This document shows positions 1 through 64,000 of a DNA stretch of 64,000 nucleotides, one piece after another. The DNA lies in the NCBI GenBank assembly GCA_949287225.1, contig CASEFP010000110.1, positions 17,237 through 81,236 of the forward strand. The letters are read 5' to 3'. Below the pieces are notes generated by a model, which did not search any database, was not told where the DNA came from, and saw only the letters and a program-made list of their open reading frames with translations. The position numbers were made by a program, and so were the translations under genes. The DNA is from an uncultured Lentisphaeria bacterium. GTDB lineage: Bacteria > Verrucomicrobiota > Lentisphaeria > Victivallales > UBA1829. Numbering within the stretch: the stretch's first letter is position 1; each line of letters begins with the position of its first letter.

Positions 1-1265
1 GTGCGGCCTGTCTCGCCAGAAAATACGCGGCGCTGAAAGACCGTCTGATCAAACGGAAAATCGAATACGCGCCGGTGCCGCTGAAGTCAATTCAGATGCG
101 CGCGAACTCCACGCGCCGGGAGTTCCTGTCCAAATCCAGCAAGCTGCCGACCGTCTGGCGCAACCTCTTCTTCCCGACCGAGATTCTGAACGCGCTCGGC
201 GTGCGCATGCTGACGCTGGAGACCTATGCGGCGCTCTTCGCGCGCAACTCGAAACGCACGAAAAAAGCGCTCGACGTGGCGGCATACAAGGGCTTTGCCG
301 CGGAGACGTGCTCCTTCCTGCGGGTTCTCGAGGGAATCGACCTGCCGAAACCCGATTTCGGCGTCTCGACCTCCCAGCCCTGCCAGCAGGGCGAGAGAAT
401 CTTCCAGGATCTCGCGCGCCAGTATGGATTCTCCGATCGCTTCTATTCGCTTCACACGCCCGTCAGCATGAATGACGACAACGCCGTGGAAACAATCGCC
501 GAAGGGCTTGAAACAGCGGTCGGCAAAATGGAAAAGGCCCTCGGAATCAAGATGGATCCCGGCAGACTTTCCGAAGCGTGCGACTTTTCCAACCAGGCCG
601 CCGCGATCTCGAAGAAATGCAACGATCTGCGCTGGAGCAGCCCCCCGCTGATCCGCGGCGCCGAAGGCGTCTACAATGCGATTCTCTTCTCCCAGCTCTG
701 GGGCAAAAAGGAGCTGATCGACATTCAGGGCCAGTTCCTCCAGGAGCTGACCGAACGCCGGGAATGGGCCGAAAAACACTATTCCATCGACGACACCCAC
801 CGGATTCTCTGGCTGCACCTGCCGCCGTTCTACGATACGAAGATTCTGGACTATATCGAGGATACCTGCAATGCGCCGATCGTATTCGAAGAGGTGAACT
901 TTGTTGACTGGATCGACCTGGATCCCGACGAACCCTATCGTTCACTGGCAAGAAAACTTCTGACAGTCGGCTATCTTGATCCGAAACTGCGGGTCAACTA
1001 CATCAGCCAGAACGCGGCGAAGGCAAAACTCAACGGCTGCATCCTCTACAACCACGGATTCGGCCGCTGCTCACTGGCGGACAGCTGTTTCGCCAAACAT
1101 CTCCGCGAGGAACTCCGCAAGGTCAATCTGCCTCTGCTGACCCTCGACGGGGACTGTATGGATCAGACCACCGATCCGTGCAGCACCTTCACGAAGATCA
1201 GCGCCTTCATCGAAGCGTTGAACAGTAAGAAATACGGCAACATTTTCGGCCCTGTGGCAAAGTAA
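1..1265 (+). CDS. 2-hydroxyacyl-CoA dehydratase family protein (HgdB/BcrC/BadD-like), 5' end cut by window edge
   Basis: The reading frame of ORF 75..1265 stays open back to nt 3 (AACLARKYAALKDRL...), so the gene probably starts upstream of the window. Overall resemblance to the dehydratase D-component family, e.g. LFFPTEILNALGVRMLTLE near the N-terminus and Cys-containing ...HGFGRCS...DGDCMD near the C-terminus. Family assignment is by recall only. Confidence 0.6.
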   Translation, partial: AACLARKYAALKDRLIKRKIEYAPVPLKSIQMRANSTRREFLSKSSKLPTVWRNLFFPTEILNALGVRMLTLETYAALFARNSKRTKKALDVAAYKGFAAETCSFLRVLEGIDLPKPDFGVSTSQPCQQGERIFQDLARQYGFSDRFYSLHTPVSMNDDNAVETIAEGLETAVGKMEKALGIKMDPGRLSEACDFSNQAAAISKKCNDLRWSSPPLIRGAEGVYNAILFSQLWGKKELIDIQGQFLQELTERREWAEKHYSIDDTHRILWLHLPPFYDTKILDYIEDTCNAPIVFEEVNFVDWIDLDPDEPYRSLARKLLTVGYLDPKLRVNYISQNAAKAKLNGCILYNHGFGRCSLADSCFAKHLREELRKVNLPLLTLDGDCMDQTTDPCSTFTKISAFIEALNSKKYGNIFGPVAK

Positions 1266-1341
1266 AACCCTCCGGACCGGATTTTGAGAAGGAACCGCGG
1301 GAAAGGAAAGATCTTTCCCCCTGAAACAGGAGAAATACGCC

Positions 1342-1695
1342 ATGTTCAAAAGCAGAAATGATGCATCTCTCGAGGTCCGCAGCCAGGTGCGCGGCGGTAT
1401 CGGAGATGCGAATTTCAACCACATCTGGAAAAAGGGAAGCGAACTGAATTCCAATATGCGCCTCTATGCGAAAATCGTTCTGAAACCGGGCGATTCCATC
1501 GGCTATCATGTTCACGAGGGGGAGGATGAACTTTATTACATTCTCTCCGGGCGCGCCGAAACCGACGACAACGGCGTCATCCGCGAACTTGTCCCCGGTG
1601 ACAGCACGCTGACAAGAAGCGGCGAAGGCCATTCGATCAAGGCGCTCGGACCGGAAAATCTCGAACTTCTGGCGACAATCGTCACACATTCTTGA
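1342..1695 (+). CDS. cupin domain protein
   Basis: 117 aa with the cupin metal motif region GYHVHEGEDELYYILSG ... GEGHSI. RBS AGGAG lies 9 nt upstream of the ATG. Confidence 0.75.
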   Translation: MFKSRNDASLEVRSQVRGGIGDANFNHIWKKGSELNSNMRLYAKIVLKPGDSIGYHVHEGEDELYYILSGRAETDDNGVIRELVPGDSTLTRSGEGHSIKALGPENLELLATIVTHS

Positions 1696-1791
1696 TTTTT
1701 TTATCATTTCCAGGTGTTTTTTTCGAAAAACAAGCCTATATTACGGAAGATCCGTCAGGTTGTCATTTTTAAGAAATGGAGAAGAGCGAAT

Positions 1792-2817
1792 ATGAAACTT
1801 TTCATGAGTGCGGTTTGTGCGTTGGGTCTTGCGGTCGCGATTTCCGGCTGTGCCACCAGTGAGGAAGAATTCATCATCCAGAAGGGTATTACCGACGAAC
1901 GAGTGGATTTGACCGGAGATTCCGATTTCGGATTGAAGAATCTGGAGGTTTTTTCCAAGACGGACGACAATGGATTGCTGAACGCCGACGTTACAATCGA
2001 GATCAGCCGCACCACATTCTGGTACTGGGTCTTCCATGGCGATCCGCTGCTGAAACTCGCCTATCGTTTCGACTGGATCGACAATCAGGACCGGGCGGAT
2101 TCCATGCCGTGGCAGTACACCAGCGCCCTCCCCGGCAACATTCTCCGTTTCCATGGAATTGCTCCCGCTGAAAAATACACCTCCTTCAAACTTTTTGTCC
2201 AGTTCTGCAAGGAAGGGGAAACCCTCGCAAACCCCGCCACAGAGGCTGCTTCGGCAAAGGAAATCAAGCCTGCGGTGGAAAAAAATGCTGAACAAGCAAA
2301 AGCCGTCACCGCTCCCGCCGCTGCAAAGAAAGCAGAAGCCGCACCCGTAAAAACGGAGTTCAAAAAGGTGGAAACGGCTGTCAAAGCCGACATAAAGAAA
2401 GTCGAAGCCGAGGCTAAGGCCGAAGTCAGAAAAGTCGAAGCAAAAGCAGACACCGATGTCAAAAAGGCGGAAACCGCCACCAAAGCCGACATAAAGAAAG
2501 TTGAAGCTGAGGCTAAGGCGGAAGTCAGGAAGATTGAGGCAAAAGCAGATGCAGATGTAAAAAAGGCCGAAACCGCCGTCAAAACCGACATAAGGAAAGT
2601 TGAAGCTGAGGCTAAGGCGGAAGTCAGGAAGATTGAGGCAAAAGCAGATGCAGATGTAAAAAAGGCCGAAACCGCCGCCAAAGCCGATGAAAAGAAAGTG
2701 GAGGCTGAAGCTAAAGCCGAGATCAGAAAGACCGAAGCAAAAGTGGACGTCGGCATCAAAAAAATGGAAAAAGAGCTCAAGAAGGAAGAAGGCAAGCTGA
2801 CGGAATCCTTCTATTGA
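1792..2817 (+). CDS. lipoprotein: YcfL-like (DUF1425-like) N-terminal domain plus C-terminal Lys/Glu/Ala-rich 33-aa tandem repeats
   Basis: Start moved to the internal ATG at 1792, which has RBS GGAGAAGAGCGAAT. Signal peptide with lipobox [35 protein letters not shown] resembles the YcfL motif YRFYWYDARG (recalled). The C-terminus carries 4 x ([33 protein letters not shown]). Confidence 0.8.
2383..2778 (+). repeat. 4 x 99-bp in-frame tandem repeat inside the lipoprotein gene
   Basis: Units start at 2383, 2482, 2581 and 2680, an exact 99-nt period. Units 2 and 3 share a 79-nt identical run (gttgaagctgaggctaaggcggaagtcaggaagattgaggcaaaagcagatgcagatgtaaaaaaggccgaaaccgccg). Units 1 and 4 are diverged. 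Confidence 0.95.
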
Positions 2818-2866
2818 TCGGACCGAACACGAGATTTTTAATACGAACCATCTGGAGAACTATTTC

Positions 2867-3250
2867 ATGCTGAATCTGGATTTTAAAAAGAGCGGGGGAC
2901 TGATTCCCGCCATTGCACAGGACTGGAAAACCGGCGACGTACTCATGCTCGCCTACATCAACGAGGAGTCCTGGAACGAAACGCTGAAAAGCGGCGTCGC
3001 CACCTATTGGTCGCGTTCCCGGAACAAACTCTGGAAAAAGGGCGAAGAGTCCGGCAACACGCAGGTCATCAAGGAAATTCTTGTCGATTGCGATGAGGAC
3101 ACGGTGATCTTCAAAGTGGAACAGATCGGCGGGGCAGCCTGTCATGAGGGCTACCGCTCCTGCTTCTTCCGGAGACTGGAAAAGAACGGCGATCTGGTCG
3201 TGATCGGCGAACGCGTTTTCGATCCGGCGAAGGTCTACAAGAAAAAATAA
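2867..3250 (+). CDS. hisI: phosphoribosyl-AMP cyclohydrolase
   Basis: 127 aa. Typical HisI core: GLIPAIAQD...[11 protein letters not shown]...[18 protein letters not shown]...DCDEDTV...[14 protein letters not shown]. No HisE domain is attached. Confidence 0.9.
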
Positions 3251-3267
3251 GCGATCGGAGGCGCTTC

Positions 3268-5151
3268 ATGTCTCCTGCCGGACAGCCGGACAGATCCAGC
3301 GTGTTACAGGCGGCCCTGTCCGCCTCCTCCCGGATCACCGCTCAGGCATCATGGGATCGTTACAGTTCACTCGGGGCGGGTTCCGCCCCGTTTTTTCTGG
3401 TGGAACCGGCGAATGTCTCTGATGCGCGCTGCGCGATAGGGTTGGCATATACGCTCGGCAGAAAGGTATTTCCCCTGGGCAACGGGACAAATCTCGTCGG
3501 ATCCGATACGGAACTGTCTGACCTGCTTTTCCTGAAACTGCCCCTCCATTCCCAATTCGGAAAGATGGAACTGCTGCCGGATGGAACCGTGTGCGCGGGG
3601 GCGGCATGCTCTCTTCTGAGCGTGATCCGCTTTGCCGCGGAACACTCCCTCGGCGGAGCTTCCGCGCTCTGCGGGATTCCGGGGACCCTCGGCGGCGCGC
3701 TTGCCATGAATGCGGGTGCTATGGGAAAATCGCTTTCCGATTTTCTGGTTTCGGCAAAGGGAATTCTCCTGGAAGAGCAGGCACGGGAAGCTGTTTTCAC
3801 GCAGGAGGAGCTTCATCTTTCCTACCGGAATTCCCCGGTCGTTCGAGGGAAACTGCTTGTCACGGAATTGATTCTGCGTTTTCTTCCCGTCGATCCGGAG
3901 GAGGAAAATGAACGCATCGCGGCGGAACTCGCCCGCCGGAGCCGGGCGCCGAAAGGACGGAGCGCGGGAAGTGTTTTCCGCAATCCTTCACCGGAAATAC
4001 CTGCGGGAAAACTGCTGGAGGAGGCGGACTGCAAGCTCCTTCAACGCGGCGCATACGCAATCAGCGCGGCGCACGCGAACTGGATCGTGAAGGCGGAAAA
4101 GGATCTGCCCGGAAAAGAATCGGATGTTGCCGCGCTGGTTGAGGAAATGATCCGGCGCGTAAAAGAAAAATACAATACGGTGCTGCAGCCGGAAGTGAGG
4201 TTTGTGAAGATGGAGTCCGTCAGGAAGGAAAACGCGCCTTTGAAAGTTCTCGTGCTCAAAGGCGGGGTCAGCAGTGAACGCGAGGTTTCGCTGGAATCCG
4301 GCAAGGCGGTTGCGGACGCGCTCCGCGAGGCCGGATATGAGGTGCGCGAATATGACATCCGGGAGCTTGCCATCACCCCGGAGATGAAGGAGTGGGCTGA
4401 TGTGGTCTGGCCGGTTCTGCACGGCGGCTATGGCGAGGACGGCCGTATTCAGAAACTGCTGGAGGACGCTCATATCCGTTTTGTCGGCTCCAGTTCCACG
4501 GCGTGCGCCTTCCTTATGGACAAGGTTGCCAGCAAGAAACGCATGGATGAATTCGGAATTCCGAACGCGAAATACACCGTGCTGACGGAACGGACGGAAA
4601 CGATTCCCGAAGGGTTCACTCTGCCGCTGATCGTCAAGCCCGCCAGCGAAGGGTCCACGTTCGGCATCACGCTCGTTGAAACGGAGGCGGACTGGAAAAA
4701 AGCCATGGATCTCGTGTTTCAGTATGGAAATACAGCGCTGGTTGAGGAATTTTTCAAAGGTGTGGAGACAACCGTCGGAATCATTGACGGAAAACCGCTT
4801 CCGGTGATTGAGATCCGTTACGCTGGCAAGATTTATGATTACGACGCGAAATACACCCATGCACATGGCGATACGGAATACCTCTGCCCGCCGCGCACAA
4901 TTCCGGAAGAACTCCAGAAAAAGATTCAGGCGGCGGCATTGAAATTTTACGAGATTTCCGGCGCGGAGGAAATTCTGCGTGTCGATGTAATGGCCTCTCC
5001 GGAAGATGGAAGCATCTGCGTTCTGGAGGGCAACAGCATCCCCGGATGCACGGCGAACAGCCTTGTTCCGAAGGCCGCGCGTGCCGCGGGGATTTCTTTT
5101 CCGCAGCTTTGCAGTCAACTGGTTCAGGCGGCATCCCGCGATCGGAAATAG
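3268..5151 (+). CDS. murB/ddl: bifunctional UDP-N-acetylenolpyruvoylglucosamine reductase / D-alanine--D-alanine ligase (MurB-Ddl fusion)
   Basis: One uninterrupted 627-aa ORF. The N-terminal half has MurB motifs (GNGTNLVGSD, GIPGTLGGALAMNAGA, LSYRNS, SAGSVFRNP). After the linker KMESVRKENAPL the C-terminal half is Ddl (KVLVLKGGVSSEREVSLESG, HGGYGEDGRIQ, ATP-grasp ...EGSTFGI..., LEGNSIPG). RBS GGAGG upstream. Confidence 0.88.
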   Translation: MSPAGQPDRSSVLQAALSASSRITAQASWDRYSSLGAGSAPFFLVEPANVSDARCAIGLAYTLGRKVFPLGNGTNLVGSDTELSDLLFLKLPLHSQFGKMELLPDGTVCAGAACSLLSVIRFAAEHSLGGASALCGIPGTLGGALAMNAGAMGKSLSDFLVSAKGILLEEQAREAVFTQEELHLSYRNSPVVRGKLLVTELILRFLPVDPEEENERIAAELARRSRAPKGRSAGSVFRNPSPEIPAGKLLEEADCKLLQRGAYAISAAHANWIVKAEKDLPGKESDVAALVEEMIRRVKEKYNTVLQPEVRFVKMESVRKENAPLKVLVLKGGVSSEREVSLESGKAVADALREAGYEVREYDIRELAITPEMKEWADVVWPVLHGGYGEDGRIQKLLEDAHIRFVGSSSTACAFLMDKVASKKRMDEFGIPNAKYTVLTERTETIPEGFTLPLIVKPASEGSTFGITLVETEADWKKAMDLVFQYGNTALVEEFFKGVETTVGIIDGKPLPVIEIRYAGKIYDYDAKYTHAHGDTEYLCPPRTIPEELQKKIQAAALKFYEISGAEEILRVDVMASPEDGSICVLEGNSIPGCTANSLVPKAARAAGISFPQLCSQLVQAASRDRK

Positions 5152-5213
5152 TTCATGCCATTCATCCGCTCCTTCTGATTGTGGAACATACGAAATTCTG
5201 AGCGGAAAACAAG

Positions 5214-5248
5214 GGAAGACCGGATCCGGTTGCGCGTCTTTTTTTTCA
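5214..5248 (+). terminator. putative intrinsic terminator after murB-ddl
   Basis: GC-rich dyad (aagaCCGGATCCGGttgcgcgtctt) containing the palindrome ACCGGATCCGGT, followed by T8 at 5239-5246. Confidence 0.45.
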
Positions 5249-5267
5249 GATAAAATTCCTATTTGAT

Positions 5268-5295
5268 TTGACGCTTTTTGTTTCCGCGTTATAGT
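5268..5295 (+). promoter_or_regulatory. sigma70-like promoter upstream of mutS
   Basis: TTGACG (5268-5273), 16-nt spacer, TATAGT (5290-5295), about 88 nt upstream of the mutS ATG. Consensus match only. Confidence 0.5.
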
Positions 5296-5382
5296 ATTCT
5301 GTTCAACGTCAGGATGGAAAAATCCCGAAGATGACATCCGTATGACGGACTTGTTTCCACCAAGCAATCCAATGGGAGAATC

Positions 5383-7932
5383 ATGCAGGAAACCAGCAAT
5401 CTGACACCCGCGATGCGGCAGTATATGCAGATGAAGGCCGAAACGCCGGAAGGCGCCGTTCTGCTCTTCCGCATGGGTGATTTTTATGAGATGTTCTACG
5501 AGGACGCGCACAAAGCAAGTCCGATTCTTGAGATCGCGCTGACCAAGCGCGCCGGTTATCCGATGTGCGGCATTCCTTATCACGCGCTCGACAGTTATCT
5601 TCCGAAACTGCTGGAGGCCGGAGTCAAGGTCGCCATCGCGGAACAGCTGGAGGATCCCGCACTCGCCAAAGGCATTGTCAAGCGCGGCATCACAAGGATC
5701 ATTACGCCCGGAACGGTGCTTGATTCCTCCGTGCTGAACCCCCACAGGAATAATTTTCTCTGCGCCCTGACCGCCGCCAAAGACAAATTCGGACTTGCGT
5801 GGATGGACATCAGCACCGCGGAATTCAAAACCTCCGAACTCGCATCCCTGGCGGAACTGGAATCCCAGCTTTACAGCATTCAGGCGCGCGAATGTCTTCT
5901 TCCCGCCTCGCTGATGCGTCTCTGGGAGGAGGAAAAATCGTTCCCCTACACGCAGAAACAGATTCTCTGGACACCGCTCGACGACTGGATTTTTTCCCTC
6001 GAAAACGCCGAAGAGCTGCTGAAACGGCAGTTCCAGGTCATGACACTTGACGGATTCGGTCTGCGCGGGCGCACGCTCGCGATTCAGTCCGCGGGCGCGG
6101 TAATTTACTATGCATCCGAAAATCTCCGGCACAATGTCGTGCATATCCGCTCGCTCAGGTTCCACAGCCCGGAGGAATATCTCGCCCTCGATCCGATCTG
6201 CCAGCGCAATCTGGAGCTGGTCGAGCCGATGTTCGGCGCCTCAAAGGAGAATACGCTCCTCCATGTGCTCGACCGCACCAGCACGCCGATGGGAAGCCGC
6301 ATGATGCGCAACTGGCTGCTGAAACCGCTGAAGAATGTGGATCGGATCGTTGAGCGGCAGGATGTGGTCGGCATTCTCAAGGATGACCCGCTGACGCTTG
6401 CCGAGCTGCGTGAAACCATGGGAGCGGTGCGTGATCTTGAACGCATCATCGCGCGTCTCAACGTCGGAACCGTCAATCCCCGCGACATGCTTTCGCTTGC
6501 AAACAGTCTTGAAATGATCCCCGCGATCCGGACGCTGCTTTCCTCCTACGATCTCCCGCTTGTCGAACGCCTGCGGGAAAATATCTGTGAACTGCCCGAA
6601 CTTGCGGGAAAAATTCTTTCCGCGATCGTCGATGAACCGCCGGCAGCTATTTCCGACGGCGGCGTGATCCGCACGGGTTACAATCCGGAGCTGGACACCT
6701 TCCGCTCAGCCGCGACTGAAGGGAAACGCTGGGTTGCCGAGCTTCAGGCGAAGGAACAGGAGCGCAGCGGCATCAAATCGCTGAAGGTCAACTACAACCG
6801 TGTGTTCGGCTATTTTATCGAGGTCACGAAAACGCATCTTGCATCCATTCCGGACGACTACATCCGCAAGCAGACGCTGGCCAACAGCGAACGCTTCATC
6901 ACGCCTGAACTCAAGGAAATGGAAAGCCGCATTCTCGGTGCCGAAGACAAGGCGAAAGCACTGGAAATTCAGCTGTTTGAGGACCTGCGCAGATTTGCAG
7001 GAACATTCACGCCGCAGATTCAGCTGAGCGCTGCCGCACTCGCCGAAGTAGACGTTCTCTGCGCGCTCGCCGACTGCGCCCAGCGCTACTCCTACTGCCG
7101 CCCGAAGGTCGCCGACGACGATCTCCTGGACATCCGTGCCGGGCGCCATCCGGTGCTTGACTGCGCCATGAAAGGAGAACGGTTTATCCCGAATGATACG
7201 CTTCTGGACGGCGAGGACAACCGCATGATGATCATCACCGGCCCCAATATGGCGGGAAAATCCACCTACATCCGCCAGACCGCGCTTCTTGTCATCATGG
7301 CGCAGATGGGTTCCTTCCTCCCGGCGGCAAGCGCGCATGTCGGCGTTGCGGACCGGATCTTCACGCGCGTCGGTGCATCCGACGACATCGCACGCGGACA
7401 GAGCACCTTCATGGTGGAAATGGTCGAGACCGCGAACATCCTGAACAACGCCACCTCGAAAAGCATCGTGATTCTGGATGAGATCGGACGCGGAACAAGC
7501 ACATTCGACGGACTTTCCATCGCCTGGGCGGTCGCGGAATTTCTGCTGGATCACCCCTCCTGCCGCGCAAGAACCCAGTTCGCCACCCATTATCATGAAC
7601 TCACGGAACTTGCAATCACACGGCGCGGAGTGAAAAATTACAACGTTGCCGTGCGCGAATACGGTGATCAGGTCATCTTTCTGCGCCAGATTGTCCCGGG
7701 AGGAGCGGACAAGAGTTACGGCATCCACGTCGCCAAACTTGCAGGACTGCCGGAGGAGGTCATCTCGCGTGCACAGGACATCCTGGAAAATCTGGAAAAC
7801 AACTCCATTGCCGAGGCGGGACAACCCTCGCTTATCACGAAATCGCGCTATATGATCCGCGACTCCCGCCAGAAATACCGGAAGGAAAAAGAAGAAAACG
7901 GTCCGATTCAGCCGTCGCTGTTCGACCAGTAA
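5383..7932 (+). CDS. mutS: DNA mismatch repair protein MutS
   Basis: 849 aa. N-terminal TPAMRQYMQMK...FRMGDFYEMF, Walker A GPNMAGKSTYIRQ, DEIGRGTSTFDGLSIA, C-terminal SYGIHVAKLAG. Confidence 0.97.
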   Translation: MQETSNLTPAMRQYMQMKAETPEGAVLLFRMGDFYEMFYEDAHKASPILEIALTKRAGYPMCGIPYHALDSYLPKLLEAGVKVAIAEQLEDPALAKGIVKRGITRIITPGTVLDSSVLNPHRNNFLCALTAAKDKFGLAWMDISTAEFKTSELASLAELESQLYSIQARECLLPASLMRLWEEEKSFPYTQKQILWTPLDDWIFSLENAEELLKRQFQVMTLDGFGLRGRTLAIQSAGAVIYYASENLRHNVVHIRSLRFHSPEEYLALDPICQRNLELVEPMFGASKENTLLHVLDRTSTPMGSRMMRNWLLKPLKNVDRIVERQDVVGILKDDPLTLAELRETMGAVRDLERIIARLNVGTVNPRDMLSLANSLEMIPAIRTLLSSYDLPLVERLRENICELPELAGKILSAIVDEPPAAISDGGVIRTGYNPELDTFRSAATEGKRWVAELQAKEQERSGIKSLKVNYNRVFGYFIEVTKTHLASIPDDYIRKQTLANSERFITPELKEMESRILGAEDKAKALEIQLFEDLRRFAGTFTPQIQLSAAALAEVDVLCALADCAQRYSYCRPKVADDDLLDIRAGRHPVLDCAMKGERFIPNDTLLDGEDNRMMIITGPNMAGKSTYIRQTALLVIMAQMGSFLPAASAHVGVADRIFTRVGASDDIARGQSTFMVEMVETANILNNATSKSIVILDEIGRGTSTFDGLSIAWAVAEFLLDHPSCRARTQFATHYHELTELAITRRGVKNYNVAVREYGDQVIFLRQIVPGGADKSYGIHVAKLAGLPEEVISRAQDILENLENNSIAEAGQPSLITKSRYMIRDSRQKYRKEKEENGPIQPSLFDQ

Positions 7933-7944
7933 GCGTTTCGGAAC

Positions 7945-8226
7945 TTATCTCAGATCAGGCATCTGGAACGGATTTTCCTCCGCCTGTGCTTTGAAACCGG
8001 GCTGGCGGCGCATCCAGTTGTCCACTAGAGGTTCCAGAATAAAGTCTTCCAGCGCGGGGTTTGTTCCAAAATGGTGGTTGCAGAACGGGCAGAACGGATA
8101 AGATTCAATGTCCGCACGGCAAAGGATCTCCCGGCACGCGGGGCACACCAGACGGTGATCCAGCGCAACCATTCCCGGATTGTCGATACTCTGAAACTGA
8201 TAGTTCTGTTTCATGGGGCCGGACAT
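7945..8226 (-). CDS. small Cys-rich (zinc-ribbon-like) hypothetical protein
   Basis: 93 aa with CPACREILC...CPFCNHH, a candidate 4-Cys metal site. Lies directly downstream of the SDR gene on the same strand. Its stop is 12 nt from the convergent mutS stop. No family recognised. Confidence 0.5.
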   Translation of the reverse strand: MSGPMKQNYQFQSIDNPGMVALDHRLVCPACREILCRADIESYPFCPFCNHHFGTNPALEDFILEPLVDNWMRRQPGFKAQAEENPFQMPDLR

Positions 8227-8317
8227 GCGTCAGCTCCTTTCTATTGGAAAAGAAAGTCGAAAAAGCATTCCACCATTCCTTTTGCAGAATGCCGGCTGCA
8301 GGGAACACCGCAGGAAA

Positions 8318-9427
8318 TTATTCCGCGACAAGAGCGGGAACCGTCTGGCCGTAATACGATTTCGCCATCTTTTTCAGGAAATTGATGTCCAGCCGCCATG
8401 CCAGCGCCTCCGCGCCGAGAACCGCCTTGACCTGCGTATTGTCGAAGGTGATCTGCGAGGCAAAATAAGGCATGAGATCCTCAATCATCCTCTGCACCAT
8501 CTTCTCCTCCTTGGTCGGATTCTCGACATGGCTCAGAACCTGAAGACCTTCCGCCTGAAGCACAGCGGAAACGGCGATGTTGATGTCGTCCGTGGAAACG
8601 GGGCTTTCCCCGGTGATGTGATAGCATTTGTTCTCCACCGGAAGCGTGAAGATCGTGGAAATCGCCTTCTGGACATAGTCGATCGGAACAAAGTAAATCT
8701 TGTCCGACTTCTCCGATTCCAGACGGAGGCTGAGCTTGATCGGGGCATTCTGCGGAATATGGTTGCGGATGCAGTGATGACGTTTCACACTGCCGAGAAA
8801 TTCGAGAATGCGGTAGAAAGCCAGCGGTTTGCGGATCAAACCGTCGGAAAGGCGGCCGACGATGATGGAGGGGCGGTAAATGGTATAGGGAATACCGCAC
8901 TGCTGAACCAGCTTTTCCGCTTCGAACTTACTCTTTTCATAGGAGTTGACCCAGTCCGTTGCGGGGAGGTCGCCTTCCAGAACCACGCCGTTGGTTTTCC
9001 CCGCCACATACGCGGTACTGACGTAATGGAGCGCCTTCACCTTCAGCATATGGGCAAGAGCCAGCGCATTCTTTGTGCCTTCCAGATTGGTGGCATAGGT
9101 TTTCCCCTCGGGATCTTTTCCGAGGTTCACGTCCGCGGCACAGTGGAAAAATACGTCATAGGGGCCTTTCGCCACGATTTCATCGACAGGAAACTTCTTG
9201 ACATCGCCGCTGATGACTTCGATTCTGGCAAGCATGTTTTCCGTCAGTTCGGGTGTTCCGTCAAAAGCACACTGTTCGGCAATGACCTGATTGACGCGTT
9301 CCTGCGCGGTCTGCCCTCGGCCGCTGCGGCATATTGCGACAATCCGAATATCGTCCCTGTTGCGAAGTGTTGCGGTCACAAAAGACGCGCCCACCAGCCC
9401 CGTGATTCCTGTCAGTAATAATTTCAA
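8318..9427 (-). CDS. SDR-family NAD(P)-dependent reductase (thioester/fatty-acyl reductase-like, NAD_binding_4 type)
   Basis: 369 aa. Rossmann motif LLLTGITGLVG at the N-terminus, VSTAYVAG, catalytic YEKSK (YxxxK). The opposite-strand ORF 8213..9418 has no motifs. Confidence 0.8.
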   Translation of the reverse strand: MKLLLTGITGLVGASFVTATLRNRDDIRIVAICRSGRGQTAQERVNQVIAEQCAFDGTPELTENMLARIEVISGDVKKFPVDEIVAKGPYDVFFHCAADVNLGKDPEGKTYATNLEGTKNALALAHMLKVKALHYVSTAYVAGKTNGVVLEGDLPATDWVNSYEKSKFEAEKLVQQCGIPYTIYRPSIIVGRLSDGLIRKPLAFYRILEFLGSVKRHHCIRNHIPQNAPIKLSLRLESEKSDKIYFVPIDYVQKAISTIFTLPVENKCYHITGESPVSTDDINIAVSAVLQAEGLQVLSHVENPTKEEKMVQRMIEDLMPYFASQITFDNTQVKAVLGAEALAWRLDINFLKKMAKSYYGQTVPALVAE

Positions 9428-9516
9428 GACTCTACTCCCTGATTCCTATGTTATAACTTGCAGTCTTTATACAAAACAACACTGTTCCTTTCGGAAACAA
9501 AACGGTATATTTAACT

Positions 9517-9544
9517 AATATAGCATATTCGGAACGATTTGCAA
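9517..9544 (-). promoter_or_regulatory. sigma70-like promoter with extended -10 for the SDR gene
   Basis: On the minus strand: TTGCAA (9544-9539), 16-nt spacer, TGC-TATATT (-10 at 9522-9517). Shares the string AATATGCTATATTA with the parE promoter. Confidence 0.5.
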
Positions 9545-9701
9545 CGACTGTTCAAGATTTTTTTGCAAGATTCGGGATAATTTCCCGTCGATCTGCCTCC
9601 GCCAGCAGCAGGAGGAAACCGTTTCCGCCCGCTCTGTTCCAGGCACGGATGTTGTCTGCTCCCTTCTCCGGAAGTTTCCCTGTCTTTCCCGGAAATCCGC
9701 C

Positions 9702-9730
9702 TTGAAATATTTCCGATTCCCGTCTATAAT
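9702..9730 (+). promoter_or_regulatory. near-consensus sigma70 promoter
   Basis: TTGAAA (9702-9707), 17-nt spacer, TATAAT (9725-9730), about 50 nt upstream of the Zn-ribbon/HX9DG-like gene. Confidence 0.6.
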
Positions 9731-9782
9731 GTGTCCCCAGCAGGGCGGAAGCAACAAATGGAGTATAATTGTGAAATTCCAC

Positions 9783-10637
9783 ATGAGATGTCCATACTGC
9801 GGCAACCGGATGGAAGCCGAGGAGGAATGGATCGGTCATGCAGCGCCATGTCCCATATGCCGGACTGAAATCGTCATCCGGAAAAACGACGATGCCTCCG
9901 GCGCGCAGCGGCCCCCTTCTTCCCCCCTCCCGGAACGTGCTGCGGACGCGCTGCCGGTGGCAGGGATTGTTTTTCTTTATCTCTTCATGCTGATACCGGG
10001 TCTGGGATTCCTGACGTTCATTTCCTGTACGATTCTGTATTTCTGCTGGAATGTCCGGCAGCCGGAAAAAGCGGGAAAACTCATCCGGCATACTTTGATT
10101 GCCGCCCTGATTGCAATTCCGACCACTCTTTTCCTGGCATCTTCTCTGTTTTTTCCCCCGATGGACACGGTGCATGAAACCGGACAGAGACGGATATGCC
10201 AGTCCCACATCAAACAGATTCTTCTCGCGGCAGGAATGTACAGCGAAGATTCTTCCGGATCTTTTCCGGACCGGAGCGGCGCAGGAGGATTTGAAATACT
10301 GCGGAAGATGGAGTATCTGACCGATCCCCAGGTTTTTGTCTGTCCTCTTTCAGGAACGAAACCCGCCGAAGATGGACAGGTGCTGACGGAAGATCATGTT
10401 TCCTATCTTTATATCGCCGGATTCCGTCAGAACGACGATCCGGATCAGGCGGTGATCTTCTGCCCGCATCATCGGAATTGCGTTCCAATCGGCAGGATCA
10501 ACGGTTCCGTCCACTTGAAACCTGCCGGAAAAAAGAAATCTGTTCACGAAATTCTGGAAGAGACCGGAATCCTCAAACAGTTTGATGCTTTTCCGGAGGA
10601 AACAAAACGCTATATCCGGAAAAAACTGGAGGAGTAG
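9783..10637 (+). CDS. membrane protein: N-terminal zinc ribbon, TM segments, C-terminal H-X9-(D/N)G (DUF1559-like pseudopilin) domain
   Basis: MRCPYCGN...CPICRT forms the zinc ribbon. Hydrophobic stretches VAGIVFLYLFMLIPGLGFLTFISCTILYFCW and LIAALIAIPTTLFLASSLFF follow. RRICQSHIKQILLAAGMYSEDSSGSFP mimics the post-helix region of PVC prepilin-like DUF1559 proteins (SCxNNLKQIGLAxxMYxxDxxGxFP). The C-terminus has HRNCVPIGRINGSVH, i.e. H-X9-NG. The start could instead be the GTG at 9771 (GGAG 7 nt upstream). The track's M at 9702 overlaps the promoter and is rejected. Confidence 0.75.
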   Translation: MRCPYCGNRMEAEEEWIGHAAPCPICRTEIVIRKNDDASGAQRPPSSPLPERAADALPVAGIVFLYLFMLIPGLGFLTFISCTILYFCWNVRQPEKAGKLIRHTLIAALIAIPTTLFLASSLFFPPMDTVHETGQRRICQSHIKQILLAAGMYSEDSSGSFPDRSGAGGFEILRKMEYLTDPQVFVCPLSGTKPAEDGQVLTEDHVSYLYIAGFRQNDDPDQAVIFCPHHRNCVPIGRINGSVHLKPAGKKKSVHEILEETGILKQFDAFPEETKRYIRKKLEE

Positions 10638-10639
10638 AT

Positions 10640-11293
10640 TCAAAGCGCCTGTTTTGCATTCCGGACAAATGCGGCACAAAGCTGGCAGTCGAGCATGCCG
10701 TCAAATCCGCGGAGCCCGCTGTTGGCATCCACGGCAAACGGACGCACCTGACGGATCGCGCCGGCAACATTCACAGGATTCAGTCCGCCCGCCAGGATGA
10801 CAGGCAAAGGCGCGGAAGCAACAACGGCTGCGCTGACATTCCAGTTGTGGGTTATCCCTGTACCTCCAACCTTTCCCGCACTCCGATCCATTGAGTCCAG
10901 AAGAATCGCATCCACAAACGGATAATACGCTTCCGGAGCCGGAACGACCTCTGTGTCAATAACATGAACGGCATAAACAAGCTTTCCGGCCGGTCCCAGC
11001 CGGTCCCGCAGGCAGGCGACCTGTTCCACTGTGTTTCCGCCGTGAAGCTGGATTGTGGGAATGGAAGTCTGCTCCACAAGTTCCCAGACCGCGGACGGTT
11101 CCGTCAGATGCGTCACCAGAACGGGCGTCACATACGGCGGAAGGGCACGGACAAGACGCGCTGCGGTGCTCGCAAGAATGAAGTCGCCTGACGCATGCAC
11201 CTGTCCCACCAGAAAACCGACGGCATCGACTCCTGCCGCAATGGCCGCTTCCAGTTCCTCTTCCGTCTTGATCCCACATGCCTTGACACGCAT
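10640..11293 (-). CDS. trpF: phosphoribosylanthranilate isomerase
   Basis: 217 aa. MRVKACGIKTEEE...GVDAVGFLV, LHGG, GGTGITHNW, ILAGGLNPVNV. The start overlaps the coaX stop (TGATG). Confidence 0.88.
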   Translation of the reverse strand: MRVKACGIKTEEELEAAIAAGVDAVGFLVGQVHASGDFILASTAARLVRALPPYVTPVLVTHLTEPSAVWELVEQTSIPTIQLHGGNTVEQVACLRDRLGPAGKLVYAVHVIDTEVVPAPEAYYPFVDAILLDSMDRSAGKVGGTGITHNWNVSAAVVASAPLPVILAGGLNPVNVAGAIRQVRPFAVDANSGLRGFDGMLDCQLCAAFVRNAKQAL

Positions 11294-12018
11294 CAGCTAT
11301 TGCACTCCCAGATTTTACGGATGCCGTGCAAAGTAAAATCATCTCCCCCGTCTTCCAGATCCAGATGGTTCAGGAAAAAATGCCGGTCGCCCCCACAGGC
11401 CACTTTCCGGAGAGAATCCGGCGGATACTGTTTTTCCAGAGAAAAAAGAATTTCGCGGACCGCGCCGATCGCGGCGAGATCGGTGCCGATCCGCATTGCA
11501 TCGCAAGTATTGCGCCCGGGCATTGCCGGAACGGCATCCGTCAGGTCAAGCAGGGGAAGCTGGGCCGTATAATCGTGCAGGGCATGACGCAGAAGCATCC
11601 GGCCCGGCAGAATCGCACCGCCGGCAAATTCGCCGTCTTCCGTCACAAATTCAAAAGTGACGGCTGTCCCGAAATCAATGCAGACCGCCGGCAGTTTTCC
11701 TTCCGTCAATCGTGCGGCATTTGCCAGACGGTCGGCTCCCACCGTGGAAAGATCAAGGGTTTTGACGGAAAAAGGAAACGTCATTTCAGGAGAAACAACA
11801 AAAACGCCAAGTTCGGAAAGGCGTTTTGTCACACGGGGAACGACGGAAGCTGCAGCAAAATGACGGGAACAATCCATCCATTTGACGGAAGAATCCGGAA
11901 AGGCGGATGTTTCAAAAACCGCCCGCTTGATGATTGTGCCGTCCGGCAGGGAGTCGTAAAGATGGACACGTGTATTCCCGACATTCAGAAGCGTCAGTTT
12001 TTCTTCCGAAGGCATCAT
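11293..12018 (-). CDS. coaX: type III pantothenate kinase
   Basis: 241 aa. LLNVGNTRVHLY N-terminal motif, IDFGTAVTFE, GGAILPG, typical of CoaX. Confidence 0.88.
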   Translation of the reverse strand: MMPSEEKLTLLNVGNTRVHLYDSLPDGTIIKRAVFETSAFPDSSVKWMDCSRHFAAASVVPRVTKRLSELGVFVVSPEMTFPFSVKTLDLSTVGADRLANAARLTEGKLPAVCIDFGTAVTFEFVTEDGEFAGGAILPGRMLLRHALHDYTAQLPLLDLTDAVPAMPGRNTCDAMRIGTDLAAIGAVREILFSLEKQYPPDSLRKVACGGDRHFFLNHLDLEDGGDDFTLHGIRKIWECNS

Positions 12019-12027
12019 TCCGCGATC

Positions 12028-13134
12028 TCAGACAAATTTGGCCAGATCGGATTGTCCGGCAATCAGTTTGACAAGCTCCTTAACCCGCTGCGCCGACTTC
12101 GCGTTGCAGACCAGCGTGACATCCTCCGTCGAGACGATGACAAGATCCTTGACATCAATTGTCGCGATCAGATGGTTGGAATTGCCGACAATGATACAGT
12201 CACTGGTGTCCAGCCCCGCATGAAGTCCGCGCACCACGTTATTGTTTTTTTCCGGCACGATCTGGTTGCGCATCGAGGTCCATGAACCGACGTCGTCCCA
12301 ATCGAAAGCGGCCTCCGCGGTTACAATGTTTCCGGCTTTTTCCATAACGGCGTAGTCGATGGAAATTTCCGGCACAGTCCTGTAAAGAGAGGCCAGGACG
12401 GACTCCGTTCCACGGTTTGCGTAATAGGCACAGATTCCTTCATAAAAACGGTACATGTCCGGAGCGAACTGTTTCAGCGCGCTGACAAGCGAGGAAAGAT
12501 TCAAAATGAAAATGCCGCTGTTCCACATATGTTTCCCGTCGGCCACGTAGATTTCGGAAAGCTCCAGAGAGGGTTTCTCCTTGAACCCGCAGACTTTCCG
12601 GAATGCCGTTCTTGCCGGGAAATCCATCCGGTCGCCGACCTCGATATAACCGTAACCGGTCATCGGCGCGTTCGGCTTGACACCGATCGTGACCATTTGA
12701 TGTGTTTTCTCCGCCACGGCCAGACTGTCGTTAACGGTGTCGTAAAATGCCGCCGTATCCGTAATGATGTGATCCGTAGGGAAAAGGCAGAGCACCGGAT
12801 CCGCGCCTTTTGCATGGTTCCGGATATATGCAGCCGCATTGGCGATGCATGGGGCGGTGTCTTTTCCCTCCGGTTCGCCGATAATGTTCTCCTGCGGCAG
12901 ATGAGAAAGCAGTGAACGCATCGGCGCAACATAGTTTGTATTGGTCACTACAATGATGTGTGAATAATCAAATATGGCGGAGAGACGCTCAATGGTCTGT
13001 TCGATCAGCGTCAGATTTCCAAGAAGGCGCAGCAGCTGCTTCGGATTGGACAGACGGCTTTGCGGCCAGAAGCGTTCGCCTTTGCCCCCCGCCATGACCA
13101 CGGCATAGGCGTTGGTGTTTTTTTTCTGTTCCAT
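12028..13134 (-). CDS. manC: mannose-1-phosphate guanylyltransferase
   Basis: 368 aa. YAVVMAGGKGERFWPQSR nucleotidyl-transferase motif, GYGYIE, MWNSGIF, IDYAVMEK. Confidence 0.85.
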   Translation of the reverse strand: MEQKKNTNAYAVVMAGGKGERFWPQSRLSNPKQLLRLLGNLTLIEQTIERLSAIFDYSHIIVVTNTNYVAPMRSLLSHLPQENIIGEPEGKDTAPCIANAAAYIRNHAKGADPVLCLFPTDHIITDTAAFYDTVNDSLAVAEKTHQMVTIGVKPNAPMTGYGYIEVGDRMDFPARTAFRKVCGFKEKPSLELSEIYVADGKHMWNSGIFILNLSSLVSALKQFAPDMYRFYEGICAYYANRGTESVLASLYRTVPEISIDYAVMEKAGNIVTAEAAFDWDDVGSWTSMRNQIVPEKNNNVVRGLHAGLDTSDCIIVGNSNHLIATIDVKDLVIVSTEDVTLVCNAKSAQRVKELVKLIAGQSDLAKFV

Positions 13135-13160
13135 AAGAACTCCAGGATTTGGAAACGGTC

Positions 13161-14429
13161 TCAGGTTCCAAGTTTTTCAATAATGGTGATCATCGGCATG
13201 AAAAGCGCAATCACGATACCGCCGACGATGACCGCCAGACCGACCATCATGATCGGCTCGATCATGGAGGTCAGGGCGCTCACGGCATTGTCGACCTCCT
13301 CGTCATAGGTGTCCGCGATCTTGTCCAGCATTTCCGGCAGTTTACCGGTCTCCTCGCCGACCTCGATCATACTGATCACCATTTCGGGGAAGATCTTGGT
13401 CGCCTGAAGCGGCGGCGCCATGCCTTCGCCCTCCTTCACCGCCTCGTAAACCTTGACGACGGCTGTGGCGACCACTTCGTTTCCGGAGGTCTCCTTCACG
13501 ATGGTCAGCGAGTTCAGCACCGGCACGCCGGAACCCATCAGCGTTCCCAGGGTCCGCCCGAACTTGGAAATGGCGGACTTGGAAACAATCGGGCCGAACA
13601 GCGGCATGTTGTATTTTGCCCAGTCAATATAGAAACGCAGGAAAGGAATTTTCAGAATAATCTTGATCAGAATCACGAGTCCGACAATGCCGCCGATCAT
13701 GACAAGATACTGTTCCGACATGAAACGCCCGATTCCGATAACGATCTGCGTCAGCATCGGGAGCGGCTCGCCTTCCAGAAGTTCGGTAAACATTTTCTCG
13801 AACTTCGGGACGATGAAGATCATCAAACCTGCACAGATGATACCGGCTACGCACAACACAATGATCGGGTAGACCATTGCCGATTTGACCTTGCCCTGGA
13901 TTTTCGCCGCCTTTTCCATGAACATGGCAAGACGGTCCAGAATCAGTTCCAGCTTACCGGCGGCTTCCCCGGCGCGGATCATATTCAGATAGAGTTTATC
14001 AAAGGACTTCGGATGCTGGGCAAGCGCCTCGGAAAACGTGGCTCCGCCTTCCACGGAGGAAGCTGTCTCATCCAGAATTTTCTTGATCGCAGGATTTTTC
14101 GACTGTCTCGAAAGTGTTTTCAGCGAACGGATCAGCGGGAGGCCGGCTTCCAGAAGAATTGCCATCTGCCGTGTCACAATCGTCAGATCCTTTGTCTTGA
14201 TGACCATAGGACCGAGATTGATGTTCAGATTGAATCCGCCTCCGCCGCCTTTAGCGTCCTTGCCGCCTTTTCCGCCTTTTCCGCCGCCCTTTGCTCCGGA
14301 TTTAATTGATGTTGGAAAAAGTCCCTGATTTTTCAGAAAAATTGCGACCTCTTCCTCGCTGGCCGCCTCTTTTTTACCCTTCTGCTCCTTGCCGGTGGAG
14401 TCCATCGCAGTGTACTGGTATAATGGCAT
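13161..14429 (-). CDS. pilC: type II secretion / type IV pilus platform protein (GspF/PilC family)
   Basis: 422 aa. N-terminal YQYTAMDSTGKEQKG, two T2SSF-like halves (...LATMLEAGLPL-like ILLEAGLPLIRSL; GEETGKLPEML). Contains an unusual Gly/Lys-rich insert GAKGGGKGGKGGKDAKGGGGG. Confidence 0.9.
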   Translation of the reverse strand: MPLYQYTAMDSTGKEQKGKKEAASEEEVAIFLKNQGLFPTSIKSGAKGGGKGGKGGKDAKGGGGGFNLNINLGPMVIKTKDLTIVTRQMAILLEAGLPLIRSLKTLSRQSKNPAIKKILDETASSVEGGATFSEALAQHPKSFDKLYLNMIRAGEAAGKLELILDRLAMFMEKAAKIQGKVKSAMVYPIIVLCVAGIICAGLMIFIVPKFEKMFTELLEGEPLPMLTQIVIGIGRFMSEQYLVMIGGIVGLVILIKIILKIPFLRFYIDWAKYNMPLFGPIVSKSAISKFGRTLGTLMGSGVPVLNSLTIVKETSGNEVVATAVVKVYEAVKEGEGMAPPLQATKIFPEMVISMIEVGEETGKLPEMLDKIADTYDEEVDNAVSALTSMIEPIMMVGLAVIVGGIVIALFMPMITIIEKLGT

Positions 14430-14446
14430 TTCTCATTCTCCCGCGG

Positions 14447-16147
14447 TTATGTATATCTTAAGACTTCTTCCATTGTCGTTTCGCCGTTCAGGACAGCCTG
14501 GATCCCGTCCTCGCGCATGGTCACCATGCCGAGTTCACGCGCCTTGTCGCGCAGAACGACTGTCGGAGAACTCTTCATAATCAGATCTATCAGCTGGGAG
14601 TGCATGGTGAACATCTCCGTCAGCGCCTTCCGGCCCTTGTAACCGGTGTTGTTGCAGTTCTGACAGCCTTTGCCATAGTAGAACTTGTTGTCGCCGACAT
14701 CCGCGCGGTCAAGCCCGAGCAGCATCAGATCCTCGTCGGTCGGCACGAACGACGCCTTGCAGCGCGGACAGATCCGCCGGATCAGACGCTGGCCGATCAC
14801 TCCCTGAAGCGAGCTTGTAATCAGGAACGGTTCCACCCCCATGTCGATCAGACGCGTCACCGTGCCGGCCGCATCGTTCGTGTGCAGGGTACTGAACACA
14901 AAATGCCCGGTGAGAGAGGCTTCCACAGCCATGCGCGCAGATTCCAGGTCGCGGATCTCTCCAAGCATGATGATATCCGGGTCCTGACGGAGAAAGGCGC
15001 GGAGCGCACGGGCAAACGTCATCCCGATCGATTCGTTGATCGGAAGCTGAATAATACCTTCCAGGTCATATTCGACCGGGTCTTCCGCAGTCAGAATCTT
15101 GTCCTCGGTCTTATTGATCTCCTTCAGGGCTGAATACAGCGTCGTCGTTTTCCCGGAACCGGTCGGACCGGTCACAATGAAAATTCCGTTCGGAAGCTGA
15201 ATGATATCGCGGATTTTCGCCAGATTTTCCGGACGGATGCCGAGCGCGTCCAGATCCAGATTCACAACAGACCGGTCCAGCACGCGGAGCACCACCGATT
15301 CACCGAACTGCGTCGGCAGCGTCGAAACGCGCAGATCAATGGGTTTGCCTCCGACTTTAAGCTGAATACGGCCGTCCTGCGGACGACGGCGCTCGGCAAT
15401 ATTCAAGCCGCTCATGATTTTGACACGGCTGATCACGGGAATGGCAAGATTTTTCGGCGGCGGCGCCATTTCATAAAGCGCTCCGTCAATACGGCAGCGG
15501 ATCTTGAACTCTTTTTCAAACGGTTCAAAGTGAATATCGGAAGCCTTGTCCTTGATAGCCTGATACATCACCGCGTCCACGAACTTGATGATCGGCGCCT
15601 CATTCGCCTGCGCCTCCAGTTCATCCGCGCTCTGCTCGGCTTCCTCTTCCTTGACTTCCGTATCCAGATTCAGTTCGGCCAGCATGTCGTGCATCGTGGT
15701 TGTCACGTCAACCGGATAGAATTTCTCAATTGCCGATTCCACCTGGGATTCCGGCACCACGATCTGATTCACATCCTTGCCGACGATGAAACGGACTTCG
15801 TCCACCACCTGATAGTTCAGCGGATCGCGGAGCATGATGCTGAGCGTGGTCCCGTCAAAAGCCATCGGAACGACGCCAAGCATCCGCGCCGTATCGCCGT
15901 CAATCATTTTGATGACCTCCCACGGCGGATCCTCTTCAAGCCCGACAGCGCGAACCTCAAGCCCGAGGTTTCTGCCGATCGCCTCCAGAATGTCCATCTC
16001 CGTCAGGAGTCCGAAATCGACAATCACTTCCTTGAGCGATTTGCCGTTGCGCTCCTGCTCCTCCTCCACCTCCTTCATGTGTTCTTCACTGATGAGGTTT
16101 TCCCCGAGCAGGATATCTTTCAAGGTCTGGCTTTCGGAATCAAGCAT
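14447..16147 (-). CDS. pilB: GspE/PilB-family secretion ATPase (paralog 2)
   Basis: 566 aa. N-terminal T2SSE_N-like domain, Walker A GPTGSGKTT, Asp box, Walker B IIMLGEIRD, His box FSTLHTND, tetra-Cys CPRC...CQNC. Confidence 0.93.
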   Translation of the reverse strand: MLDSESQTLKDILLGENLISEEHMKEVEEEQERNGKSLKEVIVDFGLLTEMDILEAIGRNLGLEVRAVGLEEDPPWEVIKMIDGDTARMLGVVPMAFDGTTLSIMLRDPLNYQVVDEVRFIVGKDVNQIVVPESQVESAIEKFYPVDVTTTMHDMLAELNLDTEVKEEEAEQSADELEAQANEAPIIKFVDAVMYQAIKDKASDIHFEPFEKEFKIRCRIDGALYEMAPPPKNLAIPVISRVKIMSGLNIAERRRPQDGRIQLKVGGKPIDLRVSTLPTQFGESVVLRVLDRSVVNLDLDALGIRPENLAKIRDIIQLPNGIFIVTGPTGSGKTTTLYSALKEINKTEDKILTAEDPVEYDLEGIIQLPINESIGMTFARALRAFLRQDPDIIMLGEIRDLESARMAVEASLTGHFVFSTLHTNDAAGTVTRLIDMGVEPFLITSSLQGVIGQRLIRRICPRCKASFVPTDEDLMLLGLDRADVGDNKFYYGKGCQNCNNTGYKGRKALTEMFTMHSQLIDLIMKSSPTVVLRDKARELGMVTMREDGIQAVLNGETTMEEVLRYT

Positions 16148-16177
16148 TTTCTCATTTTCTCCATCTTCCGGCTGTGC

Positions 16178-17887
16178 TTATTCCGCATCGCCGATTGTTG
16201 TTGCAATCACTTCGGAAAGGGTTGTTATGCCCGCAGCCGCCTTCCGGAGGCCGTCCTCGCGAAGCGTCATCATACCGCCTTTGCGCGCAGCATCGCGGAT
16301 GATGTCGGCGGAGCATTTCGTGTAAATCAGATGCTGAATCTCCTCGCCGACCTGGAAAATCTCGTAAATGCCGAGGCGCCCCTTGTAGCCGGTGCCGCCG
16401 CAGACCGGGCAGCCTTTTCCCTTGAACAGAGTTGCCGTGTCCATGAACTTTTCATCCAGCCCCAGAAGACGGATCTCGTTCGCCGTCGGCGTTGTCGGTT
16501 CCATACAGTTCTTGCAGACGCGCCGCAGCAGGCGCTGCGCCATGATCGCCTTGACCGCCGACGCCACAAGGAACGGCTGCACGCCCATATCGATCAGACG
16601 CGTCACCGCGCTCGGCGCATCGTTCGTGTGCAGCGTGCTGAAGACAAGATGCCCCGTCAGCGATGCGTTGATCGCAATCACCGCCGTTTCCATGTCGCGG
16701 ATCTCGCCGACCATGATGATGTTCGGCGCCTGACGAAGCATCGCGCGCAGCGCGTTGGCAAAGGTCATCTTCGCAAGCGGATTCACCTGCACCTGGTTGA
16801 TGCCGGCAAGCTGATACTCCACAGGGTCTTCCACCGTGATGATCTTGCGGTTCGGCGTGTTGATCGTATTCAGAAATGCATAAAGGCTGGTGGTCTTTCC
16901 GGAACCTGTCGGGCCTGTCACGAGGAACACGCCGTCGGGCATGTTGATGATCTTGTTGATCTTTGCCTGGTCGTCCGCATAGAAGCCAAGCTGCGGGATT
17001 TCAAGCTGAATACTGGCTTTTTCCAGAATTCGCATGACGATACTCTCTCCGTGCGTCGTCGGAATGGTTGAGACGCGCAGGTCGATGTCGCAGCCTTTCA
17101 CCCGGAGCTGAATACGGCCGTCCTGCGGCAGACGCTTTTCGGAGATATCCAGCTTGGACATGATCTTGACACGGCTGGTGATGTTCGCCTGAAGATATTT
17201 CGGAGGACTCTCCATCACACGGAGCGCGCCATCGACCCGGTAGCGGATGCGGTAGGTCTTTTCCAGGGGCTCCAGATGAATATCCGAAGCGTGCAGCTTG
17301 AACGCCTCGACGATAATCAGTGTCACAAGCCGGATGATCGGAGCATCGTCCTCATTGGCTCCGCCTTCCTCGGCGGCCTCCTGCGCCGCCTGTTCCACGG
17401 CTTCCATTTCCCCCATCTCCTCGATGAACGCGTTGACGGCGGCTTCCTGCGTGGAATAGTATTTGTCCATGACAGCCCGGATCTGATCCATCGGGGAAAT
17501 AACGGCATCAACATCGCATTTCAGCAGAAAACGGATGGAGTCTAGCGTTGCCATATCGGTCGGATCGCTCATGGCGATGGTCAGAACATCGTCGTGCTTC
17601 ATGACAGGAACAATCTTATACTGATGCACAATATCGCGCGGAACGGTTTCAATCACCTCGGGCGGAATCCGGTAGGTGGAAAGGTCCAGAACTTCCAGAC
17701 CATACTGCTGGGCGAGCATGGAGATCATTTCAAGTTCATCGACGTATTTGAGTTCCTTCAGCGCGTCGATGATATTAATCTGACCGTCTTTCTCGGCTAC
17801 TCTCTTCCAGCCCTCACTGACCTGCTCCTCCGTGACCATCCCGTTCTCCTGGAGCAGTTCCAGAATAAAGTCAGTGTTTTGCGCCAT
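16178..17887 (-). CDS. pilB: GspE/PilB-family secretion ATPase (paralog 1)
   Basis: 569 aa with the same architecture: GPTGSGKTT, IIMVGEIRD, FSTLHTND, CKNC...CPVC. Confidence 0.93.
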   Translation of the reverse strand: MAQNTDFILELLQENGMVTEEQVSEGWKRVAEKDGQINIIDALKELKYVDELEMISMLAQQYGLEVLDLSTYRIPPEVIETVPRDIVHQYKIVPVMKHDDVLTIAMSDPTDMATLDSIRFLLKCDVDAVISPMDQIRAVMDKYYSTQEAAVNAFIEEMGEMEAVEQAAQEAAEEGGANEDDAPIIRLVTLIIVEAFKLHASDIHLEPLEKTYRIRYRVDGALRVMESPPKYLQANITSRVKIMSKLDISEKRLPQDGRIQLRVKGCDIDLRVSTIPTTHGESIVMRILEKASIQLEIPQLGFYADDQAKINKIINMPDGVFLVTGPTGSGKTTSLYAFLNTINTPNRKIITVEDPVEYQLAGINQVQVNPLAKMTFANALRAMLRQAPNIIMVGEIRDMETAVIAINASLTGHLVFSTLHTNDAPSAVTRLIDMGVQPFLVASAVKAIMAQRLLRRVCKNCMEPTTPTANEIRLLGLDEKFMDTATLFKGKGCPVCGGTGYKGRLGIYEIFQVGEEIQHLIYTKCSADIIRDAARKGGMMTLREDGLRKAAAGITTLSEVIATTIGDAE

Positions 17888-18023
17888 CGCGATACCTCAC
17901 ATGTCCCTGTTTTTTCCGTATAACGGAGAAAAATAAGCTCTTTTTCCGAATTTTTCAAGCCCGAAACGGCGTTTGAAATATGAATCATGCAAGAAAGTTT
18001 CGGTTTTATCAGGATAAAATGCT

Positions 18024-18046
18024 GAAAAAGCGCCGTTCCCGGCGCT
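18024..18046 (-). terminator. putative intrinsic terminator after parC
   Basis: On the minus strand: AGCGCCG-GGAA-CGGCGCT, a 7-bp GC-rich stem (18029-18046), followed by TTTT. Starts 22 nt after the parC stop. Confidence 0.55.
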
Positions 18047-18067
18047 GTTATCAGAAAAAAGACGGTG

Positions 18068-20524
18068 TCAGAATCCGAGTTCCGGCTGGGAGATTCCCCA
18101 GTTTTCGTCCTCGCGTTCCTCATTGCCGGGACGCGGAGAAGGCGGGGGAGGCGGCGGACTCTGTTTTTTCTCCGTTTTATTCGGTGACGGCTTTTCCTCC
18201 GGCTCCACGGTCTGTTTTTCTTCCGTTTCCGGTTCGGGCGGAACTTCCGTCATCGGTTCGGATTCTTCCGGCGGAATACCGGGGAGATCTCCTTCGGAAT
18301 CCTCCTCCGTGCCGTCGAGATACTGGAGGAATGTGATTTTCTGGAGCTTGCGTGGGAAGAGAAGCATGCCGCCGGCGCGCGGCGAGCGCATCGGCGCGTC
18401 GGAAAGATTGATCGTCTGGACCTTCCGCGCCTTGATCGGTGTGTCGATCCGGCACTCATACAGGGCGTTCGGGCGCGGCGTGATGAGTTCCAGGCGACAC
18501 CCCTCCGGACAGATCCGGTACTCCTTGTCCTTGATGAACTTGTCGATGACGCAGCGTTTGTAATAGACCTTTCCGGTCTTCGTGTCGGAATAGACCACAC
18601 CGAAAACGGTCGTCTTGTCATACTTCCGGAATTCATAGAGACGGTCTATGAAAATCTTTTCCGGAATGTCGATGACCTTGTAGACCCCCTTGCGCTCCAC
18701 GCAGAGCAGATGGTCGAACTCGTTGCAGACCACCACGTCGTCGCTCTTGACGTTGGTGCCGATATAGCAGCCGCCCTTGTCCCAGCCGACGCGGATGTTG
18801 TTCAGCGCCACGGCGCTCTTGTCGATTTTCTCGAATCCGTCGAGCCGGATCTCGGTGCGCCGCGGGAAGTATTTTCCGTATTTGTCGATCAGCCCCTGCA
18901 GATACCGGATCGCATAGGCTTTGATCCGCTTCAGATTCTTTTCCGCCTCGTTCAGCGCTTTCTGAAGCAGTTCGATCTGTTCGCGGTTCTCATTGATCTC
19001 GAAGGCGGAAATGCGGCGGATCGGAATCGCGAGCAGTTTTTCTATTTCGCTGTCGGGAATTTCGCCGCGCGAAAGCTGTTCGAGCCGCTCCATGAACTCC
19101 GCGGACATCGGCATGACGTGCGGGCCGTTCACGATGTTCTCGTGGAGCTTCTCCACGATCGGAAGCCATTCGCTCCGGAACTTTTCAAGGCCGGTGCGGA
19201 CCTCCTTGAACATCAGCTCGTTCGTCCTGCACTTTTCGATCCGTTTGTAGATGCCTTCCTCAATAAAGATCTGCGCCAGCGTTCTTGCCAGAATCTTGTC
19301 CAGGCACTTGCCCGCCTCGATCTGAAGCTCGTACTTCAGATACAGCACCAGTTTGTCCGTGTTGCGGCGCAGGATGTCGCTGATCGTCATGCGAACCGGG
19401 CGGTTGTCCATGATGACCATCGGGTTGCACGAGACGCTCATCTGGCAGTAGGTGTAGGCGTAAAGGGCGTTCAGCGCCTTCTTCGGGTCGTAGCCGCGCA
19501 GCGGCGTGAGCTGAATGTCGATCTTTTCGGCGGTGTAGTCCTTGAACGAGGCGATCTTGATCTTGTTGCGGTTCACCGCCGCTTCGATCGTGTCCATCAG
19601 CTTGGTTGTATTCGTCGCCGCCGGGATCTCCCGCACGACAAGGATTCTTCCGTCGATTTCGATCTTCGCCCGGATCACCAGCTTCCCAAGTCCGTCCTCG
19701 TATTTGGAAACGTCCATGATGCCGCCCTGCGGAAAGTCCGGATAGAGCGTGAACGGTTCATCCTTGAGAATTGCGATCTGCGCCTGAAGGAGCTCATTGA
19801 AATTGTGCGGCATGATCCGTGTGTTCGTTCCGACGGCAATGCCGTCCGCGCCCATCAGGAGCACGGTCGGGATCTTCGAGGGAAGGCAGACCGGTTCCCG
19901 GTTGCGCCCGTCGTAGGAGTCGATGAACTCCGTGATGTCCTTGTTGAACAGCACATCGCGCGCAAGCGGTGTCAGGCGGCACTCGATGTAGCGCGGCGCG
20001 GCGGCGGGCGACCCCGTGATGATGTTGCCGAAGTTGCCCTGCTTTTCAATATAGGTTTCCTTGTTCGCGAGGTTGACAAGCGCATCCCCGATCGAAGCAT
20101 CGCCGTGCGGATGGTATTTCATCGTTTCGCCGATGATGTTGGCGACTTTGTGGAATGTGCCGTCGTCTTTTTCGAACAGAGCCCACAGAATGCGGCGCTG
20201 CACCGGTTTGAGCCCGTCGTCAATGTCGGGAATCGCGCGGTCCTTGATGACGTAGGAAGCGTATTCGATGAAATTCTGATCCATCATCGCGCGCAGACGC
20301 GAATTGGAACCGGTCTGGACGGAAGCGGATTCGACGTTTCCGGAATCCTCGTCCTCGTCGTCCTCCTGCGGGATTTCCGCACTCTCTGTTTCCGGTTCGA
20401 TGGTTTCGGGCGTCTCCGCCGGTTCCTCAACGGGAACGGAGACGGTGCTTTCCGTTTCAGGTGCAGTGCCTTTCCGTTTTTTCGCCCCGGTTTTCTTCGT
20501 ATCTTTTCTGCCTTTCTGCGCCAT
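18068..20524 (-). CDS. parC: type IIA topoisomerase subunit A (ParC-like, short C-terminal domain) with acidic N-terminal and Pro-rich C-terminal tails
   Basis: 818 aa. DGLKPVQRRILW, HPHGD, active-site region AAPRYIECRLT. Adjacent to and co-oriented with the B subunit. ParC versus GyrA is inferred from the short CTD and the parE-parC adjacency. Confidence 0.85.
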   Translation of the reverse strand: MAQKGRKDTKKTGAKKRKGTAPETESTVSVPVEEPAETPETIEPETESAEIPQEDDEDEDSGNVESASVQTGSNSRLRAMMDQNFIEYASYVIKDRAIPDIDDGLKPVQRRILWALFEKDDGTFHKVANIIGETMKYHPHGDASIGDALVNLANKETYIEKQGNFGNIITGSPAAAPRYIECRLTPLARDVLFNKDITEFIDSYDGRNREPVCLPSKIPTVLLMGADGIAVGTNTRIMPHNFNELLQAQIAILKDEPFTLYPDFPQGGIMDVSKYEDGLGKLVIRAKIEIDGRILVVREIPAATNTTKLMDTIEAAVNRNKIKIASFKDYTAEKIDIQLTPLRGYDPKKALNALYAYTYCQMSVSCNPMVIMDNRPVRMTISDILRRNTDKLVLYLKYELQIEAGKCLDKILARTLAQIFIEEGIYKRIEKCRTNELMFKEVRTGLEKFRSEWLPIVEKLHENIVNGPHVMPMSAEFMERLEQLSRGEIPDSEIEKLLAIPIRRISAFEINENREQIELLQKALNEAEKNLKRIKAYAIRYLQGLIDKYGKYFPRRTEIRLDGFEKIDKSAVALNNIRVGWDKGGCYIGTNVKSDDVVVCNEFDHLLCVERKGVYKVIDIPEKIFIDRLYEFRKYDKTTVFGVVYSDTKTGKVYYKRCVIDKFIKDKEYRICPEGCRLELITPRPNALYECRIDTPIKARKVQTINLSDAPMRSPRAGGMLLFPRKLQKITFLQYLDGTEEDSEGDLPGIPPEESEPMTEVPPEPETEEKQTVEPEEKPSPNKTEKKQSPPPPPPSPRPGNEEREDENWGISQPELGF

Positions 20525-20529
20525 GATGA

Positions 20530-22371
20530 TTACACCAGATTGTTGACGATGTGGTCCCAGCGTTCGGGACTGTTGTCGCCCATGTAGAATTTCAGCATCT
20601 CATTGATGCCTTTGGAATGTTCGATCGTGACCTTTTCGAGTTTGATGTCGTCCCCGATGAACTGCCCGAACTCCTTGGGAGAGATCTCCCCGAGTCCTTT
20701 GAAACGGGTGATTTCCGCGCCTTTCCCCAGCTTTTTCGCCGTCGCGTCGCGCTCCTCCTCCGAATAGCAGTAGTGGGTCTCCTTCTTGTTCCGGACGCGG
20801 AAAAGCGGCGTTTCCAGAATATACAGATGCCCGGAGAGAACCAGCGGCTCGAAGAAGGTCAGAAAGAACGTGATCAGGAGATTCCGGATGTGAAGGCCGT
20901 CCACGTCGGCGTCCGTCGCGATGATGACTTTGGCGTAGCGCAGATTGTCCACATCCTCCTCGATGTCGAGCGTGTGAACGATATAGAAAAATTCCTCGTT
21001 CGTGTAGACCGTGTCGAGCTTCAGCCCGTAGCAGTTCAGCGGCTTGCCGCGCAGCGCGAACACCGCCTGGTACATCGGGTTGCGGCTCTGCTCCAGCGAA
21101 CCGCCAGCCGAATCGCCCTCGGTCAGGAAGATCATCGTCTGGTCGGCGTATTTGGAGCGGTCGCCGAAGTGGTGCTTGCAGTCCTTGAGCTTGTTGTTGC
21201 GCAGGCTCATGCGCTTGGACATTTCGCGCCCCTTCTTCTGGACCGCCGAAATCTCCTTGCGCAGCTCCTCATTGCGCTTGACCTTCTCCAGCAGGAGATT
21301 GGCATCGTCGGTGTGCCGGTGCAGATAATCCACGACCGCCTGTTTGACGGTGCCGACGATCCATCCCTTGATGTCCGTATTGCCGAGCTTGTTTTTCGTC
21401 TGCGACTCGAACATCGGGTCCTGGAGCTTGATTGCGATGGATCCTACGATGCCGTCGCGCAGGTCGCGCCCGTCGTAGTCCTTGCCGGAATATTCATTGA
21501 CCGCCCGGAGGACTCCCTCCTTGAACGCGGAAAGATGAGTCCCCCCGTCCGAAGTGAACTGACCGTTCACAAAGGAGTAGTATTTTTCGCCGAAGTCATT
21601 GGTGTGGCAGAGCGAAAACTCCAGCGTCTTGTCCTTGTAGTGGATGATCGGATACAGACTCTCGCCGCCGACCTCATTGTTTACAAGATCCATCAGCCCG
21701 TTTCTGGAGTAGTAGCGCTGATTGTTGAAATAGAGCGAAAGCCCGCTGTTGAGAAACGCATACATCCAGAGCCGCCGTTCGACATACTCCAGCTTGAAGG
21801 CGTATTTCGGGAAGAGTCTGCCGTCCGGGACGAATTTGACGAAGGTGCCGTTGCGCTCCTCCGTAGCGCCGTCCTCCTCATTGACCAGCTTTCCCTCGAC
21901 AAAGTCCGCGCGTTTGTATTTGCCGTCGCGGTAGGAGATCGCCGTAAAGGACGCCGAGAGCGCATTGACCGCCTTGGTGCCGACGCCGTTGAGCCCGACG
22001 GAGAACTGAAATACATCGGTATTGTATTTGGCTCCCGTATTGATCTGGGAGACGCACGCCACCAGTTTTCCGAGCGGAATGCCGCGCCCGTAGTCGCGGA
22101 CGGAAATCTCATTGCCTTCGATCGCGATGTCGATGCGCCGACCGTTCCCCATGATGTATTCGTCGACGCTGTTGTCAATGACCTCCTTCAGCAGCACGTA
22201 GATGCCGTCGTCCGGATGGGAGCCGTCCCCCATGCGCCCGACGTACATACCGGGACGCAGGCGGATGTGTTCCAGCGAATCAAGGGTTTTGACCTTGCTC
22301 TCGTCGTAAGCGCCCGCGGCGGAGTTCGGAAGATTGTCTGTATCGTCTCTCAGTTCCTGCATAGAAATCAT
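20530..22371 (-). CDS. parE: type IIA topoisomerase subunit B (ParE-like)
   Basis: 613 aa. GHKL ATPase region (LKEVIDNSVDE, GRGIP, GLNGVG), TOPRIM LTEGDSAGGS, ALRGKPLN, IATDADVDG. Confidence 0.9.
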   Translation of the reverse strand: MISMQELRDDTDNLPNSAAGAYDESKVKTLDSLEHIRLRPGMYVGRMGDGSHPDDGIYVLLKEVIDNSVDEYIMGNGRRIDIAIEGNEISVRDYGRGIPLGKLVACVSQINTGAKYNTDVFQFSVGLNGVGTKAVNALSASFTAISYRDGKYKRADFVEGKLVNEEDGATEERNGTFVKFVPDGRLFPKYAFKLEYVERRLWMYAFLNSGLSLYFNNQRYYSRNGLMDLVNNEVGGESLYPIIHYKDKTLEFSLCHTNDFGEKYYSFVNGQFTSDGGTHLSAFKEGVLRAVNEYSGKDYDGRDLRDGIVGSIAIKLQDPMFESQTKNKLGNTDIKGWIVGTVKQAVVDYLHRHTDDANLLLEKVKRNEELRKEISAVQKKGREMSKRMSLRNNKLKDCKHHFGDRSKYADQTMIFLTEGDSAGGSLEQSRNPMYQAVFALRGKPLNCYGLKLDTVYTNEEFFYIVHTLDIEEDVDNLRYAKVIIATDADVDGLHIRNLLITFFLTFFEPLVLSGHLYILETPLFRVRNKKETHYCYSEEERDATAKKLGKGAEITRFKGLGEISPKEFGQFIGDDIKLEKVTIEHSKGINEMLKFYMGDNSPERWDHIVNNLV

Positions 22372-22396
22372 TCTGTCCCGGTCTGTTCAAGCGGGT

Positions 22397-22425
22397 AATA
22401 TAGCATATTTCCCTGTTTTTTGCAA
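22397..22425 (-). promoter_or_regulatory. sigma70-like promoter with extended -10 for parE-parC
   Basis: On the minus strand: TTGCAA (22425-22420), 17-nt spacer, TGC-TATATT (-10 at 22402-22397), about 25 nt upstream of the parE ATG. Confidence 0.55.
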
Positions 22426-22446
22426 ATCGAAGCCCGAAGGAGTGCG

Positions 22447-23628
22447 TTACAGGATCACTTCGATTTTCTTCCGCATTTCCATCACTTTGGAGAGCGCCTC
22501 GTCCGTATCTTTCCCGCGCGCGAGAAGCACGCCGAGACGGCGGTGCCCGTTGAGTTCGCCCTTGCCGAACAGCCGGATGGCGGTATCGGGGATCGCGAGC
22601 GCGGCGTCGACGTTCCGGAACGCGACGGACTTCGACACGCCGTCGGCGACAATCGCCTTGGAAGCGCTCGGGCCGTGGAACGCGATGTTCGGAATCGGGA
22701 GTCCGAGAACCGCTCTTGCGTGAAGCGCGAATTCGGAGAGATCCTGCGAGATCAGCGTCACCATCCCGGTGTCGTGCGGGCGCGGACTTACTTCGCTGAA
22801 AATCACACGGTCGCCTTTGACAAACATTTCAACACCGAAAATGCCGCGTCCGCCGAGCGCGTCGGTGATTTTCTTCGCGATTTCGCGCGCGGCATCCTTC
22901 GCCGCCGGGCTCATCGCCTGCGGCTGCCAGGACTCCTGATAGTCGCCGTTGACCTGATGGTGGCCGATCGGTTCCAGGAAACTCGTGCCTCCGACATGGC
23001 GCACGGTCAGAAGCGTGATCTCGTAATCAAAATCAACAAAGCCCTCGACGATCACTTTTCCGGCGCCCGCGCGTCCGCCCTCCTGCGCAATGCGCCAGGA
23101 TTCGTCGATGTCCGCCTCCTTCCGGATCACGCTCTGTCCGTGTCCGGAGGAGCTCATGATCGGCTTGACGACGCAGGGGATGCCGATCTCCTTCACCGCG
23201 GCGCGGAACTCGCTGTAATCCGCCGCGAACCGGTAGTTGGAGGTCGGAAGCCCGAGCTCCTCGGCGGCGAGACGGCGGATGCCTTCGCGGTTCATCGTCA
23301 GAAAGGCGGCATTGGCGGTCGGAATCACATGAAAACCTTCTTTTTCCAGTTTCAGGAGTTCGGGCGTGGCAATCGCCTCCACTTCCGGCACGATATAGTC
23401 TGGTTTTTCGAGTTCGATCACGCGCCGCAGCTCGGCGGGATCCAGCATGTTGATGACATGGCTGCGGTGCGCCACCTGCATGCCGGGCGCATTCGCATAG
23501 CGGTCCACGGCGATCACCTCCGCGCCGAGGCGCTGCATTTCAATCACGACCTCTTTGCCGAGTTCACCCGCACCGAGAAACAATACTTTTGTCGCCGAAG
23601 GAGTCAATGCCGTTCCGATTTCCATCAT
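22447..23628 (-). CDS. purT: formate-dependent phosphoribosylglycinamide formyltransferase
   Basis: 393 aa. [15 protein letters not shown]-terminus, ATP-grasp core ([16 protein letters not shown]), C-terminal ...[10 protein letters not shown]. Matches PurT architecture. Confidence 0.9.
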
Positions 23629-23675
23629 TTTTCTTTTCCTTAACTCTGTCAGGGTTGTCTGAAATATTTTCGATG

Positions 23676-23718
23676 GAAAAAATAGCGTGGAAACGATTTT
23701 TTTTCAAATCGTTTCCAC
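23676..23718 (-). terminator. intrinsic terminator after the FabK/NMO-like gene
   Basis: Perfect 13-bp stem GTGGAAACGATTT/AAATCGTTTCCAC (23687-23718). On the minus strand it is followed by GCTATTTTTT. Confidence 0.7.
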
Positions 23719-23754
23719 AAAAAATATCTCCCCGGGAAAAAGAAATCCGGAGCG

Positions 23755-24807
23755 TCAGGAGAGCTTGGCCTTCACCTGATCCAGTTCGGCGGAGGCGTCG
23801 GAAAGCAGTTCGTCGATCAGCGTCCGGACGGGGACGATTCTGTCCATGAGCCCGACGGACTGGCCCGCCATCAGCGAACCGGTCTCGATGTCGCCCTCGA
23901 CGACCGCGCGGCGCAATGCGCCCATCCAGAATTTCTCCACTTCCATCTGCGCCTCCTGGCGGTGGATGGTGCCCTCTTCGAGTTTGCGGATCAGATCCAG
24001 CTGGAGTTTTGCGAAGGTGTCGTGCCCCTTGTTCTTGAGGGCGCGGACCGCCACAACCGGAAGGCGGGAGTCGAACTGCGGTGTGGCGATGGCGTCGCGC
24101 GCATTGGCATGCAGGAACGCATCCTTGAACTTCGCGTGCGCGGAGCACTCCTCGGTCATCACAAAGCGTGTGCCGATCTGGACGCCGGCAGCGCCCATCA
24201 GCAGGGCATGCGCCATCATTTTCCCCGTCGCGATGCCGCCCGCGACGAACACGGGAATCTGTTCCCCGAATTTGAACAGAAGCTGCTGGATCAGAACCAT
24301 TGCCGAAACGTGACCGATATGACCGCCGGCCTCGCTGCCTTCAAGCATGATCGCGTCCGCGCCGAAGCGGATCATACGTTCGGCGATGGAGAGCGTCGAA
24401 GCGAAACAGATCGTTTTCTTGCCCGCGTCGCGTGCAATCGCAACTTCCTTTTCCTTCGGAATGGAACCCGCGAAAAAGACGTAGTCGACAGGCATGTCGG
24501 GCAGCGCCGCGAGCTGTTCCTGATACGCCGGCGCGACGGTCACAAGATTGACCGCGAAAGGTTTGTCCGTGAGGGTTCTCGTTTCCTCCACCTGCGCGCG
24601 GAGCACGCCGACCGGCGCATTGCCGCCCGCGATGCAGGCGAAACAGCCGTTGTTGCAGACCATGGAAACAAGTTTCGGATCGGAAACCCAGGTCATGGCG
24701 CCGCAGATGATCGGATATTTCACATTCAGAAACTCACTGCCGCGCTTCATCATCTTCCGGAGATTGGCATTTACGCTGCCGTCGTGGTCGATTGTCGTGA
24801 TGGACAT
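23755..24807 (-). CDS. NAD(P)H-dependent flavin oxidoreductase (nitronate monooxygenase / FabK-like enoyl-ACP reductase family)
   Basis: 350 aa. PIICGAMTWVSD, EAGGHIG, VFVAGGIATG, typical of the FMN-binding NMO/FabK TIM barrel. The specific substrate is not inferable. Confidence 0.8.
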   Translation of the reverse strand: MSITTIDHDGSVNANLRKMMKRGSEFLNVKYPIICGAMTWVSDPKLVSMVCNNGCFACIAGGNAPVGVLRAQVEETRTLTDKPFAVNLVTVAPAYQEQLAALPDMPVDYVFFAGSIPKEKEVAIARDAGKKTICFASTLSIAERMIRFGADAIMLEGSEAGGHIGHVSAMVLIQQLLFKFGEQIPVFVAGGIATGKMMAHALLMGAAGVQIGTRFVMTEECSAHAKFKDAFLHANARDAIATPQFDSRLPVVAVRALKNKGHDTFAKLQLDLIRKLEEGTIHRQEAQMEVEKFWMGALRRAVVEGDIETGSLMAGQSVGLMDRIVPVRTLIDELLSDASAELDQVKAKLS

Positions 24808-24843
24808 GTCATAACTCCCTGTTTGTTAAAGCATAAAAGGCAT

Positions 24844-24872
24844 ACTATACCACGCGGAAGGCGTTTTTACAA
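24844..24872 (-). promoter_or_regulatory. sigma70-like promoter with extended -10 for the FabK/NMO-like gene
   Basis: On the minus strand: TTGTAA (24872-24867), 17-nt spacer, TGG-TATAGT (-10 at 24849-24844). Confidence 0.5.
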
Positions 24873-24895
24873 GTTTTTCACCGGAAAATGTGCCT

Positions 24896-25495
24896 TCAGC
24901 GGCAGATCAGCGCGCCCGCAATGGCGGAAAGAACGATCAGGAGCGTCATGGAAAGTCTGGTCCTGCTGATCAGAACCACCGTCACGGCACAGATCAGAAA
25001 CGCCGGAAACGAAAAAGCGAATCCCGCCGGAAAATCCGGGGCGTGGAGTGTGATCAGGTTCCAGAGACTCCGGAACGGAATCGCCTGCGTGAAAACGGAC
25101 ATCCCGAGGAAGATCACGACCGCGTAGAAGAGCATGGCGAGCGCCGCGGAACGCACTCCTTTCAGAATGCCTTTGACCAGCAGTTTCTCCTTCCATTTGT
25201 TGATGTAATAGACTGCCAGCGAACCGATGAGGATGGAAGGCATGACCAGTCCGATGCTGGCGATAATTGCACCCCAGAATCCGCCCTGCGTGAAGCCGAC
25301 ATAGGTTGCCGAGTTGATGCCGATCGGTCCCGGCGTCACCTGGGCGATGGAAACCAGATTGCCGAATGCGTCGGTGGTGATGATTCCGCGCCGCTCGACG
25401 AATTCCGCGATCAGAAGCGGAACCAGGACATAGCCGCCGCCGAAACTGACCAGGCCGAATTTGAAGAAGGTCCAGAACAATGTGAAGAGATTCAT
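24896..25495 (-). CDS. chrA: chromate transporter family protein (short-chain CHR, second half)
   Basis: 199 aa, polytopic. FGGGYVLVPLL motif. Its start overlaps the stop of the upstream half by 4 nt. Confidence 0.85.
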   Translation of the reverse strand: MNLFTLFWTFFKFGLVSFGGGYVLVPLLIAEFVERRGIITTDAFGNLVSIAQVTPGPIGINSATYVGFTQGGFWGAIIASIGLVMPSILIGSLAVYYINKWKEKLLVKGILKGVRSAALAMLFYAVVIFLGMSVFTQAIPFRSLWNLITLHAPDFPAGFAFSFPAFLICAVTVVLISRTRLSMTLLIVLSAIAGALICR

Positions 25496-26088
25496 TTTGG
25501 CACCTCCTCATTGCAGCGTTTGATCCGCCAGGTGCAGTAGAGGGTATAAAGAATTCCCAGCGGCATGGAAAGCACGATGATATAGACGGGATTGAGTTTG
25601 AAAAGCGCGAGGATCAGGAAGGCCGCCACACAGATGATTTCAAACCAGCCCTGGATGGTTTTTTTCGCAAGGCGCACCGCGGTCACGATGATAAGTCCGG
25701 TGATGCAGGCGCGCACGCCGACGAATGCTCCGAGCAGACAGGGATTTTCCGGTTTCAGGTGCGGGAAAAATGCCGCAATGATGATAATGACTGTGACGGA
25801 GGGGAGACAGACCCCGAAAACCGCCGCCAGAACGCCGCCGATTCCGGCGATTTTCATGCCGACATAGATGGCCGAGTTGGCGGCGATGATGCCGGGGATG
25901 GTCTGGACGAGAGCCATCATATCGAGGAGTTCCTCGCTGGAGATCAGTTTATTTTTCCGGCTGAAGGTTTCCTCCACGACCGGCAGGATTGCGTAGCCGC
26001 CGCCGACGACGAGTGCGGCAATTTTGGCGAACGTATAAAACAGCAGCCACAATTTCTTCCAATAGCTGATGGATTCTTCGGATTCCAT
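25492..26088 (-). CDS. chrA: chromate transporter family protein (short-chain CHR, first half)
   Basis: 198 aa, polytopic. VGGGYAILPVV motif. Paired with the downstream half, as in known two-gene SCHR systems. Confidence 0.85.
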   Translation of the reverse strand: MESEESISYWKKLWLLFYTFAKIAALVVGGGYAILPVVEETFSRKNKLISSEELLDMMALVQTIPGIIAANSAIYVGMKIAGIGGVLAAVFGVCLPSVTVIIIIAAFFPHLKPENPCLLGAFVGVRACITGLIIVTAVRLAKKTIQGWFEIICVAAFLILALFKLNPVYIIVLSMPLGILYTLYCTWRIKRCNEEVPK

Positions 26089-26337
26089 GATTTCCCCTCC
26101 ATTTGATGGATCTGTAATTTAACTGTGAAGGTTTTCTTTTTCAAACGACGGGAGTTTGGATTTTGGGAAAAGATGGGAGATTGGTAAACATCAAAGGATA
26201 AAATTTATCATAAAAAAAGACGGCAAACTTGTTTGCCGGGTGCAGGTGTCTCACACCTGCCGCGGAGTGTGAGGGCGCGGAGCCCTCACGTTCTTAAAAG
26301 TTTTTCATTTGCGCACACAGTTGCGCAAATGAAATTT

Positions 26338-26406
26338 TTATTTCGCGCGTTGCACGACCAGCTTACGCAGCTGGACCGCACCAGGACTGAGAGGAGAGCA
26401 CAAAAC
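26338..26406 (+). repeat. conserved intergenic element, copy 1 (+)
   Basis: TTTTTATTTCGCGCGTTGCACGACCAGCTTACGCAGCTGGACCGCACCAGGACTGAGAGGAGAGCACAAAAC. Core hairpin CCAGCT-TACGC-AGCTGG at 26358-26374. The 3' side runs into the stop codon of the 26426..27505 gene. Confidence 0.9.
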
Positions 26407-26425
26407 ATAATTTGCAACGCCGATT

Positions 26426-27505
26426 TTATTTCCCGCAATATTTCCGGAAGACCTCGTAATATCCGGGCTTGATCATGTCCATCCCGTTGCAGACGGAGAG
26501 GCTATCTCCGCCCGCAGAAAGTATCGTCCTGAGCTCCTCCTCCAGAAGCGCGGGAGACTTTGCGGCGAGACTCGTTCCCGGAAGCGCTTTGAGCCCGACA
26601 AAGGGAATCCCTTTGACACCCTTGTGGTATTTTTCCGCGTCGTTCACGACAATCCTCGTATAGCGGATGATTTTTTCCTTGTCCCAGGGAAAATACCACG
26701 CGACCGTCTGGGCGCAGTAATCGGTTTTCGTACGGTTCCCATAAAGCGGTTCGGGCAGGAATGTCGGATAGATGTGCGCATGCACAACGGCTCCGGGATG
26801 TTTTTTCTTCACATAGCCGATCACCTTATTGTAATAATCCACAAGCGCGTCACGGAAAAATTCTTCGCGGGAAAGTGACGGATTTTTCCGCTTCGCAGAT
26901 TCAAACTTCCGCGTGCAGCTTTCACAGCGGCAGTCCTTGAAATTGGTGTATCCGAGATAGTCCAGATAGATTCCGCGCGCACTCGGCACCTTTGCAAACA
27001 GATCATCTATTTTCTTCCGGGAGAGAACAAGTCCTTCATCACTCAGGAAACAGGCAATCCGGAAGCTGTTGAGGACATCCGGCGCTGTCACAGGTTCGCC
27101 GCCGTAACGGTGACATTTTGCCGTGCGCCGCGCATCAACCACTTTTTCCCGTTCCTTCCGGGGCAGCGTTTTCAGATCGTCTCCGTTGAGATAGGCGAAA
27201 AGTTTCTCCTCTTCCGGCGTCATCACCTGACCGTGCGGTCCGCACGGCAGAAAAACCGAGCAGCAGGGAATCATCCCGTATTGCAGGGCGAGACGGGCCT
27301 CTTTTTCATTCGTCGCTGCAATATGGGTGACACCGATTTCACGGAATTTCCTCGCCGTCTCCCCGCTTGTCGGCCGTCCCCAGGAGAAAACCTCCTTGAA
27401 TTTCCTTTTTTCTCCCGCTTCATCCTGTCCCCCGGAAAACGGAGCACAGGAATTCAGGAACAGACAGAAAAACATGCCCGCAAAAAATAGTTTTTTCAGT
27501 TTCAT
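26426..27505 (-). CDS. hypothetical lipoprotein (possible glycoside-hydrolase-like TIM barrel; Cys-rich CRCESC motif)
   Basis: Start at the internal ATG 27505 (RBS AGGAAGTGGAA). Signal peptide and lipobox MKLKKLFFAGMFFCLFLNSC. No confident family. The gene is bracketed by copies of the intergenic element. Confidence 0.7.
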   Translation of the reverse strand: MKLKKLFFAGMFFCLFLNSCAPFSGGQDEAGEKRKFKEVFSWGRPTSGETARKFREIGVTHIAATNEKEARLALQYGMIPCCSVFLPCGPHGQVMTPEEEKLFAYLNGDDLKTLPRKEREKVVDARRTAKCHRYGGEPVTAPDVLNSFRIACFLSDEGLVLSRKKIDDLFAKVPSARGIYLDYLGYTNFKDCRCESCTRKFESAKRKNPSLSREEFFRDALVDYYNKVIGYVKKKHPGAVVHAHIYPTFLPEPLYGNRTKTDYCAQTVAWYFPWDKEKIIRYTRIVVNDAEKYHKGVKGIPFVGLKALPGTSLAAKSPALLEEELRTILSAGGDSLSVCNGMDMIKPGYYEVFRKYCGK

Positions 27506-27543
27506 TTCCACTTCCTGTTCTGAATGATTATGAGAATGAACTG

Positions 27544-27694
27544 TCCCGGCACAGAGCACGCGCCCGTATCGGGGATTTCGCCTCCGGCGATCAGCTTGCG
27601 CAGCTGGACCGCACCTGGACTGAAAAAAAGAGCACGAATCATAATTTGCGTTGCAAATTATTTTTTAATTGCGCAGCTTCGCGCGCTTTTTTTT
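27544..27694 (+). repeat. conserved intergenic element, copy 2 (+), with two trailing hairpin/T-tract modules
   Basis: TCCCGGCACAGAGCACGCGCCCGTATCGGGGATTTCGCCTCCGGCGATCAGCTTGCGCAGCTGGACCGCACCTGGACTGAAAAAAAGAGCACGAATC. This is followed by hairpin ATAATTTGC-GTT-GCAAATTAT plus T5 (27641-27666), then a GCGC...GCGC hairpin plus T8 (27671-27694). Confidence 0.9.
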
Positions 27695-27806
27695 ATTTCG
27701 CCTCCGGCGACCAGCTTGCGCAGCTGGACCGCGGCAGGACTGAGAGTCCTGCACGAAGCATTTTTGGCGATGCAGAGCATCGCAATATGAAACTCACTTT
27801 TTTCAA
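27695..27806 (+). repeat. conserved intergenic element, copy 3 (+), directly abutting copy 2 and the TatD-like stop codon
   Basis: ATTTCGCCTCCGGCGACCAGCTTGCGCAGCTGGACCGCGGCAGGACTGAGAGTCCTGCACGAAGC. Core hairpin at 27711-27727, 120 nt after that of copy 2. Followed by hairpin GCGATGC-AGA-GCATCGC and TATGAAACT..TTTTTT. Confidence 0.9.
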
Positions 27807-28640
27807 TCAGCGCTGAAATTCCTCAATCCGCATGGGCTGAATGTCGAATTCAGGTTTCCAGTTGGACGAGGCGGAATAAAAACGGTTCGGGTTGTCGAAC
27901 AGAATTCTGTTGACCGATTCCGGAGAGTGCCCGGACTGCTCCATGAACCGGGCGGTTTTCACCAGACTCAGCGGATCGGAGACCCCCCAGTCCGCGGAAC
28001 CGTCCACAATCATGCGCTCGGAACCGTATTCATGAATCAGCGCGGAAACACGCGCCGGATTCAGTTTGGAGACCGGATAGACCGTCATCCCCGTCCAGCA
28101 TCCCGTCTCGCGTGCCTGTTTCATGCACACCTCGGTATTGTGGTCGATCAGCACTTTCGTCACGTCGATCCCCTCGTTCCGGATGATGTCGGCAGTCCAC
28201 TCGATCCCCTTTTCCTTGTTCTGATGCGGCAGATGGATGATGACCGGCATGTTTTTCCTGTGCGCAATCGCAAGCTGACGCTCGAATGCCGCGCGTTCGT
28301 TTTTCGTGATATTGTTCAGTCCGATCTCGCCGAGCGCGACACAGCGCGGATGATCCAGATACGCCTCGATGCCGTCGATCACCTCGTTTGCCAGAACCGT
28401 GTCCTCAGCCTCCTTCGGATTCAGCGCAATCGCCGCGTAATGGTCGATCCCGAACCGGCGCGCGCGGACGGTTTCAAATTCCAGAATCAGCTGAAAATAG
28501 TCAAAAAAGGTTCCGGCGTAACGGCGGTTGCATCCCATCCAGAACGAGGGCTCGACACAGGCGCGGATCCCTTCGCGGAACATCGCCTGATAATCGTCGG
28601 TCGTGCGGGAATACATGTGAATGTGCGGTTCGATGATCAT
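27807..28640 (-). CDS. TatD-related metal-dependent hydrolase (TIM-barrel amidohydrolase superfamily)
   Basis: 277 aa. N-terminal MIIEPHIHMYSR (HxH), GEIGLN, IIHLPH, LIDHN, VDGSADWG. Metal-ligand pattern of the TatD/COG1099-type hydrolases. Confidence 0.8.
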   Translation of the reverse strand: MIIEPHIHMYSRTTDDYQAMFREGIRACVEPSFWMGCNRRYAGTFFDYFQLILEFETVRARRFGIDHYAAIALNPKEAEDTVLANEVIDGIEAYLDHPRCVALGEIGLNNITKNERAAFERQLAIAHRKNMPVIIHLPHQNKEKGIEWTADIIRNEGIDVTKVLIDHNTEVCMKQARETGCWTGMTVYPVSKLNPARVSALIHEYGSERMIVDGSADWGVSDPLSLVKTARFMEQSGHSPESVNRILFDNPNRFYSASSNWKPEFDIQPMRIEEFQR

Positions 28641-28643
28641 CGT

Positions 28644-29027
28644 TCACTCTTTCTTTTTCGGGGTGAAGGAGGGACAGTCGTCCATCGGATTGACCTCTTT
28701 GCCAAACTTCATGCAGCGCGTCAGGAACGGATGGGCGATCAGATGCGCGCAGTCGCGGCAGAACTTCTTTTCATCGGCGGCGGCATGCAGCTCCACCTTC
28801 TCCTCGAACTCCGCTCCGAGCAGACTTTTGAACCGCCGCGCGGCATCGTTCTCAAAGGGGGAACCTTTTACCGTTTTCTTCTCCTCTTTCACCTCCTCGA
28901 TCACGGCGCCGCAGGAGACGCATTTCAATACCTCGCCTTTCCGAACCCAGCCGTCCATAACGGTTTCCTTTTTCAGAAACGTGTTTCTGCCGCAGTGCGG
29001 ACAGTCGAAAGAATCACCTGCCTTCAT
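28644..29027 (-). CDS. zinc-ribbon hypothetical protein
   Basis: Start at the internal ATG 29027 (RBS GGGAGG). 127 aa with CPHCG...CVSCG and CRDCAH...C...C. The stop is 3 nt from the TatD-like start, so the two are probably co-translated in an operon. Confidence 0.65.
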   Translation of the reverse strand: MKAGDSFDCPHCGRNTFLKKETVMDGWVRKGEVLKCVSCGAVIEEVKEEKKTVKGSPFENDAARRFKSLLGAEFEEKVELHAAADEKKFCRDCAHLIAHPFLTRCMKFGKEVNPMDDCPSFTPKKKE

Positions 29028-29141
29028 GAAAAATCCTCCCGGATAAAAAAATGCTTCGCGCTTTCCTCTCCATCCTGCCGCACGCCGGAAGCGCAAGGGT
29101 GCCGCGGCAGGCGAAATCTCCTGAGGTCCGTCTGCCGCACT

Positions 29142-31226
29142 TCATTGCGTTTTCTCCTTTTTTTCCGGGAGTTCTCCCGGCGTGCCGAGAAGCTCGCAGA
29201 GTTTCTTCTGATATTCCAGCAGATACAGATTTCCCATATGTCCGCCGCAGTCGAACCATGTCAGCTTCTTTCCCAGCGTATCGTCGAGAAACGCGCGGTC
29301 GGCATCCGACAGGATCGGATCGTCCAGATTGTGCAGCACGGAAATATACGGATTCGTGCGCAGATTCTCCTCGATTGCGCGCAGGCCGGACTCCCGGTTC
29401 AGACGCTCCAGCGTCGCGGACGGATCCTTTTTCCGGTATTCCGGCAGGACAAAATGATTCACATATCCCATTCCGTTGTACTGGTCGATTTCGCGGTAAA
29501 GCCCGGTCCGGTTCCACCACGAGAATGCGCCGTTGACCTGCGGCAGCGCCTTTTCCCGGTGTGCGGAGATCAGCAGTTCGCGCAGGCTCATGCGGAAGGA
29601 GATTCCCGTCATGACCGCCGCCTGTTCGGGCGAGAGTGCAAGCTGATACTTCGCGGACGCCGCCGGATCGGGCGCCATCGGCGGATATTTGACTTTCATG
29701 AGTGCGAAATATTTGAGCAGCGCGTCTCCTGCCAGGTCGAAAAACTCCTTCTTCGTCCATTTTGCGGAAAGATCGGTAAACGCATCGAACCGGTTCATTG
29801 CATAGAGGAGATCCGCCGGCGGATTGATTGCGACGAAGCGTTCGATTCCGAGCGTATTTTCCTGAGATTCCAGCGCCGCAAGACGCAACGTATGCAGTCC
29901 GCCAAGCGAGTATCCTGCGACAATCAGGCGCTGCGGCGCAAGTTCCGTATTGGCATGGATGTCCTTGACAAGGAGCTTGAGCGCTTTGCGGAGCGCCGCG
30001 ACGTCGTCGGGCACATAGCCGGGAAAACGCAGTCCCGCCCCTTCGCTGAAGGTCCGGTTCATCGTGCTGCCGATCACCGCCACGGAATAGCCGCGGAGAT
30101 TCAATGTTTCGGCCATAGCCCGGAGCGTCGCGCCTTTGTAATGGGTTCCGATGCCTGGGATCAGGATGACGAGCGCATTCGTCGGCGCCGTTCCCTTCCA
30201 GTACTGATAGCGGATCTTCGGAAGATCCTCGGAAAAACGGATGCTGCGGGTGCTGCCGAGCGTCACGAAATCATGATTCCAGAGGGAAAGTTTGATCCAG
30301 AAGCTGGTATCGTTCTCCTGCATCTGGAACATGCCGACGCGGAGGGTGTCAAGAAGCGGATTCCGCGGCGCGTAGTAATGAGCCGTTTTGATCAGATTGC
30401 CCTTCACCGGGAAGTTCTCCTTCGGAACGGCCTGTCCGTAGCTGTAATCCTTGAACACCATCGGGCGCTCGCGCAGATCGCTGACGACGACATGGCGCAT
30501 GGCAACAAGCCCCATCTTGCTCAAATCATAGGGATCCACACTGGTTTCGGTCATGGTGTTGTACGAGTCATACGAGTTGATCGCGTGGTTGACGCCCGCG
30601 ATCGTCTGGGCGTAGGGGAGGATGAACTTGATGTCCAGCACGGAGTCGAAGAGCGCACCGACCTGATCGCGGGGATTCGTCGCCGAGGAGAGCGGCAGGA
30701 TCAGCACGCATCCGGGTCCGATCCCCCAGCTCGCGAAGGCGTGCCCCATGTTTTCGGGGCGCCGTTCCAGTCCGAACCACGCGTCGGCGGGATCGAAGAT
30801 TCCAACGATTCCGATTGTCGAGTTGGTCAGGAAGCGGAGGAATTCGGTTCCGCCGCCGGCGAATTTCGCCTGAAGGAAACAGCTGATCATGCGTCCGGGA
30901 AAGGCGAGGTTGTCCGAGACCATGTCGATGCGCTTGATTCCCTCGCGGGGAATGATGGAGCCGTAGACATAGCCGACGGGACGCAGAAGCCAGTGCATGA
31001 GGAAGTCGTTGGTTGCGAACATCGCGCGGTTGAACGGTTCGATGGGATCGTTTCCGGCGAGTTCGTCGGTCACTTCGGCGGGCGTCCAGACGTGACCTGT
31101 GGTCTTGTCCTCCGGATCAATGACCGGTTTTGTCGCGCATCCCGCGAGAAACACGGCGGAAATAAGCAGCGTTCCGCAGATGAGCGGATTTTTCCCGGTG
31201 CTGAAAAAAGAAACAAAACGTCTCAT
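29142..31226 (-). CDS. lipoprotein fusion: MlaA/VacJ-like domain + alpha/beta-hydrolase domain
   Basis: 694 aa. Lipobox LISAVFLAGC. The N-terminal ~230 aa match MlaA/VacJ hallmarks (DPIEPFNRAMFATND, NSTIGIVGIFDPA, FASWGIGPGCVLILP). The C-terminal half has the nucleophile elbow GYSLGG preceded by ILIPGIGTH and an alpha/beta-fold-like pattern. RBS AGGAG. Confidence 0.85.
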   Translation of the reverse strand: MRRFVSFFSTGKNPLICGTLLISAVFLAGCATKPVIDPEDKTTGHVWTPAEVTDELAGNDPIEPFNRAMFATNDFLMHWLLRPVGYVYGSIIPREGIKRIDMVSDNLAFPGRMISCFLQAKFAGGGTEFLRFLTNSTIGIVGIFDPADAWFGLERRPENMGHAFASWGIGPGCVLILPLSSATNPRDQVGALFDSVLDIKFILPYAQTIAGVNHAINSYDSYNTMTETSVDPYDLSKMGLVAMRHVVVSDLRERPMVFKDYSYGQAVPKENFPVKGNLIKTAHYYAPRNPLLDTLRVGMFQMQENDTSFWIKLSLWNHDFVTLGSTRSIRFSEDLPKIRYQYWKGTAPTNALVILIPGIGTHYKGATLRAMAETLNLRGYSVAVIGSTMNRTFSEGAGLRFPGYVPDDVAALRKALKLLVKDIHANTELAPQRLIVAGYSLGGLHTLRLAALESQENTLGIERFVAINPPADLLYAMNRFDAFTDLSAKWTKKEFFDLAGDALLKYFALMKVKYPPMAPDPAASAKYQLALSPEQAAVMTGISFRMSLRELLISAHREKALPQVNGAFSWWNRTGLYREIDQYNGMGYVNHFVLPEYRKKDPSATLERLNRESGLRAIEENLRTNPYISVLHNLDDPILSDADRAFLDDTLGKKLTWFDCGGHMGNLYLLEYQKKLCELLGTPGELPEKKEKTQ

Positions 31227-31496
31227 AAATTCTCCTGAAAATGAAGTTGTTCCGGAAAGATACAGCTTTTTCAGGCAAAATCAAGAAGGCCGCTCTGGAA
31301 AATAAGGGCCTACTGAAAATTTTTTCTTCTGTCAGGAAAAAGGGGATTACACACCTCTCCTCTTTTACGGATTATAGTGTTATTTTCCTTTTTTTGATCG
31401 AAAAAGCATGTTTCAGCGCTTTCATCCCGGGAAAATTGTGTTAAGTTATAGTTGCGACACTTCAACATTCACTTTTTAACACAAGGAATCTGGAAA

Positions 31497-32516
31497 ATGG
31501 CAAACGTGCTGGAACAAATCCGTGAAAAAGCGAAAACCCTCGGCAGAAAGATCTGTCTTACGGAAAGCGACGACCCGAGAAACCTCAAGGCCGCCGAGAA
31601 ACTCGCGCAGACCGGGTATGCCAGACCGGTCCTCGTCGGTGATTCTGACGCCATCGTCAAGCTCGCCGCGGAAAACGGCGTCAGTCTGAGCGGCGTGGAG
31701 ATCGTCGATGTCGAAAAGACCCCCGAACTCCAGAAATACATCGATCTGGTCTGCGAACTGCGCAAGAAAAAAGGAATGACGCCGGAACAGGCGCGTGCCG
31801 CCCTCAAGGATACCTGCTTCTTCTCCGCGGCAATGGTCATGGCGGGCGATGCGCACGGCTATGTCTCCGGCGGCGGAAATCCGAAGGGCTACAACCACAA
31901 CACCGCCTCCAAGACCCGTCCCGCGCTTCAGCTTTTCAAGACCGCCTCCGGCATCAAAACAGCCTCCTCCTGCTTCATCATGCAGATGCCCGACACCAAG
32001 TGGGGCTACAACGGTGTTTTCGTCTATGCGGACTGCGGCATGAACATCAATCCGAACGCCGATCAGCTCGCCGAGATCGCCGTCACAACCGCGAAAACCT
32101 TCCGTGAACTTGTCGGCGGCGAACCCAAAGTCGGCATGATCAGCTGCTCCACGAAGGGCTCCGCTCACGATCCGATCATCGACAAGGTCGTCGAGGCGAC
32201 CGCGAAGGCAAAGGAACTTGCGCCTGATCTCGCGATTGAGGGCGAGCTCCAGTTCGACGCGGCAATTCTTCCCGAAATCGCCGCGAAAAAGGCGCCGGAT
32301 TCCAAGATCGCCGGACACTGCAACGTGCTCGTCTTCCCTGATCTGAACTGCGGAAACAGCATCTACAAGGCAACCGAACGTCTCGCCGGCGCAACCGCGA
32401 TCGGCCCGCTGGCGCAGGGACTCCGCCGTCCGTTCATGGACGTCTCGCGCGGATGCTCCGCGGACGACATCGTCGACTGCGCCTGCGTCGCCGCCATCAC
32501 CGAATGGGCGGACTGA
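31497..32516 (+). CDS. pta: phosphate acetyltransferase (PTA_PTB domain only)
   Basis: Start at ATG 31497 (RBS AAGGA). MANVLEQIREKAKTLGRKICLTESDDPR, YADCGMNINP, STKGSA, NVLVFPDLNCGN: typical Pta catalytic-domain strings. Confidence 0.9.
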   Translation: MANVLEQIREKAKTLGRKICLTESDDPRNLKAAEKLAQTGYARPVLVGDSDAIVKLAAENGVSLSGVEIVDVEKTPELQKYIDLVCELRKKKGMTPEQARAALKDTCFFSAAMVMAGDAHGYVSGGGNPKGYNHNTASKTRPALQLFKTASGIKTASSCFIMQMPDTKWGYNGVFVYADCGMNINPNADQLAEIAVTTAKTFRELVGGEPKVGMISCSTKGSAHDPIIDKVVEATAKAKELAPDLAIEGELQFDAAILPEIAAKKAPDSKIAGHCNVLVFPDLNCGNSIYKATERLAGATAIGPLAQGLRRPFMDVSRGCSADDIVDCACVAAITEWAD

Positions 32517-32540
32517 GCTCTCCGGAAGGAAAACGAACGA

Positions 32541-32695
32541 CCCCGGTGCAGAGCACACACCCGTATCGGGGATTTCGCCTCCGGCGACCAGCTTGCGCAG
32601 CTGGACCGCACCGGGACTGAGAGGAGAGCACGAAACGGTTCTCGCGATGCTCTGCATCGTTGTATGAAACTGATTTTTTGAATCAAACACCTCAC
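32541..32695 (+). repeat. conserved intergenic element, copy 4 (+)
   Basis: CCCCGGTGCAGAGCACACACCCGTATCGGGGATTTCGCCTCCGGCGACCAGCTTGCGCAGCTGGACCGCACCGGGACTGAGAGGAGAGCACGAAAC. Core hairpin at 32588-32604. Followed by hairpin CGATGC-TCT-GCATCG and TATGAAACTGATTTTTTGAATCA. Confidence 0.9.
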
Positions 32696-32783
32696 CCGGT
32701 GCCGCATTACGGCTTCTGCATACGACGGCCGGTTTGCAGCTGTATGCTTCCGCATGTTATTTTTATTTCCAGGAAAGGGAATC

Positions 32784-33356
32784 ATGGAGATAATTCTTGC
32801 CTCGGCATCCCCGCGCCGGCGGGAATTGCTGGAAAAATATCACATTCCGTTCCAGATATTTGTTCCGGATGTGAATGAACTGGACAGCGGCATTGATTTC
32901 CGCTCCGTCGCCCTTTCCAACGCGGAGCGGAAGGCGGACGCTGCATCGGAACGCTTTCCAGAAGCTCTCGTCATCGGCGCGGATACCGTGATCGAACTGG
33001 ATCATGCCATCCTCGGAAAACCCGCCGATCGTAAAAACGCTGAAGAAATGCTCCTTCGCATGTCCGGACGTGCCCACAACGTCGTGACCGGCGTCGCCAT
33101 GATCTGCCGCATAGAAAAAATCCGGATCTGTTTTGCGGACGTGAGCAGAGTGTTTTTCAGGAAAATTGATCCGAGTATCATTCATCGCTATATGGAGCTT
33201 GTCAACGTGATGGACAAGGCGGGCGCCTATGCCGCGCAGGAACACGGCTCTCTGATCATCGACAGGATCGAAGGCTCGGTAGACAATGTGATCGGACTGC
33301 CCGTCGAACGGATCGTTGAAACACTCCACCTCAACAATCTGCTTCCGGACGCGTGA
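32784..33356 (+). CDS. maf: Maf-like nucleoside-triphosphate pyrophosphatase (septum formation protein Maf)
   Basis: Start at ATG 32784. MEIILASASPRRRELL, IGADTVI, GKP, DKAGAYA(I)QE-like DKAGAYAAQE, NVIGLP. Confidence 0.9.
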   Translation: MEIILASASPRRRELLEKYHIPFQIFVPDVNELDSGIDFRSVALSNAERKADAASERFPEALVIGADTVIELDHAILGKPADRKNAEEMLLRMSGRAHNVVTGVAMICRIEKIRICFADVSRVFFRKIDPSIIHRYMELVNVMDKAGAYAAQEHGSLIIDRIEGSVDNVIGLPVERIVETLHLNNLLPDA

Positions 33357-33359
33357 AAC

Positions 33360-34439
33360 TCAGACCGTCCGCGCAAGAAGATAATCCAGCAGCGCGGAAA
33401 GGAGTCCGGTATATCTGTTCTGCGGCAGAAGCGAAAGCGCATCCGCCGCCCGCTCCGTAAAGGATTCTGTCCGGCGCAGAAGCGTATCCTCCGCGCCGCA
33501 GTCGCGCATCATCGCGCGGAGTTCGTCGATGATTTCCTGCGGATATTCCGGGAGTCCGGTCAGTTCCAGCAGACGCTTCTTCCCCGCATCCGAAAGGCGG
33601 TGCATGGCTTCCAGATAGAGCGGCGTCGGCTTGCCCTCCTGAAAATCGGAACCGAGCGGCTTGCCGAATTTTCTGACGTCGCCGAAGAGTCCGAGATAAT
33701 CGTCACGCAGCTGGAACGCGATTCCGAGATTTTCCGCATATGCGCCGAGCGCCGCCAGAGGTTCACAGGAGAAATCCGCCGAGTTCAGCGCGATCGCGCC
33801 GCCGCACTGCGCGGCGAACTGGAGCAGGCAGGAGGTTTTCCCCGCAATCATTTTCATGACCTCCTCAGGACGGATGGTTTCCAGCTTCCGCATCGGAAAT
33901 TCGACATCCATCGCCTCGCCGGAAATCAGGCGGCGGTTGACCGTGAGCGCAAGCGCGGAGACCAGTTTCAGCACAAGTTCCGGCGGAACCCCCTTCTCCG
34001 CGGAGCGCAGAAGCATGGCGAATGACCATGCCTGCTGCATGTCGCCTGCGAGAATGGCGAAATCCCGCCCGAACTTCGCACAGGTTCCGCGGTCTTTCCG
34101 ATAGGCCTTCTTCGCATGGACGGCCAGTTCAACGTGGGAGGTGTTCAGCCCGCGCCGCAGATCGTCCTCGTCGATGATGTCGTCATGGACGAGCGTCCAG
34201 GAGTGGTAGATCTCGACCGCGGCGGCGGCATAGAGTGCGCTGTCCGGGAATCCCCCGAGCGCGCCGCAGGACCAGAGCAGAAGCGCGGGGCGGATGCGTT
34301 TCCCCCCGTGAATCGGATACGCCCGGACGGCGGAAGCAAGACACTCCGGCGAAATGCCGGACGGAAATGTATCTTCCGCGATGGTTTGCGTAATGAGTTT
34401 CGATACCGTCTCAAGCTCTTTTTTCAGGCCGGTGTCCAT
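33360..34439 (-). CDS. polyprenyl diphosphate synthase (trans-isoprenyl diphosphate synthase family)
   Basis: 359 aa. First Asp-rich motif LVHDDIIDEDDLRRG and second FQLRDDYLG, with GKPLGSD. Chain length is not inferable. Confidence 0.88.
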   Translation of the reverse strand: MDTGLKKELETVSKLITQTIAEDTFPSGISPECLASAVRAYPIHGGKRIRPALLLWSCGALGGFPDSALYAAAAVEIYHSWTLVHDDIIDEDDLRRGLNTSHVELAVHAKKAYRKDRGTCAKFGRDFAILAGDMQQAWSFAMLLRSAEKGVPPELVLKLVSALALTVNRRLISGEAMDVEFPMRKLETIRPEEVMKMIAGKTSCLLQFAAQCGGAIALNSADFSCEPLAALGAYAENLGIAFQLRDDYLGLFGDVRKFGKPLGSDFQEGKPTPLYLEAMHRLSDAGKKRLLELTGLPEYPQEIIDELRAMMRDCGAEDTLLRRTESFTERAADALSLLPQNRYTGLLSALLDYLLARTV

Positions 34440-34554
34440 GTTCGCCCCCTTTCCGGATTCACGGGTTGAAAAATCAGCCCGATAGTCTATACGCGCAACG
34501 GCCGTTTTTCAAGCGCCGGAATGCAATCAGACCGGAAATTTTTTCGAAGGGGGA

Positions 34555-36204
34555 TCAGCCGAGCATCGACGCTGCGTGTTTCTTTGCGATTTCCCCGCCG
34601 CCGAGCATCCGCGCGATCTCGTCGATCCGGGAGGCGGGAGAAAGTTTGCGCACCGAGGTGGTCGTCACATCCGCGACGGACTCCTTGCTCACCATGAAAT
34701 GAACGGCGGCGTTGCAGGCCACCTGCGGAAGATGCGAAATGCAGAGAATCTGCTTGCGTTTCGCCAGCGCCGCAATCTCGCGCCCGACACGGGAGGCGGT
34801 CTCTCCGCCGATGTTCGCGTCGATCTCGTCGAAGATCAGGATCGGGATGGAGTCCGCCTCGGCAAGAACCGTCTTCACCGCGAGCATCACGCGCGAGAGT
34901 TCGCCGCTGCTGGCAACCTCGCGCAGCGGCATCAGCGGCACGCCCGGATTCGCCGTGAAAAGGAATTCCACATGATCCGCGCCGTCCGGCCCGGGTTCCG
35001 CGTCCGTGAAGGCAACGTCGAACGCCGAACGCCTGAAGCCGAGTTTTTTGAGCTCCGAAGCGATCTCCTTTGCAAGGGAGGCGCCCGCTTTTTTCCGCGC
35101 CGCGGAAAGCGCACCGCACGCTTGTTTCAGCGCAAGAAGAAGTTCGTGTTCCTTTTTGTCGAAGTCCGCGCGGATCGCCTCGGAATTGTCGTAGGCTTCG
35201 ATTCTGGAGTGCAGAAAGGCAAGATGGGAAAGCACGTCGTCCAGCGAAGGCCCGTAGCGGCGCTTGAGCGTCTGAAGCACGCGCAGGCGCTCCTCCATCG
35301 CCATGAACTCTCCCTCGTCGATCTCGACATCCGACGCGTGTCCGGCAAGATCGCCGGAAAGTGCCATGATCCGCGCGGAAATCTCCTCCATTTCGGAAAT
35401 GAACTGTTCGGCGTGATCCGGATCGAACTTCTCCAGATCGCCGAGCATCCGCCGGATCTGTCCCGCGCGGTCCGCCAGAGAATCCTCGCATTCCGACAGC
35501 GCGTTCGCACAGGAAAGGGCTGTTTCAATGATGCTTCTGGAGTGTGCGGCGAGCGCGTGTTTCGATTCAAGTTCCGTATCCTCGCCGGAGACGGGCGCGC
35601 CTTTTTCGATCTCGGCGGCGTCCCTGCGGAAGCGCGCGGTCTCCTCCGCGGACGGCATGGATTCGGCAAACGCCTTTTTCTCTCTGCGCAGATCGGAAAG
35701 CTCTTTCCATACCTCGCGCACGCGGGAGAGCGGTGCGTCAAGATCCCCGAAGCGGTCCAGCATTTCCAGCTGGTTGCGGTTTTTCAGAAGCTGATGCGAA
35801 CCGCTCGCGCCGTGAATGTCCACGAGAACCTCGCCGATCCGGTGGAGAATCTGGAGCGTCACCGGCGACTCGTTGACAAAATTCCGGCTGGAAGATGCCG
35901 TGATGACACGCCGCACCAGCAGGTTTCCCGACGGATCCGGTTCGATTTCCGCCTCGGCAAGAATCGCTTCCACACGGGATGCGGAAACGCCGTCAAGGGA
36001 GAATTCGCCGGAGACCTCGCAGCGGTCGGTCCCGATCCGGATCGCCGACTTGTCCGCGCGGCCGCCGAGCAGAAGCCCGACACCGCCCATGATCACCGAT
36101 TTCCCCGCGCCGGTCTCTCCCGTAATCACATTGAATTCCGGGCCGAATTCCAGATCCGCCCTGTCCACCAGGGCAAGGTTTTTCAATCGCATCCATCTGA
36201 GCAT
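34555..36204 (-). CDS. recN: DNA repair protein RecN
   Basis: 549 aa. N-terminal LKNLALVD...ITGETGAGKS Walker A, long coiled-coil middle, C-terminal ASSGELSRVMLA signature and LIFDEIDANIGG Walker B. Confidence 0.93.
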   Translation of the reverse strand: MLRWMRLKNLALVDRADLEFGPEFNVITGETGAGKSVIMGGVGLLLGGRADKSAIRIGTDRCEVSGEFSLDGVSASRVEAILAEAEIEPDPSGNLLVRRVITASSSRNFVNESPVTLQILHRIGEVLVDIHGASGSHQLLKNRNQLEMLDRFGDLDAPLSRVREVWKELSDLRREKKAFAESMPSAEETARFRRDAAEIEKGAPVSGEDTELESKHALAAHSRSIIETALSCANALSECEDSLADRAGQIRRMLGDLEKFDPDHAEQFISEMEEISARIMALSGDLAGHASDVEIDEGEFMAMEERLRVLQTLKRRYGPSLDDVLSHLAFLHSRIEAYDNSEAIRADFDKKEHELLLALKQACGALSAARKKAGASLAKEIASELKKLGFRRSAFDVAFTDAEPGPDGADHVEFLFTANPGVPLMPLREVASSGELSRVMLAVKTVLAEADSIPILIFDEIDANIGGETASRVGREIAALAKRKQILCISHLPQVACNAAVHFMVSKESVADVTTTSVRKLSPASRIDEIARMLGGGEIAKKHAASMLG

Positions 36205-36342
36205 CTGACTGATATCCTCTTTTCCAATGAGAACTGCCGCGGATAATATACTTCATCCCCGGAAAAAGCCAAACCGGAATCTGTTTTTTCGCACATTTCC
36301 CGCGCGGGAAACGGAAAAAAAGGAAAAAACACCGATCCGCCC

Positions 36343-36370
36343 TTGAAAGTGTTTCAAGACGCGTTATACT
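36343..36370 (+). promoter_or_regulatory. sigma70-like promoter heading a ~250-nt leader before the PSD-like gene
   Basis: TTGAAA (36343-36348), 16-nt spacer, TATACT (36365-36370). The next credible start codon is at 36630. Confidence 0.5.
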
Positions 36371-36629
36371 AACTGCGGGGATGAGGAAGCCGCCTGGCTT
36401 CCATTTGCATGGTTTGAAACCGGGGGGATTCAACATGACTGCACACATGCTTTTTTCCGCTTTGCGCCTGTCATGGCGTTCTTCTCTTTTCGCAGACTGC
36501 GCCGGGAGGACCGGAGTGTCTGCGCAAGGAAGGATGATCCGCCTCGCCTGTACCGGATGAAAACGATGCGGAGAGCGCATGCCGCACTTTCCGTTTGCAC
36601 GCAAAACCATAGAACGAGGAGGGGGGAGT

Positions 36630-37901
36630 ATGAACTCGCCAGTCAAACCGAAACATAAAATGTTCGCCGCCGGGAAATGGATGCCGAGGGATCGTGAGAC
36701 CCTGACGCAGTGGCTCCTGAAGATCATGGAAAAAGCGGAAAAGGACACGGGGCCGCTGAAACCCGTTCTGGAGGATTTCAGGAATTTCATTGAAACGGAC
36801 GCGGACGCCTACATGTTCTTTTCGCAGATGTTCTCCGAGGTTCCGGCGGACAAAAAAGAGTCGCCGGTTGGACTGCCGCAGGTGCGCGACTACCAGCACA
36901 TGCTCCGGCTCTTCAACGTCATTCTGACCCATGCGCCCGATTACGCCGAAAACGGACTGGTCGGCTTCCCGTTCAACGCGATTCTGGACTGGTCCATGGC
37001 GACGACCGACGGCTGGGCCGCCTTCATCGACCGGAAGGTCAACGTCCACATCAAGGCGATTCTTGATGAATGGGGGACCTTCCTCCGCTCGCCGGACAGC
37101 GCCTGCGTGCTCAATGACGATCCGCGCCACGGCTGGTTCGGCGAGGACGCGAAAAAAGCGATGCCCGGATTCGCCGACGAGTTTGTCTGCGATCCGTCCA
37201 AACCGCATTACGGATTCAAGTCCTGGGACGATTTCTTCATCCGTGAATTCCGCGAAGGCGTCCGTCCGGTTGCCGAACCTGACAACGACGCCGTGATCGC
37301 GAACGCGTGCGAATCGGCTCCCTTCGCCATCGCGCACAACGTCAAGCTGCTGGATCAGTTCTGGATCAAGGCGCAGCCGTATGCGCTGCGCTTCATGCTC
37401 AACAACGATCCGCTGGCGGAGCGTTTCGTCGGAGGGACCGTCTATCAGGCGTTCCTGAGCGCATTCAGCTACCACAGATGGCACTCTCCCGTCTCCGGGC
37501 GCGTCGTAAAGACCGCCCTCATTCCCGGCACCTACTACTCCGAGGCGCGCAGCGCGGGATTCGATCCCTCCGCGCCGAACGATTCGCAGGGGTATCTCGC
37601 CGAGATCGCGACCCGCGCGGTCATCTATATCGAAGCGGACAATCCAGACATCGGACTGATGTGCTTCATCGCCATCGGCATGGCGGAAGTTTCCACCTGC
37701 GAGATTTCCGTCTATCCGGGCCAGCATATCGGAAAAGGACAGGAAACCGGCATGTTCCACTTCGGCGGATCAACCTACTGCCTGATCTTCGGACCGCATG
37801 TCAATCTGGAATTCGACCTCCACGGACAGGAGCCCGGGCTCGAAAGCTCGAACATCAACATCAACGCCCGTCTCGCCACGGCTGGGCCGCGCCTGAAGTA
37901 A
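36630..37901 (+). CDS. phosphatidylserine decarboxylase-family (pyruvoyl-dependent) protein with long N-terminal extension
   Basis: Start at ATG 36630 (RBS GAGGAGGGGGGAG). C-terminal self-cleavage-type motif GQETGMFHFGGSTYCLIF (G-S-T). The large N-terminal domain resembles the long PSD/PsiD-like decarboxylases. Substrate unknown. Confidence 0.78.
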   Translation: MNSPVKPKHKMFAAGKWMPRDRETLTQWLLKIMEKAEKDTGPLKPVLEDFRNFIETDADAYMFFSQMFSEVPADKKESPVGLPQVRDYQHMLRLFNVILTHAPDYAENGLVGFPFNAILDWSMATTDGWAAFIDRKVNVHIKAILDEWGTFLRSPDSACVLNDDPRHGWFGEDAKKAMPGFADEFVCDPSKPHYGFKSWDDFFIREFREGVRPVAEPDNDAVIANACESAPFAIAHNVKLLDQFWIKAQPYALRFMLNNDPLAERFVGGTVYQAFLSAFSYHRWHSPVSGRVVKTALIPGTYYSEARSAGFDPSAPNDSQGYLAEIATRAVIYIEADNPDIGLMCFIAIGMAEVSTCEISVYPGQHIGKGQETGMFHFGGSTYCLIFGPHVNLEFDLHGQEPGLESSNININARLATAGPRLK

Positions 37902-37924
37902 ACATTCCGGGAATGTTCTCCGGA

Positions 37925-39385
37925 TCAGCGCGTCACACGGTCGAGGCGCTGATAAACTCCGATCCAGACCGGGGCGGCGGCAGTGAAGGAAAAGCGGCGC
38001 ATCGCGCGTTCCAGATCCGCCTCCCCGGACGTCACCAGATAGACACTCCCCGTGTGGAAATCCAGATTCGCGACCGGCGGCTTGTTCGGCAGATCCGTAA
38101 GAAACGTGTTCTCCGGCAGGTCCGTGCAGGAGCCGGGAAACAGGATGGACGGATAATCCGCGTCGAACGTGACGAACACCAGCGGATGCTCGCCGTCCGC
38201 GGCCTTCTCCTGAACCAGCGAAACGATCTTCTGCGGATCAAATCCGTTCCTCGCGTAATACGGAAGCGTCAGATCGTCGTGCCGTCCGCTCCCGAAGAGA
38301 AAATCGCTCACGCCGCCTCCCGCATTCGCCAGAAAGGCCGTGCAGAGGAGCTGCAGCACAAGAGGCAGCGCCCGCAGCACCCGGTTCCGTTCGACAGCAT
38401 GCGCCTTCAGATACGCGGAGAGCAGATAGCCGACCAGAAGAAGCCAGATCGGAAACAGCGGAAAAAAAACGCGCGGAAAAGCAGGCGCGCGGAAGACGAA
38501 AAACGCGGGAAGCGGAAGGAGGAACAGGAGAAGACCCGCAGCGCATGAAAGACGCAGGCGCGGAATGCGTTTCCACAGAAGAAAAGCGCCCGCTAGACAG
38601 AAGGGCAGAAGCCCCGCGAGCACCAGCGCGAAGGAGAGATAAAGATTTTTCATCGCGCTTTCCGCGGAGAACCATCCCTCTCCCAGGCGCATGCATTGGA
38701 AAAATTTCTCATGGATGGGTGCGTAAAAGAGAATCAGCGCCGCGAAGGGGGAGGCAAGGAAAAAGAGAATCGAACCATACCGTCTGCGCCGCAGCAGCGC
38801 GGGCGCGTAAAAGAGCGCCGCACCGGTGAGCGCGGCCAGATTGCTCGGCGTGGTCCCGACGGAAAGGAGGCAAACGAGGAAAAAGAAGATATATGTCCAG
38901 GCGGCCGGACGTTTCAGAAGTTTTTCCCCGAGCATCAGAAGCAGGACCGTGAACAGAAATCCGAGCATATATCCCCGGATTCCGGTCATGAAAACGCCGC
39001 ACGCGGAACTCGCCGCAAAAGCGAGCGCCGTGATTCCGCCCGCATAAAGTCCGCAGGAGCGCACCATGCGTCCTGCGAGAATCCATACGGCGGACGCGCC
39101 CGCGAGAACGGAGAGGCCCCGGAACAGGAAGAACGGCGTGTTGTCCGAGAAAAGCGCGAGAAAACCGATCCAGATCTTTTCCAGCATCGAAAAGACGATG
39201 TGGTTGTTCGGAATCTCGTAGAGAAAATAGATGCGTGACAGCTTCGGATACAGGACAAAATTGTCCAGCGTGAGCACCTCGTCGAACCAGAATGCGCGGA
39301 AAAGATGCGCGAAGGCGGAAATCAGGCAGAGCAGCAGCGCGAAATATGCAATGCGCTTTCTCCAGACTCTCTGACTGCCGTTCAT
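37925..39385 (-). CDS. polytopic membrane protein, GT-C-like (ArnT/PMT_2-like glycosyltransferase candidate) with soluble C-terminal domain
   Basis: 486 aa. About 10 or more hydrophobic segments over the first ~370 aa, with an early loop FDEVLTLDN (Asp-containing, as in the first periplasmic loop of GT-C enzymes). Function inferred only from topology and general resemblance. Confidence 0.6.
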   Translation of the reverse strand: MNGSQRVWRKRIAYFALLLCLISAFAHLFRAFWFDEVLTLDNFVLYPKLSRIYFLYEIPNNHIVFSMLEKIWIGFLALFSDNTPFFLFRGLSVLAGASAVWILAGRMVRSCGLYAGGITALAFAASSACGVFMTGIRGYMLGFLFTVLLLMLGEKLLKRPAAWTYIFFFLVCLLSVGTTPSNLAALTGAALFYAPALLRRRRYGSILFFLASPFAALILFYAPIHEKFFQCMRLGEGWFSAESAMKNLYLSFALVLAGLLPFCLAGAFLLWKRIPRLRLSCAAGLLLFLLPLPAFFVFRAPAFPRVFFPLFPIWLLLVGYLLSAYLKAHAVERNRVLRALPLVLQLLCTAFLANAGGGVSDFLFGSGRHDDLTLPYYARNGFDPQKIVSLVQEKAADGEHPLVFVTFDADYPSILFPGSCTDLPENTFLTDLPNKPPVANLDFHTGSVYLVTSGEADLERAMRRFSFTAAAPVWIGVYQRLDRVTR

Positions 39386-39387
39386 GC

Positions 39388-41247
39388 TCAGTACCCCGGA
39401 ACGCGCATCTGCTGATCGCGTTTCACCCAGAGGATATTGGTCTTGAGCCCGTCATGAAACACTCTGCGGTTGTTGTAGCGTTTGTTGACCGCGACCAGGC
39501 TGTGCGGCGCAAAGAGAAAGAGATAAGGCTCCTCCTCGTGAATCAGGCGATGGAACTCGTGATACAGCTTGTTGCGCTCGGCGCTGTCGAAGGAGACGCG
39601 GATCTTTTCGATCAGCTCGTCCGCCTTCGGATCGGCAAAGGCGATATGGTTGCTTGACGCATTCACCTTTGCAAGCGAGGAGTGCCACAGCTGGTAGGGA
39701 TCGGGTTTCAGTGTGCCGGTCCAAGCCAGGGAGCAGGCGTCGAACTGCTTCTTTTCCAGGCGCTGGACCAGAACGGACCATTCGATTCCCAGCAGCTCCA
39801 TCTGGACGCCCGCCTTCGCCATGTCCTCCTTGATGATCGGGAGCATCTTCTGATAGGTCACGGAGACGTTCGGATAGATCAGCGTGAAGCGGAAGGGTTT
39901 GCCGTCCCTGTCCAGAATGCCGTCGCCATCGCTGTCTTTCCATCCCGCTTCGGCAAGAAGTTTTTTCGCTTCTTCGATGTCAAAGGGATACGGCCTGATG
40001 CTCTGATCGTAGGCCGCGCTGGTCTTCGGGAAGGGCCCGGAGACCATTTCGGCAAGATTGAAAAACACATCCTTTAAGATCTTCTCCCGGTTGACCAGAT
40101 GGCTCAGCGCCTGACGCACCTTCTTATCGCGGAAAACCGGGTTGTTCTGATTGAGCCCGATGTAGGAATACATGCCGGTCGGATACTCGATTTTTTCCAG
40201 AAAGCCGTCCGGCCGGAACGCGGCGAAACCGGTGCGGTTGATCCACTGGTCGGGAGAGAGCGCGTCCAGATCAAGCTCTTTGGAAAGCAGCGCCTGAAGC
40301 CGGGTGTTCGGATGCTGGATGATGTCGAACGAGATTGTTTCGATCGGCGGCTGAATGCCGAGAAGCGCGCCGTAATAGTTGTCGAAGCGGCGGAGGACGA
40401 TTCTGCGGCCTTTCTCCCACTTGTCGAAGCGGTAGGGGCCGCAGCCGACGATCATGCGGTTGCGTTCGTGGTCGTCGTTGAAGCGTCTGCCGTCGAACGG
40501 GCCGTCGTAGGCGTGGTAGAGGTGGCGCGGAAGCGGGATCAGCCCCAGCGAGATGTCCTCGGCAAGAAAGTAGGGTTTGCTCCAGATCACCTCAAACTCA
40601 TGATCGGTGATGACATCGATCTTCTCAATGTCCTTGAGGTAGCCGCGGAGCGGCGCGCAGTCGACCGTTTCATCCTTGACGACGTCCAGATAGAATTTGA
40701 AATCGTGCGCCGTGACCTCGCGGTTTTTCCACTCCTTCCCCGTGACCGGATCGGTGAAATCGTGCCAGAGAACGCCATTGCGCAGTTTGATGCGGTATTT
40801 CCGTTTGTCCGGAGAGATCGTCCAGGATTCCGCCAGCATCGGCTTGAGTTCGCCGGAACCGTCGTCGGCATAGTCGCGCTCCGCGAGGGAGTCCATGGTC
40901 TTCGCCCAGATTTCCGAAACGTAAGCATCATTGGTGATGAGCATGTTCATATTGCCGACGTCCGCGCCGAACGCGGTGACGAGACGCCCGCCGCTCTCGG
41001 CATTCGTGTCGTAATAACGGCGATTCGCAGCTTCCGCGGCGGAAGTGCCGATTGTCACAGCCGCAGCTGTCTGAGCGGGCAAAGCCCGCAGGCTGGCGAT
41101 GCGCGATTCCAGATTTTTCACGGTCCGGTTCATCTCCTCCATTGAGAAACGCAGCTGGTCGAGCGCCTTGACAAAGACAAAGCTCATCAGCAGCATCACA
41201 AGGAAAATCCCCGTTGCAAGCACATTGAGATAGGTATTTTTGTTCAT
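39388..41247 (-). CDS. ABC transporter substrate-binding protein, family 5 (peptide/nickel/oligosaccharide type)
   Basis: Start at the internal ATG 41247 (RBS AAGGA). N-terminal membrane anchor NVLATGIFLVMLLMSF. Length and strings (WHDFTDPVTG..., GPYRFDKWEKG, RQALSHLVNRE) are typical of SBP_bac_5. No permease or ATPase genes are adjacent. Confidence 0.8.
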   Translation of the reverse strand: MNKNTYLNVLATGIFLVMLLMSFVFVKALDQLRFSMEEMNRTVKNLESRIASLRALPAQTAAAVTIGTSAAEAANRRYYDTNAESGGRLVTAFGADVGNMNMLITNDAYVSEIWAKTMDSLAERDYADDGSGELKPMLAESWTISPDKRKYRIKLRNGVLWHDFTDPVTGKEWKNREVTAHDFKFYLDVVKDETVDCAPLRGYLKDIEKIDVITDHEFEVIWSKPYFLAEDISLGLIPLPRHLYHAYDGPFDGRRFNDDHERNRMIVGCGPYRFDKWEKGRRIVLRRFDNYYGALLGIQPPIETISFDIIQHPNTRLQALLSKELDLDALSPDQWINRTGFAAFRPDGFLEKIEYPTGMYSYIGLNQNNPVFRDKKVRQALSHLVNREKILKDVFFNLAEMVSGPFPKTSAAYDQSIRPYPFDIEEAKKLLAEAGWKDSDGDGILDRDGKPFRFTLIYPNVSVTYQKMLPIIKEDMAKAGVQMELLGIEWSVLVQRLEKKQFDACSLAWTGTLKPDPYQLWHSSLAKVNASSNHIAFADPKADELIEKIRVSFDSAERNKLYHEFHRLIHEEEPYLFLFAPHSLVAVNKRYNNRRVFHDGLKTNILWVKRDQQMRVPGY

Positions 41248-41380
41248 CGTTTTTCCTTCATCCTGTTCCGTTTCCCGCCGCACCGCGGCGCAATTTTGCG
41301 CAATTCCCTTACATTATTACTTGAAAAACAACTTTTCCAGTCGTAAAGTTCCCTTTGTTCAATGAAAAATGGTGAGAAAC

Positions 41381-42085
41381 ATGAAACTTTCTATTGTGAT
41401 TCCGGTTTACAACGAGGAAAAATTCATCGACGCGGTTCTGGAACGCGTGAAGAGCGTCCGTTTCCAGGACGGAGTCGAAGTGGAACTTGTCGCCGTGGAC
41501 GACTGCTCGAAGGACGGCACGTTTGAAAAGCTCAAGGCGTGGGAGGCGCGCGGGGTCAAGGTCTGCCGCCATGAGAAGAACGGCGGGAAGGGCGCGGCGC
41601 TCCACACCGGGTTCCGGCTCGCCACGGGCGACGTGATCACAGTGCAGGACTCCGATTTTGAATACAATCCACACGAACTGCCGCGCCTGCTTGCCCCGAT
41701 TCTGGAAGACAGGGCCGATTTTGTCTTCGGCGCGCGCGAGGCGTTCGTGAAAGGGCTTCCGCACCGGGTCATGTATTTCTGGCACCTGAAAATCAATGCG
41801 TTTCTGACAACGTTCTGCAACATGTTCTCGAATCTCGCGCTCAGCGACATGGAGTGCTGTTACAAGATGTTCCGGCGCTCGGTGCTGGAGAAGATCGAAC
41901 TGCGCGAGCGCCGCTTCGGTTTCGAGCCGGAAATCACGCTCAAGGCGTCGCGGCAGGACATTCTCTTCTACGAGGTGCCGGTCTCCTACTCCTGCCGGAC
42001 CTACGCCGAAGGCAAGAAGATCTCCTGGAAGGACGGCGTCTCCGCCCTCCGCTGCATTCTCAAATACGGCCTTTTCCGGATGTGA
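41381..42085 (+). CDS. family-2 glycosyltransferase (polyprenyl-phosphate sugar synthase-like: DPM1/ArnC/GtrB type)
   Basis: Start at ATG 41381. MKLSIVIPVYNEEKFI, VDDCSKDGT, VQDSDFEY (DxD region). No C-terminal TM segments seen. Confidence 0.82.
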   Translation: MKLSIVIPVYNEEKFIDAVLERVKSVRFQDGVEVELVAVDDCSKDGTFEKLKAWEARGVKVCRHEKNGGKGAALHTGFRLATGDVITVQDSDFEYNPHELPRLLAPILEDRADFVFGAREAFVKGLPHRVMYFWHLKINAFLTTFCNMFSNLALSDMECCYKMFRRSVLEKIELRERRFGFEPEITLKASRQDILFYEVPVSYSCRTYAEGKKISWKDGVSALRCILKYGLFRM

Positions 42086-42106
42086 CGAACCCTTTTCCCG
42101 CTGTGC

Positions 42107-43261
42107 TTACGGAACTTCAAGATCCTTTTCCATCGTGTTGAAGTTCCGGCACCCCGTTCCGGTAACAGCAACCAGATCCTCCAGGCGGATTCCGCCCCAG
42201 TCCGGATCGTAAAGCCCGGGTTCGACGCTGACGACATTTCCTCTGCGGAGGGGACGCCGGTTGAGCGGTGAAACGCGCGGCCCTTCGTGAATTTCCAGCC
42301 CGACGCCGTGCCCGAGACCGTGAATGAAGCCGCAGGGCATTCCGCCGCGCTTCCGCCCGGTCCGGAATCCGAGCTCCTCCATCGTCTTCGCCGCCGCGAT
42401 ATGAACTTCGGAGGCGATGACGCCCGCACGGATCATGCCGAGCGCGACTTCGGAAGCCTTCCGCACCGCGCGATAGGCGCGCAGGATGTGTTTGGGCGCA
42501 CGCCCCTTGAGGAACGTGCGGGTCATGTCGCCCCAGTAGCCGGTTGCATCGCTGCGCGGGAAGATGTCGGCAACCAGCACTTCCCCGACGCGGACGGGTC
42601 CGCTTCCGATGTTGTGCGGCGCGGCGCTCTGCACGCCGCAGGCGATGATCGTCCGTGAGGCCGTGTATCCCATCCGCTTGAAATTTCCCTCGATTTCCGC
42701 GCGCAGCCCTTCGCAGGTCAGGACTTTCCCGGCAAGTTCGAGACACCCCTGCGCATTGACCTTCGACTCGGCAAGCATCGCATGGAGGAGTTTCATCATC
42801 TCCTCGGTCGCCCGGACGGACTTTGCGATTGCGGCGATCTCCACTCTCGTCTTGCACTCCCGCGCGGGGAAGAAGGGGGCTTTCGCGCAGATGACTTCGA
42901 TTCCGGCCTCGGAAAGTTCGATCGCCGTCTTCAGCGGGAAGCGTTCGGGCACACACCAGCGGGAAACGCCCAGATGTCTGCTGAAAAAGGGGAGAAAGGG
43001 CTTGTCCGGTCCGCATTCACGCATCAGCGCGGAACGGTCGATCACTTCGACGCCCTGTTTCGCCTCGGCGCAGGCGCGGGAGTATTCCAGCGGCGAAACG
43101 ACGATTCCCCTGCGCTCCGCCGTTTCAAAATAGAGGAACTCGTCCGGCGCATGAAATCCGCTCGCGTACAGGATGTCCGCCGACTCGTCGGACGAGGCGC
43201 AGATCAGTTTCGGTAAAAAAGTTTCTTTCTTTTCACTTGAAAAATTGCCGTTTTGACGCAT
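42107..43261 (-). CDS. M24-family Xaa-Pro aminopeptidase/dipeptidase
   Basis: Start at the internal ATG 43261 (RBS GGAG). Pita-bread metal ligands in context: DIFPR...GYWGDMTRT, HGLGHGVGLEIHE, SVEPGLY, IRLED. Confidence 0.85.
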   Translation of the reverse strand: MRQNGNFSSEKKETFLPKLICASSDESADILYASGFHAPDEFLYFETAERRGIVVSPLEYSRACAEAKQGVEVIDRSALMRECGPDKPFLPFFSRHLGVSRWCVPERFPLKTAIELSEAGIEVICAKAPFFPARECKTRVEIAAIAKSVRATEEMMKLLHAMLAESKVNAQGCLELAGKVLTCEGLRAEIEGNFKRMGYTASRTIIACGVQSAAPHNIGSGPVRVGEVLVADIFPRSDATGYWGDMTRTFLKGRAPKHILRAYRAVRKASEVALGMIRAGVIASEVHIAAAKTMEELGFRTGRKRGGMPCGFIHGLGHGVGLEIHEGPRVSPLNRRPLRRGNVVSVEPGLYDPDWGGIRLEDLVAVTGTGCRNFNTMEKDLEVP

Positions 43262-43341
43262 AATAATACTCCAGTCGTTTTTTGCCGCCGGAGAGAAATA
43301 TAAATCCGGAAGGGCATGGACGCAAATCAAATGGAGAAAAA

Positions 43342-44019
43342 ATGGCAACACCTCTGGAAATGACGCTCTGCTATGGTTCGGCGGTCGTGATTCCGTATCT
43401 GATCGGCGCAGTCCCGTTCGGATTTTTGATCGGGAAGATGAAGGGGCTGGACATCCGGACGCAGGGCAGCGGAAACATCGGCGCGACGAACGTCACGCGC
43501 GTAATCGGGAAGAACTGGGGAAGGCTCTGTTTCGCGCTGGATCTGATGAAGGGCATTCTGCCGGTTCTGCTGGCCGCGCTTCTGGTGCGGCACGGATTCC
43601 GGGAGGATCCATACGGGATTCTGCCGTCGCTGGCCGCGCTAAGTGCCGTCTGCGGGCACATCTATCCCGTCTATCTGCGCTTTCACGGCGGGAAGGGGAT
43701 CTCCACCGCGGCGGGCGCGATTCTTGCGCTGAATCCGCCGGCGCTTCTGTCCGCCGGCGTGGTATGGGCGGCGGTCTTTCTTCTTTCACGCTATGTTTCG
43801 CTGGCAAGCATTCTGGGCGCCGTCTCTCTTCCCGTGTTTGCGTGGATCATGAAACTTGCCGGCGTCTGGAACAGCTCCGCAACGGAGATGGTTCTCTTCT
43901 GCGCGCTTGCCGTGCTTGCCGTATTGCGGCACACATCCAACATCAAACGGCTGCTCAGCGGCACGGAAAGCAGGTTTGTCAAAAAGGAAAAATCCCCGGA
44001 AAACAAGGAGGTACAATGA
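43342..44019 (+). CDS. plsY: glycerol-3-phosphate acyltransferase PlsY
   Basis: Start at ATG 43342 (RBS GGAG). IPFGFLIGK, GSGNIGATNV, KG..P, HIYPVYLRFHGGKG. The stop overlaps the gpsA ATG (ATGA). Confidence 0.92.
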   Translation: MATPLEMTLCYGSAVVIPYLIGAVPFGFLIGKMKGLDIRTQGSGNIGATNVTRVIGKNWGRLCFALDLMKGILPVLLAALLVRHGFREDPYGILPSLAALSAVCGHIYPVYLRFHGGKGISTAAGAILALNPPALLSAGVVWAAVFLLSRYVSLASILGAVSLPVFAWIMKLAGVWNSSATEMVLFCALAVLAVLRHTSNIKRLLSGTESRFVKKEKSPENKEVQ

Positions 44020-45026
44020 ATCGCGCCATTTCAAAAATCACGGTTCTCGGCGACGGCGCCTGGGGAACCTCCCTTGCCCTTGTTCTGCTCTGGAACGGAC
44101 ACAACGTGACCTTGTGGGGGCCGTTCCGGGAGAATATCGACGCCATCAACGCGACAGGCGCTAACAAGTTCCTCAAAGGAATCACTCTTCCGAAAGAACT
44201 GCATGCGGAAGCGGATATCGCAAAAGCCGTCGCGGATGCCGATCTGCTGGTTCTCGCCTCGCCGTCGCAGTATATGCGCAAGACGCTGGAGGCGCTCAAG
44301 GCGCATTTCCGGAAGGATCAGCACCGGCTGCTGGACATCGCCAAGGGGATTGAGACCGCTTCCTTGAAACGCATGAGCGAAATCTGTGCGGAAATACTCG
44401 GAGAGAGCCGTTACGCCGCATTGTCCGGCCCGAGCCATGCCGAGGAGGTGTCGCGCAAGGTTCCGACGGCGGTCGTGATCGCCTCGCACGACATGGAGCT
44501 GGCATTGGAACTTCAGAATCTCTTCATGAACGAATTTTTCCGCGTCTACACTTCCGACGACCTGACCGGGGTGGAACTGGGCGGCGCGCTGAAGAATGTC
44601 TACGCGATCGCCTGCGGGATGATCGACGGCATGGGGCTCGGAGACAATCCGAAGGCGGCGCTGATGACCCGTGCGATCGCGGAAATGAGCCGTCTCGGGG
44701 TAACGCTCGGCGGACGGGCGCAGACCTTCTCCGGGCTGAGCGGCGTCGGGGACCTGATCGTGACATGCATGAGCCGCCACAGCCGGAACCGGTATGTCGG
44801 CGAGGAGCTCGGGAAGGGGCGCGGAATCGACGAGATCATCCGTTCGATGGGCATGGTGGTCGCCGAGGGGGTGAAGACGTCCGAATCCATGTATGCGCTG
44901 GCGCGGAAGGCGGGAGTCGAGACCCCGGTAGCGGACGCCACTTACGGGATACTGTATCAGGGCAAGTCTCCGGCGGACGCGGTGCGGGAGCTCATGACGC
45001 GCAGAGCCCGCCACGAGAGCGAGTGA
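44016..45026 (+). CDS. gpsA: NAD(P)H-dependent glycerol-3-phosphate dehydrogenase
   Basis: Start at ATG 44016 (RBS AAGGAGG). KITVLGDGAWGTSLA Rossmann motif, SGPSHAEEV, GALKNV, SRNRYVGEELGKG. Confidence 0.92.
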   Translation: MNRAISKITVLGDGAWGTSLALVLLWNGHNVTLWGPFRENIDAINATGANKFLKGITLPKELHAEADIAKAVADADLLVLASPSQYMRKTLEALKAHFRKDQHRLLDIAKGIETASLKRMSEICAEILGESRYAALSGPSHAEEVSRKVPTAVVIASHDMELALELQNLFMNEFFRVYTSDDLTGVELGGALKNVYAIACGMIDGMGLGDNPKAALMTRAIAEMSRLGVTLGGRAQTFSGLSGVGDLIVTCMSRHSRNRYVGEELGKGRGIDEIIRSMGMVVAEGVKTSESMYALARKAGVETPVADATYGILYQGKSPADAVRELMTRRARHESE

Positions 45027-45096
45027 GCGGCGCATTCCCGGAACCCCGTGCGGCGGAAAAGGCGGAAACTCTCCGGGCACTTCCCCTCCCGTATGT

Positions 45097-45125
45097 TTGC
45101 CTTCCCGGGAAACCGGAGCTATATT
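45097..45125 (+). promoter_or_regulatory. possible promoter of the alpha-galactosidase/nhaC unit
   Basis: TTGCCT (45097-45102), 17-nt spacer, TATATT (45120-45125), 45 nt upstream of the ATG. Weak -35. Confidence 0.35.
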
Positions 45126-45169
45126 ACCAGCTGAAATAATTCAGTCAATCTTTATCACAAGGAACCGTC

Positions 45170-47356
45170 ATGTCCATTCAATATTTTGAAGACCGGAAAC
45201 TTTTCATTCTCTCCTGCCGGAGCGTCTCCTATGCCTTTTACATTGACCGCAACAGAAGGGCGGTCCATCTCCATTTCGGCGGAAAGGTCATCGGGGAAAC
45301 CGGACTCGTCGAACAGGAGATCCGCAAGGGACACTCCTCCTTCTCCCCCTGGGCGCCCGGAGAAAAACCCGAGGACAGCGTCGACGCGCTGCCGCTCGAA
45401 TTTTCCGGATTCAACAGCGGCGACTTCCGGATCCATTCCGCCGCGGTTCTGACGGAAAACGGTTCCTTGATCACCGATGCACTCTATGTCTCCCACCGGA
45501 TCTTCCAGGGGAAAGAACCGCTTCCGGGACTGCCGGCGGCATTTGCTTCCAGAACCGGTAATGTCGAAACGCTCGAAGTGACAATGCGCGACACAGCCTG
45601 CGATGTCGAATTCCTGCTCCGCTATTCCGTGTTTGAAGAGTGCGATGTGATCGTGCGTTCCGCTGCGGTACGCAACCGGACCGCCTCGCCGGTTGTGATC
45701 CGGCGATTGATGAGCGCACAGCTTGATCTCCCGCACACGGCGTTCGACTTCGTCCAGCTGAGCGGTTCCTGGTCGCGGGAACGCCACGCGGTGCGGACAA
45801 TCCTGCATCCGGGCATTCAGACGATCCGCAGCGTGCGCGGCTCCTCGGGGCACCAGAACAGTCCGGCGCTCGCCCTGTGCGCGCATGACGCAACGGAGTA
45901 TTCCGGCGATGTTTACGGCGCGCTTCTCGCCTACAGCGGCAATTTCCGGATGGAAGTCGAATGCGAACAGTACGGGACAAGCCGCCTCTGCCTCGGAATC
46001 AATCCGGAGACCTTCTCCTGGACACTGGCGCCCGGTGAAACCTTCGAGACACCGGAAGCGTTTCTCACCTTTTCCGCGGAAGGATTCTCCGGGATGTCGC
46101 GCAACTTCCACGACTTTCTGCGCAATCACCTGATCCGCGGCGGCTGGGCGGAGAAGAAACGCCCGCTCCTCGTCAACAGCTGGGAGGCCGCCTACTTCGA
46201 TTTCGATTCGGAAAAACTGCTCGGCATCGCGAAAAGCGCGGCGGCGCTCGGCATCGAAATGCTCGTGCTTGACGACGGCTGGTTCGGCGTGCGCAACGAC
46301 GACACGACCTCGCTTGGCGACTGGTTCGTGAACAGGGAAAAAATCGGCGATCTCGGGGAGCTCGTCCGGAAAATCAATGCGCTCGGCTTGAAATTCGGGC
46401 TCTGGTTCGAGCCGGAAATGATCTCGGAGAAAAGCGAACTCTACAGAAAACATCCCGACTGGGTGCTCCATGAACCCGGCCGCAGACGTTCCATCGGACG
46501 CGAGCAGATGGTGCTGGATCTCTCCCGCCCGGAGGTCGTGCAGTATCTGTTCGACACGATCGCAGGGGTGCTGCGCTCTGCCAATATCGAATACGTCAAA
46601 TGGGACATGAACCGCAATCTTACGGAAGTTTATTCCGCGGCGCTGCCGCCGGAACGGCAGGGTGAGGTTGCGCACCGTTACATGCTCGGCGTCTACCGCC
46701 TTCATGAGATGCTGCTCGAAGCGTTTCCGAACCTTCTGATCGAAGGGTGCTCCGGCGGCGGCGGACGGTTCGACGCGGGCATGCTCGGGTATGTGCCGCA
46801 GATCTGGTGCAGCGACGACACCGACGCAATGGAGCGCATCCGGATTCAGCTGGGAACCTCGCTCTTTTATCCGGTCAGCGCAATGGGCGCCCATGTTTCG
46901 GTCTGCCCGAACCATATCACCGGAAGGAGCACGCCGTTTGCGACAAGAGGCAACATCGCGCTCTCCGGAACGTTCGGCTATGAACTGGATCTGACGAAAC
47001 TTTCCCCGGAAGACCGGCTTCTGGTGCGGGAACAGGTAGCTGATTACCACAAATACCACGACCTGATCGCAAACGGCGACCTTCACCGGCTCTCGGACGC
47101 CTTTTCCGTCAATGCCTTCGACGCGTGGATGTATGTCTCGAAAGACCGGAAAGAAGCGCTGATCACGGCGGTCTGCCGCTTTGCGGAGCCGAACGCGGGA
47201 GTCCGTTTCGTTCGTCCGCGCGGACTGGATCCGGAAACGGTCTACGAGGTGGACGGCATGCGGATATCCGGTGCAACACTGATGGCGCTCGGGTTGCGGA
47301 TGGATCTGCCTCCCGGCGACGGAGCAAGCCGTCTCTGTTATCTGAAAGCGCTGTAA
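45170..47356 (+). CDS. alpha-galactosidase, GH36 family
   Basis: 728 aa. N-terminal FILSCRSVSYAFYIDR, LDDGWFG...RNDD, nucleophile region YVKWDMNR, EGCSGGGGRFD, WCSDDTDA: hallmark GH36 (AgaA/MelA-type) strings. Confidence 0.92.
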   Translation: MSIQYFEDRKLFILSCRSVSYAFYIDRNRRAVHLHFGGKVIGETGLVEQEIRKGHSSFSPWAPGEKPEDSVDALPLEFSGFNSGDFRIHSAAVLTENGSLITDALYVSHRIFQGKEPLPGLPAAFASRTGNVETLEVTMRDTACDVEFLLRYSVFEECDVIVRSAAVRNRTASPVVIRRLMSAQLDLPHTAFDFVQLSGSWSRERHAVRTILHPGIQTIRSVRGSSGHQNSPALALCAHDATEYSGDVYGALLAYSGNFRMEVECEQYGTSRLCLGINPETFSWTLAPGETFETPEAFLTFSAEGFSGMSRNFHDFLRNHLIRGGWAEKKRPLLVNSWEAAYFDFDSEKLLGIAKSAAALGIEMLVLDDGWFGVRNDDTTSLGDWFVNREKIGDLGELVRKINALGLKFGLWFEPEMISEKSELYRKHPDWVLHEPGRRRSIGREQMVLDLSRPEVVQYLFDTIAGVLRSANIEYVKWDMNRNLTEVYSAALPPERQGEVAHRYMLGVYRLHEMLLEAFPNLLIEGCSGGGGRFDAGMLGYVPQIWCSDDTDAMERIRIQLGTSLFYPVSAMGAHVSVCPNHITGRSTPFATRGNIALSGTFGYELDLTKLSPEDRLLVREQVADYHKYHDLIANGDLHRLSDAFSVNAFDAWMYVSKDRKEALITAVCRFAEPNAGVRFVRPRGLDPETVYEVDGMRISGATLMALGLRMDLPPGDGASRLCYLKAL

Positions 47357-47371
47357 ACGAAGGGCTTCTTT

Positions 47372-48706
47372 ATGGACATTGAAGATTTTTCCGCCAGCCG
47401 GGGACCCCGTCTGAGGGCGCTGATCCCGTTCGGCGTTTTTCTCGTGTTCTACCTGGGACTTTCGATCGCCTCGGGCGACTTTTACAAGGTGCCGATGACG
47501 GTTGCGTTTCTCGTAGCCTCCGCCTCGGCGCTGGTGCTGAACCGCAAGGCGTCCCTGCGGAGCAAGATCGATCTCTTCGCGCATGGCATGGGCGACATCA
47601 ACATCATGACGATGTGCCTGATCTTCGTGCTCGCCGGCGCATTCGCCGAAACCGCGCGGCAGATGGGAGCCGTGGATTCGACGATTCAGATTGCGCTCTC
47701 GTTCATTCCGTCCAATCTGATGCTGTGCGGACTTTTCGTCGTCTCCTGCTTCCTTTCGCTGGCGATCGGCACCTCGGTCGGGACGATCGTGGCGCTGACG
47801 CCGATCGCGCTCGGCATAACGCAGACGCTCGGAATTTCCGGCGGACTCTGCCTCGGCGCGGTCGTGGGCGGCTCGATGTTCGGCGACAATCTTTCGATGA
47901 TCTCGGACACCACAATCGCCGCGACCCGGACGCAGGGAATCGAAATGCGCGAAAAGTTCACCGCGAATCTTCATGTCGCCGCTCCCGCCGCGGTCATCAC
48001 AGTCCTTCTCTACCTGATTCTGAGCCATACGGGTTCCGGCGTCGAAGCAAAGACACTGACGCTGAAAATGTTTCTGGACGTCATCCCCTATCTGTGTGTC
48101 CTCATTCTGGCGCTGGCCGGACTGAACGTCATGGCGCTCCTGATGCTCGGCACACTGCTTGCCGGCATCATCGGAATCCTGAACGGCTCGTTCACGTTCT
48201 GGGAGTTCCTCGCCGCGGCCGGCGTCGGCGCGCGGAGCATGGCGGATACATTGATCGTGGCGCTTCTCGCGGGCGGACTCCTGAAGGTGATCCGCTACAA
48301 CGGCGGAATCGAATACCTGATGAAAAAGATCGAACACCTGATCTCCGGACGGCGGAGCTGTGAATTCGGGATTGCGCTTCTGGTCGGCGTGGTAAACGTC
48401 TTCACGGCAAATAATACCGTCGCAATCGTGATCGCGGGTCCGATTGCAAAGGATCTTGCCCGGCGTTATGAGGTAGCTCCCGCGCGGTCTGCAAGCATCC
48501 TGGACACAATGTCCTGCATCGTGCAGGGGATGATCCCCTACGGTGCGCAGATTCTCTCCGCCGTCGGGCTTGCCGGAGCCGCCTCCGTCAGCGCGTCGGA
48601 AGTGATGAAATTCCTCTGCTACCCCTATGTGCTGGCGCTCTGCCTGTTCGTTTCCATCCTCTTTTTCCGGAAAAAAGAGGCCGCGCCGGAAACAAAGGCC
48701 TCCTGA
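47372..48706 (+). CDS. nhaC: Na+/H+ antiporter NhaC-family membrane transporter
   Basis: 444 aa, about 11-12 TM segments. General resemblance to the NhaC family (GDNLSMISDTTIAA, NNTVAIVIAGPIAKD). Starts 16 nt after the GH36 gene. Confidence 0.75.
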   Translation: MDIEDFSASRGPRLRALIPFGVFLVFYLGLSIASGDFYKVPMTVAFLVASASALVLNRKASLRSKIDLFAHGMGDINIMTMCLIFVLAGAFAETARQMGAVDSTIQIALSFIPSNLMLCGLFVVSCFLSLAIGTSVGTIVALTPIALGITQTLGISGGLCLGAVVGGSMFGDNLSMISDTTIAATRTQGIEMREKFTANLHVAAPAAVITVLLYLILSHTGSGVEAKTLTLKMFLDVIPYLCVLILALAGLNVMALLMLGTLLAGIIGILNGSFTFWEFLAAAGVGARSMADTLIVALLAGGLLKVIRYNGGIEYLMKKIEHLISGRRSCEFGIALLVGVVNVFTANNTVAIVIAGPIAKDLARRYEVAPARSASILDTMSCIVQGMIPYGAQILSAVGLAGAASVSASEVMKFLCYPYVLALCLFVSILFFRKKEAAPETKAS

Positions 48707-48795
48707 TTCTTTAATCAGACACTTGCTTTTTCCCGTTTCACGGATTATCTTTCCGGAAAAGAGCAACCGCAACCCGGAAAATGGAGGAACTGAAC

Positions 48796-49044
48796 ATGAA
48801 ACACCGGATCGCCATTTTGTTCGTCTGCGCCGGAGCCGCCATGCTGCTCACTGCCTGCGGAGACAACGGAAAACCCGAGGCGGAAAAGAAATCCGTCGTG
48901 ACCGAAACCGTCAAAAGCGCGGACAAGACCGCGGACTATCTCGTCGGAACCAAAGCCGTCGAACAGGGGAAAAAGATTACGGGAAAACTCGACAAGATGC
49001 AGTCGAACCACAACAAACAGCTGGAAAACGCGCTGGAAAACTGA
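48796..49044 (+). CDS. small hypothetical lipoprotein
   Basis: Start at ATG 48796 (RBS GGAGG, 8-nt spacer). MKHRIAILFVCAGAAMLLTACG lipobox, followed by a Lys-rich hydrophilic tail. Confidence 0.6.
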   Translation: MKHRIAILFVCAGAAMLLTACGDNGKPEAEKKSVVTETVKSADKTADYLVGTKAVEQGKKITGKLDKMQSNHNKQLENALEN

Positions 49045-49069
49045 CGAAGAGTCTTTCCTTTTTTCCGTG

Positions 49070-49118
49070 TGCCGCATTCTCCGATCGAAAAAAACGGGAA
49101 TGCGGCATCATGTTTTTA
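49070..49118 (+). terminator. putative shared terminator hairpin between convergent genes
   Basis: TGCCGCATTC (49070-49079) pairs with GAATGCGGCA (49098-49107), a 10-bp stem. A T5 run follows 6 nt downstream on the plus strand. Sits between the 49044 (+) and 49116 (-) stops. Confidence 0.45.
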
Positions 49119-51281
49119 AAATTTCAGATGCCGGATCAGCGGCTCATACGGAGTAAGAACTCCGTCGATCATTCCGTTCTTCGTTTTCAGGGAGAAACGG
49201 TTTTCCCAGCCGGAGAGATTGACGACGATCAGCATCACGCCGTCAGGCGTTTTTCTCGCCGCATACGCGAGATTCGGCGAAGCTTCCAGCACAAAGTCCG
49301 GAAACGCTTTTCCGTTGCGGTAATCGGAGTGGAATTCCTGGACTTCCGCCTGAATGCCGGAAATCAGCGACCAGAGGCGCGAACGCTTTTCCGGCAGATA
49401 GCCGTGTCCCATATGGAAAATGACACCCGAAATGTCATGGAGGACGGCAAGATAGACACCCGCGCGGAGTTCCTCCGCTGTCCGGCAGGAGGCATTCGGA
49501 ATCGTACCCCCTAGCCAGAAAATGACCGGCCTGCCGCCCGCGGCTTTTTTCGCTTCCGCCATGTCGCGCGACAGGTTCGGCATCATATTGGAAGCGAAAC
49601 TCGAGCTCCAGTAGGAGGTCTCGAAGATATCGCAGCTGGAAGCGAACGAATCCAGATGCTCGTGATGATCGATGTGAATCGAAAAGAGCTGATCCGGCGC
49701 TTTTTTCTTAAGATCAGCATATAAGGAAGCATAAAACGCGGGAGGATCTTTTTCCGCAAGTGTTCCGTCCGTCCCCTTCTCATAGACTTTCATCTGCGCC
49801 TCGTAGGCGATCCGGGTGAATGCGCGTTTCCCGGTTTTTTTCCGGGCGAGATAGCTGGCGATGATCCGTTTGTGTTCGCCGTCGGGGGGGAACACATAAC
49901 CGGTAGCCGGCTTCCGCGTAAGACGGTGTCCGGGAAGTCCGATGATTTCGACGGCATTTTCCTGAACGCCGTAGTTTCCATAACGGATGTTGAATGCGTC
50001 GCCGAAATGCAGAAACGATTTCCCGGTCGGACTTGCGCCGAGCAGGAATACGGGTCTGCCGTCAAGAAGAAATGTTCCGTCCGCGATCCGGAGTGCGGCA
50101 TCGGGAGCAATCGGGGCCGGTGCGGGGGCTTTTTCCCGGAGGAAAAACACGCGGCTGGTCCGTATTTTCCCGGAAGAGATTTCCATCACGTAACGCCCCG
50201 GTTCCAGACGCGGTTCGGCAAGGGAAAGAGTTCCCTGTTCCGGGACATTGCGGAGTGTGCGGACCGCCCTGCCGCCTTTCCGGAGAATGATCTGCGCATG
50301 TTCCGGGAAATTATGAGAGTAACGGATGTTCCCGTCTCCATACGTATAGTAGAAACGGTCAAGGTGAAGCCCCGGCCCCGTTACGACGTTTGCCAGCGCC
50401 TTTTTCCGGAACAGGATCCGCCCGTCGGGAACGCTTGTCAGGAGCAGCTCGAAAACATGGCTGCTTTTGAGCGGCTGATAGAGGTCGGATAAACGCTCTT
50501 TCCAGGAAAATTTCCTTTCCGGAAAGTTCAGCTTGTTTGTCTTCTCTTTTCCGTCCAGAAACGTCTGAAGCCGGAACTGGGTGCCGGAGAGCGGTTCCGG
50601 GAGGGAAATTGTGCCGGAGAGGATGCCGTCGCGAAGCAGCATCCGTTCGATGTTGACTGCCCGGGAACGGTTTTTTCCATCCTTTTCCGAACTGAAAATC
50701 AGTCTCCCGAGCTGTCTGGCGTCATGATAATTCGAGGAGCCCGACCAGCTGGCGGTGTAGCGGTCCGGCGCGGAATGATCCGAGGCGAAGTTCGCCCCCC
50801 AGACCGCACCGGGAGCCGGAGTCTTTCCGAATACGGCAAAGGGGATCTCCAGTTCCGCGCTCCAGGAGCTGTCCGTGCTGTGGATTTTCCGGCTGACGGG
50901 CGGCGTCCAGCTGATGTCCCTCTGTTTTGCCGTATAGAGGGCGCCGTTCGGATTGACCGCAAAATGATAATAGATGCCGCTGTCCGGCTCCGGTGCAAGA
51001 AAGAATTCGGCGACGTCTCCGCTGAAAATGGTCAGATCGTCATCTTTTGTTCCGACCGCGTTCGGCCGTTTCCCCGCATCCAGTTCGGTGAACACCGTCA
51101 CATAGAGGTTTTTTGCGTCGAAACGGACCTTCGCATGGATATCATGCCGGGGGATTTCACCCCGCGGCGTGAGAAATCCCGCCGAGATCTGTTCCGCGCC
51201 GGACGGTTCCAGAAAAAGTTCCTGTCCGGAAGCGAAAACGCAGAACAGCAGTCCGGCACCGAACATCAGAGAGTGCTTCAT
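49116..51281 (-). CDS. secreted hypothetical protein with CBM9-like N-terminal domain and uncharacterised C-terminal (GH-like?) region
   Basis: 721 aa. Signal peptide MKHSLMFGAGLLFCVFASG. The N-terminal ~190 aa resemble carbohydrate-binding family 9-like domains (FDAKNLYV...GDVAEFFLAP...YYHFAVNPNG...WSAELEIPF...WGANF). The rest is unassigned. Confidence 0.7.
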   Translation of the reverse strand: MKHSLMFGAGLLFCVFASGQELFLEPSGAEQISAGFLTPRGEIPRHDIHAKVRFDAKNLYVTVFTELDAGKRPNAVGTKDDDLTIFSGDVAEFFLAPEPDSGIYYHFAVNPNGALYTAKQRDISWTPPVSRKIHSTDSSWSAELEIPFAVFGKTPAPGAVWGANFASDHSAPDRYTASWSGSSNYHDARQLGRLIFSSEKDGKNRSRAVNIERMLLRDGILSGTISLPEPLSGTQFRLQTFLDGKEKTNKLNFPERKFSWKERLSDLYQPLKSSHVFELLLTSVPDGRILFRKKALANVVTGPGLHLDRFYYTYGDGNIRYSHNFPEHAQIILRKGGRAVRTLRNVPEQGTLSLAEPRLEPGRYVMEISSGKIRTSRVFFLREKAPAPAPIAPDAALRIADGTFLLDGRPVFLLGASPTGKSFLHFGDAFNIRYGNYGVQENAVEIIGLPGHRLTRKPATGYVFPPDGEHKRIIASYLARKKTGKRAFTRIAYEAQMKVYEKGTDGTLAEKDPPAFYASLYADLKKKAPDQLFSIHIDHHEHLDSFASSCDIFETSYWSSSFASNMMPNLSRDMAEAKKAAGGRPVIFWLGGTIPNASCRTAEELRAGVYLAVLHDISGVIFHMGHGYLPEKRSRLWSLISGIQAEVQEFHSDYRNGKAFPDFVLEASPNLAYAARKTPDGVMLIVVNLSGWENRFSLKTKNGMIDGVLTPYEPLIRHLKF

Positions 51282-51309
51282 CCCGCTTCTCCATGGTTCG
51301 AATTTGTTT

Positions 51310-53490
51310 TTACAGCAGAATCATCTTGCGGTAGGCGGCGACATCCCGCATCATGCTCTCCATCTGGCGGAGCTTCCACTCCAGATGCCATTTGTCGCAG
51401 ACATACTCCATGCTGGGCTCCCAGCCGATGCGCGAATCCGTTTCCACACAGGGAATCGTATCCAGGACATTCTGCACCTCTTCCTTCGCAACTGTTTCGA
51501 TCTGATCAAGCACGGCAAGCATCTCCTCGCGTGTGGAGAGACTCTGGAGACGGATATTAAGCATCCACCAGTTCTTCATATGGATCACGGTGCGCACCGC
51601 GTTGCGGATGAATTTGCCGAGCGCGTAAAGACGTTCACCGTTGACGCGTTTTTTCCGGTCCATCTGCGCGAGCGCCTGTTCGAGGGAGGCCAGTCCCTTT
51701 TCCCAGAGGGAAAGCATCTTTTCCAGATCCCGGAGTTCGACGGGATAACGCAGCGGCCCCGGGGACTGGTTCTCGTTTTCATAGGGCTGGTAGAGCGTCT
51801 TGATGATCTTGTAGCCGAAATGCGCGTGGGGTGCGGTCGGGAACTTGATTTCCTTGTTCGCCATGACGCGCGAGATGTTCGGCTGGAAGATGAACGGATA
51901 GGAGGGGCCTACGCGCCACGGGCCGTACTGGTCCTCGTTGGAGGCGACATAAAAGTCCATGGCGTCGCTCCAGAACTGCCACGCCTCGACGACCTTTTCC
52001 GCGGCATCCGCGCCGTAGTCACGGGTCGCCAGCTGAAGGAGAAATGCGCCGAGCTCATCATGTTCCGGCGTGAAGAAAATCTCCTTGGCAAGATCCAGCG
52101 TCGGATTTTCCCACCAGCCGTAGTGATGGTTCTCATAGAAGCTCTCCACGCCGCACTCCTTTAGGTAGCGTTTGAGATTGAGCATCTTCCGGATCCAGCG
52201 CTGCGGAACGGGAACGTACGGCGCGCAGCCGAAGTCCCAGGTCGTTCCGGCGAGATTGCTTGTCGCGCGAATGCGCAGCCCGAGACTGTGCGCGATCTCC
52301 GCCTCGCTTGAGAAGTAATAGCCGGGCTCGGTCGCCGAGATCGTGTAGTCCATGACGGGGGTTTTGAGTCCGCCGCGCTCGTTCGCCTTGAAGATTTCAA
52401 AGGTGATCTGGAGCGTGATGTCCTTCGGGAAGTTCTCCAGAAATTTCTTTCTTACCTCCAGCGGCGCCCAGCCCCAGTTGTAGGTGCTGAAGATGATCTC
52501 GATGTCCGGATTCACCTTGTGGACGGCACGCTTGATCGCGTTGAGAAACGCCGGGTAATCATAACAGGGATACCAGCCGGGACTCGGGCGTGTGTCCGGA
52601 ATTCCGTCCACAACGCTGTCGGCGTAGCGTTTCCCGGTTGTCGCGGGGTCCTTGCTGGGGAACTCCAGCGACTCGCCGACGAGGCTGATCGCGCGCGCCT
52701 TCGGGTAATGGCGCGCAAGAGTGCCGTAGACGGAGTCGAAAAACGCCTCCGCGTCCGGATCGTCGGGATGCTTGTAACAGCGGATGTAGTTGTAGAGCAC
52801 CACGTCAATTCCGTATTCCGCGGCACGTTCAATGATGTCATTGATGTTGCAGTAGCCGCGCGTCGTTGTGTCGATGTCCTTTACGAAGACATCGATGGCG
52901 TTGAATCCGGCATGGAGAATCGCATTGAGCTGCCAGTCCGGAAAATCGTCAACACCGGAACCGGAGTGAACGCTGCGCATCCGGGCAAGCGGCGTGCGGG
53001 CGTAAGAACACTCCGCCAGATAAGGAGCTTCACGCAGATTCATGCGGTCCTCGATATGGATTGCGCCGTAAAGGATGCCTCGCTCCTCGGAAGCGCAGAC
53101 GAGAATGCTCTCACCATCACAGGCAAAGAAGCAGGAGCCGCGTTTTTCCGGAACATCCGAAGGTGCGCCGGGAAAATCCTCTTTCAGCGTCAGGAGAATG
53201 CGCCGGGGCTTTTGCTCCATGACGGGCAGTGTTTCAATGCGCACCGAGAGTCCCATGCTGACAAAGAGATAATCCTGAAGGTCTTCCGCCGCCTTCCGGA
53301 TCATTTTTGAAGCCGTGTCCTTTACGGCGATCGTCCAGGAAGCGTCCACAACGGCTTCGCCTTTGACGGGTTCCAGTTCACAATTGCGCCGGCCGGGCTT
53401 GTGAATCTCGCGCATTCTGCGGAGAAAATCGTAATTTTTTTCCTCTTTCATGGCATCCCTCGTTTTGTGTGATACGATTGTCTTTTTCAT
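51310..53490 (-). CDS. hypothetical protein, putative glycoside hydrolase-like (GH20b/GH67N-type N-terminal domain + TIM-barrel-like core), no signal peptide
   Basis: 726 aa. N-terminal pattern AAEDLQDYL...GLSV...ILL...ILVCASEERGILYGAIHIED resembles the alpha/beta N-domain seen ahead of several GH catalytic barrels. Function not established. Confidence 0.65.
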   Translation of the reverse strand: MKKTIVSHKTRDAMKEEKNYDFLRRMREIHKPGRRNCELEPVKGEAVVDASWTIAVKDTASKMIRKAAEDLQDYLFVSMGLSVRIETLPVMEQKPRRILLTLKEDFPGAPSDVPEKRGSCFFACDGESILVCASEERGILYGAIHIEDRMNLREAPYLAECSYARTPLARMRSVHSGSGVDDFPDWQLNAILHAGFNAIDVFVKDIDTTTRGYCNINDIIERAAEYGIDVVLYNYIRCYKHPDDPDAEAFFDSVYGTLARHYPKARAISLVGESLEFPSKDPATTGKRYADSVVDGIPDTRPSPGWYPCYDYPAFLNAIKRAVHKVNPDIEIIFSTYNWGWAPLEVRKKFLENFPKDITLQITFEIFKANERGGLKTPVMDYTISATEPGYYFSSEAEIAHSLGLRIRATSNLAGTTWDFGCAPYVPVPQRWIRKMLNLKRYLKECGVESFYENHHYGWWENPTLDLAKEIFFTPEHDELGAFLLQLATRDYGADAAEKVVEAWQFWSDAMDFYVASNEDQYGPWRVGPSYPFIFQPNISRVMANKEIKFPTAPHAHFGYKIIKTLYQPYENENQSPGPLRYPVELRDLEKMLSLWEKGLASLEQALAQMDRKKRVNGERLYALGKFIRNAVRTVIHMKNWWMLNIRLQSLSTREEMLAVLDQIETVAKEEVQNVLDTIPCVETDSRIGWEPSMEYVCDKWHLEWKLRQMESMMRDVAAYRKMILL

Positions 53491-53694
53491 AATATCAATC
53501 CGCTTTTTTTCATATCAAGAGATTGAAAAGGAAAATTTCAAAGAAAGAGAGGAGACAGGAAATTGTTTCATCGGGAAAACTATAGCGCTTTGATTATTGC
53601 AATCAGCAGGAAAAATGAGACAGGGCAGACAAAATCTCCGGATATGGAACATTCTGTTTTGCATCGCGGCACATTTGTTCAGAACAATCCGATT

Positions 53695-55266
53695 TCAGAT
53701 GCTTTTTGCAATCACATAAGTCGGCAGGCCGGAAACATCAAATTTCTTCAAAGTATTTTTTACTTCCGGATTCGTCATGTCCGTTGCGTCGAATTTTATA
53801 AAAATGAACTGCTTCAATTCATTCTGAACCGCAGGATCCCGGAACGTGGTCTGATCCATCGCCTTGCAGTTCTTGCACCATTCGGCATGAAAATCTATAA
53901 AGACAGATTTCCCTGTTTTCGCCGATTCCCGGAACGCGTTTGTCAGAGCATCCATATTTTTTTCGACGTTTTCACGACTTTCCGCAAGGGAAGCATAGAT
54001 TGTAATTCCCATATATCCATAGTAGAGTCCGACGATCATGATGATGATCCCGAACGCATACTTTACATATTTCATCCAGACGCCCGGTTTCGGCATGACG
54101 GAAAATCCAGCCGCCGCAATCGGCCACGGAAGTCCCATTCCGATGCCGAGCACAAACGGAAGAATCAGGCCGATATGTTCACCGGAATTGTACATTTTCG
54201 ACGCCTGAAGCAGGGCCGCCACCACCACCGGCGCAACACAGGCGCCCGCAAGAACCGCCGCAACGACACCCATCAGAAAAATGCCGATGATCTTTGCGCC
54301 GGACGGCATTTTGAATCCGGCGCCATAGCGGGAAAAGTCGAGCAGAAACACATCGAAAAGCGAGAGACCAAGCAGAAGAAAGATCACCGCGACAACCGCG
54401 TTGAACCACCAGGTAGAGTCGATCACGCCGAAGCTGGATCCGGTCAGCACCACGATCAATCCCAGAAGTCCGTAGGCCAGCGCGATGCCGAGTCCGTAGA
54501 CAAGTCCTTTGGACATGCTTGCAAGCCGGTGCTCTTTTCCCGTGTCCGCGCCGATGATCGCAAGATTGATCGGGATCATCGGCAGCACACAAGGCGTCAG
54601 GTTCAGAGCGATGCCGCCAAGGAACGTCAGAAGCAGAATCAGAAGAAAACTTTTGTCCGCAAAGCTCAGGAACATTGCGCCTTTTTCTCCTTTCAGGAAA
54701 GAAAGAAACAGATCCGAAGCCATGTATCCGGATTCCGTGCGGAGAATTTCAAACGCGGGAAAATCCGTTGATTTTTCTGCTGCTTCCGCCTCGGATGCAA
54801 CAACCTTTTTCTCCATCAGCGGAACCGGTGTATCGAACGGAACAGATTCCGAAAGCGTGTATTGCCTGTCTTCCGGGAAATAGCAGGTTGGCTCGGAATC
54901 TCCGGTTGCTTCGGAACAGCCCTGCCAGGAGAGTTTTAGTGTCAGCGGGAACTCATTTTGTCTGATCGGGAAAACCCATTGAAAATCAGATGCACCCCGG
55001 AAAACATCAATTTTTCCGAATATTTTATCTTCGTAAGAAATGGCGGCAGGTTTTTTCAGAGGGGACAACTCTTTCCCGTTGGAGAAAAGAGTAACTTTTG
55101 TGGCGTTTTCATACAGATAAAAATGTTCTTTTACGGAAACTGTTACGGTAAGTTCCGCCTGATGCAGAATATAAGACCATTGAAAGGCATTTTTCGCATC
55201 CGCGCCGGAAAGATGGAACAGAATACACAGAAATGAGAAGAAAAGAAGATTCCGCAATGTTTTCAT
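53695..55266 (-). CDS. dsbD: thiol:disulfide interchange protein DsbD
   Basis: Start at the internal ATG 55266 (RBS AAGGGGGA). The track's upstream extension runs into the repeat element. Signal peptide, N-terminal DsbD-alpha-like domain (WQGCSEATG...C), central TM domain with CVLPMIP and GACVAPV, C-terminal thioredoxin HAEWCKNCK. Confidence 0.9.
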   Translation of the reverse strand: MKTLRNLLFFSFLCILFHLSGADAKNAFQWSYILHQAELTVTVSVKEHFYLYENATKVTLFSNGKELSPLKKPAAISYEDKIFGKIDVFRGASDFQWVFPIRQNEFPLTLKLSWQGCSEATGDSEPTCYFPEDRQYTLSESVPFDTPVPLMEKKVVASEAEAAEKSTDFPAFEILRTESGYMASDLFLSFLKGEKGAMFLSFADKSFLLILLLTFLGGIALNLTPCVLPMIPINLAIIGADTGKEHRLASMSKGLVYGLGIALAYGLLGLIVVLTGSSFGVIDSTWWFNAVVAVIFLLLGLSLFDVFLLDFSRYGAGFKMPSGAKIIGIFLMGVVAAVLAGACVAPVVVAALLQASKMYNSGEHIGLILPFVLGIGMGLPWPIAAAGFSVMPKPGVWMKYVKYAFGIIIMIVGLYYGYMGITIYASLAESRENVEKNMDALTNAFRESAKTGKSVFIDFHAEWCKNCKAMDQTTFRDPAVQNELKQFIFIKFDATDMTNPEVKNTLKKFDVSGLPTYVIAKSI

Positions 55267-55289
55267 AATTTTCCCCCTTGTTAAAAAAA

Positions 55290-55415
55290 TAAAAATTGCG
55301 CACGAAGCCGCGCAAAAAAAATAATTTGCAAAGCAAATTATGATTCGTGCTCTCCTCTCAGTCCTGCCGCAATCCAGCTGCGTACGCTGGTCGCCATAGT
55401 CGAAATCTCTCCCCT
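55290..55415 (-). repeat. conserved intergenic element, copy 5 (-), with the same two trailing hairpin/T-tract modules as copy 2
   Basis: The reverse complement reads ...GGGGAGAGATTTCGACTATGGCGACCAGCGTACGCAGCTGGATTGCGGCAGGACTGAGAGGAGAGCACGAATCATAATTTGCTTTGCAAATTATTTTTTTTGCGCGGCTTCGTGCGCAATTTTT. The AGAGCACGAATCATAATTTGC..GCAAATTATTTTTT block is essentially identical to copy 2. Confidence 0.9.
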
Positions 55416-55488
55416 GGCGGCACTTCCACCCGCTAAAGGACGAGAAGCGCTTCTTCGAGAACCGCCGGTACACTGCATAACCTCGGGA

Positions 55489-55581
55489 ATAAGCCCGGAG
55501 CTCTCGTGGTCAGGTAGTATGAATGAGGCGAAAAAATGCTTACGCATTCTTTCGCCTCAATGGATAAGCCCGGAGCTCTCG
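55489..55581. repeat. 18-nt direct repeat ATAAGCCCGGAGCTCTCG x2 flanking a 12-bp-stem hairpin
   Basis: Copies at 55489-55506 and 55564-55581, a 75-nt period. Between them lies GAGGCGAAA(A)AATGC-TTAC-GCATTCTTTCGCCTC. Further hairpins GAACTTTTCC-GAT-GGAAAAGTTC and GAGCGG-TCTGAA-CCGCTC follow. Confidence 0.85.
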
Positions 55582-55633
55582 AACTTTTCCGATGGAAAAG
55601 TTCTCGTCACTGAGCGGTCTGAACCGCTCCGGG

Positions 55634-55728
55634 CGGGGGATTTCGCACTTCGTGCGACCAGCTTACGCAGCTGGACCGCGCAAGGGTCAGTGACCCTTGA
55701 CCCCGAGAAGAATGCATGCGCATTCTTC
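55634..55728 (+). repeat. conserved intergenic element, copy 6 (+), inverted relative to copy 5
   Basis: GGGGGATTTCGCACTTCGTGCGACCAGCTTACGCAGCTGGACCGCG. Core hairpin at 55658-55674. Followed by hairpins CAAGGGTCA-G-TGACCCTTG and GAAGAATGC-ATGC-GCATTCTTC. Confidence 0.85.
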
Positions 55729-55732
55729 CGTT

Positions 55733-55776
55733 AAAAAAATCCCCGCTTGCACGGAGTTTCCGGCGGAAGCGGGGAT
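55733..55776 (-). terminator. intrinsic terminator after the Gfo/Idh/MocA gene
   Basis: On the minus strand: ATCCCCGCTT...AAGCGGGGAT, a 10-bp stem (55739-55776), followed by T7 (complement of 55733-55739). Begins about 23 nt after the stop. Confidence 0.75.
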
Positions 55777-55798
55777 TTCAGTCATCAAGTGTAAAAAA

Positions 55799-56965
55799 TT
55801 ACTTCTTCACCTGATTGTTATCAAAGTATTCGATGATTTCCTTAGGAAGCGGCGGAATATCCTGGCGGTTGCACCCGTGGCGCATGGAGTAATGTCCGAG
55901 CACGCCGGTCGCAACAGAGTTGCGCGCGGCAATCGGAGAGGTGTTCGTCTTGGCCCCGTGCATGACAAAGTCAAGGAAGTTGTCAACGATCGGGCCGTCC
56001 GCGCCGCCATGTCCGCCGACAGCGGGTTTCACATGATAGATGATGTCCGGCGTGGAACGCGGTCCGCGCCGTGTCCAGACATGCACGTAGCAGTCACCGC
56101 TGTCACCGATATTCTCGACTCTGCCTTTTGTCCCGATGAAGGTGTAGTTGCGTTCGGCGTCCGGCGCATAATGGCACTGCATATAAGTTGCTTGAGCACC
56201 GTTCTCCATCTGCATCATGATCATGTTGTGGTCCTCGACGTCGATGATCGGGGAGAACCCTGTCTGTTCCAGCGGCGGATACTGTGAAACATCCCATTTT
56301 GCGCATCCGGGAGTTTCAGGCGAACGGCGTCCGCATTTATCGTAAACGGAGAGCATGCCCATGCCGACGACGGACTTGGTGTAAGTTCCCATCAGCCAGT
56401 GCATGACGTCGATGTCATGCGCGCCCTTCTGGAGGAGAAGGCCGTTGGAGTAGCGCTGTTCGGAGTGCCAGTCGCGGAAGTAGGCGTCGCCTCCGTAACC
56501 GACGAAATGGCGTGTCCAGCCGACCTGGATGTCGCCGATGATGCCGGACCGGATGATTTCACGCATCTTGAGCACGACCGGGAAGTGGCGCATGTTGTGT
56601 CCGATGAAGAGCTTGGAACCGGTTTCCATCGCGGTTCTGAGGATGCGGTCGCAGCCTTCGATCGTGATTGCCATTGGTTTTTCCAGATAGATCGCCTTGC
56701 CCGCTTTGAGGGCATCGACAGCCATCTCTTCATGCAGATAATCGGGAGTGGAAATGAAAACGGCGCCGATTTCATCCATTTTCAGCAGTTCGCGGTAGTC
56801 CTCAAAGACCTTGGCTTCGGGGAATTTTTCCTTGAATTCCTCGCGCGCCGCCGGTGCGATGTCGGCGCCCGCGACGATCGTGACACCTTTTTCCGGCTGA
56901 TGAGCCTGCCATCCATTGTGTCCACGTCCACCTGTCGCGATGAGTCCCACTTTCAATGTTTCCAT
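55799..56965 (-). CDS. Gfo/Idh/MocA-family NAD(P)-dependent oxidoreductase
   Basis: 388 aa. N-terminal LKVGLIATGGRG Rossmann motif, EKP motif (YLEKPMA), C-terminal alpha/beta domain. Substrate unknown. Confidence 0.85.
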   Translation of the reverse strand: METLKVGLIATGGRGHNGWQAHQPEKGVTIVAGADIAPAAREEFKEKFPEAKVFEDYRELLKMDEIGAVFISTPDYLHEEMAVDALKAGKAIYLEKPMAITIEGCDRILRTAMETGSKLFIGHNMRHFPVVLKMREIIRSGIIGDIQVGWTRHFVGYGGDAYFRDWHSEQRYSNGLLLQKGAHDIDVMHWLMGTYTKSVVGMGMLSVYDKCGRRSPETPGCAKWDVSQYPPLEQTGFSPIIDVEDHNMIMMQMENGAQATYMQCHYAPDAERNYTFIGTKGRVENIGDSGDCYVHVWTRRGPRSTPDIIYHVKPAVGGHGGADGPIVDNFLDFVMHGAKTNTSPIAARNSVATGVLGHYSMRHGCNRQDIPPLPKEIIEYFDNNQVKK

Positions 56966-57000
56966 TCCAAAAACTCCTTTGAAATAAGTTGGTTGGTTGA

Positions 57001-57029
57001 TTGCTTTTTTCCCTCATCTGTGATATAAT
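57001..57029 (+). promoter_or_regulatory. sigma70-like promoter with extended -10 for the AraC-family gene
   Basis: TTGCTT (57001-57006), 17-nt spacer, TGA-TATAAT (-10 at 57024-57029), in an AT-rich divergent region. Confidence 0.5.
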
Positions 57030-57116
57030 GTAGTATCTTTATGGGAAACATCAAATGAAAAGATGGATTTATCCCGTTAAATTCCATGAATAAAATAACA
57101 CAAAGGATGAATAATC

Positions 57117-57983
57117 TTGACTGAAACACCATCAATTCCGTTGGATAAGGCATTCCCTTTCCAGTTCTTTGCCGCGACTACCGCCTCCGCGAACAGCCGG
57201 ACGGGAAGCATCACACGCAAAGATTATGAACTCTGCACCGTGGAATATGTGCTTTCCGGTGCCGGCGGACTTGAAATCAATGGACACTCTTTCCGTCCGG
57301 AAAAGGACAGCGTTTATGTGCTTGCAAGGCACAGCACGCATACCTACTGGCCGGACCGGGCTGATCCATGGCAGAAACTTTTTTTTGTCATCAGTGGTGA
57401 CATGATGCATTATCTTTTCCGTGCGTATGCAATGGAGGAAGTCTATTATATTCCAAATTGTCCCGGCTTGAAGCGTCATTTTGAAGCAATGCTGGCACTC
57501 AATCAGAATGCGCCCGATACGAATTCCCGCGCCGCACTGATTTTTCACCAGTTCATCGAGGAGGCCGCACGCATCGTCTACGGGATGAGTGCCGAACTGC
57601 CGCCGGAAGTGGAACAGCTGAAAAATGCACTCGATGAATCGCTTGAATCCGGATTCAATCTGGAGAGCTGCGCCGCGGAACTGGGATTTTCCGAGGCGCA
57701 TCTGATCCGCTCTTTCCGCCGCGCCTTTCATACGACTCCGTATGAGTATCTGATGAACCGGAAAATCGAAACAGCCAAACGCCTGCTGCTCTATTCGCGT
57801 CTTTCTGTCAAGGAGATTGCCGCGCAGCTTTCTTTTTCCGACCAGTATTACTTTTCCAATTATTTCAAGCGGAAAACCGGTTCCGCGCCGCGCGCCTACC
57901 GCGGCCGTTTCCCGCATCCGAATCCTCCGCCTGCGGACACGGGAAAAAAAGCGGAACCTTACCGCCCCTGTCCGGAGTTCTGA
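57117..57983 (+). CDS. AraC-family transcriptional regulator (cupin sensor + HTH)
   Basis: 288 aa, apparent TTG start (no in-frame ATG nearby; AAGGA 10 nt upstream). C-terminal HTH_18-type strings: GFSEAHLIRSFRRAFHTTPYEYLMNRKIETAKRLL...SVKEIAAQLSFSDQYYFSNYFKRKTGSAPRAYR. Confidence 0.85.
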   Translation: MTETPSIPLDKAFPFQFFAATTASANSRTGSITRKDYELCTVEYVLSGAGGLEINGHSFRPEKDSVYVLARHSTHTYWPDRADPWQKLFFVISGDMMHYLFRAYAMEEVYYIPNCPGLKRHFEAMLALNQNAPDTNSRAALIFHQFIEEAARIVYGMSAELPPEVEQLKNALDESLESGFNLESCAAELGFSEAHLIRSFRRAFHTTPYEYLMNRKIETAKRLLLYSRLSVKEIAAQLSFSDQYYFSNYFKRKTGSAPRAYRGRFPHPNPPPADTGKKAEPYRPCPEF

Positions 57984-58023
57984 GGCTTCGCACGACTTTT
58001 TTCCTGAAAGCTCTTTTTTCCTC

Positions 58024-58051
58024 TTGACAAACGCTCCCTCACATTTATATT
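58024..58051 (+). promoter_or_regulatory. sigma70-like promoter of the DUF1549/DUF1501 operon
   Basis: TTGACA (58024-58029), 16-nt spacer, TATATT (58046-58051). About 190-nt leader to the ATG at 58245. Confidence 0.55.
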
Positions 58052-58244
58052 TGCATTCAGGCGGCTTTGATGAGAGAGTGCAAGCGGAAAGAGAGTTCAG
58101 GAAAATGAACAGCGTTTCACTCGTGATTCGAAAATACGGCGCGGATCAACGCTCCGCGCTGTCTCCTGTCCGTTTTTCCGGACGAATCCGCATTTCTTTG
58201 TCCGATGATTCATCTATGCAAAATACAACGGAGGGTTTCTGACG

Positions 58245-59837
58245 ATGCGCTTCATCTGTTTGCTGTCGGGATTTCTGCTGCTGACCGTCACTCTGGAGGG
58301 TGCTTCTCCCTTCGAGGGCGGAACGAAGCCGGACCCGGACCGGAAGATCAATACCATTCTCCGGGAGGGATGGAAAAAAGCGGATCTCGCGCCGCCTGAA
58401 ACCGCTTCGGACGCGGTGTTCCTGCGCCGGGTCTACCTGACTGTCGCGGGACGGATTCCCACCATCGCCGAGGCGAGGCGTTTCCTGCGCGACAAATCAA
58501 AGGACAAACGCGAAAAACTCATCGACACTCTGCTCGATTCGGACAGTTACGGCGACCTCCTCGCCATGCGTTTCGCCGACATGCTCCGGATCAAATCCGA
58601 ATTTCCGATCAACCTCTGGCCCAACGGCGTGCAGGCGTGGCACCATCAGATCCGCGCCGAACTCCTTGCGGACCGCTCCTACCGCGACATGGTGCGCGAC
58701 ATGCTGACCGCCTCGGGGAGCAATTTCCGCGTTCCGCACGCAAATTTCTTCCGCGCCTCCGCCGAGCGCTCTCCGCTTGGCCTGGCCAAGGCTGCGGCGC
58801 TGACTTTCCTCTGTGTCCGGCTTGAAAATCTTCCCGAGGACGATCAGAAGGCATTTGCGGAGTTCTTTTCGCGCATCCGCTACAAGAGCACCTATGAATG
58901 GAAGGAGGAGATCGTCTACACCGATTATCATCCCGCACGCGTCAGAGCCCGCGCGCCTGACGGCGAGACGTTCACGATCGACGCGCCGGACACAGATCCC
59001 CGCCAGGTGTTTGCCGACTGGCTTCTGAAGGAGGACAATCCCTATTTTGCACGGGCGGCGGTCAACCGCGTCTGGCACTGGATTTTCGGGCGCGGCATCA
59101 TGCCGGACACGGACAACCTTGCGCTGCTTCCCTCGTTCTGGTCGCGCGTCTGGAACCTTTTCGGCGCGGTGGACGACGGCAATGCACCTTTCAATCCGGA
59201 GCTTCTCGCTTATCTGGAGAACGAGTTCCGCTCCTCCAATTACAGCTTCAAACATCTTTACCGCACGATCCTGAATTCCGAAGCCTTTCAGGCGAGTTCC
59301 ATGAATACCGACCCGAAGGCTGTCGCGCATTTCGCCTCGTATCCGGTCCGGCGTCTGGATTCCGAAATCCTGATCGACGCGCTTGCGGATGCCAGCGGCG
59401 GCTATGACCGCTACATGAGCGTGATTCCCGAACCGTTCACTTTCCTTCCTCCTGCGACGCGTGCCGTCACGATTGCCGACGGAAGCATTTCCTCAGGCGT
59501 GCTGGACAGTTTCGGCCGTCCGCCGCGCGACTCCGGGCGTTACAGCGAGCGCAACGCGCTCAGCACCGAGTCCCAGCGCCTTTATCTTCTGAATTCGGGG
59601 ATGCTCTTTCGGCGTTTTTCAAGTCTCCCCGGCAAAGTTTTCGGACGGAAGCGGATCAATGACCGGGAACGTCTGAATCTCCTCTATCTGCGGATGCTTT
59701 CACGCTTTCCGACGAAGGAGGAGTTTCAGATTTTCGACAAATATCGCAAAATGTTCGCCCCCCGGCAGCGCTACCGCGTCTGGTCCGATGTCGCCTGGGT
59801 GCTGGCGAATTCCAAGGAATTTCTTTATTACCACTGA
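58245..59837 (+). CDS. DUF1549 + DUF1553 domain protein (no N-terminal cytochrome-like domain)
   Basis: 530 aa. Signal peptide MRFICLLSGFLLLTV. DUF1549-type FLRRVYLTVAGRIPTIAEARRFL...DKREKLIDTLL. DUF1553-type C-terminus ...WVLANSKEFLYYH. Confidence 0.85.
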   Translation: MRFICLLSGFLLLTVTLEGASPFEGGTKPDPDRKINTILREGWKKADLAPPETASDAVFLRRVYLTVAGRIPTIAEARRFLRDKSKDKREKLIDTLLDSDSYGDLLAMRFADMLRIKSEFPINLWPNGVQAWHHQIRAELLADRSYRDMVRDMLTASGSNFRVPHANFFRASAERSPLGLAKAAALTFLCVRLENLPEDDQKAFAEFFSRIRYKSTYEWKEEIVYTDYHPARVRARAPDGETFTIDAPDTDPRQVFADWLLKEDNPYFARAAVNRVWHWIFGRGIMPDTDNLALLPSFWSRVWNLFGAVDDGNAPFNPELLAYLENEFRSSNYSFKHLYRTILNSEAFQASSMNTDPKAVAHFASYPVRRLDSEILIDALADASGGYDRYMSVIPEPFTFLPPATRAVTIADGSISSGVLDSFGRPPRDSGRYSERNALSTESQRLYLLNSGMLFRRFSSLPGKVFGRKRINDRERLNLLYLRMLSRFPTKEEFQIFDKYRKMFAPRQRYRVWSDVAWVLANSKEFLYYH

Positions 59838-59848
59838 GAGGAGCGCAT

Positions 59849-61177
59849 ATGGACAGACGGGATTTCTTGAAAACAATGGCGCTGCTTGCCGCATGGGGCG
59901 CGGCGGACAGAATCGCCGGGAACGCCTTCGGCGCTTCTCCTGCGCAGGGCGCGGCGAAAAAAGGTCCGGGCGTGCGCTCCGTAATCGAACTGTGGATCTG
60001 GGGCGGCCCCTCGCATCTTGAGACGTTCGACCCGAAACCGAACGCAGGGCAGGCCTACAACGGCGGTTACGGGGACATTCCGACGAATGTTCCGGGCATC
60101 CGGATCAGCGAATTCCTGCCGAAGCTCGCGCAGCAGATGGACAAGTTTTCGATCATCCGCAGCATGTGCCACGGCACCAACGCCCACGAGACCGCCACCT
60201 ATCTGATGCAGACCGGGCGCATGCCCGGCGACGGCATCACCTATCCGGCGATCGGCGCGGTGATCGCGATGTTCAAAAGCCGCACCTACAAGGGAAAACT
60301 GCCTCCCTATATCGCGCTGACCACGAACAAGGGGCGCTTTTCCGAAAACGGATTCCTCAGCGACAGATACAAACCCCTCGCGACAGGTTCGAATCCGAAT
60401 GCAGCGAAGTTCCAGGTGGACGGCTTCGTTCCGCCAGGAAACGTGACGCCGGAACAGATCAGGAACCGTCTCCGCTTCGCATCGGATCTCGATACGTTCG
60501 GGCATGCGCTGGCCGGGTGTCCTGAGCTGATCGCCTTTGAAAAATCCGGCGAACAGGCGCAGGCGGTCATCAACGGCGACGACGCAAAGGCGTTCGACCT
60601 GAATCTCGAACCGAAGGAAATGCGTGAGCGTTACGGACGCAACACCTTCGGACAGTGCTGTCTTGCCGCGCGCCGTCTTGTCGAGGCGGGCGTGCCTTAC
60701 ATCACCATCAATGCGCAGGGATGGGACACCCACAAGAAACATTTCGAGTCGATGAAAAAACTCGGTCCGGAGATGGATCAGGGCTTTGCCGCGCTGCTTT
60801 CCGATCTGAGTGAAAGAAAGCTTCTTGATTCAACATTGATCTGGTGCACCGGCGAATTCGGACGCACCCCCCGCGTCGATTACGGCGAACCCTGGAACGG
60901 CGGGCGCAATCACTTCTGCAGCTGTTTCAGCACGGTTGTGGCGGGCGGCGGTTTCGCCGGCGGACGTGTCCTCGGCGCCTCCGATGAACGCGGGGAACGG
61001 CCGGTGGAACGGCCTGTGAGTCCGGTCGATCTTCTCTGGAGCATTTACGAACTTGCCGGAATCGACCCCGCGGGGAAACTGCCCAATCCGCGCGGTCTGG
61101 ATCTGACCATTCTTCCGCCGGACGGAGGAAAGACTAAAATCAAAGAGCTTTACAAAAATCCGGAGGGGAAGGCATGA
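59849..61177 (+). CDS. DUF1501 (sulfatase/alkaline-phosphatase-fold) protein with Tat signal
   Basis: 442 aa. MDRRDFLKTMALLAAWGAA twin-arginine-type leader. GGPSHLETFDPKP, GWDTH, GEFGRTP: the usual DUF1501 strings, and the usual partner of DUF1549/1553 genes. Confidence 0.88.
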   Translation: MDRRDFLKTMALLAAWGAADRIAGNAFGASPAQGAAKKGPGVRSVIELWIWGGPSHLETFDPKPNAGQAYNGGYGDIPTNVPGIRISEFLPKLAQQMDKFSIIRSMCHGTNAHETATYLMQTGRMPGDGITYPAIGAVIAMFKSRTYKGKLPPYIALTTNKGRFSENGFLSDRYKPLATGSNPNAAKFQVDGFVPPGNVTPEQIRNRLRFASDLDTFGHALAGCPELIAFEKSGEQAQAVINGDDAKAFDLNLEPKEMRERYGRNTFGQCCLAARRLVEAGVPYITINAQGWDTHKKHFESMKKLGPEMDQGFAALLSDLSERKLLDSTLIWCTGEFGRTPRVDYGEPWNGGRNHFCSCFSTVVAGGGFAGGRVLGASDERGERPVERPVSPVDLLWSIYELAGIDPAGKLPNPRGLDLTILPPDGGKTKIKELYKNPEGKA

Positions 61178-63330
61178 AAACACTTTTGAGTATTCTCTTC
61201 TGCGCCGTGACGTTCGGCGTATCCGCCGTTCATATCGGCTATCTGATGCCGTCCGGCGGACAGCGCGGAAAGACCGTGGAACTGATTGTCGGCGGACAGC
61301 AGTTCTGGGGACTGAGCGGCGCGATTGTCTCCGGAAGCGGCGTGACCGTCGAGTCTGTCGAATTCGTGCGCGGGTTCCCCTATCCGCCCTGGAAACAGCG
61401 GCAGTATCTCAAGAAATGGCTGGACGGCATCGAACAGGGATGCACCGGGCGGCCTGCTCTGCCGGACAATACCGAAGGGTGGGTTACCCACTACTACTGG
61501 GAACGTCTGGACGACCTGACTCCCCTGGAGCGAGAGCTTACGCTCCGTTTCCTCTATGTGCCGCGCAATCCGCTGCAGATGAGCCCCGCGATCGCGAGCT
61601 CCGCGATTGTCCGGCTCCGGATTGCACCGGATGCGAAAGCGGGCGAGCGCGAGTTCCGTCTTCTCGGAAGCGGGAGGATCAGCAACCCGCTGCGTTTTTT
61701 CGTGGACACGCTTCCGGAATACCGCGAGCCGTTCTTTCCGCTTCCGCCGAAGAAGCCCGAACCGGGCGCTTTTGCCGTGCCGGGCGTCCTGAACGGGCAG
61801 ATCATGCCGGGCGAAACGGATTCTTACAAATTCACGGCAAAAAAAGGCGAAACGATCACGTTCACGATGACTGCGCGCTATCTGATGCCGTTCATCGGCG
61901 ACGGCGTCCCCGGGCATTTTCAGGCTGTGCTTGAGGTGGTCGATGGGAAGGGAAAATCGCTGGCGTTCGCGGATGACCGTTATTTTGACCCCGATCCCGT
62001 GCTCTGTTTCCGCGCGCCCGCCGACGGAGAATACACGCTCCGTGTCCGCGACGCCCTTTACCGGGGACGCGAGGATTTCGTCTACCGGATCCGCGCTGTC
62101 CGGGGGGTGCCGCGCCGCTACGCGCTGGATGCTCCTCCCGCATTTCCCGGCGTGAAATGTTTGCGGAGCGAATCGCTGAAAAAGGATAAGCCCGTGGCAC
62201 ATCCCGTCATGATCCGCGGCGTTCTGGCGCAGGGGGCGAAGGATGATTACCGCTTTGAAGCGAAGAAGGGCGAACGCGTTATTCTGGAGATTTTTGCGCG
62301 CCGCCTGAAATCGCCGCTCGACTCGCTGCTTCAGGTGCTGGACGGGAAAGAGAATATTCTTGCCGTCAACGACGACTGCGAGCGTCTGAAGGCCGGTCTC
62401 ATTCTGCACGGCGCGGCGGACTCGTATCTTGATTTCACTGTTCCCGCTGACGGCTGTTACACGGTGCGCGTTTCGGACACCACCGGGATCGGCGGAAAGG
62501 ATTACGTCTATTATCTCCGGATCGACCATGCGCGTCCGCGCTTCACGCTCTATTCGATTCCGTCTGCACTGGAGGTTCCGATGATCGGGGCCGAACCTCT
62601 GACGCTGGTGGTGGATCGGCACGACGGATTCACCGGAGAGATTGCGCTGAAACTCGCGAATGCCGGTGATTACATTTTGAACGGCGTGAAAAGCATTCCC
62701 GCGAACTGCGACCGCGCCGTTGTCACGATCACGACGAAACCGAACGGAAAGAACAAACCGCGTCCGCTGAAGATCGAGGCTTCCGGCGGCGGATTCCGGA
62801 CGGAGGCGATCCCCGGCGACGAGGCGATGCAGGCGTTCGCCTACACGCACATCGTCCCTGCGGAACAGATGCTTGTGACCAAACGCTGGAAATACGGCGG
62901 CGCGGAAAAGTTCTCCTGGGCGTCGAAGAATCCCGCTGCAACGTTCGCGCTTCCGAAAGGAAAGAGCGCTTCCGGCGATGCACGTCCGGAAGTGAAGCTG
63001 GTGCTCAACGTGAATCCGTGGCGCTTCCCCGCCGATGCCGAGGCGAGTCTGGAAATCATTGACCCGCCGGACTGGATCAAGGTGGTGCCGACCGGGGCGT
63101 CCGCCGCGAAGCCCGGACAGATTGTTTCGCCGGAAAACCGCCGGAAGATGAAGCTGTATCCGCTCACATTGACGCTCGCGCGGGAAAAGAGCGGAAAGGG
63201 AAAGAGTGTCAACCAGCTTTTCAAAGCGGTTTACAAATACAACAGCAGGCCCGATAAAGAGGGCAGAATCAGACGCATTACTTCGGAGATCATTCTTCCC
63301 GCGGTAAGGCTGGAAGGAGGTTCGCTCTAA
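61174..63330 (+). CDS. secreted hypothetical protein with two PPC (pre-peptidase C-terminal)-like beta-sandwich domains
   Basis: 718 aa. Signal peptide MKTLLSILFCAVTFGVSA. Two PPC-like segments (GETDSYKFTAKKGETITFTM...EYTLRVRD and GAKDDYRFEAKKGERVILEIF...CYTVRVSD). The start overlaps the DUF1501 stop by 4 nt. Confidence 0.8.
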   Translation: MKTLLSILFCAVTFGVSAVHIGYLMPSGGQRGKTVELIVGGQQFWGLSGAIVSGSGVTVESVEFVRGFPYPPWKQRQYLKKWLDGIEQGCTGRPALPDNTEGWVTHYYWERLDDLTPLERELTLRFLYVPRNPLQMSPAIASSAIVRLRIAPDAKAGEREFRLLGSGRISNPLRFFVDTLPEYREPFFPLPPKKPEPGAFAVPGVLNGQIMPGETDSYKFTAKKGETITFTMTARYLMPFIGDGVPGHFQAVLEVVDGKGKSLAFADDRYFDPDPVLCFRAPADGEYTLRVRDALYRGREDFVYRIRAVRGVPRRYALDAPPAFPGVKCLRSESLKKDKPVAHPVMIRGVLAQGAKDDYRFEAKKGERVILEIFARRLKSPLDSLLQVLDGKENILAVNDDCERLKAGLILHGAADSYLDFTVPADGCYTVRVSDTTGIGGKDYVYYLRIDHARPRFTLYSIPSALEVPMIGAEPLTLVVDRHDGFTGEIALKLANAGDYILNGVKSIPANCDRAVVTITTKPNGKNKPRPLKIEASGGGFRTEAIPGDEAMQAFAYTHIVPAEQMLVTKRWKYGGAEKFSWASKNPAATFALPKGKSASGDARPEVKLVLNVNPWRFPADAEASLEIIDPPDWIKVVPTGASAAKPGQIVSPENRRKMKLYPLTLTLAREKSGKGKSVNQLFKAVYKYNSRPDKEGRIRRITSEIILPAVRLEGGSL

Positions 63331-64000
63331 TGTTCAGACATTCGGAATTTTCCACTGGAAACGGCGGCATCACCGAACACTTTTTCTCGGGCGTTTCCGC
63401 GCGCGGAGGCGATTTCGCGGAGGAGGCGGAAGCGCTCTTCAAGGAGTATCACACCATCCTTGCTTCGCATGGATGTTCGCTGGAAAGCGAAATCCTCCTG
63501 CGCTTTCACCTGAGCGACGTGACGAATCAGACGCCGTTTCTCTGCGAACTGATCAACGGCCGTTCTTCGTTCATCTCCATTGTGGGACAGCCGCCGGCGT
63601 GCGGTTCCCGGATCGCGCTCGAGGCGTGGCACTGGTGCGGAAGCAAACTCAAACAGCTTCACGACGGTGCGCTCGAGTGCGTGATGCGGAATTACAAAAT
63701 TCTCTGGTTCCAGACGCCCGATCCCGCCGTCGCTGGAAGCGCGAAGCAGACTGCCGACGAATTCGAGGCGCTCAAGCGCGGACTGGCTCCTTATCAGGGA
63801 ACAGTGGAAGCCAATACCGTCCGCACGTGGCTCTACTGCCGCGATGTGGACAATAATTACGGCGGACTAGTCGCGGCGCGCAACGAATTTTTTGCAGCAA
63901 ACGGGCTTTCCACCTCCACGCATTTCATCGCGAGCACCGGAATCGAGGGACAGATGGCAAAGCCTTCGCGCCTGGTTCAGATGGATTCGGTCAACTGGAT
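63330..64000 (+). CDS. tandem RidA/YjgF-like (chorismatase FkbO/Hyg5-like?) protein, 3' end cut by window edge
   Basis: Absent from the ORF track because no stop falls inside the window. By hand translation the frame from ATG 63330 stays open to nt 64000 (MFRHSEFSTGNGG...RTWLYCRDVDNNYGGLVAARNEFF...). The ATG overlaps the upstream TAA (TAATG). Two RidA-like halves are suggested. Family call tentative. Confidence 0.6.
   Translation, partial: MFRHSEFSTGNGGITEHFFSGVSARGGDFAEEAEALFKEYHTILASHGCSLESEILLRFHLSDVTNQTPFLCELINGRSSFISIVGQPPACGSRIALEAWHWCGSKLKQLHDGALECVMRNYKILWFQTPDPAVAGSAKQTADEFEALKRGLAPYQGTVEANTVRTWLYCRDVDNNYGGLVAARNEFFAANGLSTSTHFIASTGIEGQMAKPSRLVQMDSVNW

Follow-up and report, generated by a model that had tools for sequence, protein, structure and literature searches.

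The closest described counterparts of the repeat family reported here are the REP, BIME and REPIN elements of Enterobacteria and Pseudomonas, the BOX elements of Streptococcus pneumoniae (boxA-boxB(n)-boxC), the MITE-like imperfect palindromes of 100–160 bp known as ERIC/IRU and, in Neisseria, Correia elements, and multicopy sRNA families with terminators. A passage in Di Nocera et al. (2013; PMC3733652) gives a conserved GTAG or CGTC tetranucleotide at one end as a feature of REP palindromes. A REP is one palindrome of 20–40 nt, REP classes are lineage-specific, and REPINs, which are mobilised by RAYT, are doublets with a spacer of a few bases. BOX structure arises from complementarity between boxA and boxC, without an invariant central hairpin, while ERIC/IRU and Correia elements each fold through their terminal inverted repeats into a single long hairpin and give rise to a TA target duplication.

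Lentisphaerota, and the Victivallales in particular, are common gut and rumen bacteria that are almost uncultured and whose non-coding DNA has so far gone undescribed. We analysed a 64-kb stretch of DNA from an uncultured Victivallales genome (hereafter the window), together with related loci, and found a repeat that resembles REP, BIME and REPIN elements in being high-copy, strictly extragenic and hairpin-forming, in its alternating orientation, its mosaics with linker modules and a copy number that differs between related genomes, in its frequent placement close to the 3' ends of genes or between genes that converge, and in forming inverted doublets of fixed spacing whose stems stay intact through paired changes. 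The Victivallales unit differs from these elements in that it is about 65 nt long with three distinct hairpins, lacks a GTAG/CGTC tag (its 5' flank is GATTT) and is accompanied by no RAYT in the sampled loci. Furthermore, its doublets, in Victivallales and Ruminococcus, are spaced by 219–509 nt, and its core is kept across Lentisphaerota and also in one Ruminococcus lineage. The REP/BIME-like option of the original prediction nevertheless fits best of the three that it offered, the missing single palindrome, tag and RAYT being the points on which it falls short.

Like BOX, the repeat has interchangeable sub-elements in variable number, an intergenic location, predicted stable stem-loops, around 100 or more copies and no known dedicated transposase, but its sequence and host phyla are unrelated to those of BOX and its unit consists of three local hairpins. 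ERIC/IRU and Correia elements match its composite or type-A units (described below) in size, are likewise intergenic or in 3'-UTRs in either orientation and have a similar potential for termination or RNA processing if transcribed; here, in contrast, no target duplication was found and each arm consists of several short hairpins in a row. Multicopy sRNA families with terminators share the compact stem-loops followed on one strand by a hairpin and T-run, but differ in that the repeat has no detected promoter, a far higher copy number, tandem arrays and mosaics, presence or absence at orthologous sites and no excess of G·U in its stems. On balance, we consider it more likely than not that the repeats belong to a previously undescribed family of mosaic DNA elements that are extragenic, fold into hairpins and behave like REP/BIME, REPIN and BOX elements. 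The family behaves most like hairpin repeats of the selfish, REP/BIME-like kind and less like a collection of sRNA genes.

Copies in the window and anatomy of the unit

Allowing up to two mismatches, the core CCAGCTTGCGCAGCTGG occurs in the window at 26358, 27591, 27711, 32588 and 55658 on the plus strand and at 55374 on the minus strand (Table 1), six matches where 0.05 are expected by chance, and a total of six was reached in none of 100 shuffles. A covariance model built from 53 distinct copies and run on the window without filters recovered exactly these six copies, each with E ≤ 4e-8; the next-best match (13.9 bits) lies inside a long and apparently coding ORF. All six copies are intergenic, in four gaps of a window that is 89.5% filled by ORFs of at least 150 aa, and three are antisense to both flanking genes, according to crude, longest-ORF gene calls that also underlie the other context statistics given here. 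The recurring intergenic element is therefore confirmed, with the positions, both orientations and the four gaps that had been proposed from the sequence. The original prediction centred on one core hairpin, and here it had to be extended: its six copies stand, while the unit proves to have three covarying hairpins and a decayed seventh copy, outside what the covariance model detects, is 73% complementary to copy 3 over 71 nt.

Each unit spans about 64–70 nt in the order 5'-(G/A)ATTT, hairpin 1, A, hairpin 2, ACCGCG, hairpin 3, AC. Hairpins 1 (CG...CG, 4–7 bp) and 3 (7–8 bp) are free in sequence, whereas hairpin 2, CCAGCT-TRCGC-AGCTGG, is nearly invariant, its variants being CCAGCG/CGCTGG, CCGGCG/CGCCGG and CCAGCC/GGCTGG. 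In two alignments of units, the GTAG/CGTC tag adjoins no hairpin; (G/A)ATTT forms the 5' flank, and the first letters of hairpin 1 are CG. Hairpin 3 is broken in four of the six window copies, a defect that marks a common subfamily, and all three hairpins were recovered in the MFE fold of copy 3. Finer details of the earlier description also held: the core loop varies between G and A among copies, copy 2 has a T·G wobble both in hairpin 2 (TCAGCT...AGCTGG) and in its left-hand CCCCG...CGGGG hairpin, the tandem cores are 120 nt apart, and copies 2 and 5 have in common the tails ATAATTTGC-NNN-GCAAATTAT-T6 and GCGC...GCGC-Tn. The gene whose stop codon the right-hand module abuts is indeed of the TatD family (Pfam PF01026).

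Around the core are interchangeable accessory hairpins (L, R, T1, T2 and the C-arm end), most of which have a same-strand T-run at their end; the terminator-like hairpins usually lie 3' of the unit, on its strand. Modules L, R, T1, T2, C-end and E are joined in varying orders, and units are arranged in tandem arrays as well as in head-to-head pairs. The L module of copy 2, for example, is homologous to that of copy 4 and to a TACCGCGATGC..GCGCGGTA module in type-A units of other loci, T1 recurs after B/D-type units in many loci, and module E also occurs twice in tandem at 6290-6500 of locus L053. At its fullest, the element consists of two units set head to head, measuring about 430 nt in the Victivallales lineage, with a fixed spacing of 219–234 nt in 15 cases and of 412–509 nt in the Ruminococcus MAG and a Victivallaceae MAG. 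Copies 5 and 6, which the earlier description had not linked, each supply one arm of such a composite. It recurs elsewhere as a unit, and its centre holds two CCGGAGCTCTCG boxes, extra hairpins of each arm and a variable AT-rich middle; the T1/T2 modules of copy 5 lie just upstream of the start of a DsbD-like gene at 55266. An ORF that passes through the composite, 71 aa long in the window and with similar ORFs in L017, was considered as a small protein and rejected, since the frame is broken by 2-nt differences in hairpin length and by a 1-nt shift from copy to copy.

Table 1. Repeat units, accessory modules and adjoining features of the window
Feature	Position	Strand	Score or basis
Module E, a distinct repeat of three hairpins next to copy 1; hairpins GGCAA..TTGCC, GCAGGTGT..ACACCTGC and GTGAGGGC..GCCCTCAC	26200..26290	+	
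T2-like terminator hairpin and T-run directly upstream of copy 1	26303..26338	+	terminator scan: 13-pair stem, then TTTTTATTTC
Copy 1 core, hairpins 1–3; hairpin 3 broken, GGAGAGC type	26339..26404	+	35.4 bits, E 1.3e-9
Degenerate T1 hairpin, overlapping stop codon of 359-aa gene	26407..26427	+	
359-aa gene	26426-27505	-	
L (left) module hairpin CCCGG...CGGGG ahead of copy 2	27544..27573	+	
Copy 2 core; hairpin 2 with T·G wobble, hairpin 3 broken	27574..27641	+	37.4 bits, E 3e-10
T1 module ATAATTTGC-GTT-GCAAATTAT, then T6	27641..27667	+	
T2 module TTGCGCAGCTTCGCGCGC, then T8; intrinsic-terminator-like	27669..27695	+	terminator scan match
Copy 3 core, three hairpins intact	27694..27757	+	54.2 bits, E 1.3e-15
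R (right) module GCGATGC-AGA-GCATCGC, then T-run; abuts TatD-family stop codon at 27807	27758..27806	+	
Decayed relic copy between MlaA-like gene and next gene	29047..29117	-	
Copy 4, complete type-A unit (L + core + R) between Pta and Maf genes	32541..32685	+	
Copy 4 core	32571-32638	+	38.9 bits
Copy 4 R hairpin, loop flipped to TCT	32644-32660	+	
T2 (55298-55315) and T1 (55321-55341) downstream of copy 5	55290..55343	-	
Copy 5 core, B arm of composite	55344..55407	-	30.9 bits, E 3.7e-8
Composite centre, 231 nt	55408..55638	.	layout from alignment of 12 composites
Copy 6 core, C arm of composite	55639..55704	+	52.5 bits, E 4.5e-15
C-arm terminal hairpin GAAGAATGC-ATGC-GCATTCTTC	55705..55745	+	

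Distribution and turnover

Beyond the window, the covariance model picked up 114 copies in loci from Victivallales and Ruminococcus MAGs that total 470 kb, with at least 47 and at least 42 in two Victivallales MAGs and at least 14 in the Ruminococcus MAG, and 50 further copies in 38 metagenome contigs of 32–60% GC. The Lentisphaerota with a conserved core span 41–62% GC, and a 25-nt core is identical between Lentisphaerota and one Ruminococcus lineage. We assign the latter copies to Firmicutes because the GalE homologues are without exception named Ruminococcus, Oscillospiraceae or Clostridiales and the GC content is 49.7%; a dockerin suspected by eye on a gene neighbouring these copies was not confirmed by Pfam and was discarded. 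The Ruminococcus version is an element of about 680 bp with inverted arms of about 300 nt. The family fills many Victivallales intergenic gaps and breaks metagenome assemblies, with contigs that often end inside the element.

Searches of plasmids and phages gave no match to the repeat, and viral contigs gave none to the main core pattern. The sole viral-contig match, a partial one of 14.8 bits from the pattern for hairpin 2 variants, was dismissed as evidence for a viral carrier. Rfam 15 yielded no match at gathering thresholds anywhere in the window, and a permissive scan of the repeat regions (E ≤ 10) returned only sub-threshold noise, the strongest being rsmX, which scored 22.6 bits where its threshold is 56. 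The core sequence was not found in the searchable literature, nor was any description of Victivallales repeats in the literature searched, in agreement with the earlier statement that the element belongs to no named family.

Orthologous loci differ in their content of units. In the window, the TatD gene is separated from the 359-aa gene by 301 nt that hold two units, compared to 78 nt and no module in two relatives whose TatD proteins are 94% and 92% identical to that of the window; the 78-nt gap is wholly different in sequence. A look-up of the exact protein returned one scaffold with the same 301-nt gap length and one contig ending in the repeat. Elsewhere, the orthologous loci L019 and L008 carry two units and one unit, respectively, the single unit of L008 being a mosaic of both, and the orthologous arrays L031 and L018 contain five and four units. 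The decayed seventh copy in the window is a further sign of turnover. As no empty site with alignable flanks was found, it is from distribution and turnover that we infer the mobility of units between sites.

Paired changes and signs of transcription

Compensatory changes affect 13 of 21 base pairs in a hand-made structural alignment and 16 of 21 in a model-based one, and 95–96% of paired cells are complementary in both, compared to 20–38% when the 3' partners are slid, although these alignments were built from, or fitted to, the very structure under test. Despite this strong covariation, several features favour palindromic repeats at the DNA level over RNA genes. The stems are 96% Watson-Crick, and their mismatches comprise 30 G·T and 22 A·C (p = 0.33), which favours neither strand; fold energies are equal on both strands. 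Copy numbers that vary at orthologous sites, head-to-head pairing at a fixed spacing and the lack of a detectable promoter point the same way. In addition, the loops of accessory hairpins occur reverse-complemented among units of the same orientation (AAG/CTT, AAA/TTT, AGA/TCT, AAC/GTT and ATGC/GCAT), as in the R-module loop, which is AGA in copy 3 and TCT in copy 4. Core loops and unpaired linkers, by comparison, have a fixed polarity and were never seen flipped. The coexistence of such covariation with signs of a DNA-level mechanism, which can yield paired changes without any selection on RNA, calls for caution in RNA-motif discovery.

The units could alternatively be transcribed RNA modules, in which the core and terminator would form a structured 3' end or a free RNA of about 100–200 nt, protecting against exonucleases or binding a protein at hairpin 2 and ACCGCG, and kept by host use. 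We regard this as a serious but rather unlikely alternative. It would account for the invariable placement of hairpin and T-run modules 3' of the core on its own strand, where a terminator scan placed the T2 sites, for the fixed polarity of core loops and linkers, and for the persistence of the core across contigs of 32–60% GC. The loops of the Ruminococcus version, C(UGCG)G and C(UUCG)G, are of the UNCG type and typical of stable RNA hairpins, and by eye these copies have a plausible -35/-10 pair (TTGCTC/TTGTTT, 16–18 nt, CATAAT/TAATTT). In co-directional gaps there are 15 sense copies for 6 antisense ones, and between the converging genes of locus L097, each unit is sense and lies a few bases past a stop codon.

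Against transcription, a scan limited to sigma-70-type promoters found none upstream of any window copy, and the 110-nt tandem units of locus L064 leave no room for one. G·U pairs make up about 1.3% of cells and are no commoner than A·C, half of the window copies are antisense to both neighbours, and the broken hairpin 3 of four of the six also counts against a functional RNA, as does the absence of the element from orthologous sites of close relatives. Orientation relative to neighbouring genes is mixed overall, and these genes are unrelated to one another, which fits neither RNA genes nor cis-regulatory leaders. Dozens to hundreds of copies per genome would also be unusual for an sRNA family. 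The multicopy sRNA gene among the earlier candidates is therefore weakened by the promoter scan, copy number, variable sites and lack of G·U strand bias, but it retains the one-sided terminator-like hairpins and the fixed loop polarity in its favour.

Similar considerations apply to a new class of catalytic or ligand-binding RNA, such as a self-cleaving ribozyme on a selfish element. Many bacterial self-cleaving ribozymes are multicopy and repeat-associated, as this unit is, and three covarying helices with conserved unpaired nucleotides across distant lineages would suit such a class. By inspection, however, the hairpins are simply consecutive, with no conserved closing helix or covarying pseudoknot, and there is no match to an Rfam ribozyme or riboswitch. 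With a common subfamily that has lost hairpin 3 and G·U pairs that show no strand bias, we consider this explanation very improbable.

Candidate mobilising systems and proposed mechanism

A RAYT/IS200-like or other transposase had been suggested as a possible mobiliser, but neither a transposase nor a RAYT was found in the repeat-bearing loci sampled, which amount to about 1 Mb. When the ORFs near the repeats were clustered all against all (65 genome loci and the window, then 38 metagenome loci), no transposase emerged, only expanded PVC paralogue families (DUF1559/N_methyl, AraC and GFO_IDH_MocA). ORFs enclosed by inverted units (218 aa in L019 and 570 aa in L017) have no Pfam match, and those flanked by units have no Pfam transposase domain.

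These results bear on the MITE option of the original prediction, which gained no support, with neither a target-site duplication nor, in the sampled loci, a related autonomous IS found. More broadly, units might be the ends or non-autonomous derivatives of a conventional transposon, the head-to-head pair being a MITE whose inverted arms are long and structured, cut and pasted by an IS transposase elsewhere in the genome. Composites of fixed size with inverted arms, 75–82% identical at more than 12 loci, resemble such an element, as do the long inverted arms of the Ruminococcus version and the frequent breakage of contigs within the element. However, no target-site duplication was seen at the composite flanks of L048 and L005 or at type-A units, beyond what is possibly sequence of the unit itself, and the sampled loci yielded no IS with such ends. 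The outer limits of the element are ragged and lack a sharp boundary, the arms have no transposase between or next to them, and single units, tandem arrays and mosaics of mixed modules occur as often as pairs do, all of which make a conventional transposon improbable.

The one link to an IS is an exact 24-nt hairpin 2 core in the 3' non-coding region of an Allobaculum IS110-family element (PF01548/PF02371; locus L039), a match that by our estimate would arise by chance about 0.07 times across the genome collection. According to passages in PMC12288879, IS110-family elements target REP sequences, and one such element harbours an sRNA gene of which there are solo copies as well. The core could by analogy be linked to these bridge/seek-RNA insertion sequences, either as the target they prefer or as a piece of their non-coding RNA region. 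Yet hairpins 1 and 3 are missing from the Allobaculum site, where the score is just 20 bits, three groups of related IS110-family copies share its group II intron insertion site without the core, and the other 65 sources (64 repeat-bearing loci and the window) contain no IS110-family homologue, so that we give this link very little weight.

The combination of three covarying hairpins, a near-invariant 25-nt core and conserved head-to-head pairing is rare in small bacterial repeats and points to a conserved, putative trans-acting partner. Conservation of the core across Lentisphaerota and Ruminococcus is itself unusual for a selfish repeat and suggests a conserved binding partner, either protein or RNA. 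A more far-reaching and distinctly speculative proposal, which we think unlikely, is that hairpin 2 with its GA and ACCGCG flanks, placed as it is between two hairpins that covary freely, is the recognition element of an unrecognised conserved nucleic-acid-handling system. One candidate is a new mobilisation enzyme, specific for hairpins, unlike RAYT/IS200 and active across phyla; another is a new class of structured RNA, protein-binding or catalytic, riding on the repeat.

Returning to REP/BIME-like DNA repeats as the preferred reading, the absence of any mobilising enzyme or target duplication from the searches means that we can only infer how the family spreads. Units would multiply and move among intergenic sites as DNA, with hairpins forming in single-stranded DNA, where the invariant hairpin 2 and its unpaired flanks could be recognised by a putative trans-acting enzyme. 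Hairpin-templated repair, by template switching, may keep the stem arms perfectly complementary and could also be the source of the paired changes and flipped loops, while recombination between adjacent units would alter local copy number. The outward-pointing terminator-like hairpins probably render insertions between genes harmless and may incidentally provide termination or 3'-end protection on read-through. The genes neighbouring the repeats are unrelated housekeeping genes, and the terminator-like hairpins beside them imply that the repeat affects both genome annotation and expression. GC skew is flat across the window.

The three-hairpin repeat and its genomic context

The repeats are genuine: they make up a hitherto undescribed family of structured intergenic elements with a mosaic build. 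The 17-nt core, CCAGCTTGCGCAGCTGG, occurs in the window at exactly the six predicted positions (≤2 mismatches; 0.05 matches expected by chance), and these are all the copies that R1, a covariance model of the three-hairpin unit, detects there when run without filters. Reading of the four regions bore out the finer points of the original prediction: the G/A variation in the loop, the two T·G wobbles of copy 2, the 120-nt spacing of the cores of copies 2 and 3, and the tail common to copies 2 and 5 (ATAATTTGC-NNN-GCAAATTAT-T6, then GCGC...GCGC-Tn). The claim that the element belongs to no named family also held, as no Rfam 15 family matches the repeat and the core sequence occurs in no searchable paper. 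Plasmid and phage collections contained no similar DNA; one weak partial match in viral contigs was dismissed. A seventh, decayed copy came to light in a repeat search; it is located between the MlaA-like gene and an ORF of 127 aa that has a weak, sub-threshold Lar-like Pfam match. This relic keeps its GATTTCGCC start and GCGAAGCATTTTTTT end, with hairpin 2 destroyed. The next-best R1 match (13.9 bits, rough E 0.01), within a long and apparently coding ORF, is probably due to chance because the core sequence is absent there.

Coordinates of the repeat copies, modules and other features
Feature	Sequence	Position	Strand
Copy 1, core	window	26358	+
Copy 2, core	window	27591	+
Copy 3, core	window	27711	+
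Copy 4, core	window	32588	+
Copy 5, core	window	55374	-
Copy 6, core	window	55658	+
Decayed seventh copy	window	29047-29117	-
Next-best R1 match	window	44304-44371	+
ORF containing next-best match	window	43764-45026	
Module E	window	26200-26290	
R hairpin, AGA loop	window	27767-27783	
R hairpin, TCT loop (copy 4)	window	32644-32660	
Composite (copies 5 and 6)	window	55304-55740	
Long hairpin beside composite	window	55735-55795	
99-nt tandem repeat	window	2263-2757	
ORF containing tandem repeat	window	1714-2817	
Paralogue gene 1	window	14447-16147	-
Paralogue gene 2	window	16178-17887	-
Tandem module E (related MAG)	L053	6290-6500	
Hairpin 2 core in Allobaculum	L039	2032-2087	-

Lining up and parsing 84 copies gave a constant order: 5'-(G/A)ATTT, hairpin 1, a single A, hairpin 2, the linker ACCGCG, hairpin 3 and AC. 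Hairpin 1 (4-7 bp, loop 3-4 nt) starts and ends with CG, hairpin 2 is CCAGCT-TRCGC-AGCTGG, and hairpin 3 closes a 3-4-nt loop with 7-8 bp. The sequences of hairpins 1 and 3 are wholly different among subfamilies, with pairing retained, for example CGCC/GGCG, CGTGC/GCACG, CGCAC/GTGCG, CGCTCTC/GAGAGCG and CGCCTGT/ACAGGCG in hairpin 1, and GCAGGACT/AGTCCTGC, CAAGGGTC/GACCCTTG, CGAGCTG/CAGCTCG and CCAGGTGG/CCACCTGG in hairpin 3. Pair counts back all three hairpins: in two alignments that were built from the tested structure or fitted to it, one hand-made (A2, 53 distinct copies) and one model-based (A4, 87 distinct copies), 94.8% and 96.2% of cells were paired, against 20-37% and 23-38% with the partners slid, a gap far exceeding what alignment bias could give, and 13 and 16 of the 21 pairs, respectively, had changed on both sides. 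A4 takes in copies that the search pattern could not have selected, and hairpin 2 covaries in these (CCAGCG/CGCTGG, CCGGCG/CGCCGG and CCAGCC/GGCTGG). In one recurrent subfamily hairpin 3 is broken (…GGACTGAGAGGAGAGCAC), and this subfamily accounts for four of the six window copies.

The window copies are flanked by ordinary housekeeping genes, which by Pfam analysis encode a chromate transporter, a TatD-family hydrolase, an MlaA-like protein, phosphotransacetylase, Maf, a DsbD-like protein and a GFO/IDH/MocA oxidoreductase; a further neighbour encodes an unassigned 359-aa protein. Crude ORF-based gene calls around 63 units placed 31 between convergent genes, 21 between co-directional genes (15 sense, 6 antisense) and 11 between divergent genes, and on these calls the units prefer gene 3' ends, as do REP-like elements. 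REP/BIME/REPIN and BOX elements are the closest analogues, and to this extent the proposed REP/BIME-like identity stands. However, the unit is not a true REP: a REP is a single short palindrome with a GTAG/CGTC tag, whereas the unit has three hairpins and lacks such a tag, and no RAYT, the REP/REPIN partner, was found in the sampled repeat-bearing loci.

Accessory modules and head-to-head composites

A few further hairpin modules surround the core: the mutually related L (TACCGCGATGC..GCGCGGTA) and R (GCGATGC-AGA-GCATCGC, then a T-run), the originally predicted pair of hairpins with T-runs (T1 and T2), and a C-arm end hairpin (C-end, GAARAATGC-N3-4-GCATTYTTC). The order is L, core, T1, T2, core, R across copies 2 and 3, and L, core, R at copy 4. 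Module E, which adjoins copy 1, is an unrelated three-hairpin module (GTGAGGGC..GCCCTCAC, GCAGGTGTGAGACACCTGC and GGCAA..TTGCC with a T-run) that also occurs twice in tandem in L053, a locus from a related MAG. As this is a second, unrelated repeat, these genomes contain more than one hairpin-repeat family.

Copies 5 and 6 together make up the arms of a single ~430-nt composite, and at least 12 other loci contain this composite in full, at 75-82% identity. Its units stand head to head, and each arm runs ~110 nt further inward via two more hairpins, one of which occupies the same position in both arms but differs between them in sequence and length. Among 15 pairs from the window's lineage, the head-to-head units lie 219-234 nt apart; the distance is 412-509 nt in a Ruminococcus MAG and a 62%-GC Victivallaceae MAG, and 27, 75, 130 and 147 nt in metagenome examples. 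The family thus conserves inverted pairing. A long hairpin (AAAAAAATCCCCGCTT...AAGCGGGGATTT) with a flanking A-run and T-run, between the composite and the GFO/IDH/MocA stop codon, looks like a bidirectional terminator outside the family.

DNA-level and RNA-level readings

We lean, by a little, towards a hairpin-based selfish DNA repeat with an incidental terminator function. Turnover at orthologous sites, including the decayed window relic, favours a DNA-level repeat. In two relatives, whose TatD proteins are 94% and 92% identical (downstream protein 77% identical in one), the gap between TatD and the downstream gene is 78 nt with no module, compared with 301 nt in the window. Two Victivallales MAGs carry two units versus one at the same site, the single unit being a patchwork of the two, and another orthologous array has five units versus four. 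Stem composition also favours a DNA-level repeat: stems are 96% Watson-Crick, and G·T is not commoner among the mismatches (30 G·T versus 22 A·C, p = 0.33); in genuine RNA helices, G·U is normally tolerated much more readily than A·C. The two strands are also equal in how well they fold, which points the same way.

Among identically oriented units, accessory-hairpin loops are found reverse-complemented with their stems unchanged. This affects T1 (AAG/CTT, AAA/TTT, AGA/TCT) and C-end (AAC/GTT, ATGC/GCAT) in the fetched loci L018, L023, L025, L031 and L064, as well as R, where 17 units have AGA and copy 4 has TCT. Template switching in a DNA hairpin is expected to yield loop inversion with unchanged arms (quasi-palindrome mutagenesis), and the flipped loops, which also favour a DNA-level repeat, suggest hairpin-templated inversion of this kind. 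Such switching within the repeat's hairpins would invert the loop, leave the arms intact and also copy changes from one arm onto the other, and "compensatory" pairs would therefore arise without any selection on RNA.

A primarily RNA-level role of the units is unlikely, although several features speak for it. Neither the loops nor the linkers of the core ever occur flipped; their polarity is fixed, and modules ending in T-runs all do so on the core's strand. In addition, the version of the unit found in Ruminococcus carries loops of the types C(UGCG)G and C(UUCG)G, and a plausible -35/-10 pair could be read there by eye. At one metagenome locus, each of two convergent genes is followed, only a few bases past its stop codon, by a unit in sense orientation. 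The predicted sRNA gene with its own terminator fared unevenly: T2 passes a terminator scan, but no sigma-70-like promoter was detected upstream of any window copy, and tandem units of 110 nt are too closely packed to accommodate one. This absence favours a DNA-level repeat, as does the mixed orientation relative to neighbouring genes (in the window, three copies antisense to both, two sense; the composite, one of each). Fixed core polarity, same-strand T-runs and the cross-phylum core nevertheless count against the DNA-repeat reading. The 25-nt core is unchanged from one phylum to another, which points to recognition by something conserved; that this core marks a conserved, hitherto unrecognised recognition system, enzyme or functional RNA, which would cut across the other readings, seems distinctly improbable.

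For the favoured DNA repeat, we infer a mobile-DNA mechanism from behaviour rather than from demonstration, because the sampled repeat-bearing loci contained no transposase, the element ends examined showed no target duplication, and the TatD locus in relatives gave no empty site with alignable flanks. The proposed MITE identity is not supported, since classic MITEs have a target duplication and none was seen at the element ends examined.

Distribution across genomes

A 24-nt degenerate core pattern, scanned against 185,579 species, each represented by one genome, matched at least 65 loci. Among the matches listed, nearly all came from Victivallales/Lentisphaeria MAGs and one "Ruminococcus sp." MAG, with Allobaculum the sole match outside these two host groups. 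R1 identified 114 copies in 470 kb of fetched loci, including at least 47 and 42 in the Victivallales MAGs CALXSJ and CALXRI, respectively, and at least 14, 6 and 3 in the Ruminococcus, Victivallaceae and Lentisphaeria MAGs. A gapped-pattern scan of metagenome contigs, filtered with R1, provided 50 further copies on 38 contigs (32-60% GC; human gut, fermentation and other sources); the copies add many new sequences for hairpins 1 and 3. The family appears to span Lentisphaerota, because DUF1559/N-methyl prepilin-like proteins, which are characteristic of the PVC group, are encoded on several of these contigs, two of them with 41% GC. The assignment of the other host to Ruminococcus stands: its repeat contigs have 49.7% GC, and the GalE beside one element has homologues named only Ruminococcus, Oscillospiraceae or Clostridiales. 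Only the three-hairpin core is common to the Lentisphaeria and Ruminococcus lineages; the surrounding arms are unrelated.

On the Allobaculum stercoricanis scaffold (L039), an IS110-family element (PF01548/PF02371) that itself lies within a group II intron has an exact match to the 24-nt core of hairpin 2 in its 3' non-coding region. The site lacks hairpins 1 and 3 and reaches only 20 bits, three sets of related IS copies (L066-L078) at the same intron site have no core, and no IS110-family gene was found in any repeat-bearing locus. The Allobaculum core is treated as a coincidence or a captured fragment.

Many metagenome and MAG contigs end in or right beside the repeat (L207, L012, L037, L055, L063, L065 and others), which makes the family a common reason for broken assemblies of these genomes. 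L207 (contig ERR10610561_32339) encodes an identical TatD protein and stops 56 nt past its stop codon. The window also contains a 99-nt tandem repeat (4-5 copies, 64-89% identity to the reference copy) inside an ORF, presumably a repeated protein domain, and two adjacent paralogue genes, whose proteins cluster together, with 201-nt and 52-nt segments in common at 71-78% identity.
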